Assembly (NCBI GenBank): GCA_000002445.1
Contig: CH464491.1
Span: 3,904,001 to 3,968,000, forward strand
Length of the DNA: 64,000 bases
Direction: 5' to 3'
Origin: Trypanosoma brucei
Lineage: Eukaryota
Part shown: positions 1 through 64,000 of the stretch, piece after piece
Numbering within the stretch: position 1 is the stretch's first letter
Layout: each line of letters begins with the position of its first letter
Translations under genes and position numbers: made by a program
Notes under the pieces: generated by a model
Databases searched by the model: none
Seen by the model: the letters and a program-made list of their open reading frames with translations, nothing else
What the model was told of the DNA's origin: nothing

Positions 1-3000
1 CGGGTCCGTTACGGTCCCCTTCAGCAACTTCTCCAACACCTTAAAAGCAAGGTCCACAACATAAAAGCGCGAGCCTGGCTCGTCCCGCTCATCTGACCGG
101 TGCAACACACCGGAACTGAGGTGTGCGAGCAACATACATGAAAAATGGATGTGTAAAGTAAGATAATCCCTGTGCGCGACGCGATATATATCCTTCTTCC
201 TCTTCAAGTGGTCCCGCCGCTTCCTTTCTTCGGACTGTTTGTCATCCTTTTCAACAGTAATTGTACGCTCAGCAGCAAAAGTTGTGTGAGTACCGCCATG
301 AACAACTACTGTGCCGTTACTTTCAGTACTGCAGTGCTCTACAACCGATCCGTAGTCAATCACGCTCTTCTCATCAGACGCTCGGAAAGCACCCGCCTCC
401 TCTGATTCTGAAGAGGAAAAATTACTTCCGTCGTTCTGAACGAGCGTATTATCGTCACTTTCAGAGCTTGCCTCGCTCTGTTGCACCACCGATCCCGTTT
501 CCTGTTCATCCTCAACACAACTTCCTTCATCAGCATCAGTTGCATCGCGCTTCGCGAGGCTAATGATCACGTCACGTGATGGATAAGACGAGGATACGAC
601 ATGCCGTTCATTCTTTACTTCGCAAGACCCTGCAACACTCGTAAATTCTCCAAGGGCAGAGAGGTCACGATAAATTTCCATCCATAGGCGTTGGCCATGC
701 TCCTGCAGTCGCTCAATTGACCAAGATGCGAAAAATAGAACACTTACGAGTGGTTTCACAAAACTTAGCTCCAAAGAGGTCTCCACATCGTCTGGGTAAA
801 GGGGCATCGGGGAAAGACATGTACGACCTGAACATCTCTCTCTCCGCACCGTACTAAAAGCACGGCCTCTTACTGCTTCTTGTGATAGCCTCTGAAGTCC
901 GTGCCAGATGTTTTCCTCGGCAATCCATGCCATCTTACCTTTACCAGCAACATTAACGTTGGGACAGCGGCCGATTGACATTTCGAAATTTATGCAATTC
1001 ACCGACGACATCGCTGTGTAACTGGGTGCGATTCTATCATCTTTTGAAAACTCTGAAGCGATGTCGTTCAGCGCAGTGTCGTACTTTGTGGAACTACTTG
1101 GCGCACTTGACGCGTGCCTTTGGTTCAGAAGCCTCATTTGATATATTGAAAACAAAAAGAAATTGTAGTATGTGCTCTGTATCTGGGAGTCCAGGCTTAC
1201 ACGACCCTCTCCCACCCCCTGTGACAACTTTTCGCTGGAAATAAATCTATCAATGTAGTAGGCAATAGTGTTCTTATCAGCAATATCTATCATAGATGTC
1301 ACGAGGACTGCAATGAAGCGATCCCTTCCGGCACCTTCATATGCAATCCAACCACCCCATACTTCAGCAATGTAATTATCCGAAATTGAGTTTCGACATG
1401 CCTGAGTAACCTTTAACATAGTGCGAAGGCTTTCTTCTGTAGCTTCCACTTGTCGCACAAACAGAGACAGTAGCCTGAGTGCTATTTTTACTGAAACAGG
1501 GTGTATTGGAGCTGTAGATGAAACCGTGGCCCCTGCGGAAAGGATGATAGAGCTCGCCATTGTAAAGAAATTTTGCAAAAGCTGACCGGATACGTCCACG
1601 TTATCCCTTTGCATTCGTGTTGCGTTGAGAAGGAGGTAAAACCAACGAGCAAACCCATCCTCGCCACTTGTATCATTTATAAGCAGTTCTCCACAGAGCA
1701 ACTGCAGTAGCGCCTTCGCCTTGGAACGAACGATCGGATCAAAAACAGGTCCAACGGAAGACTCTTCGTACGAATACATCAATGCGTAAAAGATTAAGGA
1801 GCTGTTGGTTACTATCATTTTGTTCACGCCGTCGCAGCTTGTGCCGCTTCCCAGCAAACTTGCACGTGCGTCTGAGCTAGCATCAGAACGCGTTTGGTAG
1901 GATATACGCTTTACACAAACCCTCGGTGACGTCACCGTCCGCTCTAGACGACCCCACAGAACTGAAAAGGCAGTTACCATTATGGAGAACAGTGACCTGT
2001 GAACTGGGCTATCAACTGGCTCTTGGTGAAGCACACGACGCATTGATTCCCATGATGAAGCGTCAGCGACTAGAAGCGTCACCGCGATATTGAAGATACA
2101 CGGCATGTCACCCTCGAGGTTGGTGTTATTTGGCGGTAGAGCGTGCTGCAACCACTTCAGGAAATTCTCTGAAAAACTGTTTGCAATACTGGCTACGGTC
2201 GCACTCGGAGAGCCCCCTGTAAGTTGCTCCATTGATAATATAACCGTTTGCAAAGCAAGAACACCCTTCTCCATGGCAACTAGAACATTCGGATGCAACT
2301 GCGCCTCGGGGTTGTCATCGACTTGCAAAGGGTTTATGTCGAGAAACCACTGAACCTGATGTGTCAGGCTGTAAAATACTTTGAGAAGCAATATGCTCTT
2401 TAGTTGTGTTTCCAGGTACTTCGTTTCCTTTGAAAATATCAATGTCACCAAGTCGTAAAACAAACCACGAAGGAAAATAATGGTCATCGCTCCCCCAACT
2501 GTGTTACGGCTGAAAGAAGCCCTCAACTCATCACCGTTGTTCGTAGCTGGAAGACTCCGTGACAGCGCAAGCCAAGAGCGCGCGGCCACTCCATTTCCCT
2601 CGTCGAGTATTTGAAACAGAGTTTCTGCCTGAAGCTCTTGTTGTTCTTCAATGTTCTCACCAGCTTCAAACAGGCGTGTGTTACCAAGCAACAGAAAATC
2701 AATAGTCCCAACAATAATCTTCTCCATTTGCGTACGCTGTATGGCTAATTTCTCCTGCTCACGGCTTGGAATAATGGGAGGTTTTACAAAGAAGCGGCGA
2801 CCCACAACCACAAGGGTTGGCAAGAAAACAGATAAACACGCCCAGGCCTTATGTTCCGCATCCTTCGCTGAGTGGCTACAGTTGCATTTGTACAGGATAT
2901 CTCGAAGGCTCTTGATGAGGGGATGGTTACTGTCCATCACACCAGGAAAGGTAACGAGTGGCGTGTCCCGTGTCCATGTGTATTCAAGTGGTCCAAGATG

Positions 3001-6000
3001 AAGAAACTGCAAAACATCAAAAAAGGAGAACGTGGTAGTAGAACTCACTCCATACGTGATCAAGGGCACTGTGATGTCATCCATCAACTTGTTGTATTCC
3101 GCATATCGACTAATAATTTGCCACGTTACTTCTTTGTAGTCATCAAAATTACCCACAATCGTAGTATTTCCGCCATGCCGGTGCCCGGGTCGATTACGCT
3201 CGCCTCCAGCTGTCACGCGATTTGCATCCGGTAGGCTTTTGGTGTTATCGACAGATAATATCAAGAACCTCAAAACATAGCAAGACCTCCACAGAGGTAG
3301 TTTTCCCTCCATGTGGAGTTTCAAACCACGTTGGACTATTTCCCCTGCAAGGGCACACGTCACGCGCACAAGCGCGGAGCCAGGGTAGTAACAGTGGGTT
3401 GCGAGAACAAGTGCTAACGCAGACACGAATATGAGGAGATATGCCTCACTATCCGCCATCATGCAGCGGTCGCCAAGTGGAGTTGAGACCAGCGGGCTCC
3501 CCGAGTTGTTCACACGAATGTGCATTTCAACATCCGCAGGCGTCCCGCGTGAGGATTCTACTACACCTATATGCGTCCGGAATGACCTCTCTTCCACATA
3601 TCCCATTCCCTTTTGGTGCCTTTCAGACTTAGGATGCCAGCTGGTACTTGCGGGAAATGGGATGTAAGACTCCTCCAGTGATAAGTACATATCTTCGAAG
3701 CTTTCACCAACCTCCTTTAGAACCTCAGAAGCCGTGAATCGTTGATTCTGTGCTCCTTCGTGGCCATGAGTTCCCAACCTCATCCCAGCAGAAGTCCCGG
3801 GAGCATTGTGAGTCCTTCCAACAGCATCCTCATTCGTTGAGAGTTGGTCCCCACAATGGACGCGCTGCAGAGACAGTAGAGAAGCTAATATGTCCAACTG
3901 CAGGAGCGCCTGCTGCCGCACAGTGCGGCGAGTGTGACCAAGTAGAATGATAGCTAACCCTTCAAGTGCGTCCATGAGCGTTGTGCCTTCAAGTGCCCTC
4001 ACTACATACCAACCCTCTGATTCCGGCGAAGAAGAGCATGCTTCCAGTTGGTCAACATTTATGTTCATGGGTATTAACAGCCAATTCCATTTGTCTCTGC
4101 GTGAACCTACAGCACAGTTAAATGCCCCCACCTCTGCCCCCGCGGAAAAAAAATCCCATCGACGACCCAACTGAGGTGAATCCTTGACATCATCATGAGC
4201 CGTTCGCACGTACATGTCGTTGAGGGTTATGTACTCCATTTCGTCTCTAAGCTCTAGCAGGTGTGAAGTAAGATACTTCACCAACTCTTCCACACGCCCA
4301 TTATCTTCACTAACAAGTACGTCGATAACACTCTCAGCCAGCCTGTATATCGCGAAGGCACAACTACAAAGGCTTCGCCTCCCGTAACTACTCCCGTTGC
4401 TATTGTTTCCGCTCTTCAGGTAAAGCGGCAACACCACACGAGCAACGGCCTCCTTGAGTTGTGAGTCTGCGCCCACAAGAAGTTTCGGTAGCGTGAGGCT
4501 TCTATCGAGCATAGCGCATGCAGAAGTGAAAAAACCAGCGACAATAAGAACACTAACAAGTTGAAGCTTGAATTCGCTTGTACCGTTCATCGAACTCTCC
4601 TGCGCAGCATCATTTAGGTACTCAAAGGCTGCCTTACGTATATCGTTAATAGCGGTTCGTATGTTGTTCGTAAACTTTATAAAAGTAAGCAAATTTTTCA
4701 AGTGACCTTCGTGCCAAAGTGCAGTGGGTCCTTCGACCGTAGTGACGACATAGTTATAGCACGAACCGCGGTAAAATATCATTCCCATAATCTTACTTCG
4801 AATCTGTGTTTTTGTATCGGTAAAATCGTCATACAGCTCGTCAACAGTGTTGTGATACCCACAATTTAAATTACATGCAAGTACAGCGTTCTTAGTGCCA
4901 TTTTTCTTCTCAGACATCTTTGAGTCCACTGAAAAGTACTTCAACTCACAGAGCGCAGAGAGCGCGCGCATGGCAATGAGTTGGCCGTAGCAGATGGTCG
5001 GACCCTTTACACTTTTTACAGACCCTCTTGTTTTGTTCCTGCAATCGAGCAACCTTAACAGCCAACCTGTTGCTTTGAGGTAGAAGTGTTCCTGCTGCAG
5101 GCAAAACAATAACAAATCTGATGCCGCCATAATGCACGCCGGAGCACCAGTGCCTTCCCGCCACTTTTCGTTGTGTAGGTCCTTCACCAACATCTTTTCC
5201 GTATAGTAAAGAAAGCACTCGGTGCAGCTCTTTACATCTTCAGCCAATGCCGTCGCGTTTCTTAGGTGCAGATCAACAAGTAGCCCACCAACGTGTAACG
5301 TGGAGTAAAGAATGGAGCTTCTGTCTATATTATCAACCGAAGAGAACAAATTTCTCAATGTCTTCAAAAAGCTCGGCATTTTTTTCAAAAGAGATGCTGG
5401 GGACACACAACCCAGCATCGCGGCAACGGAAATAGCATACCACATGGAATATTTGCACTTTCGCCAGGAGTCTAATTCGCCTAGCAGCATCTCGGATATC
5501 GGTTGCCCCGAAGAACCCACCAACTGATCATGTATTTTGGTATTGCCGTTGTCTGGTACAGGTTGCGGAAACAAACAACCCAAAAGTAGCAATGTGACGA
5601 CACCACGTAGTCGCTTCTCCTTCTTCGCATGTGGCAGTATCTTCTTCACAAGAACGAGTAATACTACAAGTGAATCCACGCTACCTGGACCATTGTGAAA
5701 AATGTGGCACATATATAGTGCGTCGAAGAAAACAGTAACAAACATACTTTCCACGGCTTTTGTTCCTTTTGAGGCCTCAACCGACTTCAGGGATGAGCAT
5801 TTGCTGAATAATTCCGTCGCTAAGTCTTGAAATCGAGTAGATAGAAACGATGGCAGCTTTCCACTCAAAATGATTGGGAGACCCCCCACCTGTGCGTCAT
5901 TAGTCAAAGAAGTTCTACCACCCCTAGTTTTTTCAGACCAGTTGCGGTGAAAGTGCCAAAGGCATTCCAAGTCCTGCACAAGTACCTGACGGTTTGCTTG

Positions 6001-7164
6001 AGGAATACCCGACCTCACCCTACTTACAATATCATCCCACCTCACACTTTCCCAAGTTTCGCACGAGAGACGTGCTTCCTTCAGCAACGAAACACAAAGA
6101 CGCACCGAACTCATACAGTGCCCTCTAACAGCTTGCTCATCAATTTGAGATAAAAGGTCGTAGCAAGAGCTAGAGAGCAAGGAATAGTACACACGTGACG
6201 GTGACACAATGCTGCAACCTGCACTCTGTAGTACCGCATGGTAATGGGCCTCCAATTTCACTGCAAGATCGTGTGTCAGGAAAAACACCGGTGGGAGAAG
6301 TGACAACTGTGAACCGTAATCATTTTTATTGGCGCCGGAAGCATCCGCGTCGCTGCACAAAAGTCGACATGAATAAAGCAATCCACCTGCACACACGGCA
6401 GAAGCATTGTGTGCGTCAAGTACGACAGAGACACTCAACGCCCACACCAACTCAACCACACTGGCCAATAAATGAGCCTCACTCCAATCCCATTGTGCAG
6501 ATGCACCACTTGTCACGTGCGAGTCTACTGCAACCATGGACCTGGTTAGAGATCCTGGTGGGCATGTTTTCCTTAATCGTGTACAGAGTTTCGAGATTGA
6601 GTCCTTGATAGCCGCCACGACGTTTTCATGCAACACGTCTAGGAGGGAAACCGGGATGTTTCCCAATGTCCCCAGTGCCTCGTTATTGGGGACAGAAGAA
6701 GAAGGCCCTGTGGTTCCACTCATGCGTTTGAAGTCAAGAATATTGGCCATGAAAGTGTTTCGTACCATCGTGAGCTGCGCTACAACATCACTAGTTGTCA
6801 ATCGCCACCGCATGTGTGTAGAGTCCGCAGATTTTGTTTCTTCTAAAGAGGGAGCACAATATCTCCCCTTCACTATGTGAGTCCACTGAGCCAAATCCTC
6901 TCCAGCCAACCTCGTCAGCTCCGCCATCGCTGTCCCACGCAAGGGCAACCTTGACTCGGTATCATCGCTATCTTTATCAAGTAGGACAGCGTTATTATGG
7001 TTCCCCCTTTTCTTCAGCAGAAATTCGATGAGAGTTTTCTTCTCCCTGGAGTTGGATCTAAACATTTGGTTAATTGAATCATTGATATGAAGTCCATCGA
7101 CACGGACGAGAAATGCATACACAATATTGGCATATGATATACCAAAGTGCTCCGGATGACTCAT
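1..7164 (-). CDS. Very large hypothetical protein, 3'-truncated by the window (at least 2388 codons inside the window). N-terminus MSHPEHFGISYANIVYAFLVRVDGLHINDSINQMFRSNSREKKTLIEFLLKKRGNHNNAVLLDKDSDD...
   Basis: Hand translation of the minus strand. ATG at 7164..7162 (plus 'cat') is preceded by an in-frame stop at 7230..7228 with no other ATG between. The first 68 codons were read open by hand. The ORF track lists no complete minus ORF ending near 7164 although it would exceed 60 aa, so the frame must stay open to position 1 (7164 is divisible by 3). The coding-like composition of 200-7100 supports this. Confidence 0.6.
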   Translation of the reverse strand, partial: MSHPEHFGISYANIVYAFLVRVDGLHINDSINQMFRSNSREKKTLIEFLLKKRGNHNNAVLLDKDSDDTESRLPLRGTAMAELTRLAGEDLAQWTHIVKGRYCAPSLEETKSADSTHMRWRLTTSDVVAQLTMVRNTFMANILDFKRMSGTTGPSSSVPNNEALGTLGNIPVSLLDVLHENVVAAIKDSISKLCTRLRKTCPPGSLTRSMVAVDSHVTSGASAQWDWSEAHLLASVVELVWALSVSVVLDAHNASAVCAGGLLYSCRLLCSDADASGANKNDYGSQLSLLPPVFFLTHDLAVKLEAHYHAVLQSAGCSIVSPSRVYYSLLSSSCYDLLSQIDEQAVRGHCMSSVRLCVSLLKEARLSCETWESVRWDDIVSRVRSGIPQANRQVLVQDLECLWHFHRNWSEKTRGGRTSLTNDAQVGGLPIILSGKLPSFLSTRFQDLATELFSKCSSLKSVEASKGTKAVESMFVTVFFDALYMCHIFHNGPGSVDSLVVLLVLVKKILPHAKKEKRLRGVVTLLLLGCLFPQPVPDNGNTKIHDQLVGSSGQPISEMLLGELDSWRKCKYSMWYAISVAAMLGCVSPASLLKKMPSFLKTLRNLFSSVDNIDRSSILYSTLHVGGLLVDLHLRNATALAEDVKSCTECFLYYTEKMLVKDLHNEKWREGTGAPACIMAASDLLLFCLQQEHFYLKATGWLLRLLDCRNKTRGSVKSVKGPTICYGQLIAMRALSALCELKYFSVDSKMSEKKNGTKNAVLACNLNCGYHNTVDELYDDFTDTKTQIRSKIMGMIFYRGSCYNYVVTTVEGPTALWHEGHLKNLLTFIKFTNNIRTAINDIRKAAFEYLNDAAQESSMNGTSEFKLQLVSVLIVAGFFTSACAMLDRSLTLPKLLVGADSQLKEAVARVVLPLYLKSGNNSNGSSYGRRSLCSCAFAIYRLAESVIDVLVSEDNGRVEELVKYLTSHLLELRDEMEYITLNDMYVRTAHDDVKDSPQLGRRWDFFSAGAEVGAFNCAVGSRRDKWNWLLIPMNINVDQLEACSSSPESEGWYVVRALEGTTLMDALEGLAIILLGHTRRTVRQQALLQLDILASLLSLQRVHCGDQLSTNEDAVGRTHNAPGTSAGMRLGTHGHEGAQNQRFTASEVLKEVGESFEDMYLSLEESYIPFPASTSWHPKSERHQKGMGYVEERSFRTHIGVVESSRGTPADVEMHIRVNNSGSPLVSTPLGDRCMMADSEAYLLIFVSALALVLATHCYYPGSALVRVTCALAGEIVQRGLKLHMEGKLPLWRSCYVLRFLILSVDNTKSLPDANRVTAGGERNRPGHRHGGNTTIVGNFDDYKEVTWQIISRYAEYNKLMDDITVPLITYGVSSTTTFSFFDVLQFLHLGPLEYTWTRDTPLVTFPGVMDSNHPLIKSLRDILYKCNCSHSAKDAEHKAWACLSVFLPTLVVVGRRFFVKPPIIPSREQEKLAIQRTQMEKIIVGTIDFLLLGNTRLFEAGENIEEQQELQAETLFQILDEGNGVAARSWLALSRSLPATNNGDELRASFSRNTVGGAMTIIFLRGLFYDLVTLIFSKETKYLETQLKSILLLKVFYSLTHQVQWFLDINPLQVDDNPEAQLHPNVLVAMEKGVLALQTVILSMEQLTGGSPSATVASIANSFSENFLKWLQHALPPNNTNLEGDMPCIFNIAVTLLVADASSWESMRRVLHQEPVDSPVHRSLFSIMVTAFSVLWGRLERTVTSPRVCVKRISYQTRSDASSDARASLLGSGTSCDGVNKMIVTNSSLIFYALMYSYEESSVGPVFDPIVRSKAKALLQLLCGELLINDTSGEDGFARWFYLLLNATRMQRDNVDVSGQLLQNFFTMASSIILSAGATVSSTAPIHPVSVKIALRLLSLFVRQVEATEESLRTMLKVTQACRNSISDNYIAEVWGGWIAYEGAGRDRFIAVLVTSMIDIADKNTIAYYIDRFISSEKLSQGVGEGRVSLDSQIQSTYYNFFLFSIYQMRLLNQRHASSAPSSSTKYDTALNDIASEFSKDDRIAPSYTAMSSVNCINFEMSIGRCPNVNVAGKGKMAWIAEENIWHGLQRLSQEAVRGRAFSTVRRERCSGRTCLSPMPLYPDDVETSLELSFVKPLVSVLFFASWSIERLQEHGQRLWMEIYRDLSALGEFTSVAGSCEVKNERHVVSSSYPSRDVIISLAKRDATDADEGSCVEDEQETGSVVQQSEASSESDDNTLVQNDGSNFSSSESEEAGAFRASDEKSVIDYGSVVEHCSTESNGTVVVHGGTHTTFAAERTITVEKDDKQSEERKRRDHLKRKKDIYRVAHRDYLTLHIHFSCMLLAHLSSGVLHRSDERDEPGSRFYVVDLAFKVLEKLLKGTVTDP

Positions 7165-8955
7165 ATGACCCTCAAAACGACAGCTAATATAGAATGAAAG
7201 GGTACCACACAATTGCCTCCTCTCCTCTTTCAAACGTCCCTTCTTCCTCACGGTATATTATTTAAAACCTCTACCTGCTGTTGGTGTCTTTACAATCTTT
7301 CCCCCTCCGTATCGCAACCGGACGGCGGTGAGCGATATCTCCCCCTGCTCACTCTTCACACTTTAACTTCTTCTCACCGAAAATAAGAAAAAAGGAACGA
7401 CGACTCTCCCTGAGAGAAAATTTATATAATATGAGATTCTTTTTCACGGTGAATCGTCTTCCGGCTACTAGCCGTGATGCATGAAACTTACATGCAACGA
7501 ACAAAAATACTTCACCTAACCTAGAGTTCTCTGTTGTCTCAGCCAATTTCCTACCTTTCCGTGGTAGCGCCGTATCACTCCGCTCTATATTTACTTCTTT
7601 ATAGCACTTGATGAAATACTTAACCGACGCTTCCTTTTATTTATCACGTTCGACTTGTTTTCCCCTTCTCTCGTGAGTGCGGAGCCAATGACGAAGATCA
7701 GTTGTTGTTGTTTTTTTTTTTTAATATGCTTTCTCTCGTGAGTTTTCACGCACACTACGTGTAAAAACAAGGAAATTTCTCATAGAAGAACAGATGAAAA
7801 AAAAAAAAGAAACGATAAAATTCGATACGAATATGACAATTAACATTAAAAAAAAAGAAGCAGATGATAATGTTCTCTTTTCACTGGGCAACAGAGATAC
7901 CAAAAAGCAAAAAAATATATACGGAAGAAAAGGCACAATCCACGGGGAAACGACGCAACGACTTGTGAACATAAAAAGAAACATCACACGAAAAATCATT
8001 CGGTCGCTTTCCCCCGATTTAACACCCCTCCTACTCACGCACTAACTCAATTGCACCCAACTAATCCTAAATATTTCATTTTATTGTAACGCATTGCTTA
8101 CATACTCTTCATTCATTTTTTTTTTTTCTCTCTCTCTCTCTCTCCTTACAACTTCCTTTTTCTCCATATTTATTCTTTTCTCTCCACCTCTATGGGTCCC
8201 TCTTGCGTTGTCTCGACACTTCCCACAAGTTCTTTCGGTCATCACCCGTCATGTTGCCACTTTGAGGGCAATCAAGTAAACACATACATGCTCGATGACA
8301 TGTAATGTACGCAACTGCACACAACAGGAAGGAGAACAACGCAAGGAAAAAAGGGGGAAAACAACAACAATAACAACAAAAAACAAAACCAAAAAAATAC
8401 ACCTCCCCGAGTGCGTGACGGCGCAGTCCGCACTAATAATACGGCAACAGACACACACGCACACATTATTTCTGCCTTTAAAACAAGAAAATAAAATACA
8501 CAGAAGGGGATATATTGATGTATAAGGTGTTACGCGGGCGGTGACAGCTAAATGTAAACCACACAAAACATATTTACACCTCAAAACCTCAGGTCCGCTA
8601 CCCTCATTTGTAAACATGTGGCAGGCCGCAGAGATGTTGATTAATGGAGGGTCCACTCTTTCTTTTTCTTCCTCTTCATTCAAGCCTCATCCACATGTAA
8701 ATACAGTCCCTTCCCCCCTCTCTTTACCTTTGATGTTGAAATAACCGAAACAAATTTGTTAAATGACAGAAAAAGGAAAACAAAAAAAGAGGGGGTGAGG
8801 AGGAAACAAAAAAAAAATTAAAAAACATAAACGAGAGGGAGGGGAATACACATACAATAGCAGGTAAGAAAAAGAATTTGAGCCTCAACTACGGTAACAA
8901 AGGTGAATCATATGCGCAAATTTGCCTACATGTCCCCCAGAATATTACCTGAGCT

Positions 8956-10932
8956 TTACACATACACGTTAAACGGTGCTTTTGCCCACGATGAAGTTGT
9001 TGCGGCGGGTTTCACAGTTTTCTTTGGTGGCGTATAAAGGCGGTCGTAAACGCTTTTCTTTTGACGGAAATTACTGCCCTCCCCAGACGAGATGCTGTTG
9101 TCACCATTCATTTCCACATGAGCGTGAGTATTCATGCGACCATACGGTAGAATTTTATGGTCAACGATGTTATCCAAAGGTGATGGGACTGTTGATGTAG
9201 TGGAAACACGTGCATAATGCTCGTGCACTCCCTTGCGACGGGGTGTGCGTTCGCCATTTCTCTCCGAGCCGAATAATTTTTTTGAAACCATGAACCCCTC
9301 CTTGCCATCATTAAAAGAGCTTGAGGGGGTTTTGTCTAGCAGAATGCTCAACTCCTCGTTTAAGTTCGGCTCCTCATATTGCCGCACATCCGTATGTTTG
9401 CTCATTCCGTTAGAGCGTGTGCCAACCTGCTCATGTGGTTTCACACCCGACTTACCGGACGGTGTAATGGATGGAGAAGAGGTGGATGACGAGGGCGCGC
9501 CCACTTTGGCACGGGCCCGCTGTTTTTTCTTCAAAATGGACCGTTCGAGCATACTCTGAGCATTTGTAGATAGGCTCAAGAGGTTGAGTATAAAGGAATA
9601 ATCCGTACCGTTCCGCTGCAGAACAGAAAACGCTTCGTGGTGCCGCAGCTTCATCAGTTGTTTCAGCAGAGTTGCCACTTCAGCCTCCTCAAACGATGAG
9701 TTGGTATACCACATGGTTTCCCCACCTGAAACGGACGAAGATTCGGGAAACTGAGTTGCCGACGAGGGCATCTTAGCCCGTCGGCGACGCAATAAAATTT
9801 TCTCGACGGCTTCCGCCACTCTCACACATTGTGGTGAGCCATTTAAGTCATCAGCATTATCTTTATCCTCACTGTCGTCATCATCGCTCGAAAGTATTGT
9901 AAACTGGTGAAATTGGTTTTCATATTTTGTGGCTTTGCCTTCGGCGGGACACCATATGATGATGGCCTCCCTCTCGTCCATCGCAAAGCGCCCGATCTTC
10001 GAATAGCGACCGCGCTCACCCCTCAATAGACAAAAGACCTCCTGCTGCAACCGGCTGAGATGCGTTAAACGTTTGTCTTGAGGTGACCGTGCTGTGAGAA
10101 GTGGTGGTGCAAGTTCTGGTATCTTTCTTGTCTTCAGTATGTGGCACAAGACACTGCGAGGGAGCTCTGTCAGGAAGTTATAAAGTTCAAGCCACTCTTT
10201 TGGATCAACTTCCGGGTTTTGTACTGCCTCGATAAGTTCCATCAGCTCCCTTGCGACTCCGCCATCCAACGCTGGAGAAAGAAGAAATGACGGCAACTTC
10301 TCTCCACCAAGCAATGAGTAGCCGAGGCATAAGTCAACATCTTGCGACAAAGGTGAAGGTGTTTCCTTGCCCTGCCGTGGAATGGGGCTAATGCATCGAA
10401 GAGCATCAGTACTCACCATTTGCACGAGTGCATCATTTTCGTTAACCACTCGAAACGCGGCATCGGTTGTTTGTGTTCCCCGCTCCCGCCTCTGTGGGGT
10501 CTCGTTCATGTAAGGAGCTGTGGCAGTGGAGGGTCGCCGTGATCTTGCGGCACTGTTCAAACCACTTCCGCTAATGCGAGTAAGCCAGTGAGGATGCCTG
10601 GCGGGAGTGTTCTCGCCATTTGTGCGGGATTCCTGCGGATGAGCAGATGGCTCATGTTTACTACTGAATGTATTGTTACTTGTTGCTGTGAGGCCATTTG
10701 TACGCTCGGGTCTTGAAGACACGACGCTTCGGGAGCCCTCGCTCCGGCACGCTGCTGTTCCGGGTGTACTTCCGCTACGGTATTTATTTGGTACGGGCCG
10801 AGGAGGGGACGCGCGGGTTCCACGTGGCCGGTGAAGTCCTCGACTGCGGCGCGGTGACGAGTTTTGTATGTACAAAAAGAAAACCACCGAGACGATACTT
10901 AGTCCCGCCCACGCTAGTTTTTCCCTATCCAT
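8956..10932 (-). CDS. Hypothetical Ser/Pro/Arg-rich protein (~658 aa)
   Basis: Long minus ORF 8956..10941. The track start at 10941 is GTG (plus 'cac'). The first ATG is 9 nt downstream (M-D-R-E-K...). No recognisable domain. Same orientation as the transcription unit. Confidence 0.55.
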   Translation of the reverse strand: MDREKLAWAGLSIVSVVFFLYIQNSSPRRSRGLHRPRGTRASPPRPVPNKYRSGSTPGTAACRSEGSRSVVSSRPERTNGLTATSNNTFSSKHEPSAHPQESRTNGENTPARHPHWLTRISGSGLNSAARSRRPSTATAPYMNETPQRRERGTQTTDAAFRVVNENDALVQMVSTDALRCISPIPRQGKETPSPLSQDVDLCLGYSLLGGEKLPSFLLSPALDGGVARELMELIEAVQNPEVDPKEWLELYNFLTELPRSVLCHILKTRKIPELAPPLLTARSPQDKRLTHLSRLQQEVFCLLRGERGRYSKIGRFAMDEREAIIIWCPAEGKATKYENQFHQFTILSSDDDDSEDKDNADDLNGSPQCVRVAEAVEKILLRRRRAKMPSSATQFPESSSVSGGETMWYTNSSFEEAEVATLLKQLMKLRHHEAFSVLQRNGTDYSFILNLLSLSTNAQSMLERSILKKKQRARAKVGAPSSSTSSPSITPSGKSGVKPHEQVGTRSNGMSKHTDVRQYEEPNLNEELSILLDKTPSSSFNDGKEGFMVSKKLFGSERNGERTPRRKGVHEHYARVSTTSTVPSPLDNIVDHKILPYGRMNTHAHVEMNGDNSISSGEGSNFRQKKSVYDRLYTPPKKTVKPAATTSSWAKAPFNVYV

Positions 10933-11411
10933 TGAAAACACACAAACGAAATATCACAACAATTCTATGATTACAGTTTTATTAATCTATGGTTATTGAT
11001 ACGTGCGTTTCTTTTATGTGAAGAAAACGCTTAACGAGGAAGTATTGCTTTTAAGAAAGCTCTACTATCCTCTCTGCTGCTCCTTACCAGTACGCACCAG
11101 CTGTTGACTCAAACAGCTTACCAAAGTCTGAATAGCTGCGGTGCGTAAACCCTTGTGGCATAAAAAAAAAGGGGGGCAAAGAGAATGGGAGAAAAAGAGA
11201 CAAAAATGCACAAACGGCCAGACTACCTCGGCGCACAAATACTAGGTAACAATTATATTGCGGTACCCTCTTTGGTCTTTTTTTTTTTTACCGCAAAGTA
11301 AATATGTTAAAAAGATATTTGGAATCTTCAGGAAAACGTGAATCGTTCCCCCTCAAAAAATAAAAAAACATGGGACGTACAACCACAACTCATGATACGA
11401 TACGTGAGAAC

Positions 11412-13031
11412 CTACAGGGTCGTGATATTTGGATGCATCACCGCACTTAAACGCTGCAGAGCGATCCCGGCGGCAACTGCAACCGGCAAACCTGCCGAAA
11501 CGGTATCGGTGAAATCATGGGGAAGTACAGTTAAAATCTTTTCACATCGCTGAAGAATATGAAGCGGTGGTAATATACCCTCTTGAGGTACGACAAGCAA
11601 AACCCCTTCGCGTATTGCTTCCCTTAAAGTCTCCTCTGACTCGCATAAACTCAACATGCAGTTTGGGTCGGAATAACGAGTTTCGTACCACTTCACTGCC
11701 TCCAATGCAGCCTGACTACCTCCACTTCCCTGCAAGTCTTGCAAATCACTTACACGGCTTCTACTTGCAGAGTATAAAAATTTATGCCCACAATCCAAAA
11801 ACCACCACCTGCAGGGAACGTTTGCCTCATCGAGACGCTTTTTCATGAGGTTGAGTTGCGGTTCCATGTCTTCGATACTGCTTCCGCACCCTTCAAACAG
11901 GTCTCCCAAGTAAGTTGGTGGTGTGTAGTGCTGGGTGCCAACGGTTCCAACAACATTAATTTTACGTCGGCCAAAATAAAAGATGTTGTCAACAAGAAAT
12001 GCATTTGCACTACGAACAATACCCCCGAGGTTACGAAGATCTATTTCGTTCTGGCAGAGCACAGACAAACCGAAACAACGGCCCTTTCCAGGGCGACGTT
12101 GATCGGAGCAGGCTCGAAGCAAAAGTTTTCTCAGGTGGTTGTGAGTATCGATAATATTTTCCACATTTTTACCAAAATATAGAGGATGTATAGGCCGGGG
12201 GTCAATACGGGACGGCACGCCGTAGCCATGGGTCGTCGGAATCCGCTCTCGGAAGCAGCGTTGATAGCTAAGCAAAGCCTCCAGTTCATCATCTGTGTTT
12301 GGACAAAAGGCGCGTTTAGTTGTCTCTGTCATCAACGATCTCGAATGAGGGAAATTCTGGTCCAGAAAAGCATAAAAGAGTGCAATACCCATGGAAGTTA
12401 CTACGTTGAGTGAGCTAATCGTGCCGTATTGGGGTACGTACACAACACAGTCAGCGCATTGGCCATCACTCTCATCTGATATAGTCGCGTTATCACATTC
12501 AATATACTTGGAGCTCACACCTCGGTTCTCATGTCCGATGAGCAGCCGCGCTACCGACGAGATTCGACACGTAAAAAGGCTCTGAGACCGGTGGGTAAAG
12601 TTTTCCAGTGCCACTAGCGGGAAGTTCTCAGCCCATTGCCCCCTGAAAAACGCTTCTTTACCGAATTGGGCAACGCGATTAAGCACCAGTGATGTTGTTT
12701 CCGGATTCGAACCCGCATCGTCTGTACCACACTGGCGGTCGCGAATGTTCTTGATATCCTCTGCCTTAGAAAGCGAGAGAAACGAAGGTGGAACTGCCGT
12801 GCCATAGAACATACAAGTACGTATGGAATTCATTGCGTTAAAGGCACTGGTACAACCTTCCAAACCAACGGACAGATGTGGGAGATGACAGTGCTTCGGC
12901 CAACCCAGTCGGAGCATTTGGGACCACCGCGTCAGGGGATCATCCGTGCAAACCTTCCGCGGAGGTGCTGAGGCTTGTGGAAAACGTCTCGGTGTGACAC
13001 GCAAACGTAACAAGAGTTGATTGAAAAACAT
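11412..13031 (-). CDS. SPOUT-class (SpoU/TrmH-like) RNA 2'-O-ribose methyltransferase
   Basis: 539-aa minus ORF with ATG start verified. It carries SpoU motifs: motif 1 'NLGGIVRSANAF' and motif 3 'YGTISSLNVVTSMGIALFYA' (family consensus SLNVS.A.GI.LYE). Confidence 0.65.
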   Translation of the reverse strand: MFFNQLLLRLRVTPRRFPQASAPPRKVCTDDPLTRWSQMLRLGWPKHCHLPHLSVGLEGCTSAFNAMNSIRTCMFYGTAVPPSFLSLSKAEDIKNIRDRQCGTDDAGSNPETTSLVLNRVAQFGKEAFFRGQWAENFPLVALENFTHRSQSLFTCRISSVARLLIGHENRGVSSKYIECDNATISDESDGQCADCVVYVPQYGTISSLNVVTSMGIALFYAFLDQNFPHSRSLMTETTKRAFCPNTDDELEALLSYQRCFRERIPTTHGYGVPSRIDPRPIHPLYFGKNVENIIDTHNHLRKLLLRACSDQRRPGKGRCFGLSVLCQNEIDLRNLGGIVRSANAFLVDNIFYFGRRKINVVGTVGTQHYTPPTYLGDLFEGCGSSIEDMEPQLNLMKKRLDEANVPCRWWFLDCGHKFLYSASRSRVSDLQDLQGSGGSQAALEAVKWYETRYSDPNCMLSLCESEETLREAIREGVLLVVPQEGILPPLHILQRCEKILTVLPHDFTDTVSAGLPVAVAAGIALQRLSAVMHPNITTL

Positions 13032-13179
13032 CTCCCTCAGAAAGGGAGCCCAACTGCTTATTAACTAAGTAGACAGAACACTAATCAACCTCTCAAACTC
13101 AGACATGTGTTGTTTCGATGAGCCGTTATAATCAAAGTGTCCAAACAGAATCAGTTCGCAACCTTCTCAATAAAATGAT

Positions 13180-13312
13180 CAAAATTATCCTAGTTTACCA
13201 AGCAAATGAGAAAAAAAAAGAAGAAAATAGGGAAGGAGAAATCAGAGGTAGATTGTGGCAAGTCAAAGGGATAACACCCGAAAGCGAAAAAAAAGAACAG
13301 AAGTAAAGAAAC
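13180..13312 (-). promoter_or_regulatory. Polypyrimidine tract (minus strand) / probable trans-splice acceptor region upstream of the SPOUT methyltransferase gene
   Basis: The plus strand is purine-rich here (gaaaaaaaaagaagaaaatagggaaggagaaatcagagg...), so the coding minus strand is pyrimidine-rich, 150-280 nt upstream of the ATG at 13031. This is the typical kinetoplastid splice-acceptor/polyadenylation signal. Confidence 0.45.
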
Positions 13313-14073
13313 ACCTATTAACCGTAGCACGATCCGGAGAGTAACCGTACTAACTCATGCTCTGTGTCCCCCTTTCCCGTACATTTAAAACATACGACTG
13401 TTTGTGTGCTTTCATGTACTCTCTCCTGCATATGTAAGCTTATGCATACTTCATCACGTCATTTCGTTCACCACCTTGTCTCCTCGCTACAACTTTCTTT
13501 TTTTTTTCTTTCCTTTTCCATTATACTCCTTCTTTCCCCCTCCCCCCTCCTTCTTATTCATTTTTGCTTTACTTGATTAAAACGGCTGGAGAGCTTTTGC
13601 TTTCGTAGTTTAACCTCTCCGCCCCACCTCCTCCCCCCTCCCTCACAAACACACACGCCGTCACCACCACCACCCACTCGCCCAGGCAAAACGGTTGGCA
13701 CCTTCTCATTTCAGTTACTTCCGCCATTATATTCGTCTCGGTCCCATCTCTTCTATTTCAATCCTTTTTTTTCTTTTTCATTTCCCCCGCCACCACCGCG
13801 GCAACTGCAACGGCAAGGGAACGGCAATGAAAGAGGTGGAAAACGACATCGCTGGTGCCGGAGGGGAAAGACGATGATGATGATGATGAAGAAACAAAAA
13901 AAAAGGAGGGAGGGAGCAACTATCAAAAGGAACAAATTCATCATGCACACACATGTACACCCCAGTGTCACCCATTCGGCAAAAGCAAGCGACTCACATA
14001 GGGAAGCAAACACGCGTACTTATCATGAATGCACCGCTTTTCCGAAGAGTTACTCGGTCATTCTTCTCTTTGA

Positions 14074-14098
14074 TACATATACATATATATATATATAT
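14074..14098. repeat. (AT)n / (ATAC)n microsatellite
   Basis: Direct reading: atacatatacatatatatatatatat. Confidence 0.9.
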
Positions 14099-14649
14099 TT
14101 ATATAACTTAATCTGTTGGTTCGCTTCAACTTGTATCCCCACCCGCACAATCTTTGCTTCTTCCTTTATTTCTCCCCTTTTATGATCTATCCCCCGTTTT
14201 TACCCCTTTAAGAACGCGGCTATTAACAAGTAGCTGCTTTTTCCCCCTTACAAGTGAATCGGTTAACCATTTCATTGTATCTCCTACTTTCTTTATTGTG
14301 GTCATCTGTTGTTTTGTTTACACTCTTGCTTCCTTATCCGTTCACCCTGTTTGTACACTTGTACCTTTCAAAAAAAAAAAAGAAGTTAGTGATATATATA
14401 TATAACGAAAGCATCTTCCACGGACCACACGCAAGTCTTCATCGGAATGGCACCTCACCCATCTTCAATTTGGATCTCTTCTTCCATTCCTTCGATCACT
14501 TAACCGTCAAAATAGTAAGAAACTTTTTTTTCCTTTTTATTATACGTAACGAAAGGAACGAAACGCCAACGCTTGCGAGAAAGAACTTGAAGGAGCCAAT
14601 ACTCACATTTTCCCCACAAACATGGGTTTCACTGTTGGTGACATTGTTA

Positions 14650-15111
<462 letters not shown>

Positions 15112-16264
15112 TCAATTACGTTCGGTTAACCGGCCTGCCCCTTTTTCCTTTTTGCTCAACCTTTTAAAAAAAAAAACCTTTAAACTTATTGGATTTTTTC
15201 AACAAACCGTTTATTTCTCTATTTTCTTTTATTTTTTTTTACTTTCAACTTTTACACTCCCTTATTCCTTGTTTTCACTCTTCGCTTGAGCAAAATGAGT
15301 AGAAGATAATCCGCTTGTTTTATTACACACAAAAAGTATTTTTAGGGATACCACATCAGTATTTTCTCACGGACAACACCACCAAGGCCACTGTGAGATA
15401 TTAAAATATGAATATATAAGTGTTACCAATATTGTTATTGTTGTTATTATTTTACTCGCTGAGTTTCATGGCATTTTCGCAAATGCATACACACATACAT
15501 ACTCCCCCCCCCTTCCCCATTGTAATACCACTTTCAGGATTTGAAATTTTAGGGAAAGGGAAGAAAATGTGTGTATGGGTTGCTGATTTGGTTTGATTTA
15601 AAGTTGCCTCCTAGAAGATGGAGCAGAAGGAAGGGAAGAACGATAACGGAACAAATGAAAGTCGCCGGTTCAGTTCGGGTGCTGCTTACGCGAAGAGTTT
15701 ACCTCCTCCGACAACCTAACAGTGGTAAATGAAGTAAACATAATGAAACACGTATCTGTGATCAATAGCCCAGCAATCTAAACCGTGCTGTATCGAACTT
15801 CCATCGCGTCGGGACATACCCGCCTCACGTGTGACATTGCACAAAACAGACCCCCACTGAGCATCAAAGGTAGTTTAACTAGCATAGACAATGGGAAAAA
15901 ACCGATGCGATACGGCACCAGCATATGACGAACGAACCCTCTCCCCTCCAAGCTTCTGAAGTGTCAACACACTATCACTCGACAATTAACCGCAACCATC
16001 ACCTCTTCAGTATAATCCCTAACTTCTATTGGAGGGTATTGAAACACTTTTACCCCAACCCTAACCCCCCTTTTTCCTTATCATTATCACGTTAATACCA
16101 CAAGAGAAATAAGGCCTTGTATGTGCTCGCGCATTGATCATAGTCCCACGCTTACAACTTAAGCCCTCTACCAGAGCTGGTTACCGATATAATCGATATA
16201 ACGCGCCCTGCGTTTCGTCAACATGTGTGTGTGGGGGGTGGGTGGGAGAAGCGCACGCCTTCGT

Positions 16265-18379
16265 TCATTCGGCCGTTTTGAAAGGCCTCTTGCGGGCTGG
16301 TGACTCATGCGTGCTTTCACTTCCATTGCGGTCTTCCTTCCTTGTGCGACGTAACGTCTGCCGCAGCGTTGGGTTCAGTCCTGTTCCTTGTCCCTTTTCC
16401 TTCTCCCCAGCGCCTGTGAGCCAAGTCTCCACCTTAAGGAAAACAACATTGCTCATTGCTTCCTTCAGCTGAGCGCTTCCGCATTGCTGCATCGTTTCGA
16501 GCACGATGCGCCCTGCCCACGGAGAAATTGATAACTCAAAGACAAACGGCTTCAACTCATTCATAAGATGCTTGCGTTGCGTATCTAAACCACGCGACGT
16601 GCATTCACGTAGAAGAGCTTGGACGACATAACAGGCATGGCTGTGAAGTGAGTAGGAAACCAAAGCGTGGGAATCAACACCATAATGCTTATTTCTGTTC
16701 ATCTCCCTTATTTTTTTGCGGCTTAACCTCCTTCCCCCAACCCCCACATCCTGTTCTTCCCCCGTCTCATCTCGTCCATCTCCCCGTGCTTCATCGCCCT
16801 TTTTGTTACCTTCAGCCTGAGATGCGGCTATGAAGTCACCAGCAACACGAGCAACCACTTCGTCGGAGGCGTACGCAAGGAGTTTCTGCATTACACGAGA
16901 CCCTTGAGCATATGACAAGACATTGCGCATATCCAAGAAAGCGCCTATCAACTCTTCCACAAGCATTCCTCTCAGTTTCAGGGATCCGTGTTGTAGCATA
17001 ACTTGAATAACGTAGGATGCTGACGAGTGCAGCACAAGTTTCTGTACCTCCCCCTTAATAGATTCGAAGATAAGGAAAGTAACAGCTTCATCACTGCGGG
17101 AGCATTCCAACAATTTCTGTATCACAGGTGACGAAACAGGGTCCTGTGAGAGTGTCAGTGTCGACTCTGCCAAGTGACGTCGATGCGCAGCGGTAAATCG
17201 CTTATTATCGACCTCCATAGCAGCACGAAGGAGCATCGTTCCTACTGGATCCTGCGAAACTTCAACGACGTCACGCCCCTCATTTCCCACCAAGGCATTC
17301 CACAATGCATCTTGACTTTCTGGGTAGGACTTAAAGGCAGCAACAGCTACGTTAATTACAAACTTATGCGAAACAATATGGTCTACAAGACCCGGTGCAG
17401 CCACGATACAGTCCCATAGTTCCTTCCGCTGGGCAAAGTCGCCGTACTCAAATACAGTTACGTAAAGATGCAGGTGTCTCGGTGACCCCTGGTCATGTCC
17501 ACGAGAAGCCTTTGTAAGGGGAAGATCTCCAAACTCGGGTGCTGCGAATTCGTCATCCTCTGCCACTTTCTCCCCTTTTTGGGCTCCGGTACAAACACTT
17601 TGTGGGTTTAGGTATTCACCAGCATATTCAGAGAGGTGGGCACACAGGGCGTCCTTCACCCTCGAAGGAACAAGGGGATGCTTGAGTAGCGCCGAGAGCG
17701 TCATATTATCGTTAGTGGTTTTAATAACTTGACTAATTCGCTCTTGAAGTGTGTCATCCCCTGTTTTACCTTTCTTCAAGGTGACGTCATCGTCAAGACC
17801 GAAGAGCGCTTTACATACCTGTTTCCAACCGTCGCTGGTGACCCCAACGTATTTGGCTACGACACGTTGCCCAAACTCGTGAAGCGCAAGCTGGCCAAGG
17901 TAAGGGAGGAAACGTTCCTCAACCACTTCGCAGGAGGAAGGGTATTCAATAATCTTTTGAGCAACATAATTCCCGATTCGGTGGGTGCAGAGTCTTTTGA
18001 ACTCGTCTTCCTCAGCATTGAGAACAAATACCTCAGCAATTTCTTTTTTTTGCTTTGCAGGAAGTTTTTCCAACATTTCCCTAACGATAATATTCCCTAC
18101 ATTGGACCGGCTAAGGTCTACGAGCTTCCGCCTCAACTGGTAGAGCACTTGCACTCGTATCAAACCATCACATTTGTCCAGCAGTGTGTTCAGTAGGTAG
18201 TGCGTTGATTTGTTAAGACTCAATGCATAAACATTAGGGAGGATTTTCTGCACAATTTTTGCACGCTGAGCGGGTTTGCCGTACAGTAGGGCCGCCTCCA
18301 CTTGATGAAGAGGCATCGACCTCCCTGTTGCTAGTCGCTGGGAGACATTTTTTAAGAAGTCTAAACGCATTTTTGGCAT
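16265..18379 (-). CDS. Pumilio/PUF-family RNA-binding protein (704 aa)
   Basis: ATG verified. It has repeated PUF-repeat signatures: 'GNYVAQKIIEY', 'HEFGQRVVAKYV', 'HSSASYVIQVMLQHG', 'HSHACYVVQALLRE'. Confidence 0.75.
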   Translation of the reverse strand: MPKMRLDFLKNVSQRLATGRSMPLHQVEAALLYGKPAQRAKIVQKILPNVYALSLNKSTHYLLNTLLDKCDGLIRVQVLYQLRRKLVDLSRSNVGNIIVREMLEKLPAKQKKEIAEVFVLNAEEDEFKRLCTHRIGNYVAQKIIEYPSSCEVVEERFLPYLGQLALHEFGQRVVAKYVGVTSDGWKQVCKALFGLDDDVTLKKGKTGDDTLQERISQVIKTTNDNMTLSALLKHPLVPSRVKDALCAHLSEYAGEYLNPQSVCTGAQKGEKVAEDDEFAAPEFGDLPLTKASRGHDQGSPRHLHLYVTVFEYGDFAQRKELWDCIVAAPGLVDHIVSHKFVINVAVAAFKSYPESQDALWNALVGNEGRDVVEVSQDPVGTMLLRAAMEVDNKRFTAAHRRHLAESTLTLSQDPVSSPVIQKLLECSRSDEAVTFLIFESIKGEVQKLVLHSSASYVIQVMLQHGSLKLRGMLVEELIGAFLDMRNVLSYAQGSRVMQKLLAYASDEVVARVAGDFIAASQAEGNKKGDEARGDGRDETGEEQDVGVGGRRLSRKKIREMNRNKHYGVDSHALVSYSLHSHACYVVQALLRECTSRGLDTQRKHLMNELKPFVFELSISPWAGRIVLETMQQCGSAQLKEAMSNVVFLKVETWLTGAGEKEKGQGTGLNPTLRQTLRRTRKEDRNGSESTHESPARKRPFKTAE

Positions 18380-19199
18380 TGCTCCCTTTAGTTCACTTCA
18401 AGTTTTGTTCTTTACGCAAGGACACACACCAGCCGTCCCCTCTCTTGTCAACCCGAGTTGATAATAGTGCTGCGAGAAATGAATGCCTCCTCCCCACGCT
18501 TAGAAAGTAAGCGGGGAAGCGCGAAGTCGGGGAGAAGGAAAAAGGTTTAAAAATAAAGGAAAAGCAGAATAGCTACAGCACGAGCTGATACAGATACAAC
18601 TAGCAGTGGCCCACATGTCCACGAATATTGCAGCGAAATATAAACAGGTAAAAACATCAAATATATGCGATGAACAAAGAAGAAGTCCCAGGGAAACAAC
18701 GACAAGAGGACAAGGACCTTTTCTAGGAAATAACTGAACGATCATCAAAAATGATGGCAGTGAATGAAGGCCACCACTCAAATTGTATACAGTTCCCCAT
18801 GCGATAATATTACGGTTGTCATATAGTAAATAAAAAAAACTGTAGGAGGGGGTGAAATGGACAAGAAGATATTTGAAAAAAGACATCAAGTAGTATTTGA
18901 AGTAAATTAGACAACATTCGTTTGCTTATAAATAACCCCGGGGAAAATAGTGGCATGCAATATCCACACCTTTACCATGTTGCGGAGGTGTGCTTTGGCC
19001 GTTGTGGACAACGAAAATTGTACAAAGTAATCCGTAAGCACAATGAGTTTTGAAGAAAAAAAAAAGAGAACAGTAACATAAGGAAAATGACAGCTGCTTA
19101 ATATATAATACATGCCGACAACAAATAGCGGATCCCTATATTTACCCTTATCTCACGCGCAAAAAAATTACCCTCACCCTGACTCAACTTTCCCCCCCC

Positions 19200-21671
19200 T
19201 TACTCCATCTCCCTTCGCTTAAGAGACTCGTTGTGTATCCGCACACCGACATAATATACATCGCCATATCCTGTGTTTGTCAGGCAACTGGCCTCTTTTG
19301 CGGCTTTGTTGTAAAGCTCCCATATAGTATCAATCTGAGTATGGATTATTTCGTTCCGCTCCCTTGCTTCCCATTGCAACAGCTGAACAGTCAGTTCTTC
19401 TACATCTTCGGAGTCAAGAGAAGAACCGGTAGAACTTTCCGTGCACCACAGCCCACGCAGAAGATACACTGGACAGAGTGGGGTATACTGCGCCTGCGCG
19501 AAAACACGAGCAATTTCCCCCACTTTTCGACCAGCGGACGCGGCAATGGTACATTCGGCTTCTCCAAGGGCGGATAGAGCGGAGTTTCCAAGCATAACAT
19601 ACGGATCTCGCTCCGCCGCGATACTCAAAACAATATTCAGCATTGGAAACATGGCAGAGTCGGGGGAGGTGCTTGGTGTTTCTCCACAACAAACACCAAC
19701 CGGTGTCCCCCGCTGAAACATACAATCTTTCACTCCTCCACCGGATAGTCGCCGCCGAAATTCAGCGTCGTTAGCCACCTGTAACTTCAATTCTTGTTCC
19801 ATCAACAAATTGAGAATCTCGTGCTCCTCCTCCAAAGAACGGACTAGTTCTGTTTGAGTTGCAGTTGCGTCACCGCTCGACTTGACGTCAGTGTCGCGTC
19901 CCTTTGACCCATTTGGCGCGCACACAACATTTCTCACACATTCGGCCACATGGCGATCCTCTGGACTCATGTTTTCGCGCATCCGTGCGCTGTCCTCAAA
20001 TACCTTTAAGACATCTAAAATGACACGCTCATCCTCCACCGAAATGGCAATATCCGTACGCTTGGAGGCGCTGCTGTCTCGGGATCTAATACTCGCCTGA
20101 AATTCTTTGAAGGCTTCTGACTCACAACTCGTTTTTAACGTGAGTGCGGCCGAGCTGGCACGCTCTAAGGGTAGACTCAGCCGTTGCTGACTACGGCCTT
20201 CAAGGCGTCCAGCAGGGCTTACGCCCCCACATTTGCTATCAGAATCGCCGGCGGTGGCACGACAATCTGGCGCTCCACCTCCGCCATGACGCAAATTGTT
20301 TTCGAACTCGATTAGGGTTTGGATGGCCTCATGTTCTTCTTGTGAATTGAGATTTGTGTACTTCCCGCAAGGTGACACCTCTTCACTGAGTTTTTCACAG
20401 TTGCGATCCTCCACAGGCGGCGAGACACTCTCTCCTTGTTTGTGTTGGATGGCATTTACCAGCTGCATCTCTTTCTCTGTTGGTTCATCCAAGAGGCACA
20501 TATTCAATTCATTTTCCCCTTTGAGAATTGACTCCTCTTTCAATTTGTCAAGTATAGCTTTGCGCTTTTCCTCCTCGATTAGAAGTTCCTTCTCCATTTT
20601 CGCTTCTTGGGTCCTCCTCTTCGCCACCTTCATCTTCACATCGCACATGCTGGCTATCGCGGCGGTGTCAAATGCAACCCTTTGAAGCAATTCTTCCATT
20701 ATGATATCATCCCTCGTCGCCACCTCTTCATTGTTTATATCGTTTATCTTCAAGGTCATGCGATGGCCAGCAAACCCTCGTTGTTTTTCCACTCTCCATG
20801 CCCGTCGTCCCTCTTCTAGAAATGCCTCTTCCAAGAAACGGTCCGTCGAATTGTCCTTATTCGAAGTATGAATAGAATCATACCTCTTGCTTCTGGTATT
20901 TGTCACTGGCTTTACCTTCCTCTTGCAAAGACTGGGAGGAAGTCGGCGCCGGTTTTTGTCCTCTTCGAAAAAGAAGGAGGGAAGAATCATGTTGAAAGGC
21001 CTATTGTCCTTGAACCATGTTAGTAGAGTCTTCAAGTCTTGCTTTTCCTCCTCAACCGCTGTTTCTCGCATCCTCTTGTAGTCGGGCATGATTTCTTCGA
21101 TCTGTTTACGTAGGTTCGCCTCGAAACGCCTCTGCATGTTGTCGGCGGTGGAGGTCATCTCAATGAAAAAACACATGTAACGTCGCTCTTCCTCACGTTC
21201 AATTAGGTTGCGTGCCTCCTCTTCCCTCAAACAGATGTCATTACTGAGGTGAATCCCAGCCTCAGCAAGATAATCTACCCATAGACGGACAGAAATCCGC
21301 TGTTCCTCAAATATAATGTCGTCTCTAGATTCTTTCTCCCTTTTACATATGTTGAGGACGCACGCATACTCGTATTCGAAGAGCGACTCGTCAGGTTTTA
21401 CTGTGCCCTTCGTACCGAAGGAGTGTAAACCCGGCCTCGCAGACGCCTCGGCCCTCACCCCTGAAACACGGGGAAGCGACTCTAATACAGTTGGATACCT
21501 ATGCCGAGGGAGGCTCGGCCTGTAGGGACTTGGTGGATTAATTGGGTCCAGTTTGATTACTGCTGGTTGATCCCACGAAGGTAAATGTGGGAGTCCGGGA
21601 CCCCTGCCCATCCCAGCCGCAGGCTGACAGTCCGCCTGCACGGTATGAGCAATTGTAGGCAACTTAAGCAT
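19200..21671 (-). CDS. Hypothetical protein, 823 aa, charged/coiled-coil-like central region
   Basis: Long minus ORF with verified ATG start and no recognisable domain. The central region is rich in E/K/R (EEEKRKAILDKLKEESILKGENE...). Confidence 0.55.
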   Translation of the reverse strand: MLKLPTIAHTVQADCQPAAGMGRGPGLPHLPSWDQPAVIKLDPINPPSPYRPSLPRHRYPTVLESLPRVSGVRAEASARPGLHSFGTKGTVKPDESLFEYEYACVLNICKREKESRDDIIFEEQRISVRLWVDYLAEAGIHLSNDICLREEEARNLIEREEERRYMCFFIEMTSTADNMQRRFEANLRKQIEEIMPDYKRMRETAVEEEKQDLKTLLTWFKDNRPFNMILPSFFFEEDKNRRRLPPSLCKRKVKPVTNTRSKRYDSIHTSNKDNSTDRFLEEAFLEEGRRAWRVEKQRGFAGHRMTLKINDINNEEVATRDDIIMEELLQRVAFDTAAIASMCDVKMKVAKRRTQEAKMEKELLIEEEKRKAILDKLKEESILKGENELNMCLLDEPTEKEMQLVNAIQHKQGESVSPPVEDRNCEKLSEEVSPCGKYTNLNSQEEHEAIQTLIEFENNLRHGGGGAPDCRATAGDSDSKCGGVSPAGRLEGRSQQRLSLPLERASSAALTLKTSCESEAFKEFQASIRSRDSSASKRTDIAISVEDERVILDVLKVFEDSARMRENMSPEDRHVAECVRNVVCAPNGSKGRDTDVKSSGDATATQTELVRSLEEEHEILNLLMEQELKLQVANDAEFRRRLSGGGVKDCMFQRGTPVGVCCGETPSTSPDSAMFPMLNIVLSIAAERDPYVMLGNSALSALGEAECTIAASAGRKVGEIARVFAQAQYTPLCPVYLLRGLWCTESSTGSSLDSEDVEELTVQLLQWEARERNEIIHTQIDTIWELYNKAAKEASCLTNTGYGDVYYVGVRIHNESLKRREME

Positions 21672-22189
21672 TGGTTAAGAGATCACACGTGCACACCTGC
21701 GCCCCTTTTCCCTTGGGTCAGAGAAGGTACAAATATATTTTGAAGGTACCGACAAACCAGAAAGAAGGGGACAAGCTGCAGGAGACGGTAGTAAGCAAAA
21801 GACACAAGCATACATGCGCGCAACAACAGCAAAAGAAAAATGGAATATTTCGTATATTTAATTGCCTTGAAAATACAAAATGTATGGGGTGTTCCTCAGT
21901 GTGAAATATATTCAAACTAAAGCTGCGGGGGGACAGAGGGGGAAAAAAAACGTGTCGACAAAGGTACCCCTCCAACCCTGTACCGTCACTCGCATGTGCG
22001 TGAAGGAAAACGAATCCCCGTAATAGAAAACGATAACACAGGTGCCGATTTTACCCGCATCTGCACCACAAACACTTCCCACACGTGTGAAATAAACGTT
22101 ACTCACCTCCAAATCCCCCACACCAATCACAGTACTTCAGCGGGGAGGAAAACCTGGTAGAGTGGTAGAAAACATTTGCTGTCCGTTTT

Positions 22190-23713
22190 CTACCGTCTGT
22201 ACGTTATGGGAACACCGTTTGCTCCTAGTGTCGTCCGTCTGGACCATAAACTCAGCATAGAGCCATCCATCATCCTTGTTGGCTCTGCTTGAGCCCAAAA
22301 AATTGGATCGTCACCAACATTTGTCGAACCATCGGGACGGTGCCGTGCCCGAACACGAAGTTCTGAAGGCTTTCGTGCATGATAGGCAAGAATCGCTTCG
22401 ATTTCCTCGTCCAAAGGAGCTGCGGGTTCCAACATCCCGCGCGATTCGTAAAACTCCTGTACTTGAATGTCCCACTTCGTTTGAAAAAACGTAACGGCAC
22501 TTGGATCAGGCGGCAAAACCTGTTCAATCCGCGAGAGCATCTCCACCGACGATGAGGGTATCCCATCACGGTGTTGAGCATGAAGTCTGAAGTTTGCTCT
22601 TGCGGCAAAGCTCGCCTTACTGTCATCCAACGCGCATGACGCACCAGATACATAACTTCTTTGCTTAAAGAGCATACAAATGTGCCGGGTGGTCCCCGCA
22701 TCCTCTGTTGGTAGCGGTGGAGTGTACGATACGATAACATCGCCTTCCTTCGCGATAGGTGCTGGGTTGCGCACAAGTTCTTCCAAGTGCTGTCTCTTTT
22801 GATTGTTCTGCCGCTGCTTACTTTCATATTCCTCAAGCACAGTGAAGTTTCCACCCCCTTTAAGATTTGACATCATATAGTTGAGGAAAAAACCTCTTTG
22901 GGTCGACGCGTCAACACTTGCAGGCACGCGGAACGGATAGTCAGGTGAGGCGATTATTAGGGTGTACCATACCTCATCACTACCCTCCTCAGTTGCGTCT
23001 TTTTCCACTGCTTTTCCTTGTCCAGTCGCTGACACCGTATCAAGAAAAAAGATGGATGGTGGATGTTGAAGATCTGCCAGTTCGATGTAGTTGCCGCAGT
23101 GCGCCGTCATCCAAAAGTTGCGATGCGTCATCCTAGACACAGGTGGTGGTGGGGGTAGTGGTTCCCCCGTTTCTTCACACAGTCGCGCTCTCGTCGCATA
23201 AACTCCTGGAAAGACTACGGAAAGGTTCACATCCTGTCGCACATGCGGCAGATAGTTGGGCAAAATTTCATGCTTGCGAAGGTACTTCAGTGAGCGCTTG
23301 CGATGCTGCTTCCACGGAGCAGACCCTGAAAGCGGCAGTAACAAGCGGTGGTCCTCTTCCGGGAGTGGAGGGTATGATGTGCGTTCAAAGTCCGACACAT
23401 TCCAATACACAAAGAAATCTGGTGGTTCAGTGATGTTGAAGAGATGCGGAGTATCCAGTTCATTTTCGTACACCGGGTACTGGAACATTGTGTCACTAAG
23501 CACAGTTTTCTCATAAGGATACTGGAAGTCGTGTAACGCTTGTGGCCGCGGAAGTTTCTCGATCTGCCGCACCTTACGATCTGCCTCGCGTTGCTCTCGC
23601 GTGCGTACATCCTTTGTACTCACCTTAGTTTTCCATCCTGGCATGTGATAAGCACGTAGTGGCATCATGTACCAAGTAGGGTGCACGTTGTAACTACATC
23701 GACGCATTACCAT
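22190..23713 (-). CDS. PEBP (phosphatidylethanolamine-binding protein) family domain protein, possibly mitoribosomal mL38-like
   Basis: The track start at 23725 is GTG; the first ATG is at 23713. PEBP motifs: 'YTLIIASPDYPFRVP' (DPDxP-like) and 'GTTRHICMLFKQ' (GxHRYxFxLFKQ-like). The large size, about 507 aa, resembles MRPL38-type PEBP proteins. Confidence 0.5.
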   Translation of the reverse strand: MVMRRCSYNVHPTWYMMPLRAYHMPGWKTKVSTKDVRTREQREADRKVRQIEKLPRPQALHDFQYPYEKTVLSDTMFQYPVYENELDTPHLFNITEPPDFFVYWNVSDFERTSYPPLPEEDHRLLLPLSGSAPWKQHRKRSLKYLRKHEILPNYLPHVRQDVNLSVVFPGVYATRARLCEETGEPLPPPPPVSRMTHRNFWMTAHCGNYIELADLQHPPSIFFLDTVSATGQGKAVEKDATEEGSDEVWYTLIIASPDYPFRVPASVDASTQRGFFLNYMMSNLKGGGNFTVLEEYESKQRQNNQKRQHLEELVRNPAPIAKEGDVIVSYTPPLPTEDAGTTRHICMLFKQRSYVSGASCALDDSKASFAARANFRLHAQHRDGIPSSSVEMLSRIEQVLPPDPSAVTFFQTKWDIQVQEFYESRGMLEPAAPLDEEIEAILAYHARKPSELRVRARHRPDGSTNVGDDPIFWAQAEPTRMMDGSMLSLWSRRTTLGANGVPITYRR

Positions 23714-24650
23714 ATACGCGTGCACACCAACAGAAGCTAACCCTGCAGCTAGCTAGCACTCAATTCCAACAAAATTAAGCGATTATATGCTTCTTCCAAT
23801 GCTATGGGTGTGTGCCCTCCCTGTCACAGCACCTACCAACGCACACGTGCACTGGTAAGAAAAAATCAGTAAAGAATAGGAGAGGGGTAGGTTAAAACAC
23901 ACAATCACCTTACAACAGGAAACTTGCCCACAATATGTCCTCATGTGCAAGTACATGGGTATGTTTATACTAAAGGATATCACTCCCATTACCTACGCAC
24001 CGCACAACAAAAATAGTTTATGGTTTCCCCTTTCAACGTTCCGCTCACCTGCGCCAACACCCATCAGTGAAAAATAACAAACAATATCAGGCCTTGTCAG
24101 GTCTGCACATGCAAATACGGAGGAGAGGAGGTTGACCACCGCATTCAACTGATACGCGTTTCAGTGACGTGTGCACTGGCAGACCCCAAAAAATAAAGGA
24201 AGTGCATCACATTTAAAAGCCACTACTTTTTCGTACCACCATGTAGACATGCACATGTATGTGAATATCTAGTGGAAGGATAATGCTGACCCCCTCTTAC
24301 GTCACGACCTGAACAAAATGAGTTCGTACCATCGAACTCCAACAGCGGTAGATTTTGTTTTCACCACGACGAAGTCCTCGACCATCAGCTCCGTTACATT
24401 TGCAGTCACAAAAGTTTGAGACACAGGTAAAACGTCAAGTAAAGGCGAACTCGCCTTTACACAATCGCAAATACCGCGCAAACTACAGCCAGTCAATATG
24501 TAATAACGCCAGAAAATTAAAGGAAGATAGTCCGTCTGCTTCGGTTTGAACTAGATAATCTCAGTCACATCATTTACAACTTATTTCTCACAGCAAAGAG
24601 ACATCAGTGTCCAACTGCACAAAAATAGGAAGAGTTAATTCCTTTACCCT

Positions 24651-26459
24651 TCAAAATAATTCGTCCAGTATTGAGTCCCTCTCTACCCGTGTCCGAAGGT
24701 AGGCCAGTAACTCCTGTCGTTTCCCAGAGAGCTTAGCCATGGTGAAATATTGCTCAGATACTTCCTCCACACTGTTCTTCTCCGCTCCAAACACGGGCGA
24801 AGAAGCCGCGTACACGACAGGCACGAACCAGTCAACAGTAACTTGCTTCGCTAAAATTTCTGATGAGAGCAGCTGCGGTGGTGTAAGTAAGGGCACCCTC
24901 ATCACGCAACCCGGCTTCGGCCAATACTGCTCAACTTCCCAGTACGCCTTCAGGCGGTCCTCGAGTGAGACGACACGCCTACCGTAAGAAACGGCCTGCC
25001 GGAGGATAGCACTCATTTCTGCGTTTCCTCCATGTAAAAGTGTATGGAGCGAACTCCGGGAGTCAGTAGAAAGTTTATAGTGCTTCTCATGCGTTGCTAG
25101 AGTGAAGAGAGCCATCACCACCCGCCGGCGAATTGTTTCCTCATATGGATTCAAACCACTGTGTCCAGAAAACACACTCATTAAAAGGGGAATGAGCTGC
25201 CCAGCAACAAACGACTCATCCTGTAAATCAGTTTCAACGTGATCGTAGATGATCGGGTTATCACTCCAATGAGCACATTTTTGTAAAAAGTAAGATATTT
25301 CTTCCATAAACAAATAAGCCAGCCGTCGCTGTTCCACCATAATACAGTCATTCAACGTTACGACAATATGGGGAATGTTAGGGGGAGAAATAAGGGGTCG
25401 GCTACCGCTCTCCAGAAGGGCAACATGAATTATGGGCAACAAGGTCGGATCACCAGGCAGTGCCTCATCAGGGGTGTTGAAAATGTCTAGTGCTGCAACT
25501 TTTCCAGAAGTGGCAGACTCACCGTCATGCATAAACCAGTCGTAGCTTTCTTTTGGTCCGTACAGAAACAGCTTTACGGGAATACTCTCAGCAGTGTCAT
25601 CGACGCAGTACAACTCCCGATCAATGTCGGTAAAGTATTTGCGCTGGTTCTCGGGCAGCGTCGTCAGAGGCGGCGGCAAAAAGGTACCATTAGAAGTCTT
25701 CAGAGGTAGGGCTGTTTGCTGAACGAACTCACCCGAATCATCCAAGTGCCACCATGTTACCGCACCACGCTGTGATAAACGAGTTGCGTTGTCGCAAATG
25801 GCTCCATCCTCTAAAAAGCTGGGCCACACCAAACTTTCGCCAAGCACTGGTATAGCCGGACATTTGGAAGGATCCTCCCGATGAAACAACTGCAGATTCA
25901 GAATGTTTGGCACGACCGTATCCTCCTCCTCATCCCTAGTTTCCGCCGTGGCAGCCTCACCATCAACAGGAATATCAGGTGCTTCACTCGTCTTTTCCCC
26001 TTTAGGGGCGCGTTCGAAAACATCTTTGAACGAAGATATGAGTTGATAATAGGCCGGTGATTCCATGTGTGTGCCCGGCCCAGCCCATCCTGCCTTGAAA
26101 GCAATTTTTGGTTTCGGGAACTCATTCCAACGAGAATCAGTCACAAACTTCATACCATCGGAGCCAGTGATTCCATAAACTGCTTCACTACGCCAGCGGC
26201 CGAGGCGACAAGGAACACCCGAATCAAGGAACTTTAACGCCTCACTTTCCCCTGTTCTATCGACGCTGCAGATACCGCCACTCACGTGTTCGGACACCTC
26301 ATTAATTTTTGGAACGATGACGCAGCGCCACTTTTTTGAAACACCTGCCAGAGGACAAAGTGGAGGAAGCGGAACGCGGGAAAGCACATCAACTAAGGGA
26401 TACACTCGCAGACCGTAGTAACGGGCGTCAGTAGCCTCGTCTCTAGTACCGCCGCCCAT
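24651..26459 (-). CDS. Hypothetical protein (~602 aa)
   Basis: Long minus ORF. The track start at 26465 is GTG; the first ATG is at 26459. No recognisable domain. Confidence 0.55.
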   Translation of the reverse strand: MGGGTRDEATDARYYGLRVYPLVDVLSRVPLPPLCPLAGVSKKWRCVIVPKINEVSEHVSGGICSVDRTGESEALKFLDSGVPCRLGRWRSEAVYGITGSDGMKFVTDSRWNEFPKPKIAFKAGWAGPGTHMESPAYYQLISSFKDVFERAPKGEKTSEAPDIPVDGEAATAETRDEEEDTVVPNILNLQLFHREDPSKCPAIPVLGESLVWPSFLEDGAICDNATRLSQRGAVTWWHLDDSGEFVQQTALPLKTSNGTFLPPPLTTLPENQRKYFTDIDRELYCVDDTAESIPVKLFLYGPKESYDWFMHDGESATSGKVAALDIFNTPDEALPGDPTLLPIIHVALLESGSRPLISPPNIPHIVVTLNDCIMVEQRRLAYLFMEEISYFLQKCAHWSDNPIIYDHVETDLQDESFVAGQLIPLLMSVFSGHSGLNPYEETIRRRVVMALFTLATHEKHYKLSTDSRSSLHTLLHGGNAEMSAILRQAVSYGRRVVSLEDRLKAYWEVEQYWPKPGCVMRVPLLTPPQLLSSEILAKQVTVDWFVPVVYAASSPVFGAEKNSVEEVSEQYFTMAKLSGKRQELLAYLRTRVERDSILDELF

Positions 26460-26730
26460 TATCACCCTGGACCACCTAATGACAATCTTGATATGTCACT
26501 ATGCTTCCGCTCTTAGAGGCTATTAAGAGGTAAGAGAGTAGATATAATTGCCACACCATTGTCGCTATTTACTAACAAATTAAGAGGTCACCCAATTGTA
26601 TGCAAAAACGACGAAATTCAATTTTCAACCAAATGTTACACTTGCGCATATAACCTTACTTTATTTAATGATCACACCAACTCATCACGGCGAACACAAG
26701 ACGCGCACGAACAGTACAGCCAACCAACTT

Positions 26731-27180
26731 TTAGTACAGCGACTGCGTCCTTGCTTTTGATTGTCTTTCCCTCAACGCTTTGGCTTCGCGCCCGGGATAT
26801 CTACGCGCGTCAACACGACGGTGCGACTTTGCAGCCGAGACGCTCAAACCCTCACGTACATCACCTCCCCTGGAACGCGGTGCTTTACCCTCCACTGATT
26901 CCTGGTGGTCCTGGTCTGTGCTTTGTGAAACTTCTTCAGTGTTTATTTCGGCGGCTCGCTCCGCGTCTCTTTGGGCTTTACGGCGGATTGCATACGACTG
27001 CATGATTGCGGTCATGTGAGAATCCTCTTCCCTCGCGCAGCGTTTCGCTATGACCCTACACAAACGCTTCCGCGCTCTCTGTGCCCAAGATGATGAACTA
27101 ATTTTCTTTTTTCTCTCCCGACGACGCTCTGAGCGTGTCTTCATGGGATCCCCACGACGCGCCAGACGATTGCCGCGCAT
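26731..27180 (-). CDS. Possible small, highly basic (Arg/Lys-rich) protein, 149 aa
   Basis: Minus-strand ORF with a true ATG (plus 'cat' at 27178-27180), in the same orientation as the transcription unit, inside a 1.3 kb gap between flanking genes. The sequence is low-complexity and an antisense plus ORF overlaps it, so support is weak. Confidence 0.3.
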   Translation of the reverse strand: MRGNRLARRGDPMKTRSERRRERKKKISSSSWAQRARKRLCRVIAKRCAREEDSHMTAIMQSYAIRRKAQRDAERAAEINTEEVSQSTDQDHQESVEGKAPRSRGGDVREGLSVSAAKSHRRVDARRYPGREAKALRERQSKARTQSLY

Positions 27181-27749
27181 GGCTGCTTGGGCAAACTAAA
27201 AACAACAAGATATATGCGAACTTGAAGGAGTTAACAAATGCAACTATGCACTTTAACAGGGAGACAGCGATCCTGTGTAATCTGCGGAACAAGGCGAAGT
27301 CGACCAAATCGCTTCGAACTTACGGTGCAGCGAGAAAGCTGAAGGGAGATGTAGAGAAGTGTTTATAGCAACAACGAAGATAAACCTGATGCACAGAAAA
27401 TAAACAACGGAGCAACAAGTGTACACCGGTAAAAATTACCTCAAACACTCTGAAGGAAGGGATATGAACTCTTTTTTCTTTCGATCACTATTTTACGCAG
27501 CGACAGTGTTTGGTCATTCATTGACGCAAGATATATGAAGAAAAAGAACTCCACACCCCACCTCCAGCAACATTTCCAGCTGCCGAAAAAAGCAGTCGTT
27601 AGTGTCCCACAGTTGCCGCTCACACGTGTGATAACCAGCACGAAACCGCCACAGTTTTTTCAAGTCAGCCCATCCCGCAGGTGATGGGCGACACGCGGAG
27701 GCGTGCTCTGTCTTTCATATACCTTCACGAACTCTCCCATCTCACCCCC

Positions 27750-27778
27750 TCACACACACACACACACGCACACACAAA
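27750..27778. repeat. (CA)n microsatellite
   Basis: Direct reading: cacacacacacacacacgcacacacaaaca. Confidence 0.9.
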
Positions 27779-27810
27779 CATATATCCCAGTACGATGTGT
27801 AAACGCCATC

Positions 27811-28284
27811 TTACTCTCCACGAGCACGCTTTCCACCTACCTTACTCGATCCGTCACGTTTACCCACAAAATAACCTGCCTCATAACCCGCATTGAAGTA
27901 AGCCACCAACAGCTGGCGGATGTCAGCGGGAAGTCTGTCAAACATACTTTGATGCAAGACTACAGGAGCCACCGACGCATTAATGGGGGCAGCGGTAACA
28001 ATAGCCGAAGCCACCCCCGCCTCCCGCTGCCCAGACTGAAAGGAACGCAACGATGATTTTTGCTCAGACTCTGCCACTTCATCATCTTCCGTAGTGATCA
28101 AGCTTCCGTCTTCCGATACCGTCGATGGTACTGGTGCTTCATCTTCTGCCTTTTCACATTGGTCCTCTTCCAGTTGTGCATTCCACAAACGAATTAGGTC
28201 GGCATCGTCCCACAGACTGTTGTCGCCTGCACCTCGTGTGAACACAATTGTGCTTTCAGTCGACTTATTATTCCGCCGGACCAT
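27811..28284 (-). CDS. SMN: Survival-of-motor-neuron (SMN) orthologue, 157 aa, lacking a Tudor domain
   Basis: ATG verified. The N-terminal 'SLWDDADLIRLWNAQLEE' aligns with the human SMN Gemin2-binding helix 'DIWDDTALIKAYDKAVAS'. The C-terminal 'LLVAYFNAGYEAGYFVG' aligns with the SMN YG box 'MLISWYMSGYHTGYYMG'. A small Tudor-less SMN is consistent with the described trypanosome SMN. Confidence 0.7.
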   Translation of the reverse strand: MVRRNNKSTESTIVFTRGAGDNSLWDDADLIRLWNAQLEEDQCEKAEDEAPVPSTVSEDGSLITTEDDEVAESEQKSSLRSFQSGQREAGVASAIVTAAPINASVAPVVLHQSMFDRLPADIRQLLVAYFNAGYEAGYFVGKRDGSSKVGGKRARGE

Positions 28285-28779
28285 AGTCGCCCTCCTCTAA
28301 TCTCCGTCCTCACCACCCACAACTCCTTTCACGTATGCACACCGCTGCCTCTGACCCTTTGCTTAAGAGTCTTGACGATCGAAGGCAATTCGATGCCACT
28401 AATTAAACTGCGTTCAGAAAAGGAAAAAAAAATAGTAGTAATCAAGAAAAACACGTCACTTACATATACGTGTGTTTGTGTGTAAACATACACTTCCGTA
28501 AATACTAAATATAAACAGAGAAGCACAATACAGACAGAAAGATTAATTATGTAACCACAAACTACAGAGAGGGAACAATCCACACACTCACTTACATCAC
28601 ACACAAGCTCCTACTCTTCTTTTTTTTTGCTTTCCCCTTCACCCGCCATACGCATAGAGACAACTTCACACAGTTGATTCAAGTGATTTCAAAGGTTTCA
28701 TCACAACACAACCACACACGCACGTAACATTTGTTGCGGTGCATGAGCGAAAGTGACAAAAAAGCATTACCACTGAGAA

Positions 28780-28860
28780 TCCACATTAGGTGAGAGGAAC
28801 TATTTGTATTAAAGAGGAAGGAAGGGACTGGCGAGTGGAAACAAAAAAAGAAAAAAAAAA
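28780..28860 (-). promoter_or_regulatory. Polypyrimidine tract (minus strand) upstream of SMN
   Basis: The plus strand is purine-rich (gaggaaggaagggactggcgagtggaaacaaaaaaagaaaaaaaaaagaagc), ~500 nt upstream of the SMN ATG. Confidence 0.4.
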
Positions 28861-30725
28861 GAAGCGCACGACCACTGAATGGAAGGTAAACACAACCCGG
28901 AGTGAATAAATGTTATCATCCCTCGCTCATGGTTTAATAGTCCATCGAGTATTCTCATATGACACAGAGGTTTACGTGGTGAGTGTCAAAAGTTCCTCAT
29001 CTTTTATTCCTATTTGCACAACTCTTGGAAAAAAAAACAAACCGAAAAAATATGCATTGTTATTTCGCGCGTTTTCTTTGAATATTATTTCTCTTAGGAA
29101 CGTCTTAATTGTCAAGATCTGTTTCGCTACAGAGGAGAGGCTGTAACCAACTCATGTAAACTTCCGCATACCTATTTATGTGACAATGTCATAACAAAGA
29201 AACAGCAATGAAAAGAAAAAAAATGCATGGTAGAGAAAGAGAGTAAAATAATAATGATAATAATCAAAATTAGAAACAATAAGGAAAAATGGGAAGGAAA
29301 AAAAATTCAAAAATATGGAAGTAAGTAAATAAATAAACACACGGGGTAATAGTAAAAAGCGTGTAAAAAGAAAAAGGAAGGAGAAAAAGAAGATGAAGGG
29401 GATAGTAACTATTGCATGAAACCAATGGAACAAACAAACACCACCTTCTGTACCCCTCACACTCCGCATTACGCACAATAAAAAATGGGGGAGAAAATGA
29501 ACGAAGGGTAAAACAAATGAATAAAATACAACAAGAGCAGCAACAAAAGGAGAAACACTCAACGTGTTGGCCATGTACACCTTCATTTTTATTTATTCAA
29601 CCACACAAACATTGCGTAAAGAGTGAGATATATACAAGATAAAACATAAGAAAAAGAAGGATGGGGAACGCTCACGAGGGGGGGGAAGGAAAGAGCAATG
29701 CCTTTGCGTCGTTGTCCTTCGCACATAACTCCATCACACACTAACAAACATAAAAAATAAAAAAATAGTAATTATATGTAAACAATAACAATAAATAATA
29801 ATAATAATAATTACGGATTATGTGTGAATTGGGGGAGGGAAACGGAATGGAAAAAGTAAATAAAACAGTCACACTTCCGGGGCTGGAAGGAAGGGGAGAG
29901 AGAAAACGAAAATAACACCGCACTGAGATGGAGAGATGAAACAAATCAAATCAAATCAAAAATAAATAAAACGAGCTTCATGGAAAGCCATGATATACAA
30001 CAGCAACACCAGGCAACTAAATAAATAAGGTCAAAGCGAAAAGAGAAGGAAGAAAAAAGAAAAAGAAAAGGGTAAATTAAACTATCAATAAACAAATTCC
30101 CGCCATAAAGCACGGAGGCAACAGGTTTTTCCTTTTTTGAATAATTATGATAACGGCCACAGACTAACAATCCCCATGTTAGAGGAAAGTGAAAAATAGG
30201 GATGATAAATAAAATAAAGTAGGAAACGGGAGTAAAGGGAGTAAACAAAGATTTAGTTGCCACCAAAAAAAAAAAGAACAGGAGGTGATAACAACCAAAC
30301 ATGTAATTGGGGCAACTAAAATAATATGAGGTGCCTTAACATAATTAAAAAGAAAAAGAGCCTGAAAAAAATTACAAACCTGAATGTCGAACGGGGTATC
30401 TTTAAAAAAAAAAAACAATCGAAAAAGAAGTATGCTACGTTAAAGGGACGAGTTTATTTATATGCTACGGAAATTTTTGCTAGTAAAGTTAATTAAATAA
30501 ATAATTATAATAATAAATAACGATAAACATATGTTGATGTGGATAAGCTCTCGGAATACATTTAATTGCGTCTCATCCAATATCTGCACCACCTGTTCCT
30601 TTCTTTCTCTTTCCTCCCTTGCTTTAAGAACCGAAAAGGGAAAGGGTTAAAAAATAGGAAAACTAAAATATGGGAGCGTTACAGGGAGAAAAAAAAAGAG
30701 TAATAAAATAGCCTCCGTCACAAAA

Positions 30726-32447
30726 CTACCCCATGTCAAGAGTAAACATGAGGGCGGTCAGCCACCGGTCACGTTCTTCTTCAGTTTTGGTAGCAAACAG
30801 AATAGACTGCGAATGCACTGTTGAGAGCACAAATACAAACTTCTTATTGCAATCCACTTTCTCCACGCTGTTTGCCTCTGGGGAATAGAAAATTTTCATC
30901 GGCGAAACTGACTTGATTGTGTCGAGTGGCATCCTTTTACTGCGTGTGTTGCAGTTGGAGGCGCACTTTTCTTTTGCTAGTGTGACAGTTAAGTAACCGT
31001 CAGCCAAAGTGAGATACCGCTCCTTCCAACGTCCGTCAAGCGTTCCCTTAAATACAACCCCTTCCATGTGCCCGGGGATTCCCGACTCAATTTGTTTTTC
31101 AGTTTCCGACATAATCAAATTTTCCCCCTCCACTATGCCTCGCATTACGAGGACCCGCTCCTTTGCGGTGAGGTTGTAGCGGCGGCGATCCCCAATACAA
31201 TCCACAGGATTGGAAATGTAGTTCCTTTCAACTTCATCATCGGCGGCAATCATATCATACACTTGCTTTTTAAACAGGTGTAAATAGTGCTGCATCAGGG
31301 GTGTTTTCAGTAGTTGAGAAGCGCTTGGTCGTCTATCGGGATCTAACTGCAGTATATACTCAAGAAACTCTCGCATCTCAAGACTTATGCAAGGAGGAGA
31401 AGCTTTGCCATCGGTGTTAGCAGCCGAATTATTGGACTCGCCAGATTTTTGAGTTGGTGGAAGCCACATGTCACCCGATAGCACCAGTTCCTTAAGTTTT
31501 GCTGGTGAGTGTGCTTCAAAAGGGCGGCGCTTTCCTAAAAGTTCACACAACACAATACCAGCAGCCCATATGTCAGCTTTCTTTCCGTACCGCTGACCCT
31601 TTAACATCTCAGGTGAGAGGTAATAACTCGTTCCCAGGAAAGTAACAGCGATGGGGTTACTCACGCTAGTATCGTACTGTTTTGAAAAACCAAAATCACC
31701 CAGCTTCAAGAATCCGCGAGATGTGAGAAAGATGTTAGCCGTCTTAATATCGCGATGAATCATTCGCCGCCGGTGGACGTGGTCAAGACCTAAAAGTAAC
31801 TGAACAAACAACACTCCAGCCTCCCTCTCAGTAGGGAAGCGGTCGCTGGGCATGTGGTGAAGGTTGCGATACAAATCCCCTTTATCCGCGAACTCTGTTA
31901 TAATAACAATTGTTTGAAACTCGTCATCAATGTAGAAGTGCTCGTAATACCGTACAATAGCGAAATGATCAGCATTCGCCAAACACATTATTTCCGTCTG
32001 TGCGTACTGCCGGTCGTGATCCGACATGCAGGTTAGATTTAGGACCTTTGCCACAAACTGCCTTGACTGGCAATCACCTACACGCTCTGTCCCATTTACT
32101 GCCAAACTTTCAGCACCAATTCTTCCCCTTCGCTTAGCCACTGGAGCTACCGGATTGTTCTCGACGATAAATGCCTCCCCAAAGGCACCTCTTCCCGCCA
32201 TCTTTTTCTTTATGTATAAAGCTGTAGAGCTACCGGGTTCTCCCAAAATATCCTCAAGCGAAAGCCGCTCAGGGTCAAATTTATTGTTGTATCCATCGGT
32301 TTTAATTACTGGAATGGGAGGCGAATTACTCCTCTGCGCATCCGATCGCGTGTCGGAGGCGGTGGTGTGAGAACTTGACGACGCGGTCTTTGGAGTTGGT
32401 AATTCCGTTGGTGCTCTCGTAGCTACTCTCACAACACCGTTTCCCAT
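30726..32447 (-). CDS. NIMA-related (NEK-family) Ser/Thr protein kinase with C-terminal PH domain
   Basis: The track start at 32474 is GTG; the first ATG gives MGNGVVRV.... Kinase motifs: 'GRGAFGEAFIV', 'HRDIKTANIFL', 'LGDFGFSK', 'GTSYYLSPE' (NEK signature GTPYYLSPE). The C-terminal ~110 aa 'VVFKGTLDGRWKERYLTLADGYLTV...ERDRWLTALMF' is PH-domain-like. This architecture is known for trypanosome NRK kinases. Confidence 0.8.
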   Translation of the reverse strand: MGNGVVRVATRAPTELPTPKTASSSSHTTASDTRSDAQRSNSPPIPVIKTDGYNNKFDPERLSLEDILGEPGSSTALYIKKKMAGRGAFGEAFIVENNPVAPVAKRRGRIGAESLAVNGTERVGDCQSRQFVAKVLNLTCMSDHDRQYAQTEIMCLANADHFAIVRYYEHFYIDDEFQTIVIITEFADKGDLYRNLHHMPSDRFPTEREAGVLFVQLLLGLDHVHRRRMIHRDIKTANIFLTSRGFLKLGDFGFSKQYDTSVSNPIAVTFLGTSYYLSPEMLKGQRYGKKADIWAAGIVLCELLGKRRPFEAHSPAKLKELVLSGDMWLPPTQKSGESNNSAANTDGKASPPCISLEMREFLEYILQLDPDRRPSASQLLKTPLMQHYLHLFKKQVYDMIAADDEVERNYISNPVDCIGDRRRYNLTAKERVLVMRGIVEGENLIMSETEKQIESGIPGHMEGVVFKGTLDGRWKERYLTLADGYLTVTLAKEKCASNCNTRSKRMPLDTIKSVSPMKIFYSPEANSVEKVDCNKKFVFVLSTVHSQSILFATKTEEERDRWLTALMFTLDMG

Positions 32448-33172
32448 TAAATAACAACGAGAGGACGCCTTCACAGTATGTAATAGGACGACAAGTTGAT
32501 GTGCGGCTTTAAAAAAAAAAAAACGTTACAGCTTTCGCCTTGATCTTAGATTTTTTCCTTTTGGTTTCTTTTATGAAATAGGATAAAAGGGGGAGAGAAA
32601 ATCCAATGTCAATAACTCCAGTAAAAACAAAGTCGGGAAGCTGACGATGTGCTACAAAGCAACACTCACATACCAGGTTTTGTAAAAAGAAAAACACAAG
32701 AAACAAAACTATAATCCTAGTAGTAAGAAAGGGCCACAGAAGAGTGTTACCACAAAAGACCGAGGGCACACGCTGCTCGAGGCAGGGAGAAAAAAAAAAG
32801 AAAAAATGTAAGTGCCCCCCCAAGGCGCTGCCTCACAGAAACGAAAAGAGAGAAACCAATACGTAAAAAACAGTCCAGTGGGAAGAATACGCCCCACTGA
32901 CACCTTTCTTCATTTTACTGGAGAACCAAGAGGAATTATGTAAAGGATCTGCACGATATGTATCGCACTTCCATACCATTTCCTCCCACCCAACCGGTAA
33001 CACGTTTAGTACCCGCCATCGAAAAGTAGAATTCATAGGAGTACCAAGAATTACGGCTCCGTTAGTAAGAACCACACAGTCATAACATCAATAATCAAAA
33101 ATTCAACACCAGATAAGAATAAACACACTACTCTTCACGTCATTTTAAGAAACACAACTGCACAACGCCATC

Positions 33173-33799
33173 TTACAAGTCACTATGCGGTGCCCCAGGG
33201 TTACGTTTCCTTGTAAATTGATTTTCCGCATGATCCCAGTTTACCACGTTCCAAAATGTTTGCACGTAAGCCGGACGGTCATTCTTGTAATCAATATAGT
33301 AAGCATGCTCCCAAACATCGCAGGCGAGAATCGGCTTGAGATCCGCTTCAGTCAGTGGGCAACCGGCGTCATGCGTTTGAAATACTTTCAGTTTTTTTGT
33401 GGTGGTGTCCTGCACAAGCCACGCCCAACCAGAGCCGAAGTGGCCCACCGCCGCATTAGTGAACTCCTCCTTGAATTTTGCGAAGCTGCCGAATGATGCC
33501 CTGATGGCCTCTGCGAGTTTACCACTTGGTTCCCCACCGCCGTTGGGAGACATGCTCTCCCAGTAGAAGTTATGGTTAAATATCTGCGCCGCAAGGTTGA
33601 AGATGGGGCCTTTTTCTGTTCGGATGATTTCCTCAACGCTCTTCGCAGCAAGCGCTGGATTAGATTTCGCGGCCGCATTCAATTTCGTCACATAACCCAT
33701 GTGATGCTTGTCGTAGTGAAACGTCACCTGTTCCTTCGATATACCCTTTGCGGCTAATCCATCGTACCCCCACGGAAGTGGTGGAATGCTGAAAGCCAT
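33173..33799 (-). CDS. Iron superoxide dismutase (Fe-SOD, B-type, no mitochondrial presequence)
   Basis: 208 aa with ATG verified. Fe/Mn-SOD family hallmarks: 'FHYDKHH', 'NHNFYWESM', 'FGSGWAWLV', 'DVWEHAYY'. It starts directly at the conserved core, so it is likely cytosolic or glycosomal. Confidence 0.9.
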   Translation of the reverse strand: MAFSIPPLPWGYDGLAAKGISKEQVTFHYDKHHMGYVTKLNAAAKSNPALAAKSVEEIIRTEKGPIFNLAAQIFNHNFYWESMSPNGGGEPSGKLAEAIRASFGSFAKFKEEFTNAAVGHFGSGWAWLVQDTTTKKLKVFQTHDAGCPLTEADLKPILACDVWEHAYYIDYKNDRPAYVQTFWNVVNWDHAENQFTRKRNPGAPHSDL

Positions 33800-34077
33800 C
33801 GGTGTTACTTATGTTGAAAGTACCGAAAAATATAGAATAATAAGGGAAATTATTTTCTTTTCCTACTATTGGTTTCCCTTCTTATTGCTCTACAGTTCCT
33901 TTTTCTTTTTTTTAAAAAGATCAGTTTATGGTCTCTACTTATGAGTCCAGTTATACAAGAGTTCAAGGAGATGAACAGTAACGCATTTGGTACGATTTGA
34001 ATTAAGAACAATAGTTCAGCAGCCGACACGGAGGAAGTTAAGCAAACAGGGCGTGCAACAAAAATATATATGATTCC

Positions 34078-34150
34078 AGCAACTCGTCGAGTATAATCTT
34101 CAGATTACAGAAAAAAAGTGAAAAGTGAAAAGAAGCAAAATGAGAGCTTA
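34078..34150 (-). promoter_or_regulatory. Polypyrimidine tract (minus strand) upstream of Fe-SOD
   Basis: The plus strand reads cagaaaaaaagtgaaaagtgaaaagaagcaaaatgagagcttagaggg, so the minus strand is a C/T-rich run ~300 nt upstream of the ATG. Confidence 0.4.
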
Positions 34151-35446
34151 GAGGGACGCGACAGCTCCCAACAAATATAAAAATGATTTCTGCTCCTTCG
34201 TTTAATCACTTAATCTTTCTCTCCACCCCGCTCTCATTTACCCTCCTTGCCCCCTCATATCACGCGGCATAACCACCTGTCGCAAGTGCTCACTTAAGTG
34301 ATTCATGCGGGTTTCTCATCCTTCCTTCTGCTTTCCTTTTATTGTTTTCTCATCTCAATCCATTACGACCATACGATTCTTTTTCCTCCCTCAGCACATC
34401 GCAACCTTCTATAACGATTCGTTTCTCACTCTTATTTCCCCTAAATAACACCAAGAGGATTACAAAAGCATGCACGAAACAAACATAAACACAAAAATCG
34501 TCAGTTAGTCATGCATGCGCAATAAGGCACGATGAGGTGCCGTAATATAAAAGGACATGTGATCGAATCAATGAAAACGATTGAATCTAGAGAATGGAGG
34601 AGAGATGAAACGAAAAAGGAACATCCACATTGTAAACACAAAACATACAAACAAATGAAACAGGAAGTAACAGAAAAAAACAACAATAAAACGAAAAAAA
34701 ACAAACGAACAAACCACTTTCGCATATTCCTCAATTCAATCAAAACATACAAAAAACACAAAAAACTAGGTAACATTACTTCCTTCCTTTCCCATCTCTT
34801 CTACCGACGCAGCGCGCTTCCATTACCTCATATAAAGTGTTTGGAACGCATAAGAGAAAAGAGTGGGAACTAACGCCCGCAATCTGATTGAGTAAAACAA
34901 AAAAAATGAAGCAATGAAGCAAACGAAAAGAACAAAAGAAAACATTTTCAGAGGCCCGCAAGTATGAAAGAAAAACAAACAAACAGAAGTCAAATGCGGT
35001 CACCTTCGTCGCTTATGCTTCACTAAGCACCTTTTAAGCGTAAAAGAAAAGGTATGAGAAAACAAAGTCAGCAGTGCGAAAAGAAAACAAGAAACCGGAT
35101 TCACAACAAACGTTACGAACAACCAAAACTCAACACGAACTCAGAAGCAGACAAAATTCTTCTTTTTTCACCTTACAAAAGCCACCGTTAAATATAGAGG
35201 GCAGCAAAAGGAGAGAAGGAGAATTCCGAAAATGGGGCAGAAATCGAAGAACAAAAAAAATCTTCTCTTTTCTAAAAAAAAACCAAAGAAAGGGGACAAG
35301 AACAAAACATGTGGAGCAGGAGGCGATCAATAAATAGACGGAGACGGAGGAACAAAGCACAGTATTGACGACAAAATTTAGTGCACTGTCATCTTTAACT
35401 GGCGACCAAAACACTACTTATAAAAGTATTACCTTCACCTTCTTGT

Positions 35447-36046
35447 TTATTCTTTGATGAAGCCAAGTACCTGCGACATGAGGTCGTCCTTTTTGGGGCT
35501 CTTCTTGTACTTTACAGCCTCCGAAATGGCCGACTCGAGGAGCTGCACCACATTGGTTCCATCAGCTGCCGATACGTAAAACAGCGAAAGGTTATGCTTC
35601 TCCACGAACGCGAACGCCTTGTTCACGACGGATGGATCTGTATCTATCTTATTACAGGCTACAATGCATGGAATGTGCTCACGGTAGTTTCGTAACTCAC
35701 CCAACCACTTCTCCAAATTCTTATACGTCGCCTTCCGGGTGACGTCGAAAACCAAAATGCACGCATGAGCCTCGTGGTAATACGCGGGATGCATAGTGGA
35801 GAAACGCTCCTGTCCCGCCGTGTCCCAAATGTCAACATCAATTGCCTCATCATCTTCAGTAACGAAGTCATAGTGGAATAGCGTCAATGCATATGTGGAC
35901 ATTTGCACAGGCACGTATCGTTGCATCAAAAACCGCTCTACCAACTTAGACTTCCCCACAGCACTGTCACCAAGAAGGATAACTTTCACAGGTTTCCGTT
36001 CGTCATCGGGTTTATTGTCAATTAGTTTCTTCACTTTTAAGGACAT
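35447..36046 (-). CDS. RABL2: Rab-like small GTPase RABL2
   Basis: The track start at 36076 is TTG; the first ATG is at 36046 (MSLKVKK...). Strong similarity to human RABL2: 'ILLGDSAVGKSKLVERFLM', 'STYALTLF', 'DIWDTAGQERF', 'YYHEAHACILVFD', 'IPCIVACNKID', 'FYVSAADGTNVV'. Confidence 0.8.
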   Translation of the reverse strand: MSLKVKKLIDNKPDDERKPVKVILLGDSAVGKSKLVERFLMQRYVPVQMSTYALTLFHYDFVTEDDEAIDVDIWDTAGQERFSTMHPAYYHEAHACILVFDVTRKATYKNLEKWLGELRNYREHIPCIVACNKIDTDPSVVNKAFAFVEKHNLSLFYVSAADGTNVVQLLESAISEAVKYKKSPKKDDLMSQVLGFIKE

Positions 36047-36919
36047 TACAAAAAAAAAAAATGGACAAGTACGCAAGCGAAGAATGAGCTAAACCTATGA
36101 CGAGAAGAAAAGGGAGGAATAAAAAAAGAGTAAGGAATTTCATTTGGCATGCAAGTGCAGCCGGTTGTCAGTTTGGCAAAGCTTGGTGGAAGTGCACAGT
36201 TACTTCCCTTCTCCCCCTGCGCTTAGCACACCCTCCTCCAAGTAAAAGCTTCGTTCTATTCCCAACGTAAGAACACTGGGTAACCCTATCGCTCAATTCA
36301 TTTAATACCGTTATAATCATTACTATTACGAAATTGAAAAATGATTGCGGTACGAGAGATGCAACCCACAACGGGTCTTGTGGGAAAATGAATAAAATAC
36401 GATGTGAAGACGCGGTTAAACCATCAAAGTCAGCGAGAAAAGGGGGGGGCAACATTCATTTAAACAATGAGATTTCAAGCCATAGCTCTCCGTTCCTTTT
36501 GTCCTCGCCCACCCCACAGGTATAACATCAAGAATGTGCTAAATTGACGGGGGAAACATTTCCCATACACACCTTTATAACAACAACATACACGGGCTCC
36601 ACTGCATTACAAGCCAAGACGTCGCGAACAGAAACTAACCGTACTACACGGTACACAGTTACCAACAAGAAACGTACTTGAGGTGCGGATGCGCGCAGTA
36701 CATGCACGAAGCAACGTGGTGAGGTAATTGTGGAGTCTTTTTGCCCACACATGCAAAGACACCTGCTCAGCGTAACTCAGCTTCACTCACGCAGTGAATT
36801 TCGCATAGCATCTCGAGGTTATCCCTCCCCTAATCGGCCACTACATGACAGAACATCACAAATCATGGAAAGTAGGAAAGAAGTCACTTTCATCACCATC
36901 TCGTTCCCTTGTCAACTTT

Positions 36920-38704
36920 CTAAATACCCTTCATTTGAAACTTCATCGGAGGTGCCAGAGCTGGGAGGGGCGCCTGCGACTCGTTCACACGTTTCCGCAT
37001 GGTGTTCAGCCCCTCACGCTTTTCCTTGTCTTCCAACCCCCTGTCTTCAATGCGGCTTTCCTTCGCGAGCACATCCTTTTCCACAACTGCAGCCTCCGTC
37101 GTAATCATCATTCCAGCCACTGAACACGCATTTACTACCGCTGATTTTACAACTTTCATTGGATCAATTATACCCTCGTTAAACATGTTCACGTACTCGC
37201 CTGTCTGCGCATTGTATCCGAACGTTGGGTCATTCCTTCTCATAATTTTACTCGCCACAACACTTCCTTCCACACCCGCATTACTCGCAATGTAACGACA
37301 GGGCAAGCGGACAGCCCTTTTCACTATATTAACGCCCGTGCGGATATCTGGAGGCAAACTGCGGTCCTTCGCCACGCTGTCAAGCCGCACTGATGCAACG
37401 AGCAAAGCTGTACCACCGCCAGCAAGAATTCCCTCCGCTACCGCTGCACGCGTGGCGTTAAGGGCATCAACAATACGATCTTTTTTCTCACTGATCTCAA
37501 CTTCGGAGGCACCGCCAACTTTAATTACTGCAACACCTCCAGACAACTTAGCAAGCCGCTCTACCAAGCGCTCGCGGTTGTACTCGTGATCTTCCGCTGC
37601 AATCATATCACGGATCATCTGAACGCGCTCTTCCACCGCGATGGCACTTCCACCACCCTCCATTAAAATGCATTCATCACGCGATATTGTAGCTTTCTTA
37701 CATGATCCAAGCAACCGCTCCGAAAAATCACTTTGGTCGAGACTTAACCCCAAATCCTCTGAAATCATCTGCGCACCGGTGAATACTGCAATATCCTGTA
37801 GTTGATTAATTCGCATATCACCGAACCCAGGAGCTTTCACTGAGCAGCCTGTTATTCTTCCTTGAATTTTGTTATAGAGGAATGTATGCATTGCTTCTCC
37901 CTCCAAATCCTCGGAAATAACAAGGAGTGGTCTCTTCTTTTGGATGGCATGGTTCAGTGCGGGAAGAATGTGGGCAACACTGGACAACTTACGGTTTGCA
38001 ACAAACACTAGTGCATTCTCCAATTCGCACTTCTGTGACTTGGTGTTCGTTACAAAATATGGTGATGTGAATCCCCGCTCGAAGGACATTCCCTCCACGA
38101 GTTCCAACTCCGTGTTCAACGAGCGGCCCTCCTGCGTAGTGATGACACCATCCTTACCAACCTGCTGCATGGCATCACCAATGAGCGCTCCAATTTCAAC
38201 GTCCATATTAGCCGATATCATTGCTATCTGCGTTACCTCCGATTTGGAGGTGACGGGCTTCGCCTGCTCAGCCAATGAAGCGAGTACCTCGCGGCAGGCC
38301 AAGTCAATCCCACGTTTCAAGTCCATTGGATTCGTACCCGTAGAAACACTACGGAACCCTTCTCGAAATATAGCTCCAGAGAGAATTGTTGCAGTGGTCG
38401 TTCCGTCACCAGCTGTATCATTTGTGAGGCCAGCCACCTGCCGCACGAGGTTGGCACCCAGATTTTCAAAGCTGTTCTCAAACTCAATGTGCTTCGCTAC
38501 TGTCACGCCATCCTTTGTTATCTTCGGACTAGCATATGGCATCTCCAATACGACATTACGTCCTTTCGGCCCCAATGTAACACCGACCGCCTTCACAAGA
38601 TTCTCCACACCAAGCAAAAGTAGCTTACGGGCCTCGATGCCGTAACGAATGTCCTTCGGCGTCGAGCCGTACTGCATGCAACAAGCGAAGGAGCGCCTCA
38701 GCAT
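36920..38704 (-). CDS. HSP60: Chaperonin HSP60/GroEL family, divergent paralogue (mitochondrial)
   Basis: 594 aa with ATG verified. GroEL hallmarks: 'GPKGRNVVLE', 'PKITKDGVTVAK', 'AGDGTTTATIL', 'GGVAVIKVGGASEVE', 'DALNATRAAVAEGI', plus the C-terminal ATPase core. It is clearly diverged from the canonical trypanosomatid HSP60 N-terminus, so it is called a paralogue. Confidence 0.9.
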   Translation of the reverse strand: MLRRSFACCMQYGSTPKDIRYGIEARKLLLLGVENLVKAVGVTLGPKGRNVVLEMPYASPKITKDGVTVAKHIEFENSFENLGANLVRQVAGLTNDTAGDGTTTATILSGAIFREGFRSVSTGTNPMDLKRGIDLACREVLASLAEQAKPVTSKSEVTQIAMISANMDVEIGALIGDAMQQVGKDGVITTQEGRSLNTELELVEGMSFERGFTSPYFVTNTKSQKCELENALVFVANRKLSSVAHILPALNHAIQKKRPLLVISEDLEGEAMHTFLYNKIQGRITGCSVKAPGFGDMRINQLQDIAVFTGAQMISEDLGLSLDQSDFSERLLGSCKKATISRDECILMEGGGSAIAVEERVQMIRDMIAAEDHEYNRERLVERLAKLSGGVAVIKVGGASEVEISEKKDRIVDALNATRAAVAEGILAGGGTALLVASVRLDSVAKDRSLPPDIRTGVNIVKRAVRLPCRYIASNAGVEGSVVASKIMRRNDPTFGYNAQTGEYVNMFNEGIIDPMKVVKSAVVNACSVAGMMITTEAAVVEKDVLAKESRIEDRGLEDKEKREGLNTMRKRVNESQAPLPALAPPMKFQMKGI

Positions 38705-39367
38705 GACGTCTCACAGATCCTGTCTTCTAAACTGTTATTTCTGCACTCTTTTCGATTTCACAGATTCTAGGTCATCAACGAGATAGCCAGAAGGAGAAAA
38801 AGATAATATGGGTATGCATATCCAAGCGCCATGCAAGAGAGCACATGTAAATGTACATTTTCCCCTATGCCTTCCTGACGCACCAATCCCTTACACATTT
38901 CTCTTCAGAAATGTAGACTGTGCATCAACATTGGGTAAAGTTCTCCTTTCAGCACCTCACAATGATCCACGTAATCTGAACGCACGAAGTGCATGACGGA
39001 AAGGGAAAGAAAAAGAAATGCCTCAAAACATCACGTCGCACTGTCCACAAAAAGGGACAACAGAGACAATTTCCCGCTGCAGCACGTTTTCCTCACGAAC
39101 CAAATTTGACATAAAGCGCTATAGTTCTTGTGGTGGTGTGTTTTTCGGTGGGAAGCTGAAAAGGGACTGACCGCACGAACGCATGACGGCATGCGTCGTC
39201 TGGCGCTTTTACCGCTCACATCTAAACAAGCACCCGTCGATACCTTCCTGCCATCACACATAAATTAAGGGGGAAAATGAAGGTTGCACTGAGGTTGGAT
39301 CAATCGCTCACACGCTCCCTCACGCACGGAACTCCAAGAGACACCGCTGGTGATAATCAGCCAGCCA

Positions 39368-40798
39368 CTAAACTGCGGTGACGGAACCCCTCGTACCTCC
39401 AAGTAACGTACTGACGTTAGCGTGCACACCGGAATGCCCAGCTATGTTGTTAGTGGCCGGAGGCACGGTATACAAACTAGAAGACAATGCTACATTAGCG
39501 CTTGGTGTTGATTCCGGCTCTTCCGGCGTGACTACAGGTTTGCACCCCTCGGAAGAAAACGCATGGCGCTCGCCACCTCCATGGTGGTGATGATGACCAT
39601 AGTCATGATTGTGTCCATGAGAGTGACCGTGGTCGTGCCCATGAGAGTGGTTATGACACTGATAGCTAGAACTTTCTCCGGGGTCAAAGTTGTCTTCTTC
39701 ATCAGGCTTTCTGACCTCCACAAAAACGTAAGCCGCAACACTTGCAAGTATTTTATGTGCTTCTTGAGTCACCGCCAAGGGGTCTGCCGATGTTAGCAAA
39801 ATCAATTGCACAAGGGCCATAAGCTCCCCTTCACTCACCTCCCAAAAGCAGGACGACTTTATCTGCATTACACCCGGAACCAACTGCACACTACGAATGG
39901 CACGCTCACACTTTGCCGCCACGTTGGGTTGGCACGTTGCGTTGTTAAGCAGAAGCCACGCCATTGATGTGGATTGATTCAAGGTGACAGCCAAAACGTA
40001 GAATGCCAACAACATCACTCCAATAGTTTCCCACATTGAAGACCCGCCAAGTCTCACTAAAAGCGAGACTAAGATGCACGTGAAAGCAGAAAAAGAGCGC
40101 AACACAATGCGAATAATGCGATACTGTTGGGAAAAGGCCCTGGAAAAGAGCAGCAGAGGCCTGCGCAGAACCTGCCGTATCGTAACGTGGATACTGGGGA
40201 GACCACGAGGCTCTCGTTGCGAAGACAGCGTTCCACTGATGCGGTCATGCGCGTCAATTTCTCCCCCAAACACAGTAATAAGCAGGGCATGTACCACTCC
40301 TGTGAGGAGAAGCAATTTAGGTGAGGGCTGTCGCGTGTGTGCTATGTCGTGAACTGATTCTAGCATTACGGTGAGTGATCCAAACAAAACAAATATAGAC
40401 GCACCGAACGAAATGAGCGTGTGAAGACGCTTTGCACCGAAGTAGTACCCCTGAATACCTTCGAGAGAAATCGCCCCGTTTTGCTGGTTACGGTGCTCTT
40501 GGCCGCCAAGTAGTAAACTATGCGGCTGAGGATTCGGCTGCGCCGTAATCTGCTCCTTGACTCGAAAGGAAGGCGCCTGCACAATGCGGCAGTAGTTCAG
40601 TGACACCACCCCTGAAGCAACAGCGGCACATGTGTTAAATGTGATGAAGGCGTTGACCTGAAGAATCCTGCAGCCACTAAACGTACCGATTAGCGTGTCT
40701 ACGACCCATAAAAAGAAGAAAACAGTGGCGACGCACCGCAGTTTGTGCATTTCCAGGTCATCGCCCTTCTTGAACAGACGAACAGCTTCTCCTATCAT
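39368..40798 (-). CDS. Cation diffusion facilitator (CDF)-type metal (Zn) transporter with His-rich C-terminal tail
   Basis: 476 aa with ATG verified. It has several predicted transmembrane segments, a metal-site-like 'LTVMLESVHDIAHT', a C-terminal cytoplasmic domain 'WEVSEGELMALVQLIL...AHKILASVAAYVFVEV', and a His-rich tract 'HNHSHGHDHGHSHGHNHDYGHHHHHGG'. Confidence 0.5.
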   Translation of the reverse strand: MIGEAVRLFKKGDDLEMHKLRCVATVFFFLWVVDTLIGTFSGCRILQVNAFITFNTCAAVASGVVSLNYCRIVQAPSFRVKEQITAQPNPQPHSLLLGGQEHRNQQNGAISLEGIQGYYFGAKRLHTLISFGASIFVLFGSLTVMLESVHDIAHTRQPSPKLLLLTGVVHALLITVFGGEIDAHDRISGTLSSQREPRGLPSIHVTIRQVLRRPLLLFSRAFSQQYRIIRIVLRSFSAFTCILVSLLVRLGGSSMWETIGVMLLAFYVLAVTLNQSTSMAWLLLNNATCQPNVAAKCERAIRSVQLVPGVMQIKSSCFWEVSEGELMALVQLILLTSADPLAVTQEAHKILASVAAYVFVEVRKPDEEDNFDPGESSSYQCHNHSHGHDHGHSHGHNHDYGHHHHHGGGERHAFSSEGCKPVVTPEEPESTPSANVALSSSLYTVPPATNNIAGHSGVHANVSTLLGGTRGSVTAV

Positions 40799-41126
40799 AT
40801 TTGCTGCGACTAATCAGAAGTGTGGAAAAGCGAAACAAACAAGAGAAACTTGAACACAAGCGAACCGCGGTAAATCTTTTCACATATATAAAGGAATGCA
40901 TTATTAAGATGCATACGTGGTACACCTTCCCCCTTCCTCTCACTAAGAGGCTCATGAGAAAAGTAGAGAAAAAACGAAATGCACACTCGGTTTGAAAAGC
41001 AACATTTCTTTACCGAGATTGAGAAATGGAATAAATAATAACTGTATGTCTATCTCTATGATGGTTGTTGTTGCAGTTGTGTAGTTCCCGTTCGCAAGCA
41101 TATCCATCAAACTGCAGGGTGTTACT

Positions 41127-41525
41127 TCATCGACCACGCTTCACCTGACCCGTTGGCAGGAGTGGCACCAAATGTCCCATCCCACCAGCCTTCAGTGCGG
41201 TTTTTATGTCATTAGCGGAAAGCGTTACCCTTCGCCTCGACTCACGAGAGTGTTCGTCATCTGCAAGACATGAAAGGTACAGAAGCGATATTGTTGCGGC
41301 CTTCTGCATCGCTATGCGCGCGTCGCGAGCAACATGCATACCAGCGGGCACAGCGGCAGCAACGATGCGGTCCACTTGCCCGGCCGCCAAACTACGAGCT
41401 TTTACAGCGGAGTTTTGTGCAGTTGGAGAGGGAAGAGGAGCCGCATCAATATCTGCTATGGTGCCTTGAGTGTCGCTCGCCTTCACTAAGTCACCAGCTA
41501 AATCCATTCGTCCTTGTCCTTTCAT
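41127..41525 (-). CDS. Histone-fold protein, NC2beta(Dr1)/NF-YB-like (~132 aa)
   Basis: The track start at 41597 is GTG; the first ATG is at 41525 (MKGQGRM...). 'IVAAAVPAGMHVARDARIAMQKAATISLLYLSCLADDEHSRESRRRVTLSANDIKTAL' aligns with the Dr1 histone fold '[56 protein letters not shown]'. Confidence 0.45.
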   Translation of the reverse strand: MKGQGRMDLAGDLVKASDTQGTIADIDAAPLPSPTAQNSAVKARSLAAGQVDRIVAAAVPAGMHVARDARIAMQKAATISLLYLSCLADDEHSRESRRRVTLSANDIKTALKAGGMGHLVPLLPTGQVKRGR

Positions 41526-41737
41526 GAGTCCATGTAAAGCCGCAGTTGTAGAAAGAAGGAGGGCATATGAACTCGAAACATCATCAACAAAACGCACACA
41601 AGCGAATACGACAAAACAATGGCAAAGAGCAATTCAAAGATACGTACGCAAACATGGTGCTGCAACCGTACGAACAAAAAGTAAAGTAGTCACGAACAAG
41701 GTTTGATTAATGAAGGGAAGAAACAAGAAAGATTCAA

Positions 41738-41830
41738 GACTTCAGCTAATAACATAGTATAGTTATTCCATCACAAATTTGTCGGATTGAAGGGCTAACT
41801 TCAAGAATAACAATGATAACATCATATCTT
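41738..41830 (-). ncRNA. Candidate C/D box snoRNA (copy 1)
   Basis: Minus-strand reading: aagatATGATGTtatcattgttattcttgaagttagcccttcaatCCGAcaaatttgTGATGGaataactatactatgttattagCTGAag. This gives a C box (AUGAUGU), a conserved 21-nt guide-like block ending in a D'-like CCGA, a C' box (UGAUGG) and a D box (CUGA), ~84 nt from C to D. It is intergenic and in the same orientation as the transcription unit, as trypanosome snoRNAs are. Confidence 0.45.
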
Positions 41831-42059
41831 ACTTGACAAAGTACATGGAGTATCATCTCCGCTACCTCTATCACACGGTGCAGCTACGCGGCAAGCACAC
41901 CCTGTTTACACAGGCACGTTGAACAGGGGCCAAGAGGGAGTGTTGGGCCACCGACAGAATGTAGGGGAAACAGTAGAATAAACGCAATAGCAGAGCTGGT
42001 CGAGAGGGTGAAGTATGTGAGCAAACCAGTTTCAAATACTTAAAGAAAGATACGGAAAG

Positions 42060-42150
42060 AATCTCAGAATCAAATATAAACGGTTATTCCATCACGAAAC
42101 TCTCGGATTGAAGGGCTAACTTCAAAAGATCACTAATATCATCACACGGC
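42060..42150 (-). ncRNA. Candidate C/D box snoRNA (copy 2, paralogue of copy 1)
   Basis: Minus-strand reading: gccgtGTGATGAtattagtgatcttttgaagttagcccttcaatCCGAgagtttcgTGATGGaataaccgtttatatttgattCTGAga. It has a perfect C box (GUGAUGA), the same conserved 21-nt block, a C' box UGAUGG and a D box CUGA, ~82 nt from C to D. The boxes and guide are conserved while the spacers diverged. Confidence 0.5.
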
Positions 42151-42571
42151 ACCGCTTCTCTTTTTGTACACACTGGTAGCCCATTGCAGGGGTGAATCAA
42201 CATGCATCGGGGGAGGGGCTCCTACGGACGGCTATTCAAACATATGCTTTCCTTCCAACTAATAGATGGGAAATCAAAGGGGACCACACACATTTTTTTT
42301 CAAATGCACATACGTTTAGACAATGAAAGGAACGAAAAGTAAACAGGGTCATTCGAAGTAGCTTGCAATAACCAATAATATTTACTAATTGTCGCAACAG
42401 AAAGTGAGGCACGCGCACCATGGAACGAAAATCGAGCCATGTTTACACTACTCTCTATGCCCATCTATGGAAAACTTTTTGTGTGTGTTCTTCGAAAAAT
42501 AAACGAAGGGACCGTTACAATGTGTAAAACACTGACCGAATGAAAAAGGGTGCATGTGTATCTGATAATTA

Positions 42572-45500
42572 TTAAGATTTGTTATCATCTCCTGGACGAA
42601 GCGTCATTGAAAACTTTCGCTTACCCCTAATCAAAGGTATTATTGCACTGGTGTCCTCCACATCTGTACCGTCGATTTGAGTAATCCGCCAACCAACGAC
42701 ACTGTGCGGGTCCAATATGCCAATTTCACGGAGTGCTGCTGAAAACGGTGTGTTGTTCCCAGCAACTGACGCTCCTCCCATTACACCATCATTTTTAAAT
42801 ACGATACGTCGTATTGTCGAACGACTGCCATGCAGCGAAAATCCTAGAGGCGCCTCCGCATCATTCCGCATCAACGTCAAGTGAAACACCCTCTCGGCAG
42901 GTGCTTTGTGGTCGGCTGTGCCCTCACCATCGGAGGGTTCCGCTCCTATATCCTCGGGACTTGTGTTATCACCAGCTTCCACACTAGCTTCAGCCTCACC
43001 ACGCTCCCGCGCCGCATCCAAAGCGGCCATCCGCTTCCTCTTCTTCACGCTATATATAAGACTGTTACGAACCGCCAAATTTATCGTGGCCTCCAGTCTT
43101 GCTAGTGCGCGCCAATTTGCCTTCTCCTGGTCCGTGGAATTTGCGGGATTCAGCCCCTCCACTTCAGCTAATAAGTTACTGCACTTGCTGTGCAATAAAT
43201 GAGCCATGTCCCGTGACCACTGCCTTCTCATCCTCTTCCTTTCCTCCACAGCAGAGTCATTGAGGGGCATGCCAACCCCTTTTCGACGATCACCGCGGAG
43301 AAGGAAAATCCGGTAATGGCGCAGAACGTTAGTCACAACGTAAAGACGAAGGGATAAGTATCCCAGGGCCCGGGAAAAGTGACGAGGTTTGGCACCATGC
43401 GACCCCACGGAAAACAACGAGGGTGTTTCCGATGCCTCATCCCCCAAAGCCCCTTTAGTGTTGCGAAGCCCCTTCGTCAATTGTCGCTCATGCGATAGTA
43501 TGAAAAATATTTCCTGTAACTGATGCAGAGGCATCCACAAGAAAGAAGGGTGCATAACATGGGCATGGACAACACTCAAAACAGATTGCGCCTGCCGACG
43601 AAGTAGTCTGCCGTCCACTTTCTCTCCATTGTCACATCGCAAGCCGGTAAAGCAATGGAGGACCTTCTTGGCACGCAGATGTCGAAGCTGCTTCGCGGTA
43701 TTGTAATCCAAAGCGAATAACACCTCCCTCACGTACATTGATACGATTGTTGGGCTCACAACGCTGTCCGCAGAAATTCCAGAGGAAGACACAGGACGCA
43801 CGTGGCAACCGTATTGCAAAAATGACATGAAGAACGCTACCTCGGCAGCCTGCGAAAGCGGTACACCACACACACGTAGTGCCTCCGCAACCTGTCCCGA
43901 TTGTCTGTCATCACCACCACCGCCACTCTCCATCACATCACTCAACTGCTTCAGCAAGAGAAATACCTGCAGGCAACTCACAAGAACCTCACTACCAAGT
44001 GTGTCAAGATAATGCCGCCGCAGTAACGGGAAAAAGGAAGCGGATATATTTTTGAGGAAACAACAAGCAGGATGCTTGGTAAACGCCATCTTCGTCCTTG
44101 GATTACTCGGTGGTGGCCCCTGAAGATCCTGCGAAACGTATGACCTTACATATAGCTCAATGAGCGAGCTCACACCAACGCGGACTGTGGAAGCCGCAAC
44201 CAACACACGTTCCCAAGCAGATTCTGAAGGCGGCTGCGCTTGCGTGGCACCTTCCTTCTTCGTGGAAGGGTCAACCAGAACGATCCAGTTCTTTGCTGTT
44301 TTGCTGCAGGCAAGGAAATACAACTCAATTTCCATCTCCAGCAAGGTGCGGCACAACACGGCGCTGGAGTTCACCGCAGGAATTAAATCATAATCCCTGG
44401 CTTCGTTCCTCGTTGCCCACACCGCAGCCACACGGTTCAATAATTCAAGAACGAGGAATGCGCTATCTGGTTTTGACGATAAAAACTGCAGAAACTTATT
44501 GTCCGCATGCAACCCCTCCCTGCAACGCAGGTATCTCAGGTTCAAAGTTGAATGTACCGTCCGGTGTGTCATTAGTGAATCACTGGTTCGTCGCTCTAGC
44601 GGTGGTGCTATTTTGGCCCAAAGTTGCCGTAGGGTTGTGATGCAACGGCTCTCCAGTTGAAATGTGGCTCCTGGGGGAAACGACGTAAACGAAAACAGTA
44701 CACAAAGCATCATTGAGTAGAAAGCGTTAACACTCCCCGATAGATCTTTACACGCTGCCCCTCGTGTCGTCTCCAGTGTCCCGAGTGTTCGCTCAGCCAG
44801 CAATAACACACTGTGAAGTAGAGATGGTTGTGCCGAACCACCGGTGCCGCGTACTCCCTTTGAAACTGTTTCTTCCAACAATGCACTGGCGTCAGTCAGC
44901 AGACGCGATGAGCAACTCATAATGCTATGATCTAATGACGTTAAAGTTTCATCTTCCGCCCCGGCCACCTTCAGACAATTGGACAAATGCCATCGCAGTT
45001 CGACCGTCGCGGAGAGTCCAGAAGAAATTATTGCAGCGGAGCTCAAGCATTCAGTACACACGTCACTTGCATTCTCATTGTCACCCGTATTTTTATCCCC
45101 CACCGTGTTAGAAAAGTGATGATGCACTTCGGTGAGAGAGGCAAAGCATTCTGCATATGCTTTAAGAACCTTGCACCGCCACGCAAGGAGATGACCGACA
45201 TCTTCAGACTCCTTACCTGCAGAACGAGCTTTGAAACGTTTATTACACTCACGACGGAAGCCATTTAGTGACTGCTGAAGCGCACGCCCCAGAAGAGTGA
45301 GCACGGCGTGTTGCACACGGACTTCGGGAAGGTCATCAACCTTTTCAATGCGCGTATGTTTTTCCACCTGCAAGCCAAGACGATTAATGAGTTCATGCAG
45401 TGTGTCATCCTCCTCAGATATGGCGGGTACATCCCTCTCTCCACCACCGGGAACCTCAACAACTACCCCTTTGTGCGCCGCAGCCAACTGTTTTAGTACC

Positions 45501-45802
45501 TGGGAGAACATTTCTTCTTTCATACAAATCTCTGCAACACGGGACATTTGCTTTCGTCCGTGTTCCCTTTGCCTGGAAGATTCGATCGGTTTCTCGCCGG
45601 TAGTAATATCGTGCAAAAGATTATCCATGTTATCACTTTCAAAACCCAGTGAGTGAATTAATCGATCCTTGGTGAGTTTTTCATCGTCGCCCTCGTCATC
45701 GGTGTAATCTCTTCTGATGATCCGACTCCCGTGGATGTTTCGAGTCTGAATGGGTGCCAGCAACCGCAAAGGGAGGAAAAGCCCACTTAAGGCTCTTCTC
45801 AT
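42572..45802 (-). CDS. Hypothetical protein (~1076 aa)
   Basis: Long minus ORF 42572..45808. By hand reading the first codon looks like TTG and the first ATG (M-R-R-A-L...) lies 6 nt downstream, but the hand indexing was uncertain by 1 nt. No recognisable domain. Confidence 0.55.
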   Translation of the reverse strand: MRRALSGLFLPLRLLAPIQTRNIHGSRIIRRDYTDDEGDDEKLTKDRLIHSLGFESDNMDNLLHDITTGEKPIESSRQREHGRKQMSRVAEICMKEEMFSQVLKQLAAAHKGVVVEVPGGGERDVPAISEEDDTLHELINRLGLQVEKHTRIEKVDDLPEVRVQHAVLTLLGRALQQSLNGFRRECNKRFKARSAGKESEDVGHLLAWRCKVLKAYAECFASLTEVHHHFSNTVGDKNTGDNENASDVCTECLSSAAIISSGLSATVELRWHLSNCLKVAGAEDETLTSLDHSIMSCSSRLLTDASALLEETVSKGVRGTGGSAQPSLLHSVLLLAERTLGTLETTRGAACKDLSGSVNAFYSMMLCVLFSFTSFPPGATFQLESRCITTLRQLWAKIAPPLERRTSDSLMTHRTVHSTLNLRYLRCREGLHADNKFLQFLSSKPDSAFLVLELLNRVAAVWATRNEARDYDLIPAVNSSAVLCRTLLEMEIELYFLACSKTAKNWIVLVDPSTKKEGATQAQPPSESAWERVLVAASTVRVGVSSLIELYVRSYVSQDLQGPPPSNPRTKMAFTKHPACCFLKNISASFFPLLRRHYLDTLGSEVLVSCLQVFLLLKQLSDVMESGGGGDDRQSGQVAEALRVCGVPLSQAAEVAFFMSFLQYGCHVRPVSSSGISADSVVSPTIVSMYVREVLFALDYNTAKQLRHLRAKKVLHCFTGLRCDNGEKVDGRLLRRQAQSVLSVVHAHVMHPSFLWMPLHQLQEIFFILSHERQLTKGLRNTKGALGDEASETPSLFSVGSHGAKPRHFSRALGYLSLRLYVVTNVLRHYRIFLLRGDRRKGVGMPLNDSAVEERKRMRRQWSRDMAHLLHSKCSNLLAEVEGLNPANSTDQEKANWRALARLEATINLAVRNSLIYSVKKRKRMAALDAARERGEAEASVEAGDNTSPEDIGAEPSDGEGTADHKAPAERVFHLTLMRNDAEAPLGFSLHGSRSTIRRIVFKNDGVMGGASVAGNNTPFSAALREIGILDPHSVVGWRITQIDGTDVEDTSAIIPLIRGKRKFSMTLRPGDDNKS

Positions 45803-46345
45803 CCCCAATAATCAAGTTACCGGAAAAGAAAAAAAAAACTGTCTTGGGAATCAGGTTAAGAACAGAAAACGCGAAGACTGAGATTTCATCCACGGGGAGC
45901 AAGTACAATAAATAAAACCACGCACGGCTCTCTCATGTTGTTAAAAAATAAGGGGAGTGACAGTAGTCTTGCTAACATTTTTTTTTTTAGAAGGGACGAC
46001 GAAAATACCCCCGACAGGAATCACCCGCAGACCCTTCATGAGCTGTACTACGTGCCATCAACCCAGTAAACACCGCTGAGCCATTTGCGTAACCGAGAAA
46101 AATAATAGCAATAATAACGAGAATAAAAGTATTAATAGAAACGCTAATCGTCCCCGTACGGGCTTCAACATATCACATATGGTCCCATACCCATTGAATT
46201 ATATTTCCTTCAGTGCCATATTCAAAGTATCAACCCCCCCCTCTCTCTATTTCTTTCTTACATTAAATATCCCTTTCAATTTCTTTTATTTTCGTCGTCC
46301 TCTGTTTTTATCCTTCGCTACCGTTGCTACGCCCCGATTCGAAAC

Positions 46346-46660
46346 TTAAAATGAATAAGGTGCAAATCCGAAGAGAAAGCATATTCCAGTCAGCAAGGAA
46401 ACATACAACGGTGTGGGTTTCCGCGACTTCAAGTATCTGAATGCCATAACGGCAGAGAGCAGAAACGACATACACGCCTCGACACGGTTGGCCACCTTGT
46501 GATTGGAGTCACTCAAAAGGTAAATGAGGGAAACCGCTGAGATGAGTCCAGCGGAAACTCCGGCTGCTAAACTTGCGACACTATTCTTCTTGCTGTATCC
46601 CATGTAACCTCCCAAAGGGAGCAGTACGGCAAGAGTCCCTGAGGCAATTACGTTCGCCAT
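46346..46660 (-). CDS. TMEM14-family small membrane protein (104 aa, 4 predicted TM helices)
   Basis: ATG verified. The size, Gly/Ala/Ser-rich hydrophobic helices ('ASGTLAVLLPLGGYMGY', 'LAAGVSAGLISAVSLIYLL') and overall pattern match the TMEM14/DUF423 family. Confidence 0.55.
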   Translation of the reverse strand: MANVIASGTLAVLLPLGGYMGYSKKNSVASLAAGVSAGLISAVSLIYLLSDSNHKVANRVEACMSFLLSAVMAFRYLKSRKPTPLYVSLLTGICFLFGFAPYSF

Positions 46661-47021
46661 CTTAGATAAATTAAAGTATGGTTGGTGATAACTGCTCGAT
46701 ACACAAAAAAAAATGAGAGTGAAGGCGTGGATGTGTGCGTGTCCTCCTTACTATGACGTATCTCTCCGGTTTGTCACTAAGTTGTACAAGAGAGAAAAAT
46801 ACAGTGTGCATCGCCACACACAGTAAAAATAATATAGGCAAAAGCAACGGTAGAAGTTATCAAGACACCCTATGCGACCACATGGGAAGCAGTAAAAATA
46901 ATAGATGAATATTATTCACATATGGGAAATATCTATCTATGGCATTCAGCAGATCCGTCACACACCAGAAAACCTTCATGTCGTATCAGCACATGGCAAC
47001 CCCACCATACTGCCATCGCAA

Positions 47022-47873
47022 TTACCCAATTGTTGAATGTGAAGGGTTTGCTTTCACGGTGGAAATACCTTTTCTCCACGGCACGTTCACTCTACTACGG
47101 TAACGTTCTCTACGAAGGTAATCTCCGGTTAGATCCACTGGTTTTGTCGGATTTAAGCAAATGTCTTCGAGAGCCGAGTCGGATCCAAAACCGTCCAAAA
47201 CAGGCTGAGTTGGTGACTCTGCCGCAGATCCCGCTGGGAGCGTTTCATTGATTTTACTTAGTTGCTCCTTGTGAACAACAAGAAGTGGGCACGGACTCGT
47301 GTACAAGTTCCGCCACGCGTTTGGTACATCAACAGACTGTGTTGATGTCACGAAGTAGTTCAGCATACCTTTGGGAGCATACTGCGGGCTACCAACGCAC
47401 CACTGTGCATTATTTTCCGTCAAGGGTGGGACAGCGTGCTTAACATAGGGAGGATTTTGAGGTGCCTCCGTGGTCAATGTGCCCGCTGCAATTGGTTGAA
47501 TATTTCTCTCGTAATCCTCCACCTGACGGAAAAACACAGTCCAGTCCTCTTCTTCACTGGACCACATGATATGCACAACACAGAGACGAGCCGCTCCCGC
47601 GTCCGTGGACCTCACCTCTACCATCCGCGCACCGACGCGACGAGTAATGCCACCAATCTCAACAGCATCACTGCTTCCGATGATAGTTTCTTCATGAAGA
47701 GCTACAATGTAAAGGTGCTCTGTCTCAGGCGAACTGCGTACAACCATTTCAGTAGGCGTACTGTTCACTCGACAACGGGCGCCCCGTCTACAAAACCGTA
47801 CCTCTATGCATCGCTCCGTTGTTGCATCGTCTACCCAATCACAACCAAGCACTTCGACACGGAAACGAAGCAT
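47022..47873 (-). CDS. Hypothetical protein, 283 aa
   Basis: Minus ORF with a verified ATG and no recognisable domain. Confidence 0.5.
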   Translation of the reverse strand: MLRFRVEVLGCDWVDDATTERCIEVRFCRRGARCRVNSTPTEMVVRSSPETEHLYIVALHEETIIGSSDAVEIGGITRRVGARMVEVRSTDAGAARLCVVHIMWSSEEEDWTVFFRQVEDYERNIQPIAAGTLTTEAPQNPPYVKHAVPPLTENNAQWCVGSPQYAPKGMLNYFVTSTQSVDVPNAWRNLYTSPCPLLVVHKEQLSKINETLPAGSAAESPTQPVLDGFGSDSALEDICLNPTKPVDLTGDYLRRERYRSRVNVPWRKGISTVKANPSHSTIG

Positions 47874-49715
47874 TTTATAACTGGAAAAAAAAATATGCGG
47901 AAGGGGAAAAAAGAATAGAATTGTTGAAGGAAGCCCACTGTGAATAGGTGCAACTCACGTCCACAGGCAAAAGCAAAAAAAAAACTTTGGCACCAAAATG
48001 GGTGAGTACAAATGTGCATGCCGGTCAGCGACTCACCATTACCAGGCATCGACGGAACCGGCAATCGTTGCAATCTGCAAACTGCGATGCCAGTCGTTAG
48101 GGGTACAATGGTAACATAATTCCTGCTCATTCCCTTGTGGTGCTATGGAGAATGTCATAATGAAGAGACGCCCGCTTGAATTCTTCTCCAATAAAAATGA
48201 GGTGTGGGGATTACAAAAGGAACAGTAGCGGTAGCACCCCATACTACAAGACCTTTTCTGCTGGTAAGACAAATTGTCCAACACCCACCAAACTCCATAA
48301 GTTGAGGGCATGGAGGAGCAAAAAAACCTCAAAAAAAAACAAACCTCACATCCTGGATCTGGTGTAGGCGAGTTGGTAATACGGTGAACTTACGGGACTA
48401 CAAATAGGACAGAAAAACGTGTCAATGGGAAGTGCGCTACATGCACAAACAGATTCCCCACCGATGGGTATTGAACGCCTTTGAACCGCTACTACATTTG
48501 AAAACTCCACAAGATCAATAGTAACTGGACAATATGCATGGTTAGGAGGTTGAGGAAGTGTCGCCCACAGGGAAGCACACTCAAAGGCACAAGGTTTGAG
48601 ACCGGAGGACGCAAGTGGTTCCCCTCCATGTCCAATTTTGTAGCAGAGTCTGCCCACAATACTGAGCACATTGTACTCCAAAGGTTCCGATAAAATAAAG
48701 TCACAACTTACACAAAGTGATCTGTGTGCCGTTCGTCAAGGGTAAACAGTTCTCTTCATTTTCGGTGCTGCACATGCCGTTGGTGGAAAGCCGTCAGAAA
48801 ACAAAAGAAGGGGAAATTGCCTCCACACAAAGAATCTTTCTCCACTCACATGGAACTCAAATCACTTTCTGGACTACGGTTGATCCATAAAGACGTTAAC
48901 TGCGGAGCCACAGTGCACTACTTTGGATACACACTGCATGGTTACCATTTATCAACTGAAAAGTCTTCCTTTACAAGAATACCTTCAGAAAAAAAAGTGA
49001 AATTAAGCGATAGGATGGCGGAAGGTGAAAATACCATAGGATCAGCTGTCAACAAAGACGCCACCTACTACACTATGTTCATACTGGTGGAAATTTCATC
49101 TACTTGTGAGGTAAAGAGACGCATTGAAGTAATACATCGATGTACAAGTTTGACAAAAAACTCAAAATACATCCGCTCCCCGCTTGCACTTTTCCCTTTC
49201 GTTATCGGTTCCCTAAAAAGCGGTAAACGTTGGATTGTTTTTGAAATACAACGAAGACACACACCATTTCCTTTGTTTCCTATAACTCATTATTTACATG
49301 TGCCAACTGCAGCAATCGGTTACAAAAATTCACTTGGTTAAGCTATACATAGTAGCTCGTAACATACAAAAAACATCAAAACGGTCCAATTGGACGACTA
49401 ACTACGACACACAAACGTGCTCTCCTTCAACCATATCAAAATGAAAACCCAGCGAAAAAAGATTCAGCAGCATCCCATGCTTCTCCAACGTCATAGTTTT
49501 GTGAGGTACACTAAAAAGAAAATCGTAGAAATTACACATCAGAATATATTTCGCTTTGTCCTTTCAATGAAACGAATGAACCCAGAACGTCGCACATCAG
49601 CATATGCAGCTGAATGGGACAAGAACGCCTTATCACAGAAAAGTCACAGATAAAGTCACATAGCATATAATGAGTAATTCTCACATACTTCCTACTTCCT
49701 CAACAATATTCCTTC

Positions 49716-52700
49716 TTACGCATCACCCTCACCAGTTGGTTGTTCGGTGGCATCTTCAGCCTGTTCTCCTGGTTGTTCAGTGGCATCTTCAGCTTGTTCA
49801 GCTGGTTGTTCAGTGGCATCTTCAACACCTTCAGCAGCAACTTGTTCGCCAGCATCTTCACTTGCAGGCTTCTTTGGAGAAGACCCAGTTGATGCCTCCT
49901 TGGGAATATCAGCCTCATCAAGTTCTTCATGCTCATCTGTTTGCTCAGCTGCAGTTTCTTGAGCAACCTCCTCGGCTGGTTGTTCAGTGGCATCTTCAGC
50001 TTGTTCAGCTGGTTGTTCAGTGGCATCTTCAACACCTTCAGCAGCAACTTGTTCGCCAGCATCTTCACTTGCAGGCTTCTTTGGAGAAGACCCAGTTGAT
50101 GCCTCTTTGGGAATATCAGCCTCATCAAGTTCTTCATGCTCATCTGTTTGCTCAGCTGCAGTTTCTTGAGCAACCTCCTCGGCTGGTTGTTCAGTGGCAT
50201 CCTCAGCCTGTTCAGCTGGTTGTTCAGTGGTATCTTCAGCTTGTTCTCCTGGTTGTTCGGTGGCATCTTCCGCCTCCTCAGCTGGTTGTTCAGTGGTATC
50301 TTCAGCTTGTTCAGTTGGTTGTTCAGTGGTATCTTCCGCCTCCTCAGCTGGTTGTTCAGTGGTATCTTCAGCTTGTTCAGCTGGTTGTTCAGTGGTATCT
50401 TCAACACCTTCAGCAGCAACTTGTTCGCCAGCATCTTCACTTGCAGGCTTCTTTGGAGAAGACCCAGTTGATGCCTCTTTGGGAATATCAGCCTCATCAA
50501 GTTCTTCATGCTCATCTGGTTGTTCAGTGGCATCCTCAGCCTGTTCAGCTGGTTGTTCAGTGGCATCTTCAGCTTGTTCAGTTGGTTGTTCAGTGGTATC
50601 TTCCGCCTCCTCAGCTGGTTGTTCAGTGGTATCTTCAGCTTGTTCAGCTGGTTGTTCAGTGGTATCTTCAGCTTGTTCTCCTGGTTGTTCAGTGGTATCT
50701 TCAGCCTGTTCAGCTGATTGTTCAGTGGCATCTTCAGCCTGTTCAGCTGGTTGTTCAGTGGCATCTTCAACACCTTCAGCAGCAACTTGTTCGCCGGCAT
50801 CTTCACTTGCAGGCTTCTTTGGAGAAGACCCAGTTGATGCCTCTTTGGGAATATCAGCCTCATCAAGTTCTTCATGCTCATCTGGTTGTTCAGTGGCATC
50901 CTCAGCCTGTTCAGCTGGTTGTTCAGTGGCATCTTCAGCTTGTTCAGTTGGTTGTTCAGTGGTATCTTCCGCCTCCTCAGCTGGTTGTTCAGTGGTATCT
51001 TCAGCTTGTTCAGCTGGTTGTTCAGTGGTATCTTCAGCTTGTTCTCCTGGTTGTTCAGTGGTATCTTCAGCCTGTTCAGCTGATTGTTCAGTGGCATCTT
51101 CAGCCTGTTCAGCTGGTTGTTCAGTGGCATCTTCAACACCTTCAGCAGCAACTTGTTCGCCGGCATCTTCACTTGCAGGCTTCTTTGGAGAAGACCCAGT
51201 TGATGCCTCCTTGGGAATATCAGCCTCATCAAGTTCTTCATGCTCATCTGTTTGCTCAGCTGCAGTTTCCTGAGCAACCTCCTCAGCTGGTTGTTCAGTG
51301 GTATCTTCAGCCTGTTCAGCTGATTGTTCAGTGGCATCTTCAACACCTTCAGCAGCAACTTGTTCGCCGGCATCTTCACTTGCAGGCTTCTTTGGAGAAG
51401 ACCCAGTTGATGCCTCTTTGGGAATATCAGCCTCATCAAGTTCTTCATGCTCAGCTGGTTGTTCAGTGGCATCCTCAGCCTGTTCAGCTGATTGTTCAGT
51501 GGCATCTTCAACACCTTCAGCAGCAACTTGTTCGCCAGCATCTTCACTTGCAGGCTTCTTTGGAGAAGACCCAGTTGATGCCTCTTTGGGAATATCAGCC
51601 TCATCAAGTTCTTCATGCTCATCTGTTTGCTCAGCTGCAGTTTCCTGAGCAACCTCCTCAGCTGGTTGTTCAGTGGCATCTTCAGCCTGTTCAGCTGGTT
51701 GTTCAGTGGCATCTTCAACACCTTCAGCAGCAACTTGTTCGCCGGCATCTTCACTTGCAGGCTTCTTTGGAGAAGACCCAGTTGATGCCTCCTTGGGAAT
51801 ATCAGCCTCATCAAGTTCTTCATGCTCAGCTGGTTGTTCAGTGGCATCCTCAGCCTGTTCAGCTGATTGTTCAGTGGCATCTTCAACACCTTCAGCAGCA
51901 ACTTGTTCGCCAGCATCTTCACTTGCAGGCTTCTTTGGAGAAGACCCAGTTGATGCCTCTTTGGGAATATCAGCCTCATCAAGTTCTTCATGCTCATCTG
52001 TTTGCTCAGCTGCAGTTTCCTGAGCAACCTCCTCAGCTGGTTGTTCAGTGGCATCTTCAGCCTGTTCAGCTGGTTGTTCAGTGGCATCTTCAACACCTTC
52101 AGCAGCAACTTGTTCGCCGGCATCTTCACTTGCAGGCTTCTTTGGAGAAGACCCAGTTGATGCCTCCTTGGGAATATCAGCCTCATCAAGCTCCTCATGC
52201 TCTTCAACCTCCTGTCTAGGTGTCACCGATCGTGACGACTCAGCCGACGACTCATGAACAGGCGGGTACTTGTTGGCCTCTCTTGCTTTAGCCTCCGCAG
52301 CCTCCCTTATCTTCTCTGGTAAGCACGTCAACATGCGCATCAGTGGAGTGCAGCTGGTTCCATGCCACGCTATCGTCGCGGTAAGCTTACCATATGGTCC
52401 ATATGATTCTCGTGTACACTCGAGAGTCTTCTCCCAAAGCTCCTTTTGCTCTTCCTCCTCAATGAAATACCGTTCTGCTGTCTCGCACCGACTCGTTGAA
52501 TACAACCGTACGCCGTACATATCAAACAACCAGCGGAGCATACATTTCCATTCCTCCAGCTCCTCCGCCTCAACGACAGCACGGGAGTCTAGGTGCTCTT
52601 CCTCGAAAGTTTTTTCTTTAACAGGGCCTTTGGTACGTTCAACGCACTGACGGCGGAAGAACTCAGGTGGAGCGTAGCGAAAGACGCCACGTCGGATGAC

Positions 52701-53234
52701 GACACGCTGGTCTGCCTCAGTTTGCTGTATGCGTTCACGGACCTCATTCTCATGATCAACGAGTTGACGTAGACACACCAGCAAAAACCACGAATGCGAA
52801 CATTCCTTTTCAACTTTCTCACGGAGGCGATGCTCGACACCACTGAGCCACGTTCGCAACTCTTCTTCCTCCTTTAACAGCGTGAAGTACTTCGCCCGTG
52901 GAAAGGCACGGATGAGTGGCTGCTGCCGCACCAATGGATTTTGTTGACGCTGCCTTATCAACTCTAGGTTGGTTTGCCTCATGCCCAGCGTAATTAAACG
53001 TGTGAGACTCGGCTCGAATTTTAGAGTCGGGTTACGCTCGATTTCTTTCCTCTCGGCAATCATCACACCTCGTTCATGCATAAGATCAGCGAGTGCGTGG
53101 CTTAACTGTTCTTCAATAGCCTTTCGCTCCCCTGTCTCCTCACGGCACAAACGCAGCAGTAACTCATGGTGAGTTGGAACGCGTGAAACAAGAGAGTTAT
53201 AGTAATCGGCAAAGTTCTTGTGGACAACGGCCAT
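49716..53234 (-). CDS. Highly acidic tandem-repeat protein: unique N-terminal domain (~330 aa) followed by ~10 nested repeats
   Basis: 1172-aa minus ORF with ATG verified. The N-terminal domain is non-repetitive (MAVVHKNFADYYNSLVSRVPTHHELLLRL...). From about residue 330 it carries ~10 copies of the 37-aa core 'EHEELDEADIPKEASTGSSPKKPASEDAGEQVAAEGV'. Each core is followed by 2-9 copies of an 11-aa unit 'EDxTEQPxEQA' (33 nt) and often by 'EEVAQETAAEQTD'. Nucleotide periods of 33, 240, 366 and 375 nt are visible. Confidence 0.7.
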   Translation of the reverse strand: MAVVHKNFADYYNSLVSRVPTHHELLLRLCREETGERKAIEEQLSHALADLMHERGVMIAERKEIERNPTLKFEPSLTRLITLGMRQTNLELIRQRQQNPLVRQQPLIRAFPRAKYFTLLKEEEELRTWLSGVEHRLREKVEKECSHSWFLLVCLRQLVDHENEVRERIQQTEADQRVVIRRGVFRYAPPEFFRRQCVERTKGPVKEKTFEEEHLDSRAVVEAEELEEWKCMLRWLFDMYGVRLYSTSRCETAERYFIEEEEQKELWEKTLECTRESYGPYGKLTATIAWHGTSCTPLMRMLTCLPEKIREAAEAKAREANKYPPVHESSAESSRSVTPRQEVEEHEELDEADIPKEASTGSSPKKPASEDAGEQVAAEGVEDATEQPAEQAEDATEQPAEEVAQETAAEQTDEHEELDEADIPKEASTGSSPKKPASEDAGEQVAAEGVEDATEQSAEQAEDATEQPAEHEELDEADIPKEASTGSSPKKPASEDAGEQVAAEGVEDATEQPAEQAEDATEQPAEEVAQETAAEQTDEHEELDEADIPKEASTGSSPKKPASEDAGEQVAAEGVEDATEQSAEQAEDATEQPAEHEELDEADIPKEASTGSSPKKPASEDAGEQVAAEGVEDATEQSAEQAEDTTEQPAEEVAQETAAEQTDEHEELDEADIPKEASTGSSPKKPASEDAGEQVAAEGVEDATEQPAEQAEDATEQSAEQAEDTTEQPGEQAEDTTEQPAEQAEDTTEQPAEEAEDTTEQPTEQAEDATEQPAEQAEDATEQPDEHEELDEADIPKEASTGSSPKKPASEDAGEQVAAEGVEDATEQPAEQAEDATEQSAEQAEDTTEQPGEQAEDTTEQPAEQAEDTTEQPAEEAEDTTEQPTEQAEDATEQPAEQAEDATEQPDEHEELDEADIPKEASTGSSPKKPASEDAGEQVAAEGVEDTTEQPAEQAEDTTEQPAEEAEDTTEQPTEQAEDTTEQPAEEAEDATEQPGEQAEDTTEQPAEQAEDATEQPAEEVAQETAAEQTDEHEELDEADIPKEASTGSSPKKPASEDAGEQVAAEGVEDATEQPAEQAEDATEQPAEEVAQETAAEQTDEHEELDEADIPKEASTGSSPKKPASEDAGEQVAAEGVEDATEQPAEQAEDATEQPGEQAEDATEQPTGEGDA
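49730..52230. repeat. Nested tandem repeat array (33-nt subunit; 240-375-nt higher-order units; near-identical copies)
   Basis: Direct reading: 'gctggttgttcagtggcatcttcagcctgttca' recurs with 33-nt phase. The identical plus-frame ORFs 50508..50717 and 50874..51083 (366 nt apart), and 51298..51648 versus 51673..52023 (375 nt apart), show higher-order units copied at nucleotide level. Confidence 0.9.
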
Positions 53235-54598
53235 GTCTCCGCTTTACTTGATGTAATACCGAATAATAAAAAAACTGCAGTGGGTAAGTAGAGAAGTGGT
53301 AGTCCGACAACGCCCTTTTTTTTTCTCCCTCTTTCTTTGGTTTCCTCAAGAATAAGTGTTCTTCGTGAGCGGCCCCCAACCCGTATTGCCACGTGCGTGG
53401 TATATGATCAATGCTTGTTTTTGCTTCGCCACTCTCTTCCTTTTTTTGAATGTTACTCTTTAGTCAATACAATAAGAAGATTTTTAAAATTTTTTCTGTC
53501 TCTGCTCTCTTTACACTCCTGGAAATAAAGTGTGTTTGAAGCAAGGGAGTCAACCGCAAGGCAGAATTATTGTTAACAAGTTACAGCATGCAGAATAAGT
53601 TTGGTGCAGCAGCGACGCGGATATAAAAATTAAGACGCGTTATTTTAAATGAAAACAGAAGTAAATTGATAAGGAGAAAAACAGTTGGCGTGAGCCTCCT
53701 TCGGGCAGCGGGGACGGTACAAAATATACAAGTAAATCATGAACGTTTGCACGAAAGGGAGAAGAAGCCATGCCACATGCACACCTTTAACTTATTTTCA
53801 CTCTTTCGCTGTTTCCCTTTCTTCCTTCCATGTTGAGAGAACATTCCCAGAAACTCGCTAGTTTTCATAAACTACAAATATATAAACAAACATATATATA
53901 TGTGTGTGTGTTACGTGTGCTTGCTCTCGACAAAATAAGACAAATCATTGTGTATCACTTTACACGTACGTATGTGCCTTAAACCCTCTCCCCACACCTC
54001 AAGGCACCGCAGCAAAATGCCGCAGAAGGTCAGGGAGGTAAGCGCATTTAAAAGGTAAATGGGACAAGCAACATCCTGCTCCAGTCGCAAAAAGATAGAA
54101 GTTTGACAATTAATACAGAACAAACGAAAACAAAACCAAGGTATAAAAAATGGATCCCAACACTTCCGAAATAAACTCCTTTTACCGTTCAGCCGCTGTG
54201 CTCTGCAGAGCATTGACGACCAAACCGTTACTGTGGTGAACAGTACTTCGACCTCCACCCCTTCTCCAAATGAACTTACCAGTCTGTGAAGAACCCGCAC
54301 GCACAACGCGGGGGGAGGGAGGGGGAGGGGGAAATGCCCCTTCCTTTTGTTTATGTGTCCCTCATGTGGATCACAAAGAAACAAAAAAGAAAGAGGGACG
54401 ATTGGGGTACATACGTCTCCTGCCTTTATCAATATGCACCCAGTCGGAATCGTCTACAACTCATACACATTTCCGATACCTCCATTATGCGCCATTATGC
54501 GTCCCTATGCAGCATGTACGCACCCCCTCCGAATGCGGCTCACTGCATGCACTCGCGCATCCGACAGTAGTGGCGCACACTCAATTTAAATTCTCTCA

Positions 54599-56386
54599 TT
54601 AATTAAGGGGGTTTAAATGTCGCATACACCGCGGTTGCGCAGCGAAGCTAAGACTAGAGAGACGAAAGTTAAGTGGGTCCAGCGACAATTGCTCGACGTC
54701 CCAACCAACCGCTTGAAGAGACTTCCTCAATTCGCCTCCTCGCTTCAACCAAAGCGACTGTTCCCCGTTGCAGGAACGAAGGAAACGACGAAGTTCCGCT
54801 AAATCATCGGCATGTTGTAGCAGTGCAGTGTACGCAAGAAGGTACGCAGTCAGCAGATGCAATGAATCGCACTCCTGATGGACGAAAAGCACCAACCGCT
54901 TGCCCAACACTTCAGATGTAGGAACATTTTTCTTCTTTGAGAAAAACCACTTACTGATTCGTTGTGTCAGCTGTGGTTTTTCCCATCGATGCCAGCGGTC
55001 CAGAAGTGATAGGGGGGCAGAAGGCTCCCAAAGGGCAAAAAGAAACATTTCTGAGGAACACAAGTACACAACATCTTCATCGAGAGAAGAGTACCGAATG
55101 CGGATCTTTCCGATTGGTGGATTTACGTAGAGAAGCCCTATGCGGTCGTTACCATCGGATCTCCCTCTGTCTATCATCCGGAGTCCAATGGCATCACTTA
55201 CCTCCCGTGGCGATAATACACGTCCCCTCTGGTGACCCTCCTCTCGCATGTAGAAGCGAAGGATCACGGAGAGGGTAGTTTCATTCAATATGCGAAAGGC
55301 TATATTACACATGGACAAATGAGAAATCGCTAAATTTGCACCACAGCACATAAGCACCGTAGCAAGTTGGGCCGTCACCGATGGTACTAAAGATGTGTAT
55401 GCAATTCCCAGTGCCGTTGAGACGGTGTAGATAACCATTCCAAAAGAGTTGAACTTCTTCGTGAGTTCCGCCAGGTTGTTACTGATGGCGAAGTGTTGCA
55501 GAGCGGAGGCTCTCGTCACCAAAAACATAAGCGACGCCGACTGCCGCACACACGAGGTTAGGATTGCGGCTGCAAGCAGATGATTTGGTACTGTTGTCGG
55601 AATAATCATCTCAGCTATGACGGAGAGATTGTGCAGCGCTACAGAAAAAACAAACCAAAACTTCGGCCTGTTTTCGTACGATATGACGCGATTTGCCAAA
55701 TACGCAGCGGCTAGGGCGGGGGCAAGATCTTTCAGCATCCATAGTTGTGGTGAAGATGCAAGTAAAAATCCATTAAGAATCGACTGATATCCAATTGATG
55801 AAGCAAAACTCGATACAAAGCTGCTACACAGGGAAAGAAGAAAATACCGTCTAAACCCCTCTCCACACGAATCAGGATACCCTGCAGGCATCCCAAATAA
55901 GTGCAAACGCTGCAAAAGCGACTCATTGCGCCGTGATGCAAGCCTAACTTCGAGAGGATGTGCGACCACAGTCTCCCACGAATAATTTACGTTACATTGC
56001 GAAAAACCAAGCTCGGATGGCGTGAGTGAAACCTCCCTTTTCTGTTTGTTGGAGTGGTTATACGAAGTGACTACAGAGGCATGAGATGAGTATCCCCCTT
56101 TGGTACCATCCCTAGGGGAAATAACAATCCGTTGTGACTGCGGTTCACACGGAAATGAAGTGTCAGTTACGCAAGAGGCCACTGCTCGACTTCTGTTACT
56201 GCGTATACCCCCATTCAGCGGCGCCATATGACGTATCCGCAACAATGTTGGGCCCACATAATGGTTAGACGCGTGACGGCGCACCGTCCCACACAGACTG
56301 CAGGCAACCAAACGCATCATTAAACCTGTGAGTGTAAGCGCACAAGGAAAAAAAAGTGTGTATGTGTGTACACTGTGACGATACAT
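54599..56386 (-). CDS. Hypothetical polytopic membrane protein (~595 aa)
   Basis: The track start at 56416 is GTG; the first ATG is at 56386. It has multiple hydrophobic helices in the C-terminal half ('FWFVFSVALHNLSVIAEMII', 'LLAAAILTSCV', 'VIYTVSTALGIAYTSLV', 'LATVLMCCGANLAISHL'). Confidence 0.5.
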   Translation of the reverse strand: MYRHSVHTYTLFFPCALTLTGLMMRLVACSLCGTVRRHASNHYVGPTLLRIRHMAPLNGGIRSNRSRAVASCVTDTSFPCEPQSQRIVISPRDGTKGGYSSHASVVTSYNHSNKQKREVSLTPSELGFSQCNVNYSWETVVAHPLEVRLASRRNESLLQRLHLFGMPAGYPDSCGEGFRRYFLLSLCSSFVSSFASSIGYQSILNGFLLASSPQLWMLKDLAPALAAAYLANRVISYENRPKFWFVFSVALHNLSVIAEMIIPTTVPNHLLAAAILTSCVRQSASLMFLVTRASALQHFAISNNLAELTKKFNSFGMVIYTVSTALGIAYTSLVPSVTAQLATVLMCCGANLAISHLSMCNIAFRILNETTLSVILRFYMREEGHQRGRVLSPREVSDAIGLRMIDRGRSDGNDRIGLLYVNPPIGKIRIRYSSLDEDVVYLCSSEMFLFALWEPSAPLSLLDRWHRWEKPQLTQRISKWFFSKKKNVPTSEVLGKRLVLFVHQECDSLHLLTAYLLAYTALLQHADDLAELRRFLRSCNGEQSLWLKRGGELRKSLQAVGWDVEQLSLDPLNFRLSSLSFAAQPRCMRHLNPLN

Positions 56387-57540
56387 GAGGGAGCAGTGTG
56401 TCTCCACGTAAAACACATAATAGTATTACGTTTGACAAATGAACAGGAGGGAAAAATAATGAGAAAGGCAGGCGAAGACATATGGCGTCGTAACCCTCCC
56501 TCCAAAAACCGAAACTCGCATCTTCTAATCACTACATCTGAACCCGCAACAACTCAGCCCGGACAAAATGTATCTTAAAAGCCTCCCTCCCTCCTTTTGT
56601 CTCCTATTTGCATGTATCATCGTTCCGTTACTTCTTTTCTTCCTTCGGAGGTCATTCATCATAAAAATGTGTCCCAACCTGTTTAAGTAACAAGTTCACG
56701 TTATTTTTATGTTTCTCCCCTTCCCCTCCCTCCGTCGCACACCAAGGTTTCTTCACACGAACATTCATGCTCATGTGAAAATACAATAACATCCTCCCCC
56801 AACAAAAAAAAAACAACAAAAAATACACCGCAGCAGCCACTAAAACAGTTGTATACATGTGTGCATGGCACACCATTGTACCTGCAATTGAAAGGGAAAA
56901 GGAGGAAGCTCATGAACGCGTCCGATTGAGGCCTTTAAGTGGGAAACGGAACGGTCCCCGTTTTCGTTCTGCAACTCTAATTAAAACAGCACAAACTGTC
57001 GCGGGTGTCATTGGTCGTGGCAAACACAACAAAAATTAAAAAAAACAGAACAAAAAAAACCGTTCGGACTCCAGACAAAAAAAAATGACAGTAGTATTGA
57101 ATAGAGTGAAGATACCCTTGTGGTTCCCTCTCCTATCTTTGACATAGCCGTCATGCCGAACGCAGTGGCGTTACATTTGTCAAACTGAACGGATTGTTTG
57201 GGATCAATAAACCGAATCAAAAATAACAGTGAGAAACTAATCGAGGTAAGCACAGAGCAGGAATACATCGGTGCGGGTGAGGTAAGTAAAGGCCCTGAAT
57301 GCGGCACGAGAAACGAAAAAGAAAAAGCCCAGCAGCAGCACTGCACAAAAAGCAACTGCCATAGACGAATTGGAGCATAACGCACATTGCAAAAATTGTA
57401 CAACGAAAATCATATAACAGAGAAAGAAAAAAAACATCGAACAAACATCATTCCCACCAAACCAAACTATTCTTTACACAGTTTTCTACCTTCCTACCCC
57501 GTCAGATTTTATTCTACTCTACATTTTGTGTTATTTGAAC

Positions 57541-57559
57541 TCTCTCTCTCTCTCTCTCA
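57541..57559. repeat. (CT)n microsatellite
   Basis: Direct reading: ctctctctctctctctctc. A second (TC)n lies at 8127..8144. Confidence 0.9.
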
Positions 57560-57831
57560 AACACTCTTTTTCTTTTTTACTCTTTCGTCTATCCATCAAA
57601 TTTTCGTTTGTGATTCCGTATTTATGTATATTCCGCACAGACTTTTCTTATATTCTCCTTTTTCCCTTTTGTATCTTTTTCCTCACTCCTCTCCTGCTAC
57701 ACCAACACAACTTCCCCGTACCTCCCCGTCCTTGTCCCCCGTATGATCGAGTGCACAAACCCCTTCCGACCCGCCCCCCGAAAAAAAAAAGACAAAAAAA
57801 AAGGATAGCATAAGTAATTCACTGCGGGGCG

Positions 57832-60003
57832 CTAAAAATCTAGCCAGCTGGCACCTTCATCTTCTTTCGCGGGGGGATCTTCGGATTCACCTGCAACCTT
57901 CTCATTATCGTTCGGCGCGGCTCCATTATTTCCGGATGACCCTGAATCTCTATGTGTATCCGTTCCGCCACCTGTAGAAGCCACGATTTCAGACGAGCTC
58001 TTTTCCCCTGCTTCACCTGGCAAAGCGGTTTCACTGGTTTCCGAGTAATCATCAGCGTTTTTCCTGGAGGCCGAATACGATTTCGGGGCGTCCTCATCGT
58101 AGTCATCCCTTTGGCTCGCATACTCGTCAGACCCCTGTCCATCCGTCTGTTTGGAACTTTTGCTCTTCGCCGAATCACCGCCATCTCCCCCCGCCGACTC
58201 CCCTGTTGCTTTCACGCCTCCAGGTGCAACGTCATCGACCGAGCCGCGTTTTCGGGGCTGCGAGTTATTACGAGCCGCACTCTGAGGAGTTTCATCACTA
58301 AGCAACTGAGAAGTTGTGTTGCTCCTTCGAGCTTCGTCTACCCGCCGCTTGACTTCACCCAGCGGGTCATACACCTTTGCACCCGGTTTTCCGCCCCCGT
58401 TATCGGTATTAGAACTGCGTTGGTTACCTTCGTTTGACCCTATCCTTGGGGACGGATCCCCACCCCTCTGTTCGAGGTTCCGCGCCACATCACCCCGAGG
58501 AGTTGTAAAGCTCTTGTCCACAGGTTCACGTGTTGGTGAGTTAGCAGTCTTTTGCCGATCAGCCTTTGAGGTCAAACGGTATATTTCGTCCCTCAATTCT
58601 CTTATTTTTGCTACATAGTATGCACGAGATTCCTTGTCGTGCCGGCTTCCCACCCTTCCACCACTAGAGTCAGACATATCTCCCCGACTCTTGGCTTTGA
58701 GGCGAGAAAGCTGCTTGTGCAGTTCGCAAATAGTTTCTGCCTTCCATCGGTATTCCTCGAACAAAGTCCGTGTGCCTTCATCGAGATCGGTGGGGGGTTC
58801 CCATTCCTTGGCTTCACGTACCTGTTCCTCCAACCTTTCCACACGTTTCTGAGTATCCTTCCGCATCCTTATTGCCGAAACGGCGTCTCGACGCCGATGA
58901 TCAAGTATTCGCCGCGCAAGTACCGAGTTGGCACGTATTTCATCAGCTAGCTGCTTAAACACCTTTTTCGGATCCCCCGTTTCGGAGGTGTTTACCAACA
59001 ACTTTTCGTTACTCCGTATGGACAGCAACAATGCGCGGCGCTCTTTGCTAAGCTCTGCAATGTCATTCTTGCACTCTTGAATAAGTTTGACGTACACGTG
59101 CATTTGCTTAATGCAATAAACCTTCCTTTGCAGAAAGCATTGCCGTTCAAGAAGCTCATCTCTCTCCCTCAGTAATTCACGTCGGGTGCCCTCGCGACTC
59201 AACATCCGCTGGAAACTAGCAGCGGCGGGTCTTTGGTATTGTTTCCACATTGTCCTGTTTTGGGAGCGACATAAAGTAGTATTCCTTCCCTTTTGAAGAA
59301 TTGAACGTTGTGCTTCCAACTTCAAACGAAGTTGATCATTTAACAAAAGAAGGTCGTTAAGTTCCTCTTTGGTAGACACAGAGGTAACCTGCTGGTCAGC
59401 CATCGCGTAGGCCGCTCCACGGGTTTGCCCAGTCTCGGCAGAGGGTCGTGTGGTCGGTTTACTGTCGCTGCCTGCGTTAGAATCATCACCAGCGCTCCGT
59501 GCGTGTGGTACGACATGTTTTTTCACCTCTGGACGCTTCTTCGGGGGAGTGTCACTTGAAGCAGACGAACTACCCCCATCGTCAGAAGACTCGTGGTCGC
59601 TGGAATCGTCTTTTCTCCTTGAGCTAAGGTAAGTTCCAGTGCCATTTTTGCCACTTCGCCGCCGACCTTCACCGGATCTATTACTTCCAGATGAACCCGA
59701 CCCACTGCCCCTTCTACTACCAGAGGCACTCGACGCGCCGCTCTTGTCACTGCCTTCGGAAGCAGCCAACACGCTGCTCTTCCTTCTGCTTGTGGAGACA
59801 TCCGATTCCGTGTATTTTTTACCGCTGTCCGACTTGTCTGACCCACCGCTCCCTTTACTCGACCCTGATGATGCACTCGACGCACTTCGAGAGCCATTCT
59901 TGCTTTCATCATACTCATCTTCGTAATCATCACCGTTAGAGGATCCACTTCCAGACCTCTTCGAGGAGCTATCACTCTCACTCCCTGACTCTGATGAGCT
60001 CAT
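57832..60003 (-). CDS. Hypothetical protein, 723 aa: Ser/Gly/Asp-rich low-complexity N-terminal ~270 aa, then coiled-coil-like region
   Basis: ATG verified. The N-terminus is 'MSSSESGSESDSSSKRSGSGSSNGDDYEDEYDE...', which looks like a phospho-acceptor-rich region. The central region has heptad-like charged runs (ELLRERDELLERQ..., ERLEEQVREAKE). Confidence 0.55.
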   Translation of the reverse strand: MSSSESGSESDSSSKRSGSGSSNGDDYEDEYDESKNGSRSASSASSGSSKGSGGSDKSDSGKKYTESDVSTSRRKSSVLAASEGSDKSGASSASGSRRGSGSGSSGSNRSGEGRRRSGKNGTGTYLSSRRKDDSSDHESSDDGGSSSASSDTPPKKRPEVKKHVVPHARSAGDDSNAGSDSKPTTRPSAETGQTRGAAYAMADQQVTSVSTKEELNDLLLLNDQLRLKLEAQRSILQKGRNTTLCRSQNRTMWKQYQRPAAASFQRMLSREGTRRELLRERDELLERQCFLQRKVYCIKQMHVYVKLIQECKNDIAELSKERRALLLSIRSNEKLLVNTSETGDPKKVFKQLADEIRANSVLARRILDHRRRDAVSAIRMRKDTQKRVERLEEQVREAKEWEPPTDLDEGTRTLFEEYRWKAETICELHKQLSRLKAKSRGDMSDSSGGRVGSRHDKESRAYYVAKIRELRDEIYRLTSKADRQKTANSPTREPVDKSFTTPRGDVARNLEQRGGDPSPRIGSNEGNQRSSNTDNGGGKPGAKVYDPLGEVKRRVDEARRSNTTSQLLSDETPQSAARNNSQPRKRGSVDDVAPGGVKATGESAGGDGGDSAKSKSSKQTDGQGSDEYASQRDDYDEDAPKSYSASRKNADDYSETSETALPGEAGEKSSSEIVASTGGGTDTHRDSGSSGNNGAAPNDNEKVAGESEDPPAKEDEGASWLDF

Positions 60004-60600
60004 TATATTTCACCCACTCCGTAGTGCGTTGCTGTGCCGCAATAACCCTTGAACACCCTTTTTACAAAGGATATCGCTTCCTTCACTACTTCTACTTGGG
60101 TGGTGGCGTACAGTGTGTAAAGGAAGGTGAAAATAGTTTCATCAGAAACGTATATACAGATTAAACGAGAAAGGTGGTGACCTGCCGCTTCCAGACAAAG
60201 GGGAACAAGTGGCAGTGAGGGAAAAAAAGGTTACAGAGATTTTAAATAGGTGAACAATCAAGGACCGCTCTTCATTTCTACATTGAAGGTAATTGAAAAG
60301 GCAAGGACCACAAACTGAACAAGGCCCGTCATCCATACATCTATCCACCGCTCTCCCCCCTTCCCACACAAAAATCTTTAACATATTCTAACTCGTTTCT
60401 CCTCCAGGTTGGTTCCCACACACACGTGTACAGAGACGCCACAGAGGAGAGTTTCCTTCTAGAGGCGGCAACAACAGTTCCGAGCAATGTTGCTTCAACA
60501 AGGAAAAAAGAGGTAACGAGGGGAGCACTAACATGGAAGTGTGGGAACTCCCGATTCACAACCAATTCAAAAATCACAATTTACACACCGCCAACTCACT

Positions 60601-61560
60601 TTACTTGGCATCTAGAATACGGCTCAACTCGGATTTCTGTTCTAGCGTGAGAAATCCTGGAAATGTTGTGTCACACTCGACGATGAGGTCGCCACGCGGG
60701 TTAGAGGGCTCGTCATTACGTGGAAGTCCTTGGCCAACGACGCGACGGCTGTACTTTGGGTGCACGATTTCATCAATGAGAACCGCAACATCAGTGCCTT
60801 CCATCGTTTGTACGGTTAGGGTTACGCCACAGAGTGCCTCCCTAAGGGTAATGGGCACCCTCACGACAAGATCGTCACCTTCACGGCGGAAACGCTCATG
60901 TGGAAGTAATTCCAACACCACGACCACATCACCACGTGCCCGGCCCTCCTCCCAGTCGCCCTTACCGTCAACAACAAATTTATCTCCCGCATGTGCACCT
61001 TTCGGCACGCGGAGCTCAAAGAACTCCTCCACCACCGTTTCGTTGCCCTGGCGGACAAAACTGCACTTCCAAGACGCTCGCCGTACGGCACCGTAATACA
61101 CATCCTCTAGCGTAACGGGCAGCTGCACCTCGATGGATGGTGCCTTCACGAGACTCTTGGGGATCACAGCAGTACTACTGAAGAAGTTGTGTCTATTGTT
61201 GCGTAGTCCATTGATCTCCCCAATCACCTGAAACGGGTTGTCAACACCAAAGAAACTCCGAAACACAGCATAGGGATCTATCGCGTCAAGATCAATCCCA
61301 CCAGGAATGCCCTGCGCGCCCGTCCCACCATGCCGAACACCCTCCTCGCCATACAGGTCGTAGATGCCTCGTGCTTTGGGGTTTGAGAGCACGACATATG
61401 CCTGTGAAACGTGTTTGAATTGCTTTTCCAGTGCAGCTGGATCAGGGTGATCCGGATTGCATTGTGGATTCACCGCCATGGAGTGGCGACGGTACGCCTT
61501 AGCGATTGCATCGTCCTCCGCATCGTGTAAGATTCCGAGAACATCGTATAGATCGGCCAT
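60601..61560 (-). CDS. DnaJ/HSP40 chaperone (J domain plus DnaJ C-terminal substrate-binding domains; type II-like)
   Basis: 319 aa with ATG verified. J domain 'LYDVLGI...AIAKAYRRHSMAVNPQCNPDHPDP...KQFKHVSQAYVVLSNPKARGIYDLYG' with the HPD motif. The C-terminal part, 'GDLIVECDTTFP' and 'PITLREALCGVTLTVQTMEGTDV', resembles DnaJ CTD I/II. Confidence 0.8.
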   Translation of the reverse strand: MADLYDVLGILHDAEDDAIAKAYRRHSMAVNPQCNPDHPDPAALEKQFKHVSQAYVVLSNPKARGIYDLYGEEGVRHGGTGAQGIPGGIDLDAIDPYAVFRSFFGVDNPFQVIGEINGLRNNRHNFFSSTAVIPKSLVKAPSIEVQLPVTLEDVYYGAVRRASWKCSFVRQGNETVVEEFFELRVPKGAHAGDKFVVDGKGDWEEGRARGDVVVVLELLPHERFRREGDDLVVRVPITLREALCGVTLTVQTMEGTDVAVLIDEIVHPKYSRRVVGQGLPRNDEPSNPRGDLIVECDTTFPGFLTLEQKSELSRILDAK

Positions 61561-62590
61561 AGATGCCCACGCTCACCAAAATATGCACGGCGCTTAAATG
61601 GAGTCCTCACTCGCTTAAAAGAGATGGAAAATCCCCCTTCTTCTTTCAACTGCTTTATGACTTCCTTTTTTATTCCCTTCTCCTACAAGGTCGACAGCAA
61701 CAAAGGTATTTGGGTAAATAAATAAAAAAGGTATGACACAGTGAAGCCGTAATTACGCCGTCCCCTTTCTCATATCTCCCTTGTTTCGCTCCCCTTTCCA
61801 CCTCCTCTCTTTGCTTTGTTCGGCAAGAAGGGAACAAATGGAAAAGGGGAGGGGATGAAATTACTCATCCGCTTCAGTAGGGGGAGGGAAGATGACGAAA
61901 GCGAAAATGACATACTCGACAGATAACATCACAAATTTTTTTTTAAGTTAACCACAATAAGGAGGGTAGCAAGGGTGCGTGGATCGGGACGCTTTCCCTC
62001 TCCATATAAAAAAGATTCGCGCCCAAATTACAGAAGAAGAGAAACAGATGGAGGCCTACACATTCCACGCAAACACACATACATTTCTTTTTTTCTCACT
62101 CCGCTGTTTCAAATTTAATCCCTGTCGAGTAACACATATATAGGCACCCTTAAAATCCGGCGAGCCGTACCCGAGGCACCAAATTCGTGAAGGTTTAGAA
62201 GTCGATCCACATAGTGACGGCTCTCGAACCTTAAACTACCAGACGCACCGAGGTAAGGGAACAAAACACACAAAGAGATAAATAAAGGTGAAAAATAGTA
62301 AAGGAGAAGCAATAAGAGGTGTAAAAACAAGAAAGAAGGACAGTGACGCCGAGAAAAGCAATTGCAAGCAACCGCTCATGGCGAAGTTCCCACATCTGCA
62401 CCGACTTCCTTACCCTGTCCTTCAAAACAACGGATAATAAGACGCAAAAAGTAAAACAAAAAAGAAAAAAAACGTCTCAACAGTGGGGTCCCAGCGTATA
62501 TTCACCTTCCTTATTTCACCCTTGTCATGCCACCAGCAATCACACCACAGTAAACCGTTTGAAAGCGGAAGGGACGCAACCGATAACAGA

Positions 62591-63877
62591 TCATTTTCGG
62601 GGTGTCACAAGATAAGAGTCCCTCGCCCGCGAACGCGTTTCAACGCGCACAGTGGAAGGGAAAACCTGACCGATTTTAGTGCCCGGTTTGACTGAAGTCA
62701 ATGCACCACTGGGACGTTGGGTGGCGGTGCGTTGTAGCTTCAGTGGCGACTCAGCTGCAGGTTTTGACCCGATCTTGATACCGGCTGCATAATTAGTGGT
62801 GCATGAGTCCATGTGGCGAACAGCCGACATGGTCCTGGTAAGCATTCCAGCTGTGTTTGACCTCGTTCGTGTAAGTGGCGTCTTTCGACCCGTTGTCACC
62901 GTCATGGCAGTGTTGCTCATCGCCCCACTGGATTTCCCCCCAAGTGAGGAGAGAAGCGCAGAAGTTGACCGCGTTGACATCTGCCTGCGGACGCCCATGT
63001 CAAAAGTTCTTCGCGGTCTTGTGGGAGTTTCCCACCTCCCCTCGTACTCTGTATGATACTGGTTTCTATCAACCGATGAATCGCAAGAAGCCATCCGCGG
63101 CGATGCACCAAGAGGAACTCTCGGTCTCACACGGGGCGGGTTCCACCTCATTGATGAATCGATGTACGGGCGGCGTGCTGGGTTAGTGGCATAACCGGTG
63201 GAGCACTGACTATTTCTTGTCAGAGACATATTAGCAACGCTCGTTCCGTTGCTAAGAGACTGCGAAAGTTGTTGTAGCGTACATTTGCATGAGTGTGTTG
63301 CAGCTAACCACTCGGGGGATAAGTGGTACAACGACTGTGGTAGAACAGACTTACCTTGTGCGGCACGTAGTAATACTGTATAAAATATCTCGTGGCGAGC
63401 GATCACCAATAGTTGGGGATAGAAGCAGTTCAGCACATCTGGCTGGTGAGACATGCTCAAGAACGCTGCGAGTACCCTCTTGATCGAAGAAACAAACTCG
63501 TCCCGCCAATCAGCTGTGAAGCGGTTTGACGAACGCAAAAAATCTTGGAGTTCCTTGTATGAAATGAGTATATTGCCGCGGCTGGTTAAGCGATGAATAC
63601 TCTGTAATGCTGCTCCCATCCTTGAAGCCTCCTTCCCTTGCATAGCTTTCGCAAACAAATACATCTCCTTTATATCACTGAGTGACGAATATTCAAAAGC
63701 CTCCACCAGCAACCGCTGAAGAGAAGCATCCACCACCTGCTTTTCTTCATCTGTTAACTCATTTGACGGGCCCAGAGACAAGGGAGATTTTACCTCCTCC
63801 CTTCGAATCGCCTCCGACACACCAGATAGCAAAGAAAGCATTTTATCACGTAAACCGTTCAATTGCTCCAACGTCAT
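62591..63877 (-). CDS. Hypothetical protein (~428 aa)
   Basis: Minus ORF 62591..63928. The track start is GTG (plus 'cac' at 63926-63928); the first ATG is at 63877 (MTLEQLNGLRDKML...). No recognisable domain. Confidence 0.5.
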   Translation of the reverse strand: MTLEQLNGLRDKMLSLLSGVSEAIRREEVKSPLSLGPSNELTDEEKQVVDASLQRLLVEAFEYSSLSDIKEMYLFAKAMQGKEASRMGAALQSIHRLTSRGNILISYKELQDFLRSSNRFTADWRDEFVSSIKRVLAAFLSMSHQPDVLNCFYPQLLVIARHEIFYTVLLRAAQGKSVLPQSLYHLSPEWLAATHSCKCTLQQLSQSLSNGTSVANMSLTRNSQCSTGYATNPARRPYIDSSMRWNPPRVRPRVPLGASPRMASCDSSVDRNQYHTEYEGRWETPTRPRRTFDMGVRRQMSTRSTSALLSSLGGKSSGAMSNTAMTVTTGRKTPLTRTRSNTAGMLTRTMSAVRHMDSCTTNYAAGIKIGSKPAAESPLKLQRTATQRPSGALTSVKPGTKIGQVFPSTVRVETRSRARDSYLVTPRK

Positions 63878-64000
63878 ACCCTCCCATGTCGGGATTGCAT
63901 CCGTATCCGTGAAGAACGAAGAAAGCACTGGTTCAGGTGTCGTACATCCCGATTCGTCGAGGTGAGTCGGAACAGTTGTTTTTGAGTAGCGAAACGCATC

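What the first reader, a model, noticed from the sequence alone, without database searches (positions are those of the whole stretch)
41700..42200. Pair of diverged C/D-box snoRNA-like elements ~320 nt apart in an intergenic region
Two ~90-nt elements (plus 41738-41830 and 42060-42150) share, on the minus strand, a C box (AUGAUGU / GUGAUGA), an identical 21-nt block 'ttgaagttagcccttcaatccga' ending in a D'-like CCGA, a C' box UGAUGG plus 'aataac', and a terminal CUGA D box. The spacers between boxes have diverged. That pattern is selection on the boxes and guide of a functional C/D snoRNA, not a recent duplication of neutral DNA. Orientation matches the transcription unit, and trypanosome snoRNAs are processed from such transcripts, often in reiterated clusters. 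The 322-nt offset suggests a repeat unit that could hold a further (H/ACA-like) snoRNA between them. No ORF explains this conservation.
Basis: seen in the sequence. Interest (0 to 1): 0.6.

Follow-up and report, generated by a model that had tools for sequence, protein, structure and literature searches.

The report
Known trypanosome snoRNA cluster TB11Cs4'
The two repeated elements are real small nucleolar RNA genes of Trypanosoma brucei that guide a ribose methylation of the large ribosomal RNA. Together with a third guide RNA gene lying between them, they match a cluster already described in the literature (TB11Cs4'), so the finding is correct but ordinary.

Summary

The window is T. brucei TREU927 chromosome 11. 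On the minus strand, in the roughly 1 kb spacer between two minus-strand genes, lie two box C/D snoRNA genes (42145..42064 and 41825..41742). Each has C, D', C' and D boxes and an identical 23-nt block.

The same gene sits at the syntenic position in T. vivax, T. conorhini and T. theileri. It also occurs in a snoRNA cluster on a metagenome contig. Only the boxes and a 17-18 nt guide are invariant across these sequences.

Twelve guide nucleotides pair perfectly with T. brucei LSU-beta rRNA U643-A654. A646 lies opposite the 5th nucleotide upstream of D'. A646 is an experimentally mapped, NOP1-dependent 2'-O-methyladenosine that the literature assigns to snoRNA TB11Cs4'C1.

Between the two copies (41920..41853) lies a conserved single-hairpin H/ACA-like RNA with an AGA box. 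Its pocket fits pseudouridine 1074 of LSU-beta, which the literature assigns to TB11Cs4'H1.

The locus is absent from Rfam. The invariant GAAG at the 5' end of the guide block is not explained by this target.

The parts
42064..42145 (-). Box C/D snoRNA gene, copy A (82 nt from C box to D box). C GUGAUGA 42145..42139; invariant block GAAGUUAGCCCUUCAAU 42123..42107; D' CCGA 42106..42103; C' UGAUGG 42094..42089; D CUGA 42067..42064.
42108..42119 (-). Copy A guide nucleotides UUAGCCCUUCAA. They pair with LSU-beta rRNA U643-A654 and place A646 opposite the 5th nt upstream of D'.
41853..41920 (-). H/ACA-like (AGA-box) single-hairpin snoRNA gene lying between the two C/D copies. 5' pocket strand GCCUGUGUAA 41915..41906; 3' pocket strand GAUAGAGGUA 41872..41863; AGA box 41858..41856. 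The pocket fits pseudouridine 1074 of LSU-beta.
41742..41825 (-). Box C/D snoRNA gene, copy B (84 nt). C AUGAUGU 41825..41819 (last base deviates from the consensus); invariant block 41802..41786; D' CCGA 41785..41782; C' UGAUGG 41773..41768; D CUGA 41745..41742. This copy directly follows the H/ACA-like gene, as the C/D gene does in the other Trypanosoma species.
41787..41798 (-). Copy B guide nucleotides UUAGCCCUUCAA, with the same pairing to LSU-beta 643-654.

Best explanation
The region is a small snoRNA gene cluster of Trypanosoma brucei chromosome 11, most likely the published locus TB11Cs4'. It holds two diverged copies of one box C/D snoRNA (TB11Cs4'C1) and one H/ACA-like snoRNA (TB11Cs4'H1).

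The genes lie in the sense orientation inside an RNA polymerase II polycistronic unit and would be cut out of the spacer transcript. That step is inferred from what is known of trypanosomatid snoRNA biogenesis and was not tested here.

In the C/D RNP, the 12 nt UUAGCCCUUCAA upstream of the D' box (CCGA) pair with LSU-beta rRNA U643-A654. Fibrillarin (NOP1) then methylates the 2'-OH of A646, the residue opposite the 5th nucleotide upstream of D'. In the H/ACA-like RNP, the pocket pairs with UAUC (1070-1073) and UUACAC(G) (1076-1082). U1074-G1075 is left unpaired, 14 nt from the AGA box, for Cbf5 to convert U1074 to pseudouridine.

Shown here: the gene anatomy, the conservation pattern, the complementarity, and the positional rules. 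Taken from the literature: that Am646 and pseudouridine 1074 exist, that Am646 depends on NOP1, and the snoRNA names. Inferred: that both C/D copies are expressed and active.
For: Organism and context: three flanking ORFs are exact matches to T. brucei TREU927 chromosome 11 proteins EAN80451-3, all on the minus strand.

Anatomy and non-chance repetition.

Pattern of selection: the two copies align only across the snoRNA body. At the syntenic spacer of T. vivax (1 copy), T. conorhini (at least 6 tandem copies) and T. theileri (2 copies), and in a C/D cluster on metagenome contig L040, the invariant parts are the C box core, GAAGTTAGCCCTTCAATC, the GA of D', and the C' core. The D box CTGA is present in every copy but is misaligned for L040. 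Spacers and flanks vary.

Target of the C/D guide: the supplement of PMC10662448 lists T. brucei LSU-beta nucleotide by nucleotide..GGACU(Psi644)G(Am646)AGGGCUAAGCGG(Gm659)G.., with Am646 seen by LC-MS and assigned to TB11Cs4'C1. PMC9283944 Table 2 shows the LSUb_646 methylation score falling from 0.67 to 0.15 on NOP1 silencing. The guide gives 12 consecutive Watson-Crick pairs with 643-654, with A646 at position 5 from D', in all six sequences tested.

H/ACA-like element:
- It is conserved immediately upstream of the C/D gene in all four Trypanosoma species.
- The hairpin is supported, with 90.8% of cells paired and 4 pairs showing compensatory change; versions with the 3' partners slid reach only 21-55%.
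- The pocket fits U1074 with 4 + 6-7 bp, and the distance to the AGA box is 14 nt.
- Pseudouridine 1074 is assigned in the same supplement to TB11Cs4'H1.

Cross-validation: two independent guide-target fits point to the same published locus name on the same chromosome.
Against: - The published sequences and coordinates of TB11Cs4'C1 and TB11Cs4'H1 could not be read (Liang 2005, Eliaz 2015 and Rajan 2020 are not held; the Michaeli 2012 supplement is not held). The name is therefore assigned by function and chromosome, not by sequence identity.
- No expression data were available here, so one of the two C/D copies could be silent.
- Copy B has a non-consensus C box (AUGAUGU).
- Neither copy has a terminal stem.
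- The lower stem of the H/ACA-like hairpin is only 3 bp.
- The 5' GAAG of the invariant block does not pair with rRNA 655-658 (GCGG). The known target therefore does not explain all of the conservation.
- No Rfam family matches.
Confidence: 0.92

Rival explanations
1. Only one C/D copy is a working gene and the other is a decaying duplicate. Candidates for the pseudogene are copy B, which has the deviant C box AUGAUGU, and copy A, which has lost its H/ACA partner and the ancestral CAUUGUU block.
For: The non-guide parts of the copies differ strongly. Copy B's C box deviates at its last base. Each copy has lost a different block that is conserved in other species: CAUUGUUC is kept only in B, and AAC-CGUU only in A. 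The only two substitutions among T. brucei subspecies that fall inside the snoRNA bodies are both in copy B (41765 and 41741).
Against: Both copies keep all four boxes and the 23-nt block without a single change, although their flanks have diverged beyond alignment. That pattern is not expected of a pseudogene of that age. The subspecies comparison has no statistical power, with about 12 differences in 1049 nt.
Confidence: 0.2
2. The elements are the Trypanosoma orthologue of Leishmania LM32Cs1C1. That snoRNA guides Am479 of SSU rRNA and acts as a chaperone on H68. On this reading they are not TB11Cs4'C1.
For: The locus is syntenic with Leishmania chromosome 32 (record LR812652.1). LM32Cs1C1 is a chromosome 32 C/D snoRNA with an A target and a second interaction domain 17 nt upstream of D'. 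A conserved block sits at a similar place here.
Against: - The guide pairs perfectly with LSU-beta 643-654, around a mapped Am assigned to a chromosome 11 snoRNA.
- The syntenic spacer of Leptomonas pyrrhocoris holds no C/D element.
- The GC-rich homologue L040 sits in a multi-snoRNA cluster, whereas LM32Cs1C1 is described as a single-copy gene.
- No LM32Cs1C1 sequence was available to compare.
Confidence: 0.03
3. The elements are a dispersed repeat or UTR element, or a recent neutral duplication, that resembles a snoRNA only by chance.
For: None beyond the fact that the region lies in a spacer that may be part of a 3' UTR.
Against: - There are only two copies in 64 kb, with none expected by chance.
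- The flanks are unalignable while the boxes and guide are intact.
- The element is conserved at the syntenic site across the genus.
- The guide-target fit obeys the +5 rule.
Confidence: 0.01

Closest known systems
T. brucei snoRNA locus TB11Cs4' (TB11Cs4'C1 and TB11Cs4'H1; Michaeli laboratory nomenclature)
   Same: It is on chromosome 11 and has the same composition, one C/D type plus one H/ACA-like RNA. The C/D guide fits Am646 of LSU-beta and the H/ACA pocket fits pseudouridine 1074 of LSU-beta. These are exactly the two modifications the literature assigns to C1 and H1 of this locus.
   Different: Nothing was found to differ. Sequence identity with the published RNAs could not be checked, and the accessible papers do not say that the C/D gene is present as two diverged copies.
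Canonical eukaryotic box C/D 2'-O-methylation guide snoRNAs (for example the trypanosome TBR snoRNAs, or yeast snR/U-series guides)
   Same: The box order is C - guide - D' - C' - D. The size is 82-84 nt. The guide is 12 bp and ends one nucleotide from D', and the target lies at the 5th position.
   Different: There is no terminal stem. D' is CCGA (CGGA in T. vivax, CUGA in L040). C' is UGAUGG. Only the D' guide is conserved, and the sequence upstream of the D box is free to vary.
Trypanosomatid single-hairpin H/ACA-like (AGA-box) snoRNAs
   Same: It is a single hairpin of about 68 nt with an AGA box near the 3' end. It has a bipartite pocket, and the distance from the pocket to the box is 14 nt.
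   Different: The lower stem is very short (3 bp). No Rfam TB*H* family matches it, even at E up to 10.
Leishmania LM32Cs1C1
   Same: It is a C/D snoRNA on the syntenic chromosome, with an A target and an accessory rRNA-binding block upstream of the Nm guide.
   Different: Its target is in a different rRNA (SSU Am479). There is no evidence of sequence relationship.

Membership tests
Box C/D snoRNA (methylation guide) | C box RUGAUGA near the 5' end and D box CUGA near the 3' end | tested here: met
   Copy A has GUGAUGA and CUGA. Copy B has AUGAUGU (one deviation) and CUGA. All orthologues have RUGAUGA and CUGA.
Box C/D snoRNA (methylation guide) | Internal D' and C' boxes in the order C - D' - C' - D | tested here: met
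   D' is CCGA, CGGA or CUGA. C' is UGAUGG or UGACGA. These boxes sit at aligned positions in all eight sequences.
Box C/D snoRNA (methylation guide) | At least 10 nt of guide upstream of D or D' complementary to a stable RNA, with a known Nm opposite the 5th nucleotide | tested here: met
   There are 12 Watson-Crick pairs with LSU-beta 643-654, and Am646 is at position 5.
Box C/D snoRNA (methylation guide) | Terminal 5'/3' stem that brings the C and D boxes together | tested here: not met
   The flanks of the C and D boxes are not complementary in any species. From general knowledge, terminal stems are short or absent in some C/D snoRNAs, so I treat this as a usual feature rather than a strictly defining one.
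Box C/D snoRNA (methylation guide) | Expressed as a stable small RNA bound by fibrillarin/NOP58 | not testable with these tools
   Indirect evidence only. Am646 falls from 0.67 to 0.15 on NOP1 silencing (PMC9283944 Table 2).
TB11Cs4'C1 (named T. brucei snoRNA) | Encoded on chromosome 11 and guides Am646 of LSU-beta | tested here: met
TB11Cs4'C1 (named T. brucei snoRNA) | Sequence and coordinates identical to the published RNA | not testable with these tools
   The papers or supplements that carry the sequences are not held. Full-text searches for the sequence found nothing.
Trypanosomatid H/ACA-like snoRNA; TB11Cs4'H1 | Single hairpin with an internal pocket, and an AGA box near the 3' end about 14-15 nt from the pocket top | tested here: met
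   The hairpin is supported by covariation. The AGA box is 14 nt from the first nucleotide of the 3' pocket strand. The true 3' end is not known.
Trypanosomatid H/ACA-like snoRNA; TB11Cs4'H1 | Pocket strands complementary to the rRNA on both sides of an unpaired U-N at a mapped pseudouridine | tested here: met
   There are 4 bp 5' and 6-7 bp 3' of U1074-G1075 of LSU-beta. Pseudouridine 1074 is assigned to TB11Cs4'H1.
Rfam snoRNA families | Covariance-model score at or above the gathering threshold | tested here: not met
   There were no hits at gathering thresholds in the window or in the orthologous loci. The only hits were weak chance-level matches to the plant families snoR117, snoR38 and snoR26.

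The most novel reading that the evidence does not exclude
The guide block is invariant over 17-18 nt, but only 12 nt pair with LSU-beta 643-654. The 5' GAAG(U) is unexplained, as are two further blocks conserved in other Trypanosoma species: CAUUGUUC upstream of the guide and AAC-CGUU after C'. In T. brucei these two blocks are split between the copies, with B keeping the first and A the second. They could be accessory rRNA-binding elements. That would mean extra base pairing, or a chaperone role like the H68 contact reported for Leishmania LM32Cs1C1. On this reading the two T. brucei copies have sub-functionalised.
Probability: 0.15. Interest if true: 0.35.

Novelty: already known. Interest (0 to 1): 0.1.

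Why it matters
The result shows that reading raw sequence can correctly pick out a snoRNA cluster, including its guide, its orientation and a hidden third gene. For trypanosome biology it adds little. Am646, pseudouridine 1074 and their guides are already catalogued.

Three small additions come out of this work:
- The C/D gene exists as two diverged copies in T. brucei.
- The [H/ACA-like + C/D] unit is conserved at one syntenic site across the genus Trypanosoma, with copy number from 1 to at least 6.
- The family is missing from Rfam.

Tried and rejected
- Rfam. Gathering-threshold searches of the window and of the orthologous loci found nothing. Permissive searches gave only chance-level plant C/D hits.
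- Literature by sequence. Full-text searches for the guide and its complement found no paper. Supplements of five papers did not contain the sequences, and three further papers have no supplement held. Liang 2005, Liang 2007, Eliaz 2015 and Rajan 2020 are not held.
- Target by exact 17-mer. Scanning metagenome contigs gave 72 hits and bacterial/archaeal genomes gave 31. All appear to be chance matches except the snoRNA homologue on L040. We now know why: only 12 nt pair, so the 17-mer does not exist in the rRNA.
- E. coli rRNA. Comparing the predicted target with E. coli rRNA was not significant; 443 of 500 shuffles scored at least as well.
- H88 placement from memory. I placed the target in helix H88 of the LSU from my memory of yeast and E. 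coli rRNA. This was wrong. The published T. brucei sequence puts it 13 nt 5' of Gm659, in GCGG(Gm)GAAAGAAGACC. A recalled 18S sequence was also of no use.
- LM32Cs1C1 orthology was considered and rejected (see the rival explanations).
- Wider synteny. A profile search with the 1076-aa protein returned only the same four proteins. Through HSP60.1 I reached L. donovani (the locus ends 369 nt upstream of the NF-Y-like gene), T. cruzi marinkellei (contig too short) and Leptomonas (no C/D element in the syntenic spacer).
- A second H/ACA-like copy. Looking upstream of copy A and downstream of copy B found only insignificant 12-15 nt matches.
- TB11Cs6H1. I tested whether the H/ACA-like RNA could be TB11Cs6H1, which guides pseudouridine 530 in H69. 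By my own hand pairing against the H69 sequence as I recall it, the pocket does not fit that site.
- Viral contigs hold no eukaryotic LSU fragment with the motif I searched for.

Full report
**Where we are.** Three ORFs around the finding are exact matches to T. brucei brucei TREU927 chromosome 11 proteins. These are a 476-aa cation-efflux-like protein (EAN80451), a 132-aa histone-fold/NF-Y-like protein (EAN80452) and a 1076-aa hypothetical protein (EAN80453). All are on the minus strand. The finding lies in the roughly 1 kb spacer between the stop of the 1076-aa gene (42572) and the start of the 132-aa gene (about 41522). It is therefore in the sense orientation of the transcription unit.

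**The observation.**
- A 43-nt direct repeat at 91% identity, with spacing 321, is reported by the repeat finder.
- The exact shared block TTGAAGTTAGCCCTTCAATCCGA is 23 nt. It occurs twice and only twice in the 64 kb window with up to 3 mismatches allowed, against none in 100 shuffles.
- Box coordinates were checked by script.
  - Copy A: C 42145..42139, D' 42106..42103, C' 42094..42089, D 42067..42064.
  - Copy B: C 41825..41819, D' 41785..41782, C' 41773..41768, D 41745..41742.
- A local alignment of the two 320-nt units aligns only the snoRNA body, from the C box to a few bases past the D box. Everything else has diverged beyond recognition.

**Comparative evidence.** Homologues of the 1076-aa protein gave the syntenic loci of T. 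vivax, T. conorhini and T. theileri.
- In each species the same element lies on the coding strand in the same spacer. T. vivax has one copy, T. conorhini has at least six tandem copies with a period of about 259 nt, and T. theileri has two.
- A metagenome scan for the reverse complement of the guide gave 72 hits. All but one look like chance matches.
- The exception is contig L040. It is a GC-rich cluster of at least five C/D-like genes that looks trypanosomatid. Its first member carries the same guide with a canonical D' box, CUGA.
- In the eight-sequence alignment the invariant columns are the C box core, C24 of the upstream spacer, GAAGTTAGCCCTTCAATC, the GA of D' and the C' core. The D box is CTGA in every sequence, although it is misaligned for L040. 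The spacers, the sequence upstream of the D box and the flanks all vary.
- This is the pattern of a single-guide C/D snoRNA.
- The syntenic spacer of Leptomonas pyrrhocoris has no such element. The L040 homologue also sits in a different kind of cluster. The genomic position is therefore specific to Trypanosoma, while the RNA itself is more widely distributed.
- Among T. b. brucei, T. b. gambiense and T. equiperdum the spacer differs at about 12 positions. None falls in copy A or the H/ACA-like element, and two fall in non-guide parts of copy B. This comparison has no statistical power.

**A third gene.** Pairwise BLAST of the spacers revealed a second conserved block. It lies between the two T. 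brucei copies and immediately upstream of the C/D gene in every other species.
- It folds into a single hairpin and ends in GA(C/G)G(A/G)AGA followed by a few bases.
- With the pocket left open, 90.8% of cells are paired and four pairs show compensatory changes. Versions with the 3' partners slid by 1-3 columns reach only 21-55%.
- T. brucei has one copy, at 41920..41853. No second copy was found in the spacer or elsewhere in the window.

**Targets.** T. brucei rRNA could not be fetched with the sequence tools, but the literature supplied it.
- PMC9283944 Table 2 lists the Nm sites of T. brucei rRNA with their guides. The chromosome 11 guides with A targets include LSUb_646, guided by TB11Cs4'C1. 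Its methylation score falls from 0.67 to 0.15 on NOP1 silencing.
- The supplement of PMC10662448 gives LSU-beta nucleotide by nucleotide. Residues 637-670 read ACGGACU(Psi)G(Am646)AGGGCUAAGCGG(Gm659)GAAAGAAGACC. LC-MS fragments (Am)AG and G(Am)AGGGC were observed, and the site is assigned to TB11Cs4'C1.
- The guide UUAGCCCUUCAA forms 12 consecutive Watson-Crick pairs with U643-A654. A646 lies opposite the 5th nucleotide upstream of D'. This holds for both T. brucei copies and for all orthologues.
- The same supplement lists pseudouridine 1074 of LSU-beta, in the context CAUAUC-Psi-G-Psi-UACACG, as guided by TB11Cs4'H1.
- The H/ACA-like pocket pairs GAUA with UAUC (1070-1073) and GUGUAA, plus one more base, with UUACAC(G) (1076-1082). 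U1074-G1075 is left unpaired, 14 nt from the AGA box.
- The pocket base opposite G1082 is U in T. brucei and T. theileri and C in T. vivax and T. conorhini. Both bases keep the pair.
- Two independent guide-target fits therefore converge on one published locus name on the right chromosome, and its composition (C1 plus H1) is what the window shows.

**What it is and how it works.** It is a snoRNA cluster embedded in a polycistronic unit. The C/D RNA directs NOP1/fibrillarin to methylate A646. By my own knowledge of rRNA, that site lies 13 nt 5' of the conserved GGGGAAAGAAGACCC stretch at the entry to domain V. The H/ACA-like RNA directs Cbf5 to U1074. Processing from the spacer transcript and the activity of both C/D copies are inferred, not shown.

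**What remains unexplained.**
- The invariant block extends four to five nucleotides (GAAGU) beyond the duplex. rRNA 655-658 is GCGG and cannot pair with it.
- GAAG can pair with CUUC inside the guide, so an internal hairpin is possible.
- Two further blocks are conserved in the other Trypanosoma species and are split between the T. brucei copies. CAUUGUUC is kept in B, and AAC-CGUU in A.
- This could mean accessory pairing and sub-functionalisation, or it could be plain decay of redundant parts.

**Novelty.** The kind, the function and almost certainly this very locus are known. It is not in Rfam. The published sequence could not be compared directly, which is the one gap in the identification.

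**Verdict.** The finding is real and was correctly interpreted, but it is already described. Interest is low.

Noticed in passing
L002:8157-10115 (T. conorhini); L003:8265-9443 (T. theileri); L001:8166-9196 (T. vivax): The [H/ACA-like + C/D] unit varies in copy number across the genus. T. conorhini has at least 6 tandem units with a period of about 259 nt and assembly gaps, T. theileri has 2 and T. vivax has 1. T. brucei has 2 C/D genes but only 1 H/ACA-like gene.
   Followed up: partly
L040:1-1289 (minus strand; metagenome contig WBZP01175267.1): This GC-rich contig looks like a trypanosomatid snoRNA cluster with at least five C/D-like genes. The first is the homologue of the window snoRNA, with a canonical D' box (CUGA). 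By my recollection of rRNA, others carry guides that look complementary to conserved LSU sequences such as ACAGGGAUAACUG and UUUUACCCUAC. No Rfam family matches the contig.
   Followed up: partly
window 42123..42120 and 41802..41799 (minus strand); also the blocks CAUUGUU at 41814..41808 and AACCGUU around 42085..42079: The 5' GAAG of the invariant guide block does not pair with LSU-beta 655-658, yet it is invariant in every species. It can pair with CUUC inside the guide. Two other blocks conserved in the genus are each kept by only one of the two T. brucei copies.
   Followed up: partly
L006:2028-3642 (Leptomonas pyrrhocoris): The spacer upstream of the NF-Y-like gene holds no C/D element. 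The upstream neighbour is a gene for a DNA_pol_A_exo1-domain protein rather than the 1076-aa gene. Synteny therefore breaks at exactly this point outside Trypanosoma.
   Followed up: partly
window 41765 and 41741 (copy B); 41832 and 41929 (just outside the genes): These are single-base differences between TREU927 and T. b. gambiense or T. equiperdum. At 41765 the other two subspecies have C, which gives GGAAC as in the other Trypanosoma species. TREU927 has T.
   Followed up: yes
L032, L039, L050 (metagenome contigs): The 17-mer ATTGAAGGGCTAACTTC also occurs next to GAGAGGAAAGTCCGGAC, which looks like the 5' part of a bacterial RNase P RNA. This is a chance match of no relevance to the finding.
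   Followed up: no

What the first reader, a model, noticed from the sequence alone, without database searches (positions are those of the whole stretch)
49716..53234. Gene for an extremely acidic protein with a nested, variable-length tandem repeat array
After a ~330-aa unique N-terminal domain, the protein consists of ~10 copies of a 37-aa core (EHEELDEADIPKEASTGSSPKKPASEDAGEQVAAEGV). Each core is followed by a variable number (2-9) of 11-aa EDxTEQPxEQA subrepeats and an optional 13-aa tail. Copies are near-identical at the DNA level, with whole 366-375-nt units duplicated exactly, which implies ongoing concerted evolution or unequal crossing-over and probably a collapsed or variable copy number in the assembly. 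Such Glu/Asp/Pro-rich repeat proteins in trypanosomatids are typically cytoskeleton- or flagellum-associated and often immunodominant, but this particular repeat was not recognised. The unique N-terminal domain (RLCREETGERKAIEEQLSHALADLMHERG...) is the place to look for homology.
Basis: seen in the sequence. Interest (0 to 1): 0.65.

Follow-up and report, generated by a model that had tools for sequence, protein, structure and literature searches.

The report
Known trypanosome flagellar rod protein Tb5.20/ROD1
The acidic repeat gene is real, but it is the already-described Trypanosoma brucei paraflagellar-rod protein Tb5.20/ROD1 (Tb927.11.15100), a stable part of the outer layer of the rod beside the flagellar axoneme, so the finding is correct but not new.

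Summary
Window 49716-53234(-) is one 1172-aa ORF: a 344-aa unique N-terminus, then 10 identical 37-aa cores, each followed by 2-8 copies of an 11-aa ED[AT]TEQxxExA sub-repeat and sometimes a 12-aa tail. Exact DNA repeats reach 413 nt. The protein has pI 4.05 and net charge -258.

The gene is not unknown. Published CRISPR-tagging primers and the sgRNA for Tb927.11.15100 match the start codon and 5' flank exactly. PUF7 (Tb11.01.6600) primers match an ORF about 14 genes downstream. So this is Tb11.01.6740 = Tb5.20 = Rod1, cloned in 1994. Published work places it in the distal/outer PFR domain and shows it is PFR2-dependent, immobile in FRAP and lost from bloodstream-form RNAi libraries. Its mRNA is the top G2/M-peaking transcript in bloodstream forms. 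The 11-aa motif was reported in 2009.

New here:
- The array is rearranged in T. b. gambiense DAL972 (8 cores, 938 aa).
- The roughly 305-aa N-terminal module is a kinetoplastid-wide, all-helical family with no Pfam entry. Syntenic tail-less orthologues of about 300 aa exist.
- Acidic tails are lineage-specific add-ons.
- The earlier MEME-level PFR-domain and EF-hand claims are not reproduced by Pfam.

Verdict: already known, low interest.

The parts
49716..53234 (-). Complete CDS of Tb927.11.15100 (Tb11.01.6740; Tb5.20 / Rod1), 1172 aa plus stop codon
   Evidence: The ORF is listed. The published primer Tb927.11.15100_Ntag_check_R is the reverse complement of CDS nt 1-30 and matches 53205-53234 with 0 mismatches.
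52320..53234 (-). Conserved N-terminal 'Rod1 module' (aa 1 to about 305), all-helical, kinetoplastid-wide, with no Pfam family
   Evidence: It is 44-47% identical to T. rangeli, T. theileri and T. c. marinkellei proteins. A profile search finds 40 relatives. AF2 with 30 sequences gives pLDDT 79 and helices at 22-67, 113-187 and 210-291. Pfam gives no hit.
52203..52319 (-). Non-conserved linker (aa 306-344) between the helical module and the array
   Evidence: The alignment loses conservation after about aa 305. AF2 pLDDT is below 50 from residue 305.
49719..52202 (-). Nested acidic repeat array (aa 345-1172): 10 units, each a 37-aa core plus 2-8 sub-repeats of 11 aa with or without a 12-aa tail; 10 SPKK motifs; net charge -255
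51453..52202 (-). Units 1-4, forming two copies of a 375-nt super-unit (207 + 168 nt); units 2 and 4 are identical
   Evidence: One search shows a 398-nt exact repeat at offset 375. Units 1 and 3 differ by 2 mismatches, and units 2 and 4 by none.
50514..51245 (-). Units 6 and 7: two 366-nt units with 8 sub-repeats each, differing at 1 nt
   Evidence: One search shows a 413-nt exact repeat at offset 366.
50142..50513 (-). Unit 8 (372 nt, 7 sub-repeats plus tail)
53242..53291 (-). 5' flank carrying the published sgRNA target (53242-53261) and the 30-nt homology arm (53262-53291) used to tag Tb927.11.15100 at its N-terminus
   Evidence: Both match exactly.
49670..52219 (+). Shadow ORF (849 aa) on the opposite strand, an artefact of the stop-free repeat and not a gene
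   Evidence: Its translation is a Q/L/V/W-rich repeat with no unique or conserved part. The minus-strand frame is validated by orthologues and primers.

Best explanation
The ORF is the Trypanosoma brucei gene Tb927.11.15100 (old ID Tb11.01.6740). It encodes Tb5.20/Rod1, a stable structural protein of the distal (outer) domain of the paraflagellar rod (PFR).

Shown by sequence here plus published experiments: the gene's identity, its flagellar/PFR outer-domain location, its detergent resistance, the lack of FRAP turnover, its dependence on PFR2 and PFC21, and its assembly after the inner domain.

Inferred mechanism: the conserved, roughly 305-aa all-helical N-terminal module is the ancestral part. 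It builds the protein into the coiled-coil-like PFR lattice, because syntenic orthologues in distant kinetoplastids consist of this module alone. The 828-aa C-terminal array is a lineage-specific, intrinsically disordered polyanion. I think it acts as a charged projection or spacer ('brush') within or on the distal lattice. Its 10 SPKK motifs are candidate proline-directed phosphorylation sites.

The array evolves by in-frame unequal recombination and slippage between 33-nt and 168-375-nt repeats, which gives length variants between T. brucei subspecies. I put the identity at about 0.97, the claim that the N-module is the anchor at about 0.6, and the claim that the tail is a polyanionic spacer at about 0.4.
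For: Identity:
- Three published oligonucleotides for Tb927.11.15100 (eLife 2023, PMC10212563) match the start codon and 5' flank with 0 mismatches.
- PUF7 (Tb11.01.6600) RNAi primers from PMC2855960 match the PUF ORF at 16265-18379. That ORF is about 14 genes downstream, which fits Tb11.01.6740.
- The neighbouring RUS gene is 99% identical to T. b. gambiense, and its T. congolense orthologue carries a chromosome 11 gene ID (TCIL3000_11_15270).

Published function:
- Tb5.20 is the repetitive PFR protein Tb11.01.6740. Antisera to it label like mAb ROD1, on the distal domain and on 180/200 kDa bands (PMC2813431).
- Its abundance falls by log2 -1.94 on PFR2 RNAi, and an 11-aa motif occurs 53 times (PMC2645819).
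- Rod1::mCherry is an outer-domain marker, shows no FRAP recovery, arrives after inner-domain proteins and is mislocalised in the PFC21 knockout (bioRxiv 10.1101/2024.04.19.590284).
- The ROD1 mAb is described as recognising Tb5.20 (PMC7272336).
- RIT-seq representation is 0.00 at days 3 and 6 in bloodstream forms (PMC3332058).
- The mRNA is the top G2/M-peaking transcript, and the tagged protein is in the old and new flagella.

Mechanism:
- AF2 predicts three long helices with high local confidence but low global confidence, pLDDT 79 and pTM 0.26.
- A 40-member family is matched over the full module.
- The 301-aa tail-less member P0068 has the same downstream gene block as the window: TCP1-like, Ras GTPase, Fe-SOD, kinase+PH.
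- Tails are acidic in all Trypanosoma orthologues, yet their repeat sequences are unrelated.
- All 4 variable sites in the cores are synonymous.
- DAL972 has 8 cores and 23 sub-repeats by HMM, against 10 and 38 here, and its junctions sit at GAAGATGCC.
Against: - In what I could read, no experiment separates the roles of the N-module and the tail.
- AF2 gives no confident tertiary or quaternary model.
- The protein is absent from PDB chain sequences, so there is no structural placement.
- Portman & Gull 2010 stated that it was still unknown whether Tb5.20 is the actual ROD1 mAb antigen. Later papers treat it as such without a proof that I saw.
- No phosphopeptide from the SPKK core turned up in the one phosphoproteome supplement I could search.
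- Leishmania-type orthologues have only mildly acidic tails, and three unnamed long orthologues have neutral S/P-rich tails. Strong acidity is therefore not universal.
Confidence: 0.85

Rival explanations
1. The acidic array is mainly a calcium (cation) binding or buffering element of the PFR, as suggested by the earlier report of an EF-hand-like motif in Tb5.20.
For: Portman et al. [quoted passage not shown] A later review lists it among possible flagellar Ca2+-binding proteins. The PFR contains calmodulin and other EF-hand proteins. The array has 285 Asp/Glu in 828 residues.
Against: Pfam hmmscan finds no EF-hand in the full protein at E up to 1, nor in any of 30 family N-modules at E up to 10. 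The repeats contain no DxDxDG-type loop. They are Glu/Ala/Gln/Thr/Pro-rich and look disordered. Orthologue tails differ completely in sequence, and some are neutral.
Confidence: 0.15
2. The repeats matter mainly as an immunodominant B-cell antigen, a decoy released from lysed parasites, and have little role inside the flagellum.
For: Tb5.20 was isolated by immunoscreening with anti-cytoskeleton sera. According to Portman 2009, the related motif is also found in TbI2, a PFR antigen identified with serum from infected cattle. Tandem repeats are classic trypanosomatid antigens; this last point rests on my own knowledge.
Against: The protein is internal to the flagellum. The antisera used were raised by immunising with extracted cytoskeletons, not by infection. 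Acidic repeat tails also occur in T. theileri, T. melophagium and T. rangeli. Variation in the cores is purely synonymous. RNAi is strongly deleterious in culture, where there is no immune system.
Confidence: 0.1
3. The particular unit order and copy number in the window is an assembly artefact (collapsed or mis-joined repeats), so the nested architecture is not the true allele.
For: Exact repeats of about 400 nt are present. Orthologous arrays break the T. theileri and T. rangeli assemblies. DAL972 shows a different arrangement. The apparent size on blots, 180/200 kDa, exceeds the predicted 128 kDa.
Against: The window has no Ns and the reading frame is intact. My count of 53 11-mer-like modules equals the 53 reported for the reference gene in 2009, although my count was made after I knew that number. 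Very acidic disordered proteins normally run 1.3-1.6 times too large on SDS-PAGE (my own knowledge), which would account for about 180-200 kDa. The flanks are collinear with DAL972, with 2 and 5 mismatches in 400 nt.
Confidence: 0.15

Closest known systems
Tb5.20 / ROD1 antigen (Tb11.01.6740 = Tb927.11.15100; Woodward, Carden & Gull 1994; Woods et al. 1989)
   Same: It is the same gene. Published primers and sgRNA match exactly, the chromosomal position relative to PUF7 fits, and both have a repetitive 11-aa motif and an acidic repeat protein.
   Different: Nothing essential differs. The window adds the exact nested unit map. The T. b. gambiense DAL972 allele differs in array structure, with 938 aa and 8 cores.
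TbI2 and PFC9 (Tb11.01.6510), other PFR proteins reported to carry the same 11-aa 'meme2' motif
   Same: According to Portman et al. 2009, the motif occurs 53 times in Tb5.20, 10 times in PFC9 and 19 times in TbI2, and all three are PFR proteins.
   Different: I could not retrieve their sequences, so the similarity is untested here. Neither the repeat nor the N-module has another copy in this window.
PFR1/PFR2 family (Pfam PF05149, paraflagellar rod protein)
   Same: Both are helical, coiled-coil-like structural PFR proteins. A MEME-level PFR-domain match in Tb5.20 was reported in 2009.
   Different: No PF05149 hit appears for the full protein or for any of 30 family members. The N-module forms a separate family with no Pfam entry.
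Neurofilament NF-M/NF-H side-arms and MAP projection domains (analogy only, from my own knowledge)
   Same: Both combine a helical domain built into a filament or lattice with a long, Glu-rich, repetitive, disordered tail carrying repeated Ser-Pro-Lys phosphorylation motifs, which acts as a charged spacer.
   Different: There is no homology. It is not shown that the Rod1 tail is phosphorylated or sets any spacing.
Trypanosomatid tandem-repeat cytoskeletal and flagellar antigens (e.g. MARP, GM6, T. cruzi FRA; from my own knowledge)
   Same: All are large intracellular cytoskeletal proteins with near-identical tandem repeats that evolve by concerted evolution and are often antigenic.
   Different: The repeat sequences are unrelated. 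Rod1's two-level nested array and its conserved tail-less orthologues are specific to it.

Membership tests
Tb5.20 / Rod1 (Tb927.11.15100) | The sequence at the start codon and 5' flank equals the published gene-specific tagging oligonucleotides | tested here: met
   The 30-nt check primer, the 30-nt homology arm and the 20-nt sgRNA all match with 0 mismatches at 53205-53291.
Tb5.20 / Rod1 (Tb927.11.15100) | The chromosomal position corresponds to Tb11.01.6740 on T. brucei chromosome 11 | tested here: met
   PUF7 (Tb11.01.6600) primers match the ORF at 16265-18379. The target lies about 14 gene models upstream of it in the same transcription unit. The neighbouring gene is 99% identical to T. 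b. gambiense chromosome 11.
Tb5.20 / Rod1 (Tb927.11.15100) | Repetitive protein with a variable 11-aa motif repeated many times (53 reported) | tested here: met
   An HMM finds 38 clear copies. Adding 10 core-embedded EDAGEQVAAEGV modules and 5 EVAQETAAEQTD modules gives 53, though I made this count after knowing the published number.
Tb5.20 / Rod1 (Tb927.11.15100) | Localises to the distal/outer domain of the paraflagellar rod | not testable with these tools
   Published evidence only: immunogold and tagging data.
Paraflagellar rod protein domain (Pfam PF05149; PFR1/PFR2/PFR5/PAR1) | A significant match to the PF05149 profile | tested here: not met
   There is no hit at E up to 1 for the full protein, and none at E up to 10 for 30 family N-modules.
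EF-hand calcium-binding proteins (Pfam PF00036 and relatives) | A match to the EF-hand loop-helix profile | tested here: not met
   There is no EF-hand family hit. The 2009 claim rested on a MEME motif.
Rod1 N-terminal module family (uncatalogued, kinetoplastid-wide) | A full-length match to the roughly 305-aa helical module with the invariant residues R31, E33, R37, D50, E123, R127, W129, E251 and R255 | tested here: met
   The window sequence heads alignment A3, in which these nine residues are invariant across 30 sequences. 40 proteins score at E up to 1e-3, and 22 at E up to 1e-30.
Rod1 N-terminal module family (uncatalogued, kinetoplastid-wide) | Conserved genomic neighbourhood (orthology rather than paralogy) | tested here: met
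   The order DnaJ, x, x, RUS, Rod1 is shared with T. theileri, T. rangeli and DAL972. Leishmania LSCM4_02871 lies next to the RUS gene LSCM4_02872. The P0068 contig shares the downstream block TCP1-like, Ras, SOD, kinase+PH.
Trypanosomatid tandem-repeat B-cell antigens | Recognised by sera of infected hosts | not testable with these tools
   The only published evidence I found is isolation with sera raised against extracted cytoskeletons.

The most novel reading that the evidence does not exclude
The roughly 305-aa helical 'Rod1 module' may be an ancient, uncatalogued building block of the kinetoplastid PFR distal lattice. The Trypanosoma-specific polyanionic array, with its 10 SPKK motifs, would then be a tunable, phosphorylatable brush. 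Its length polymorphism between alleles and strains would explain the classic 180/200 kDa ROD1 doublet and would modulate the mechanics or ion environment of the distal domain, and hence motility.
Probability: 0.2. Interest if true: 0.45.

Novelty: already known. Interest (0 to 1): 0.2.

Why it matters
For a genome scan, the main result is that this striking repeat gene is already explained. It encodes a long-known marker protein of the trypanosome paraflagellar rod, and reagents (mAb ROD1, tagged lines) and phenotypes already exist.

Three smaller points have some value. First, the Lister 427 gene model is still labelled 'hypothetical protein', and a 2023 paper did not recognise it as Tb5.20, so annotation transfer is incomplete. 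Second, the conserved N-terminal module has no Pfam family, although it is found across kinetoplastids and has syntenic tail-less orthologues; this gives a clean hypothesis for which part anchors the protein in the PFR. Third, the array differs between T. brucei subspecies, so it could serve as a length-polymorphic marker. It is also a caution for short-read assemblies and for RNAi or CRISPR designs that target the repeats.

Tried and rejected
- Pfam on the full protein and the N-terminus gave nothing except a sub-threshold 'Mucin-like' hit.
- A PDB sequence profile search gave nothing.
- AF2 with 4 sequences was unusable, with pLDDT 44.
- The word-indexed homologue search returned only 3 hits, even with a 30-sequence profile, and missed the T. 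brucei, T. congolense and Leishmania orthologues.
- An exact-protein look-up found nothing on record.
- A literature search for the repeat peptides found nothing.
- A search for SPKK-core peptides in the Benz & Urbaniak 2019 phosphoproteome supplements found nothing, and the Nett 2009 supplements are not held. Phosphorylation therefore remains untested.
- General literature searches on acidic repeat proteins and tandem-repeat antigens were unproductive.
- My first attempts to derive the gene ID from remembered ID offsets and from a guessed SMN anchor failed. The ID came instead from primer sequences printed in papers.
- I rejected the plus-strand 849-aa ORF and the alternative minus-strand frame, because they are shadow ORFs of the repeat.
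- I rejected the idea that the short family members of about 300 aa are paralogues, because P0068 is syntenic.
Full report
**1. Observation**

The window is 46.6% G+C, and every ORF of 250 aa or more outside the repeat region lies on the minus strand, as expected for a trypanosomatid polycistronic unit. At exactly 49716-53234(-) there is a 1172-aa ORF. Decomposition gives a 344-aa unique N-terminus followed by 10 copies of the 37-aa core EHEELDEADIPKEASTGSSPKKPASEDAGEQVAAEGV, all identical in protein sequence. Each core is followed by 2-8 copies of an 11-aa unit ED[AT]TEQxxE[QE]A, the last one truncated. In five units the 12-aa tail EVAQETAAEQTD follows.

At DNA level the ten cores differ at four sites only, all synonymous third positions. 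Units 2 and 4 are identical, and units 6 and 7 differ at 1 of 366 nt. The longest exact repeats are 413 and 398 nt. TRF scores approach 3000, and no other array in the window scores above 150. The protein is predicted at 127.9 kDa with pI 4.05 and net charge -258.

The core's last 12 residues (EDAGEQVAAEGV) are a diverged copy of the 11-mer with one extra codon. The array therefore has at least three nested levels: 33 nt, 168-372 nt and 375 nt.

**2. Which organism and which gene**

The adjacent RUS/UVB-sensitive family gene (54599-56416) is 99% identical to the T. brucei gambiense DAL972 protein, and its T. congolense orthologue carries a chromosome 11 gene ID (TCIL3000_11_15270).

A PUF-repeat ORF at 16265-18379 contains both RNAi primers published for TbPUF7 = Tb11.01.6600 (PMC2855960). 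Counting gene models upstream from PUF7 suggested an ID near Tb11.01.674x / Tb927.11.151xx.

A literature search for those IDs led to the key-resources table of Briggs et al. 2023 (PMC10212563). Its primer Tb927.11.15100_Ntag_check_R is the reverse complement of ATGGCCGTTGTCCACAAGAACTTTGCCGAT, which encodes M-A-V-V-H-K-N-F-A-D. That primer, the 5' homology arm and the sgRNA all match the window with no mismatch at 53205-53291. The ORF is therefore Tb927.11.15100.

Portman & Gull 2010 (PMC2813431) state that the repetitive PFR protein 5.20 of Woodward et al. 1994 is Tb11.01.6740. The CTR9 paper lists 'Tb927.11.15100 Paraflagellar rod Tb5.20'. Gabriel et al. 2024 call Tb927.11.15100 'Rod1'.

**3. 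What is already known (from the papers, not from my analysis)**

- mAb ROD1 labels the distal PFR domain and recognises bands of 180 and 200 kDa. Antisera to clone 5.20 behave the same way.
- Tb5.20 belongs to the PFR2-dependent cohort, with log2 -1.94 after PFR2 RNAi. MEME found an 11-aa motif 53 times in Tb5.20, 10 times in PFC9 and 19 times in TbI2.
- Rod1::mCherry is used as the outer-domain marker and shows no recovery after photobleaching. It enters the new flagellum after inner-domain proteins and is disrupted in PFC21 null cells. Orthologues are reported only in species with a full-size PFR.
- ROD1 signal is weakened in PFR-AF1 and PFR-AF2 mutants.
- In RIT-seq the gene's representation falls to 0.00 at days 3 and 6 in bloodstream forms.
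- In single-cell RNA-seq the Lister 427 copy (Tb427_110169500, annotated 'hypothetical protein') is the most significant G2/M-peaking transcript. The N-terminally tagged protein is in both the old and new flagella.

**4. What the present analysis adds**

(a) Variation between strains. In T. b. gambiense DAL972 the syntenic gene (L003:13164-15980) encodes 938 aa. Its N-terminus differs at 5 of 1032 nt (one amino acid), and the flanks are almost identical. The array, however, has 8 cores and 23 HMM-detected sub-repeats, against 10 and 38 here. It also contains free EDAGEQVAAEGV modules and three cores truncated by an exact 36-nt in-frame deletion between two GAAGATGCC repeats. This is the signature of unequal recombination or slippage. 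Assembly collapse in one or both genomes cannot be excluded.

(b) Orthologues. The word-indexed search found only T. rangeli, T. theileri and T. cruzi marinkellei proteins at 44-47% identity. All are 'hypothetical' and all lie in the same gene order, DnaJ, x, x, RUS, Rod1. The T. theileri gene is interrupted by an N-gap within its own repeats, and the T. rangeli contig ends inside the gene.

The exhaustive profile search found 40 relatives. They include T. melophagium (858 aa, EKEEQKS-type repeats), T. congolense (partial, AAEEP-type 5-aa repeats) and Leishmania spp. (472 aa, next to the RUS gene). A set of proteins of about 300-400 aa consists of the module alone. One of these, the 301-aa P0068, lies on a compact metagenomic contig whose downstream genes (TCP1-like, Ras-type GTPase, Fe-SOD, kinase+PH) repeat the order found in the window. 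It is therefore a syntenic orthologue.

The ancestral protein is thus the helical module, and the tails are later, lineage-specific additions. Tails are strongly acidic in all Trypanosoma (net -0.14 to -0.30 per residue), mildly acidic in Leishmania-like sequences and neutral S/P-rich in three unnamed long sequences.

(d) Earlier domain claims. The MEME-based reports of a PFR domain (PF05149) and an EF-hand in Tb5.20 are not reproduced by Pfam HMMs on the full protein or on 30 family members.

(e) SPKK motifs. Each core contains SSPKK, which fits the S/T-P-x-K proline-directed kinase consensus (my own knowledge), giving 10 sites in all. I found no phosphopeptide evidence.

**5. How it most likely works**

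Shown: the protein is a stable, detergent-resistant component of the outer PFR domain, and it is needed for fitness in bloodstream forms.

Inferred: the N-terminal helical module integrates into the lattice. It is the only part shared by all orthologues, and it looks like a coiled-coil-type subunit. The 828-residue polyanionic array appears disordered from its composition and acts as a charged projection or spacer. Purifying selection on the core peptide is suggested by the fact that all variation is synonymous, while copy number drifts by recombination.

The 180/200 kDa doublet could reflect the anomalous migration of a 128-kDa polyanion together with two allelic array lengths, but this is untested. 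Rivals are a cation/Ca2+ buffer, an immunodominant decoy and an assembly artefact of the unit order. They are listed with evidence in the rival explanations.

**6. Comparison and verdict**

This is not a relative of a known protein. It is the known protein Tb5.20/Rod1. Functionally it resembles neurofilament side-arm or MAP projection architectures, by analogy only. It fails the tests for the PF05149 and EF-hand families.

Novelty: already known. Interest is low (0.2). The residual value lies in the uncatalogued N-terminal family, the array polymorphism between subspecies and the annotation gap in the 427 genome.

Noticed in passing
window 16265-18379 (-): This PUF/NOP9-like ORF is TbPUF7 (Tb11.01.6600). 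Both published RNAi primers match it exactly.
   Followed up: yes
window 30726-38704 (-) and L007:4872-10441: The gene block TCP1-like chaperonin, Ras-type GTPase, Fe-superoxide dismutase, protein kinase with C-terminal PH domain is in the same order in T. brucei and on a compact JGI metagenomic contig (3300062191) that also carries a tail-less Rod1 orthologue. The contig has two SOD copies and very short intergenic spacers. Its organism is unknown, probably a distant kinetoplastid.
   Followed up: partly
L001:11809-12413 and the end of L002: The T. theileri Rod1 orthologue is interrupted by a run of about 600 N inside its own acidic repeats. The T. rangeli contig ends within the gene. Both are annotated 'partial', so repeat tails in this orthogroup are systematically under-assembled.
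   Followed up: yes
window 49670-52219 (+), 49700-52207 (-), 50194-51273 (+): Long stop-free shadow ORFs (849, 835 and 359 aa) are generated by the repeat in other frames and on the other strand. They could be mis-called as genes.
   Followed up: yes
window 49716-53234 (annotation issue): The Lister 427 copy (Tb427_110169500) is described as a 'hypothetical protein' in a 2023 paper that tagged it and saw flagellar signal. The paper makes no link to Tb5.20/ROD1, so the name has not propagated between strain annotations.
   Followed up: yes
window 50001-52000: AT skew drops to -0.352 there, against roughly -0.09 to +0.25 in most other 2-kb bins (next lowest -0.212 at 58001-60000). This is a compositional signature of the A-rich coding strand of the array.
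   Followed up: no
P0047, P0048, P0049 (Logan assemblies): Three long family members (747-885 aa) carry neutral Ser/Pro/Gly-rich tails rather than acidic ones. Their taxon is unknown, and they show that tail chemistry is not conserved across the family.
   Followed up: partly
window 41127-41597 (-): This 156-aa ORF has a weak histone-fold (CBFD_NFYB_HMF) match, E 4e-4 and 21.0 bits, against a cut-off of 21.4.
   Followed up: no
window 11412-13031 (-): This 539-aa ORF has a partial SpoU rRNA methylase match (E 2e-9).
   Followed up: no
alignment A3 members: Two family members give marginal hits to Pfam DUF1663 (best E 0.0039). I did not interpret them, and they are probably compositional.
   Followed up: no
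tool behaviour (versus 28, 32): The word-indexed protein search missed the T. melophagium, T. congolense and Leishmania orthologues, although these are present in the underlying collection. Only the exhaustive HMMER search found them. No T. brucei copy of the protein was returned by any search.
   Followed up: partly
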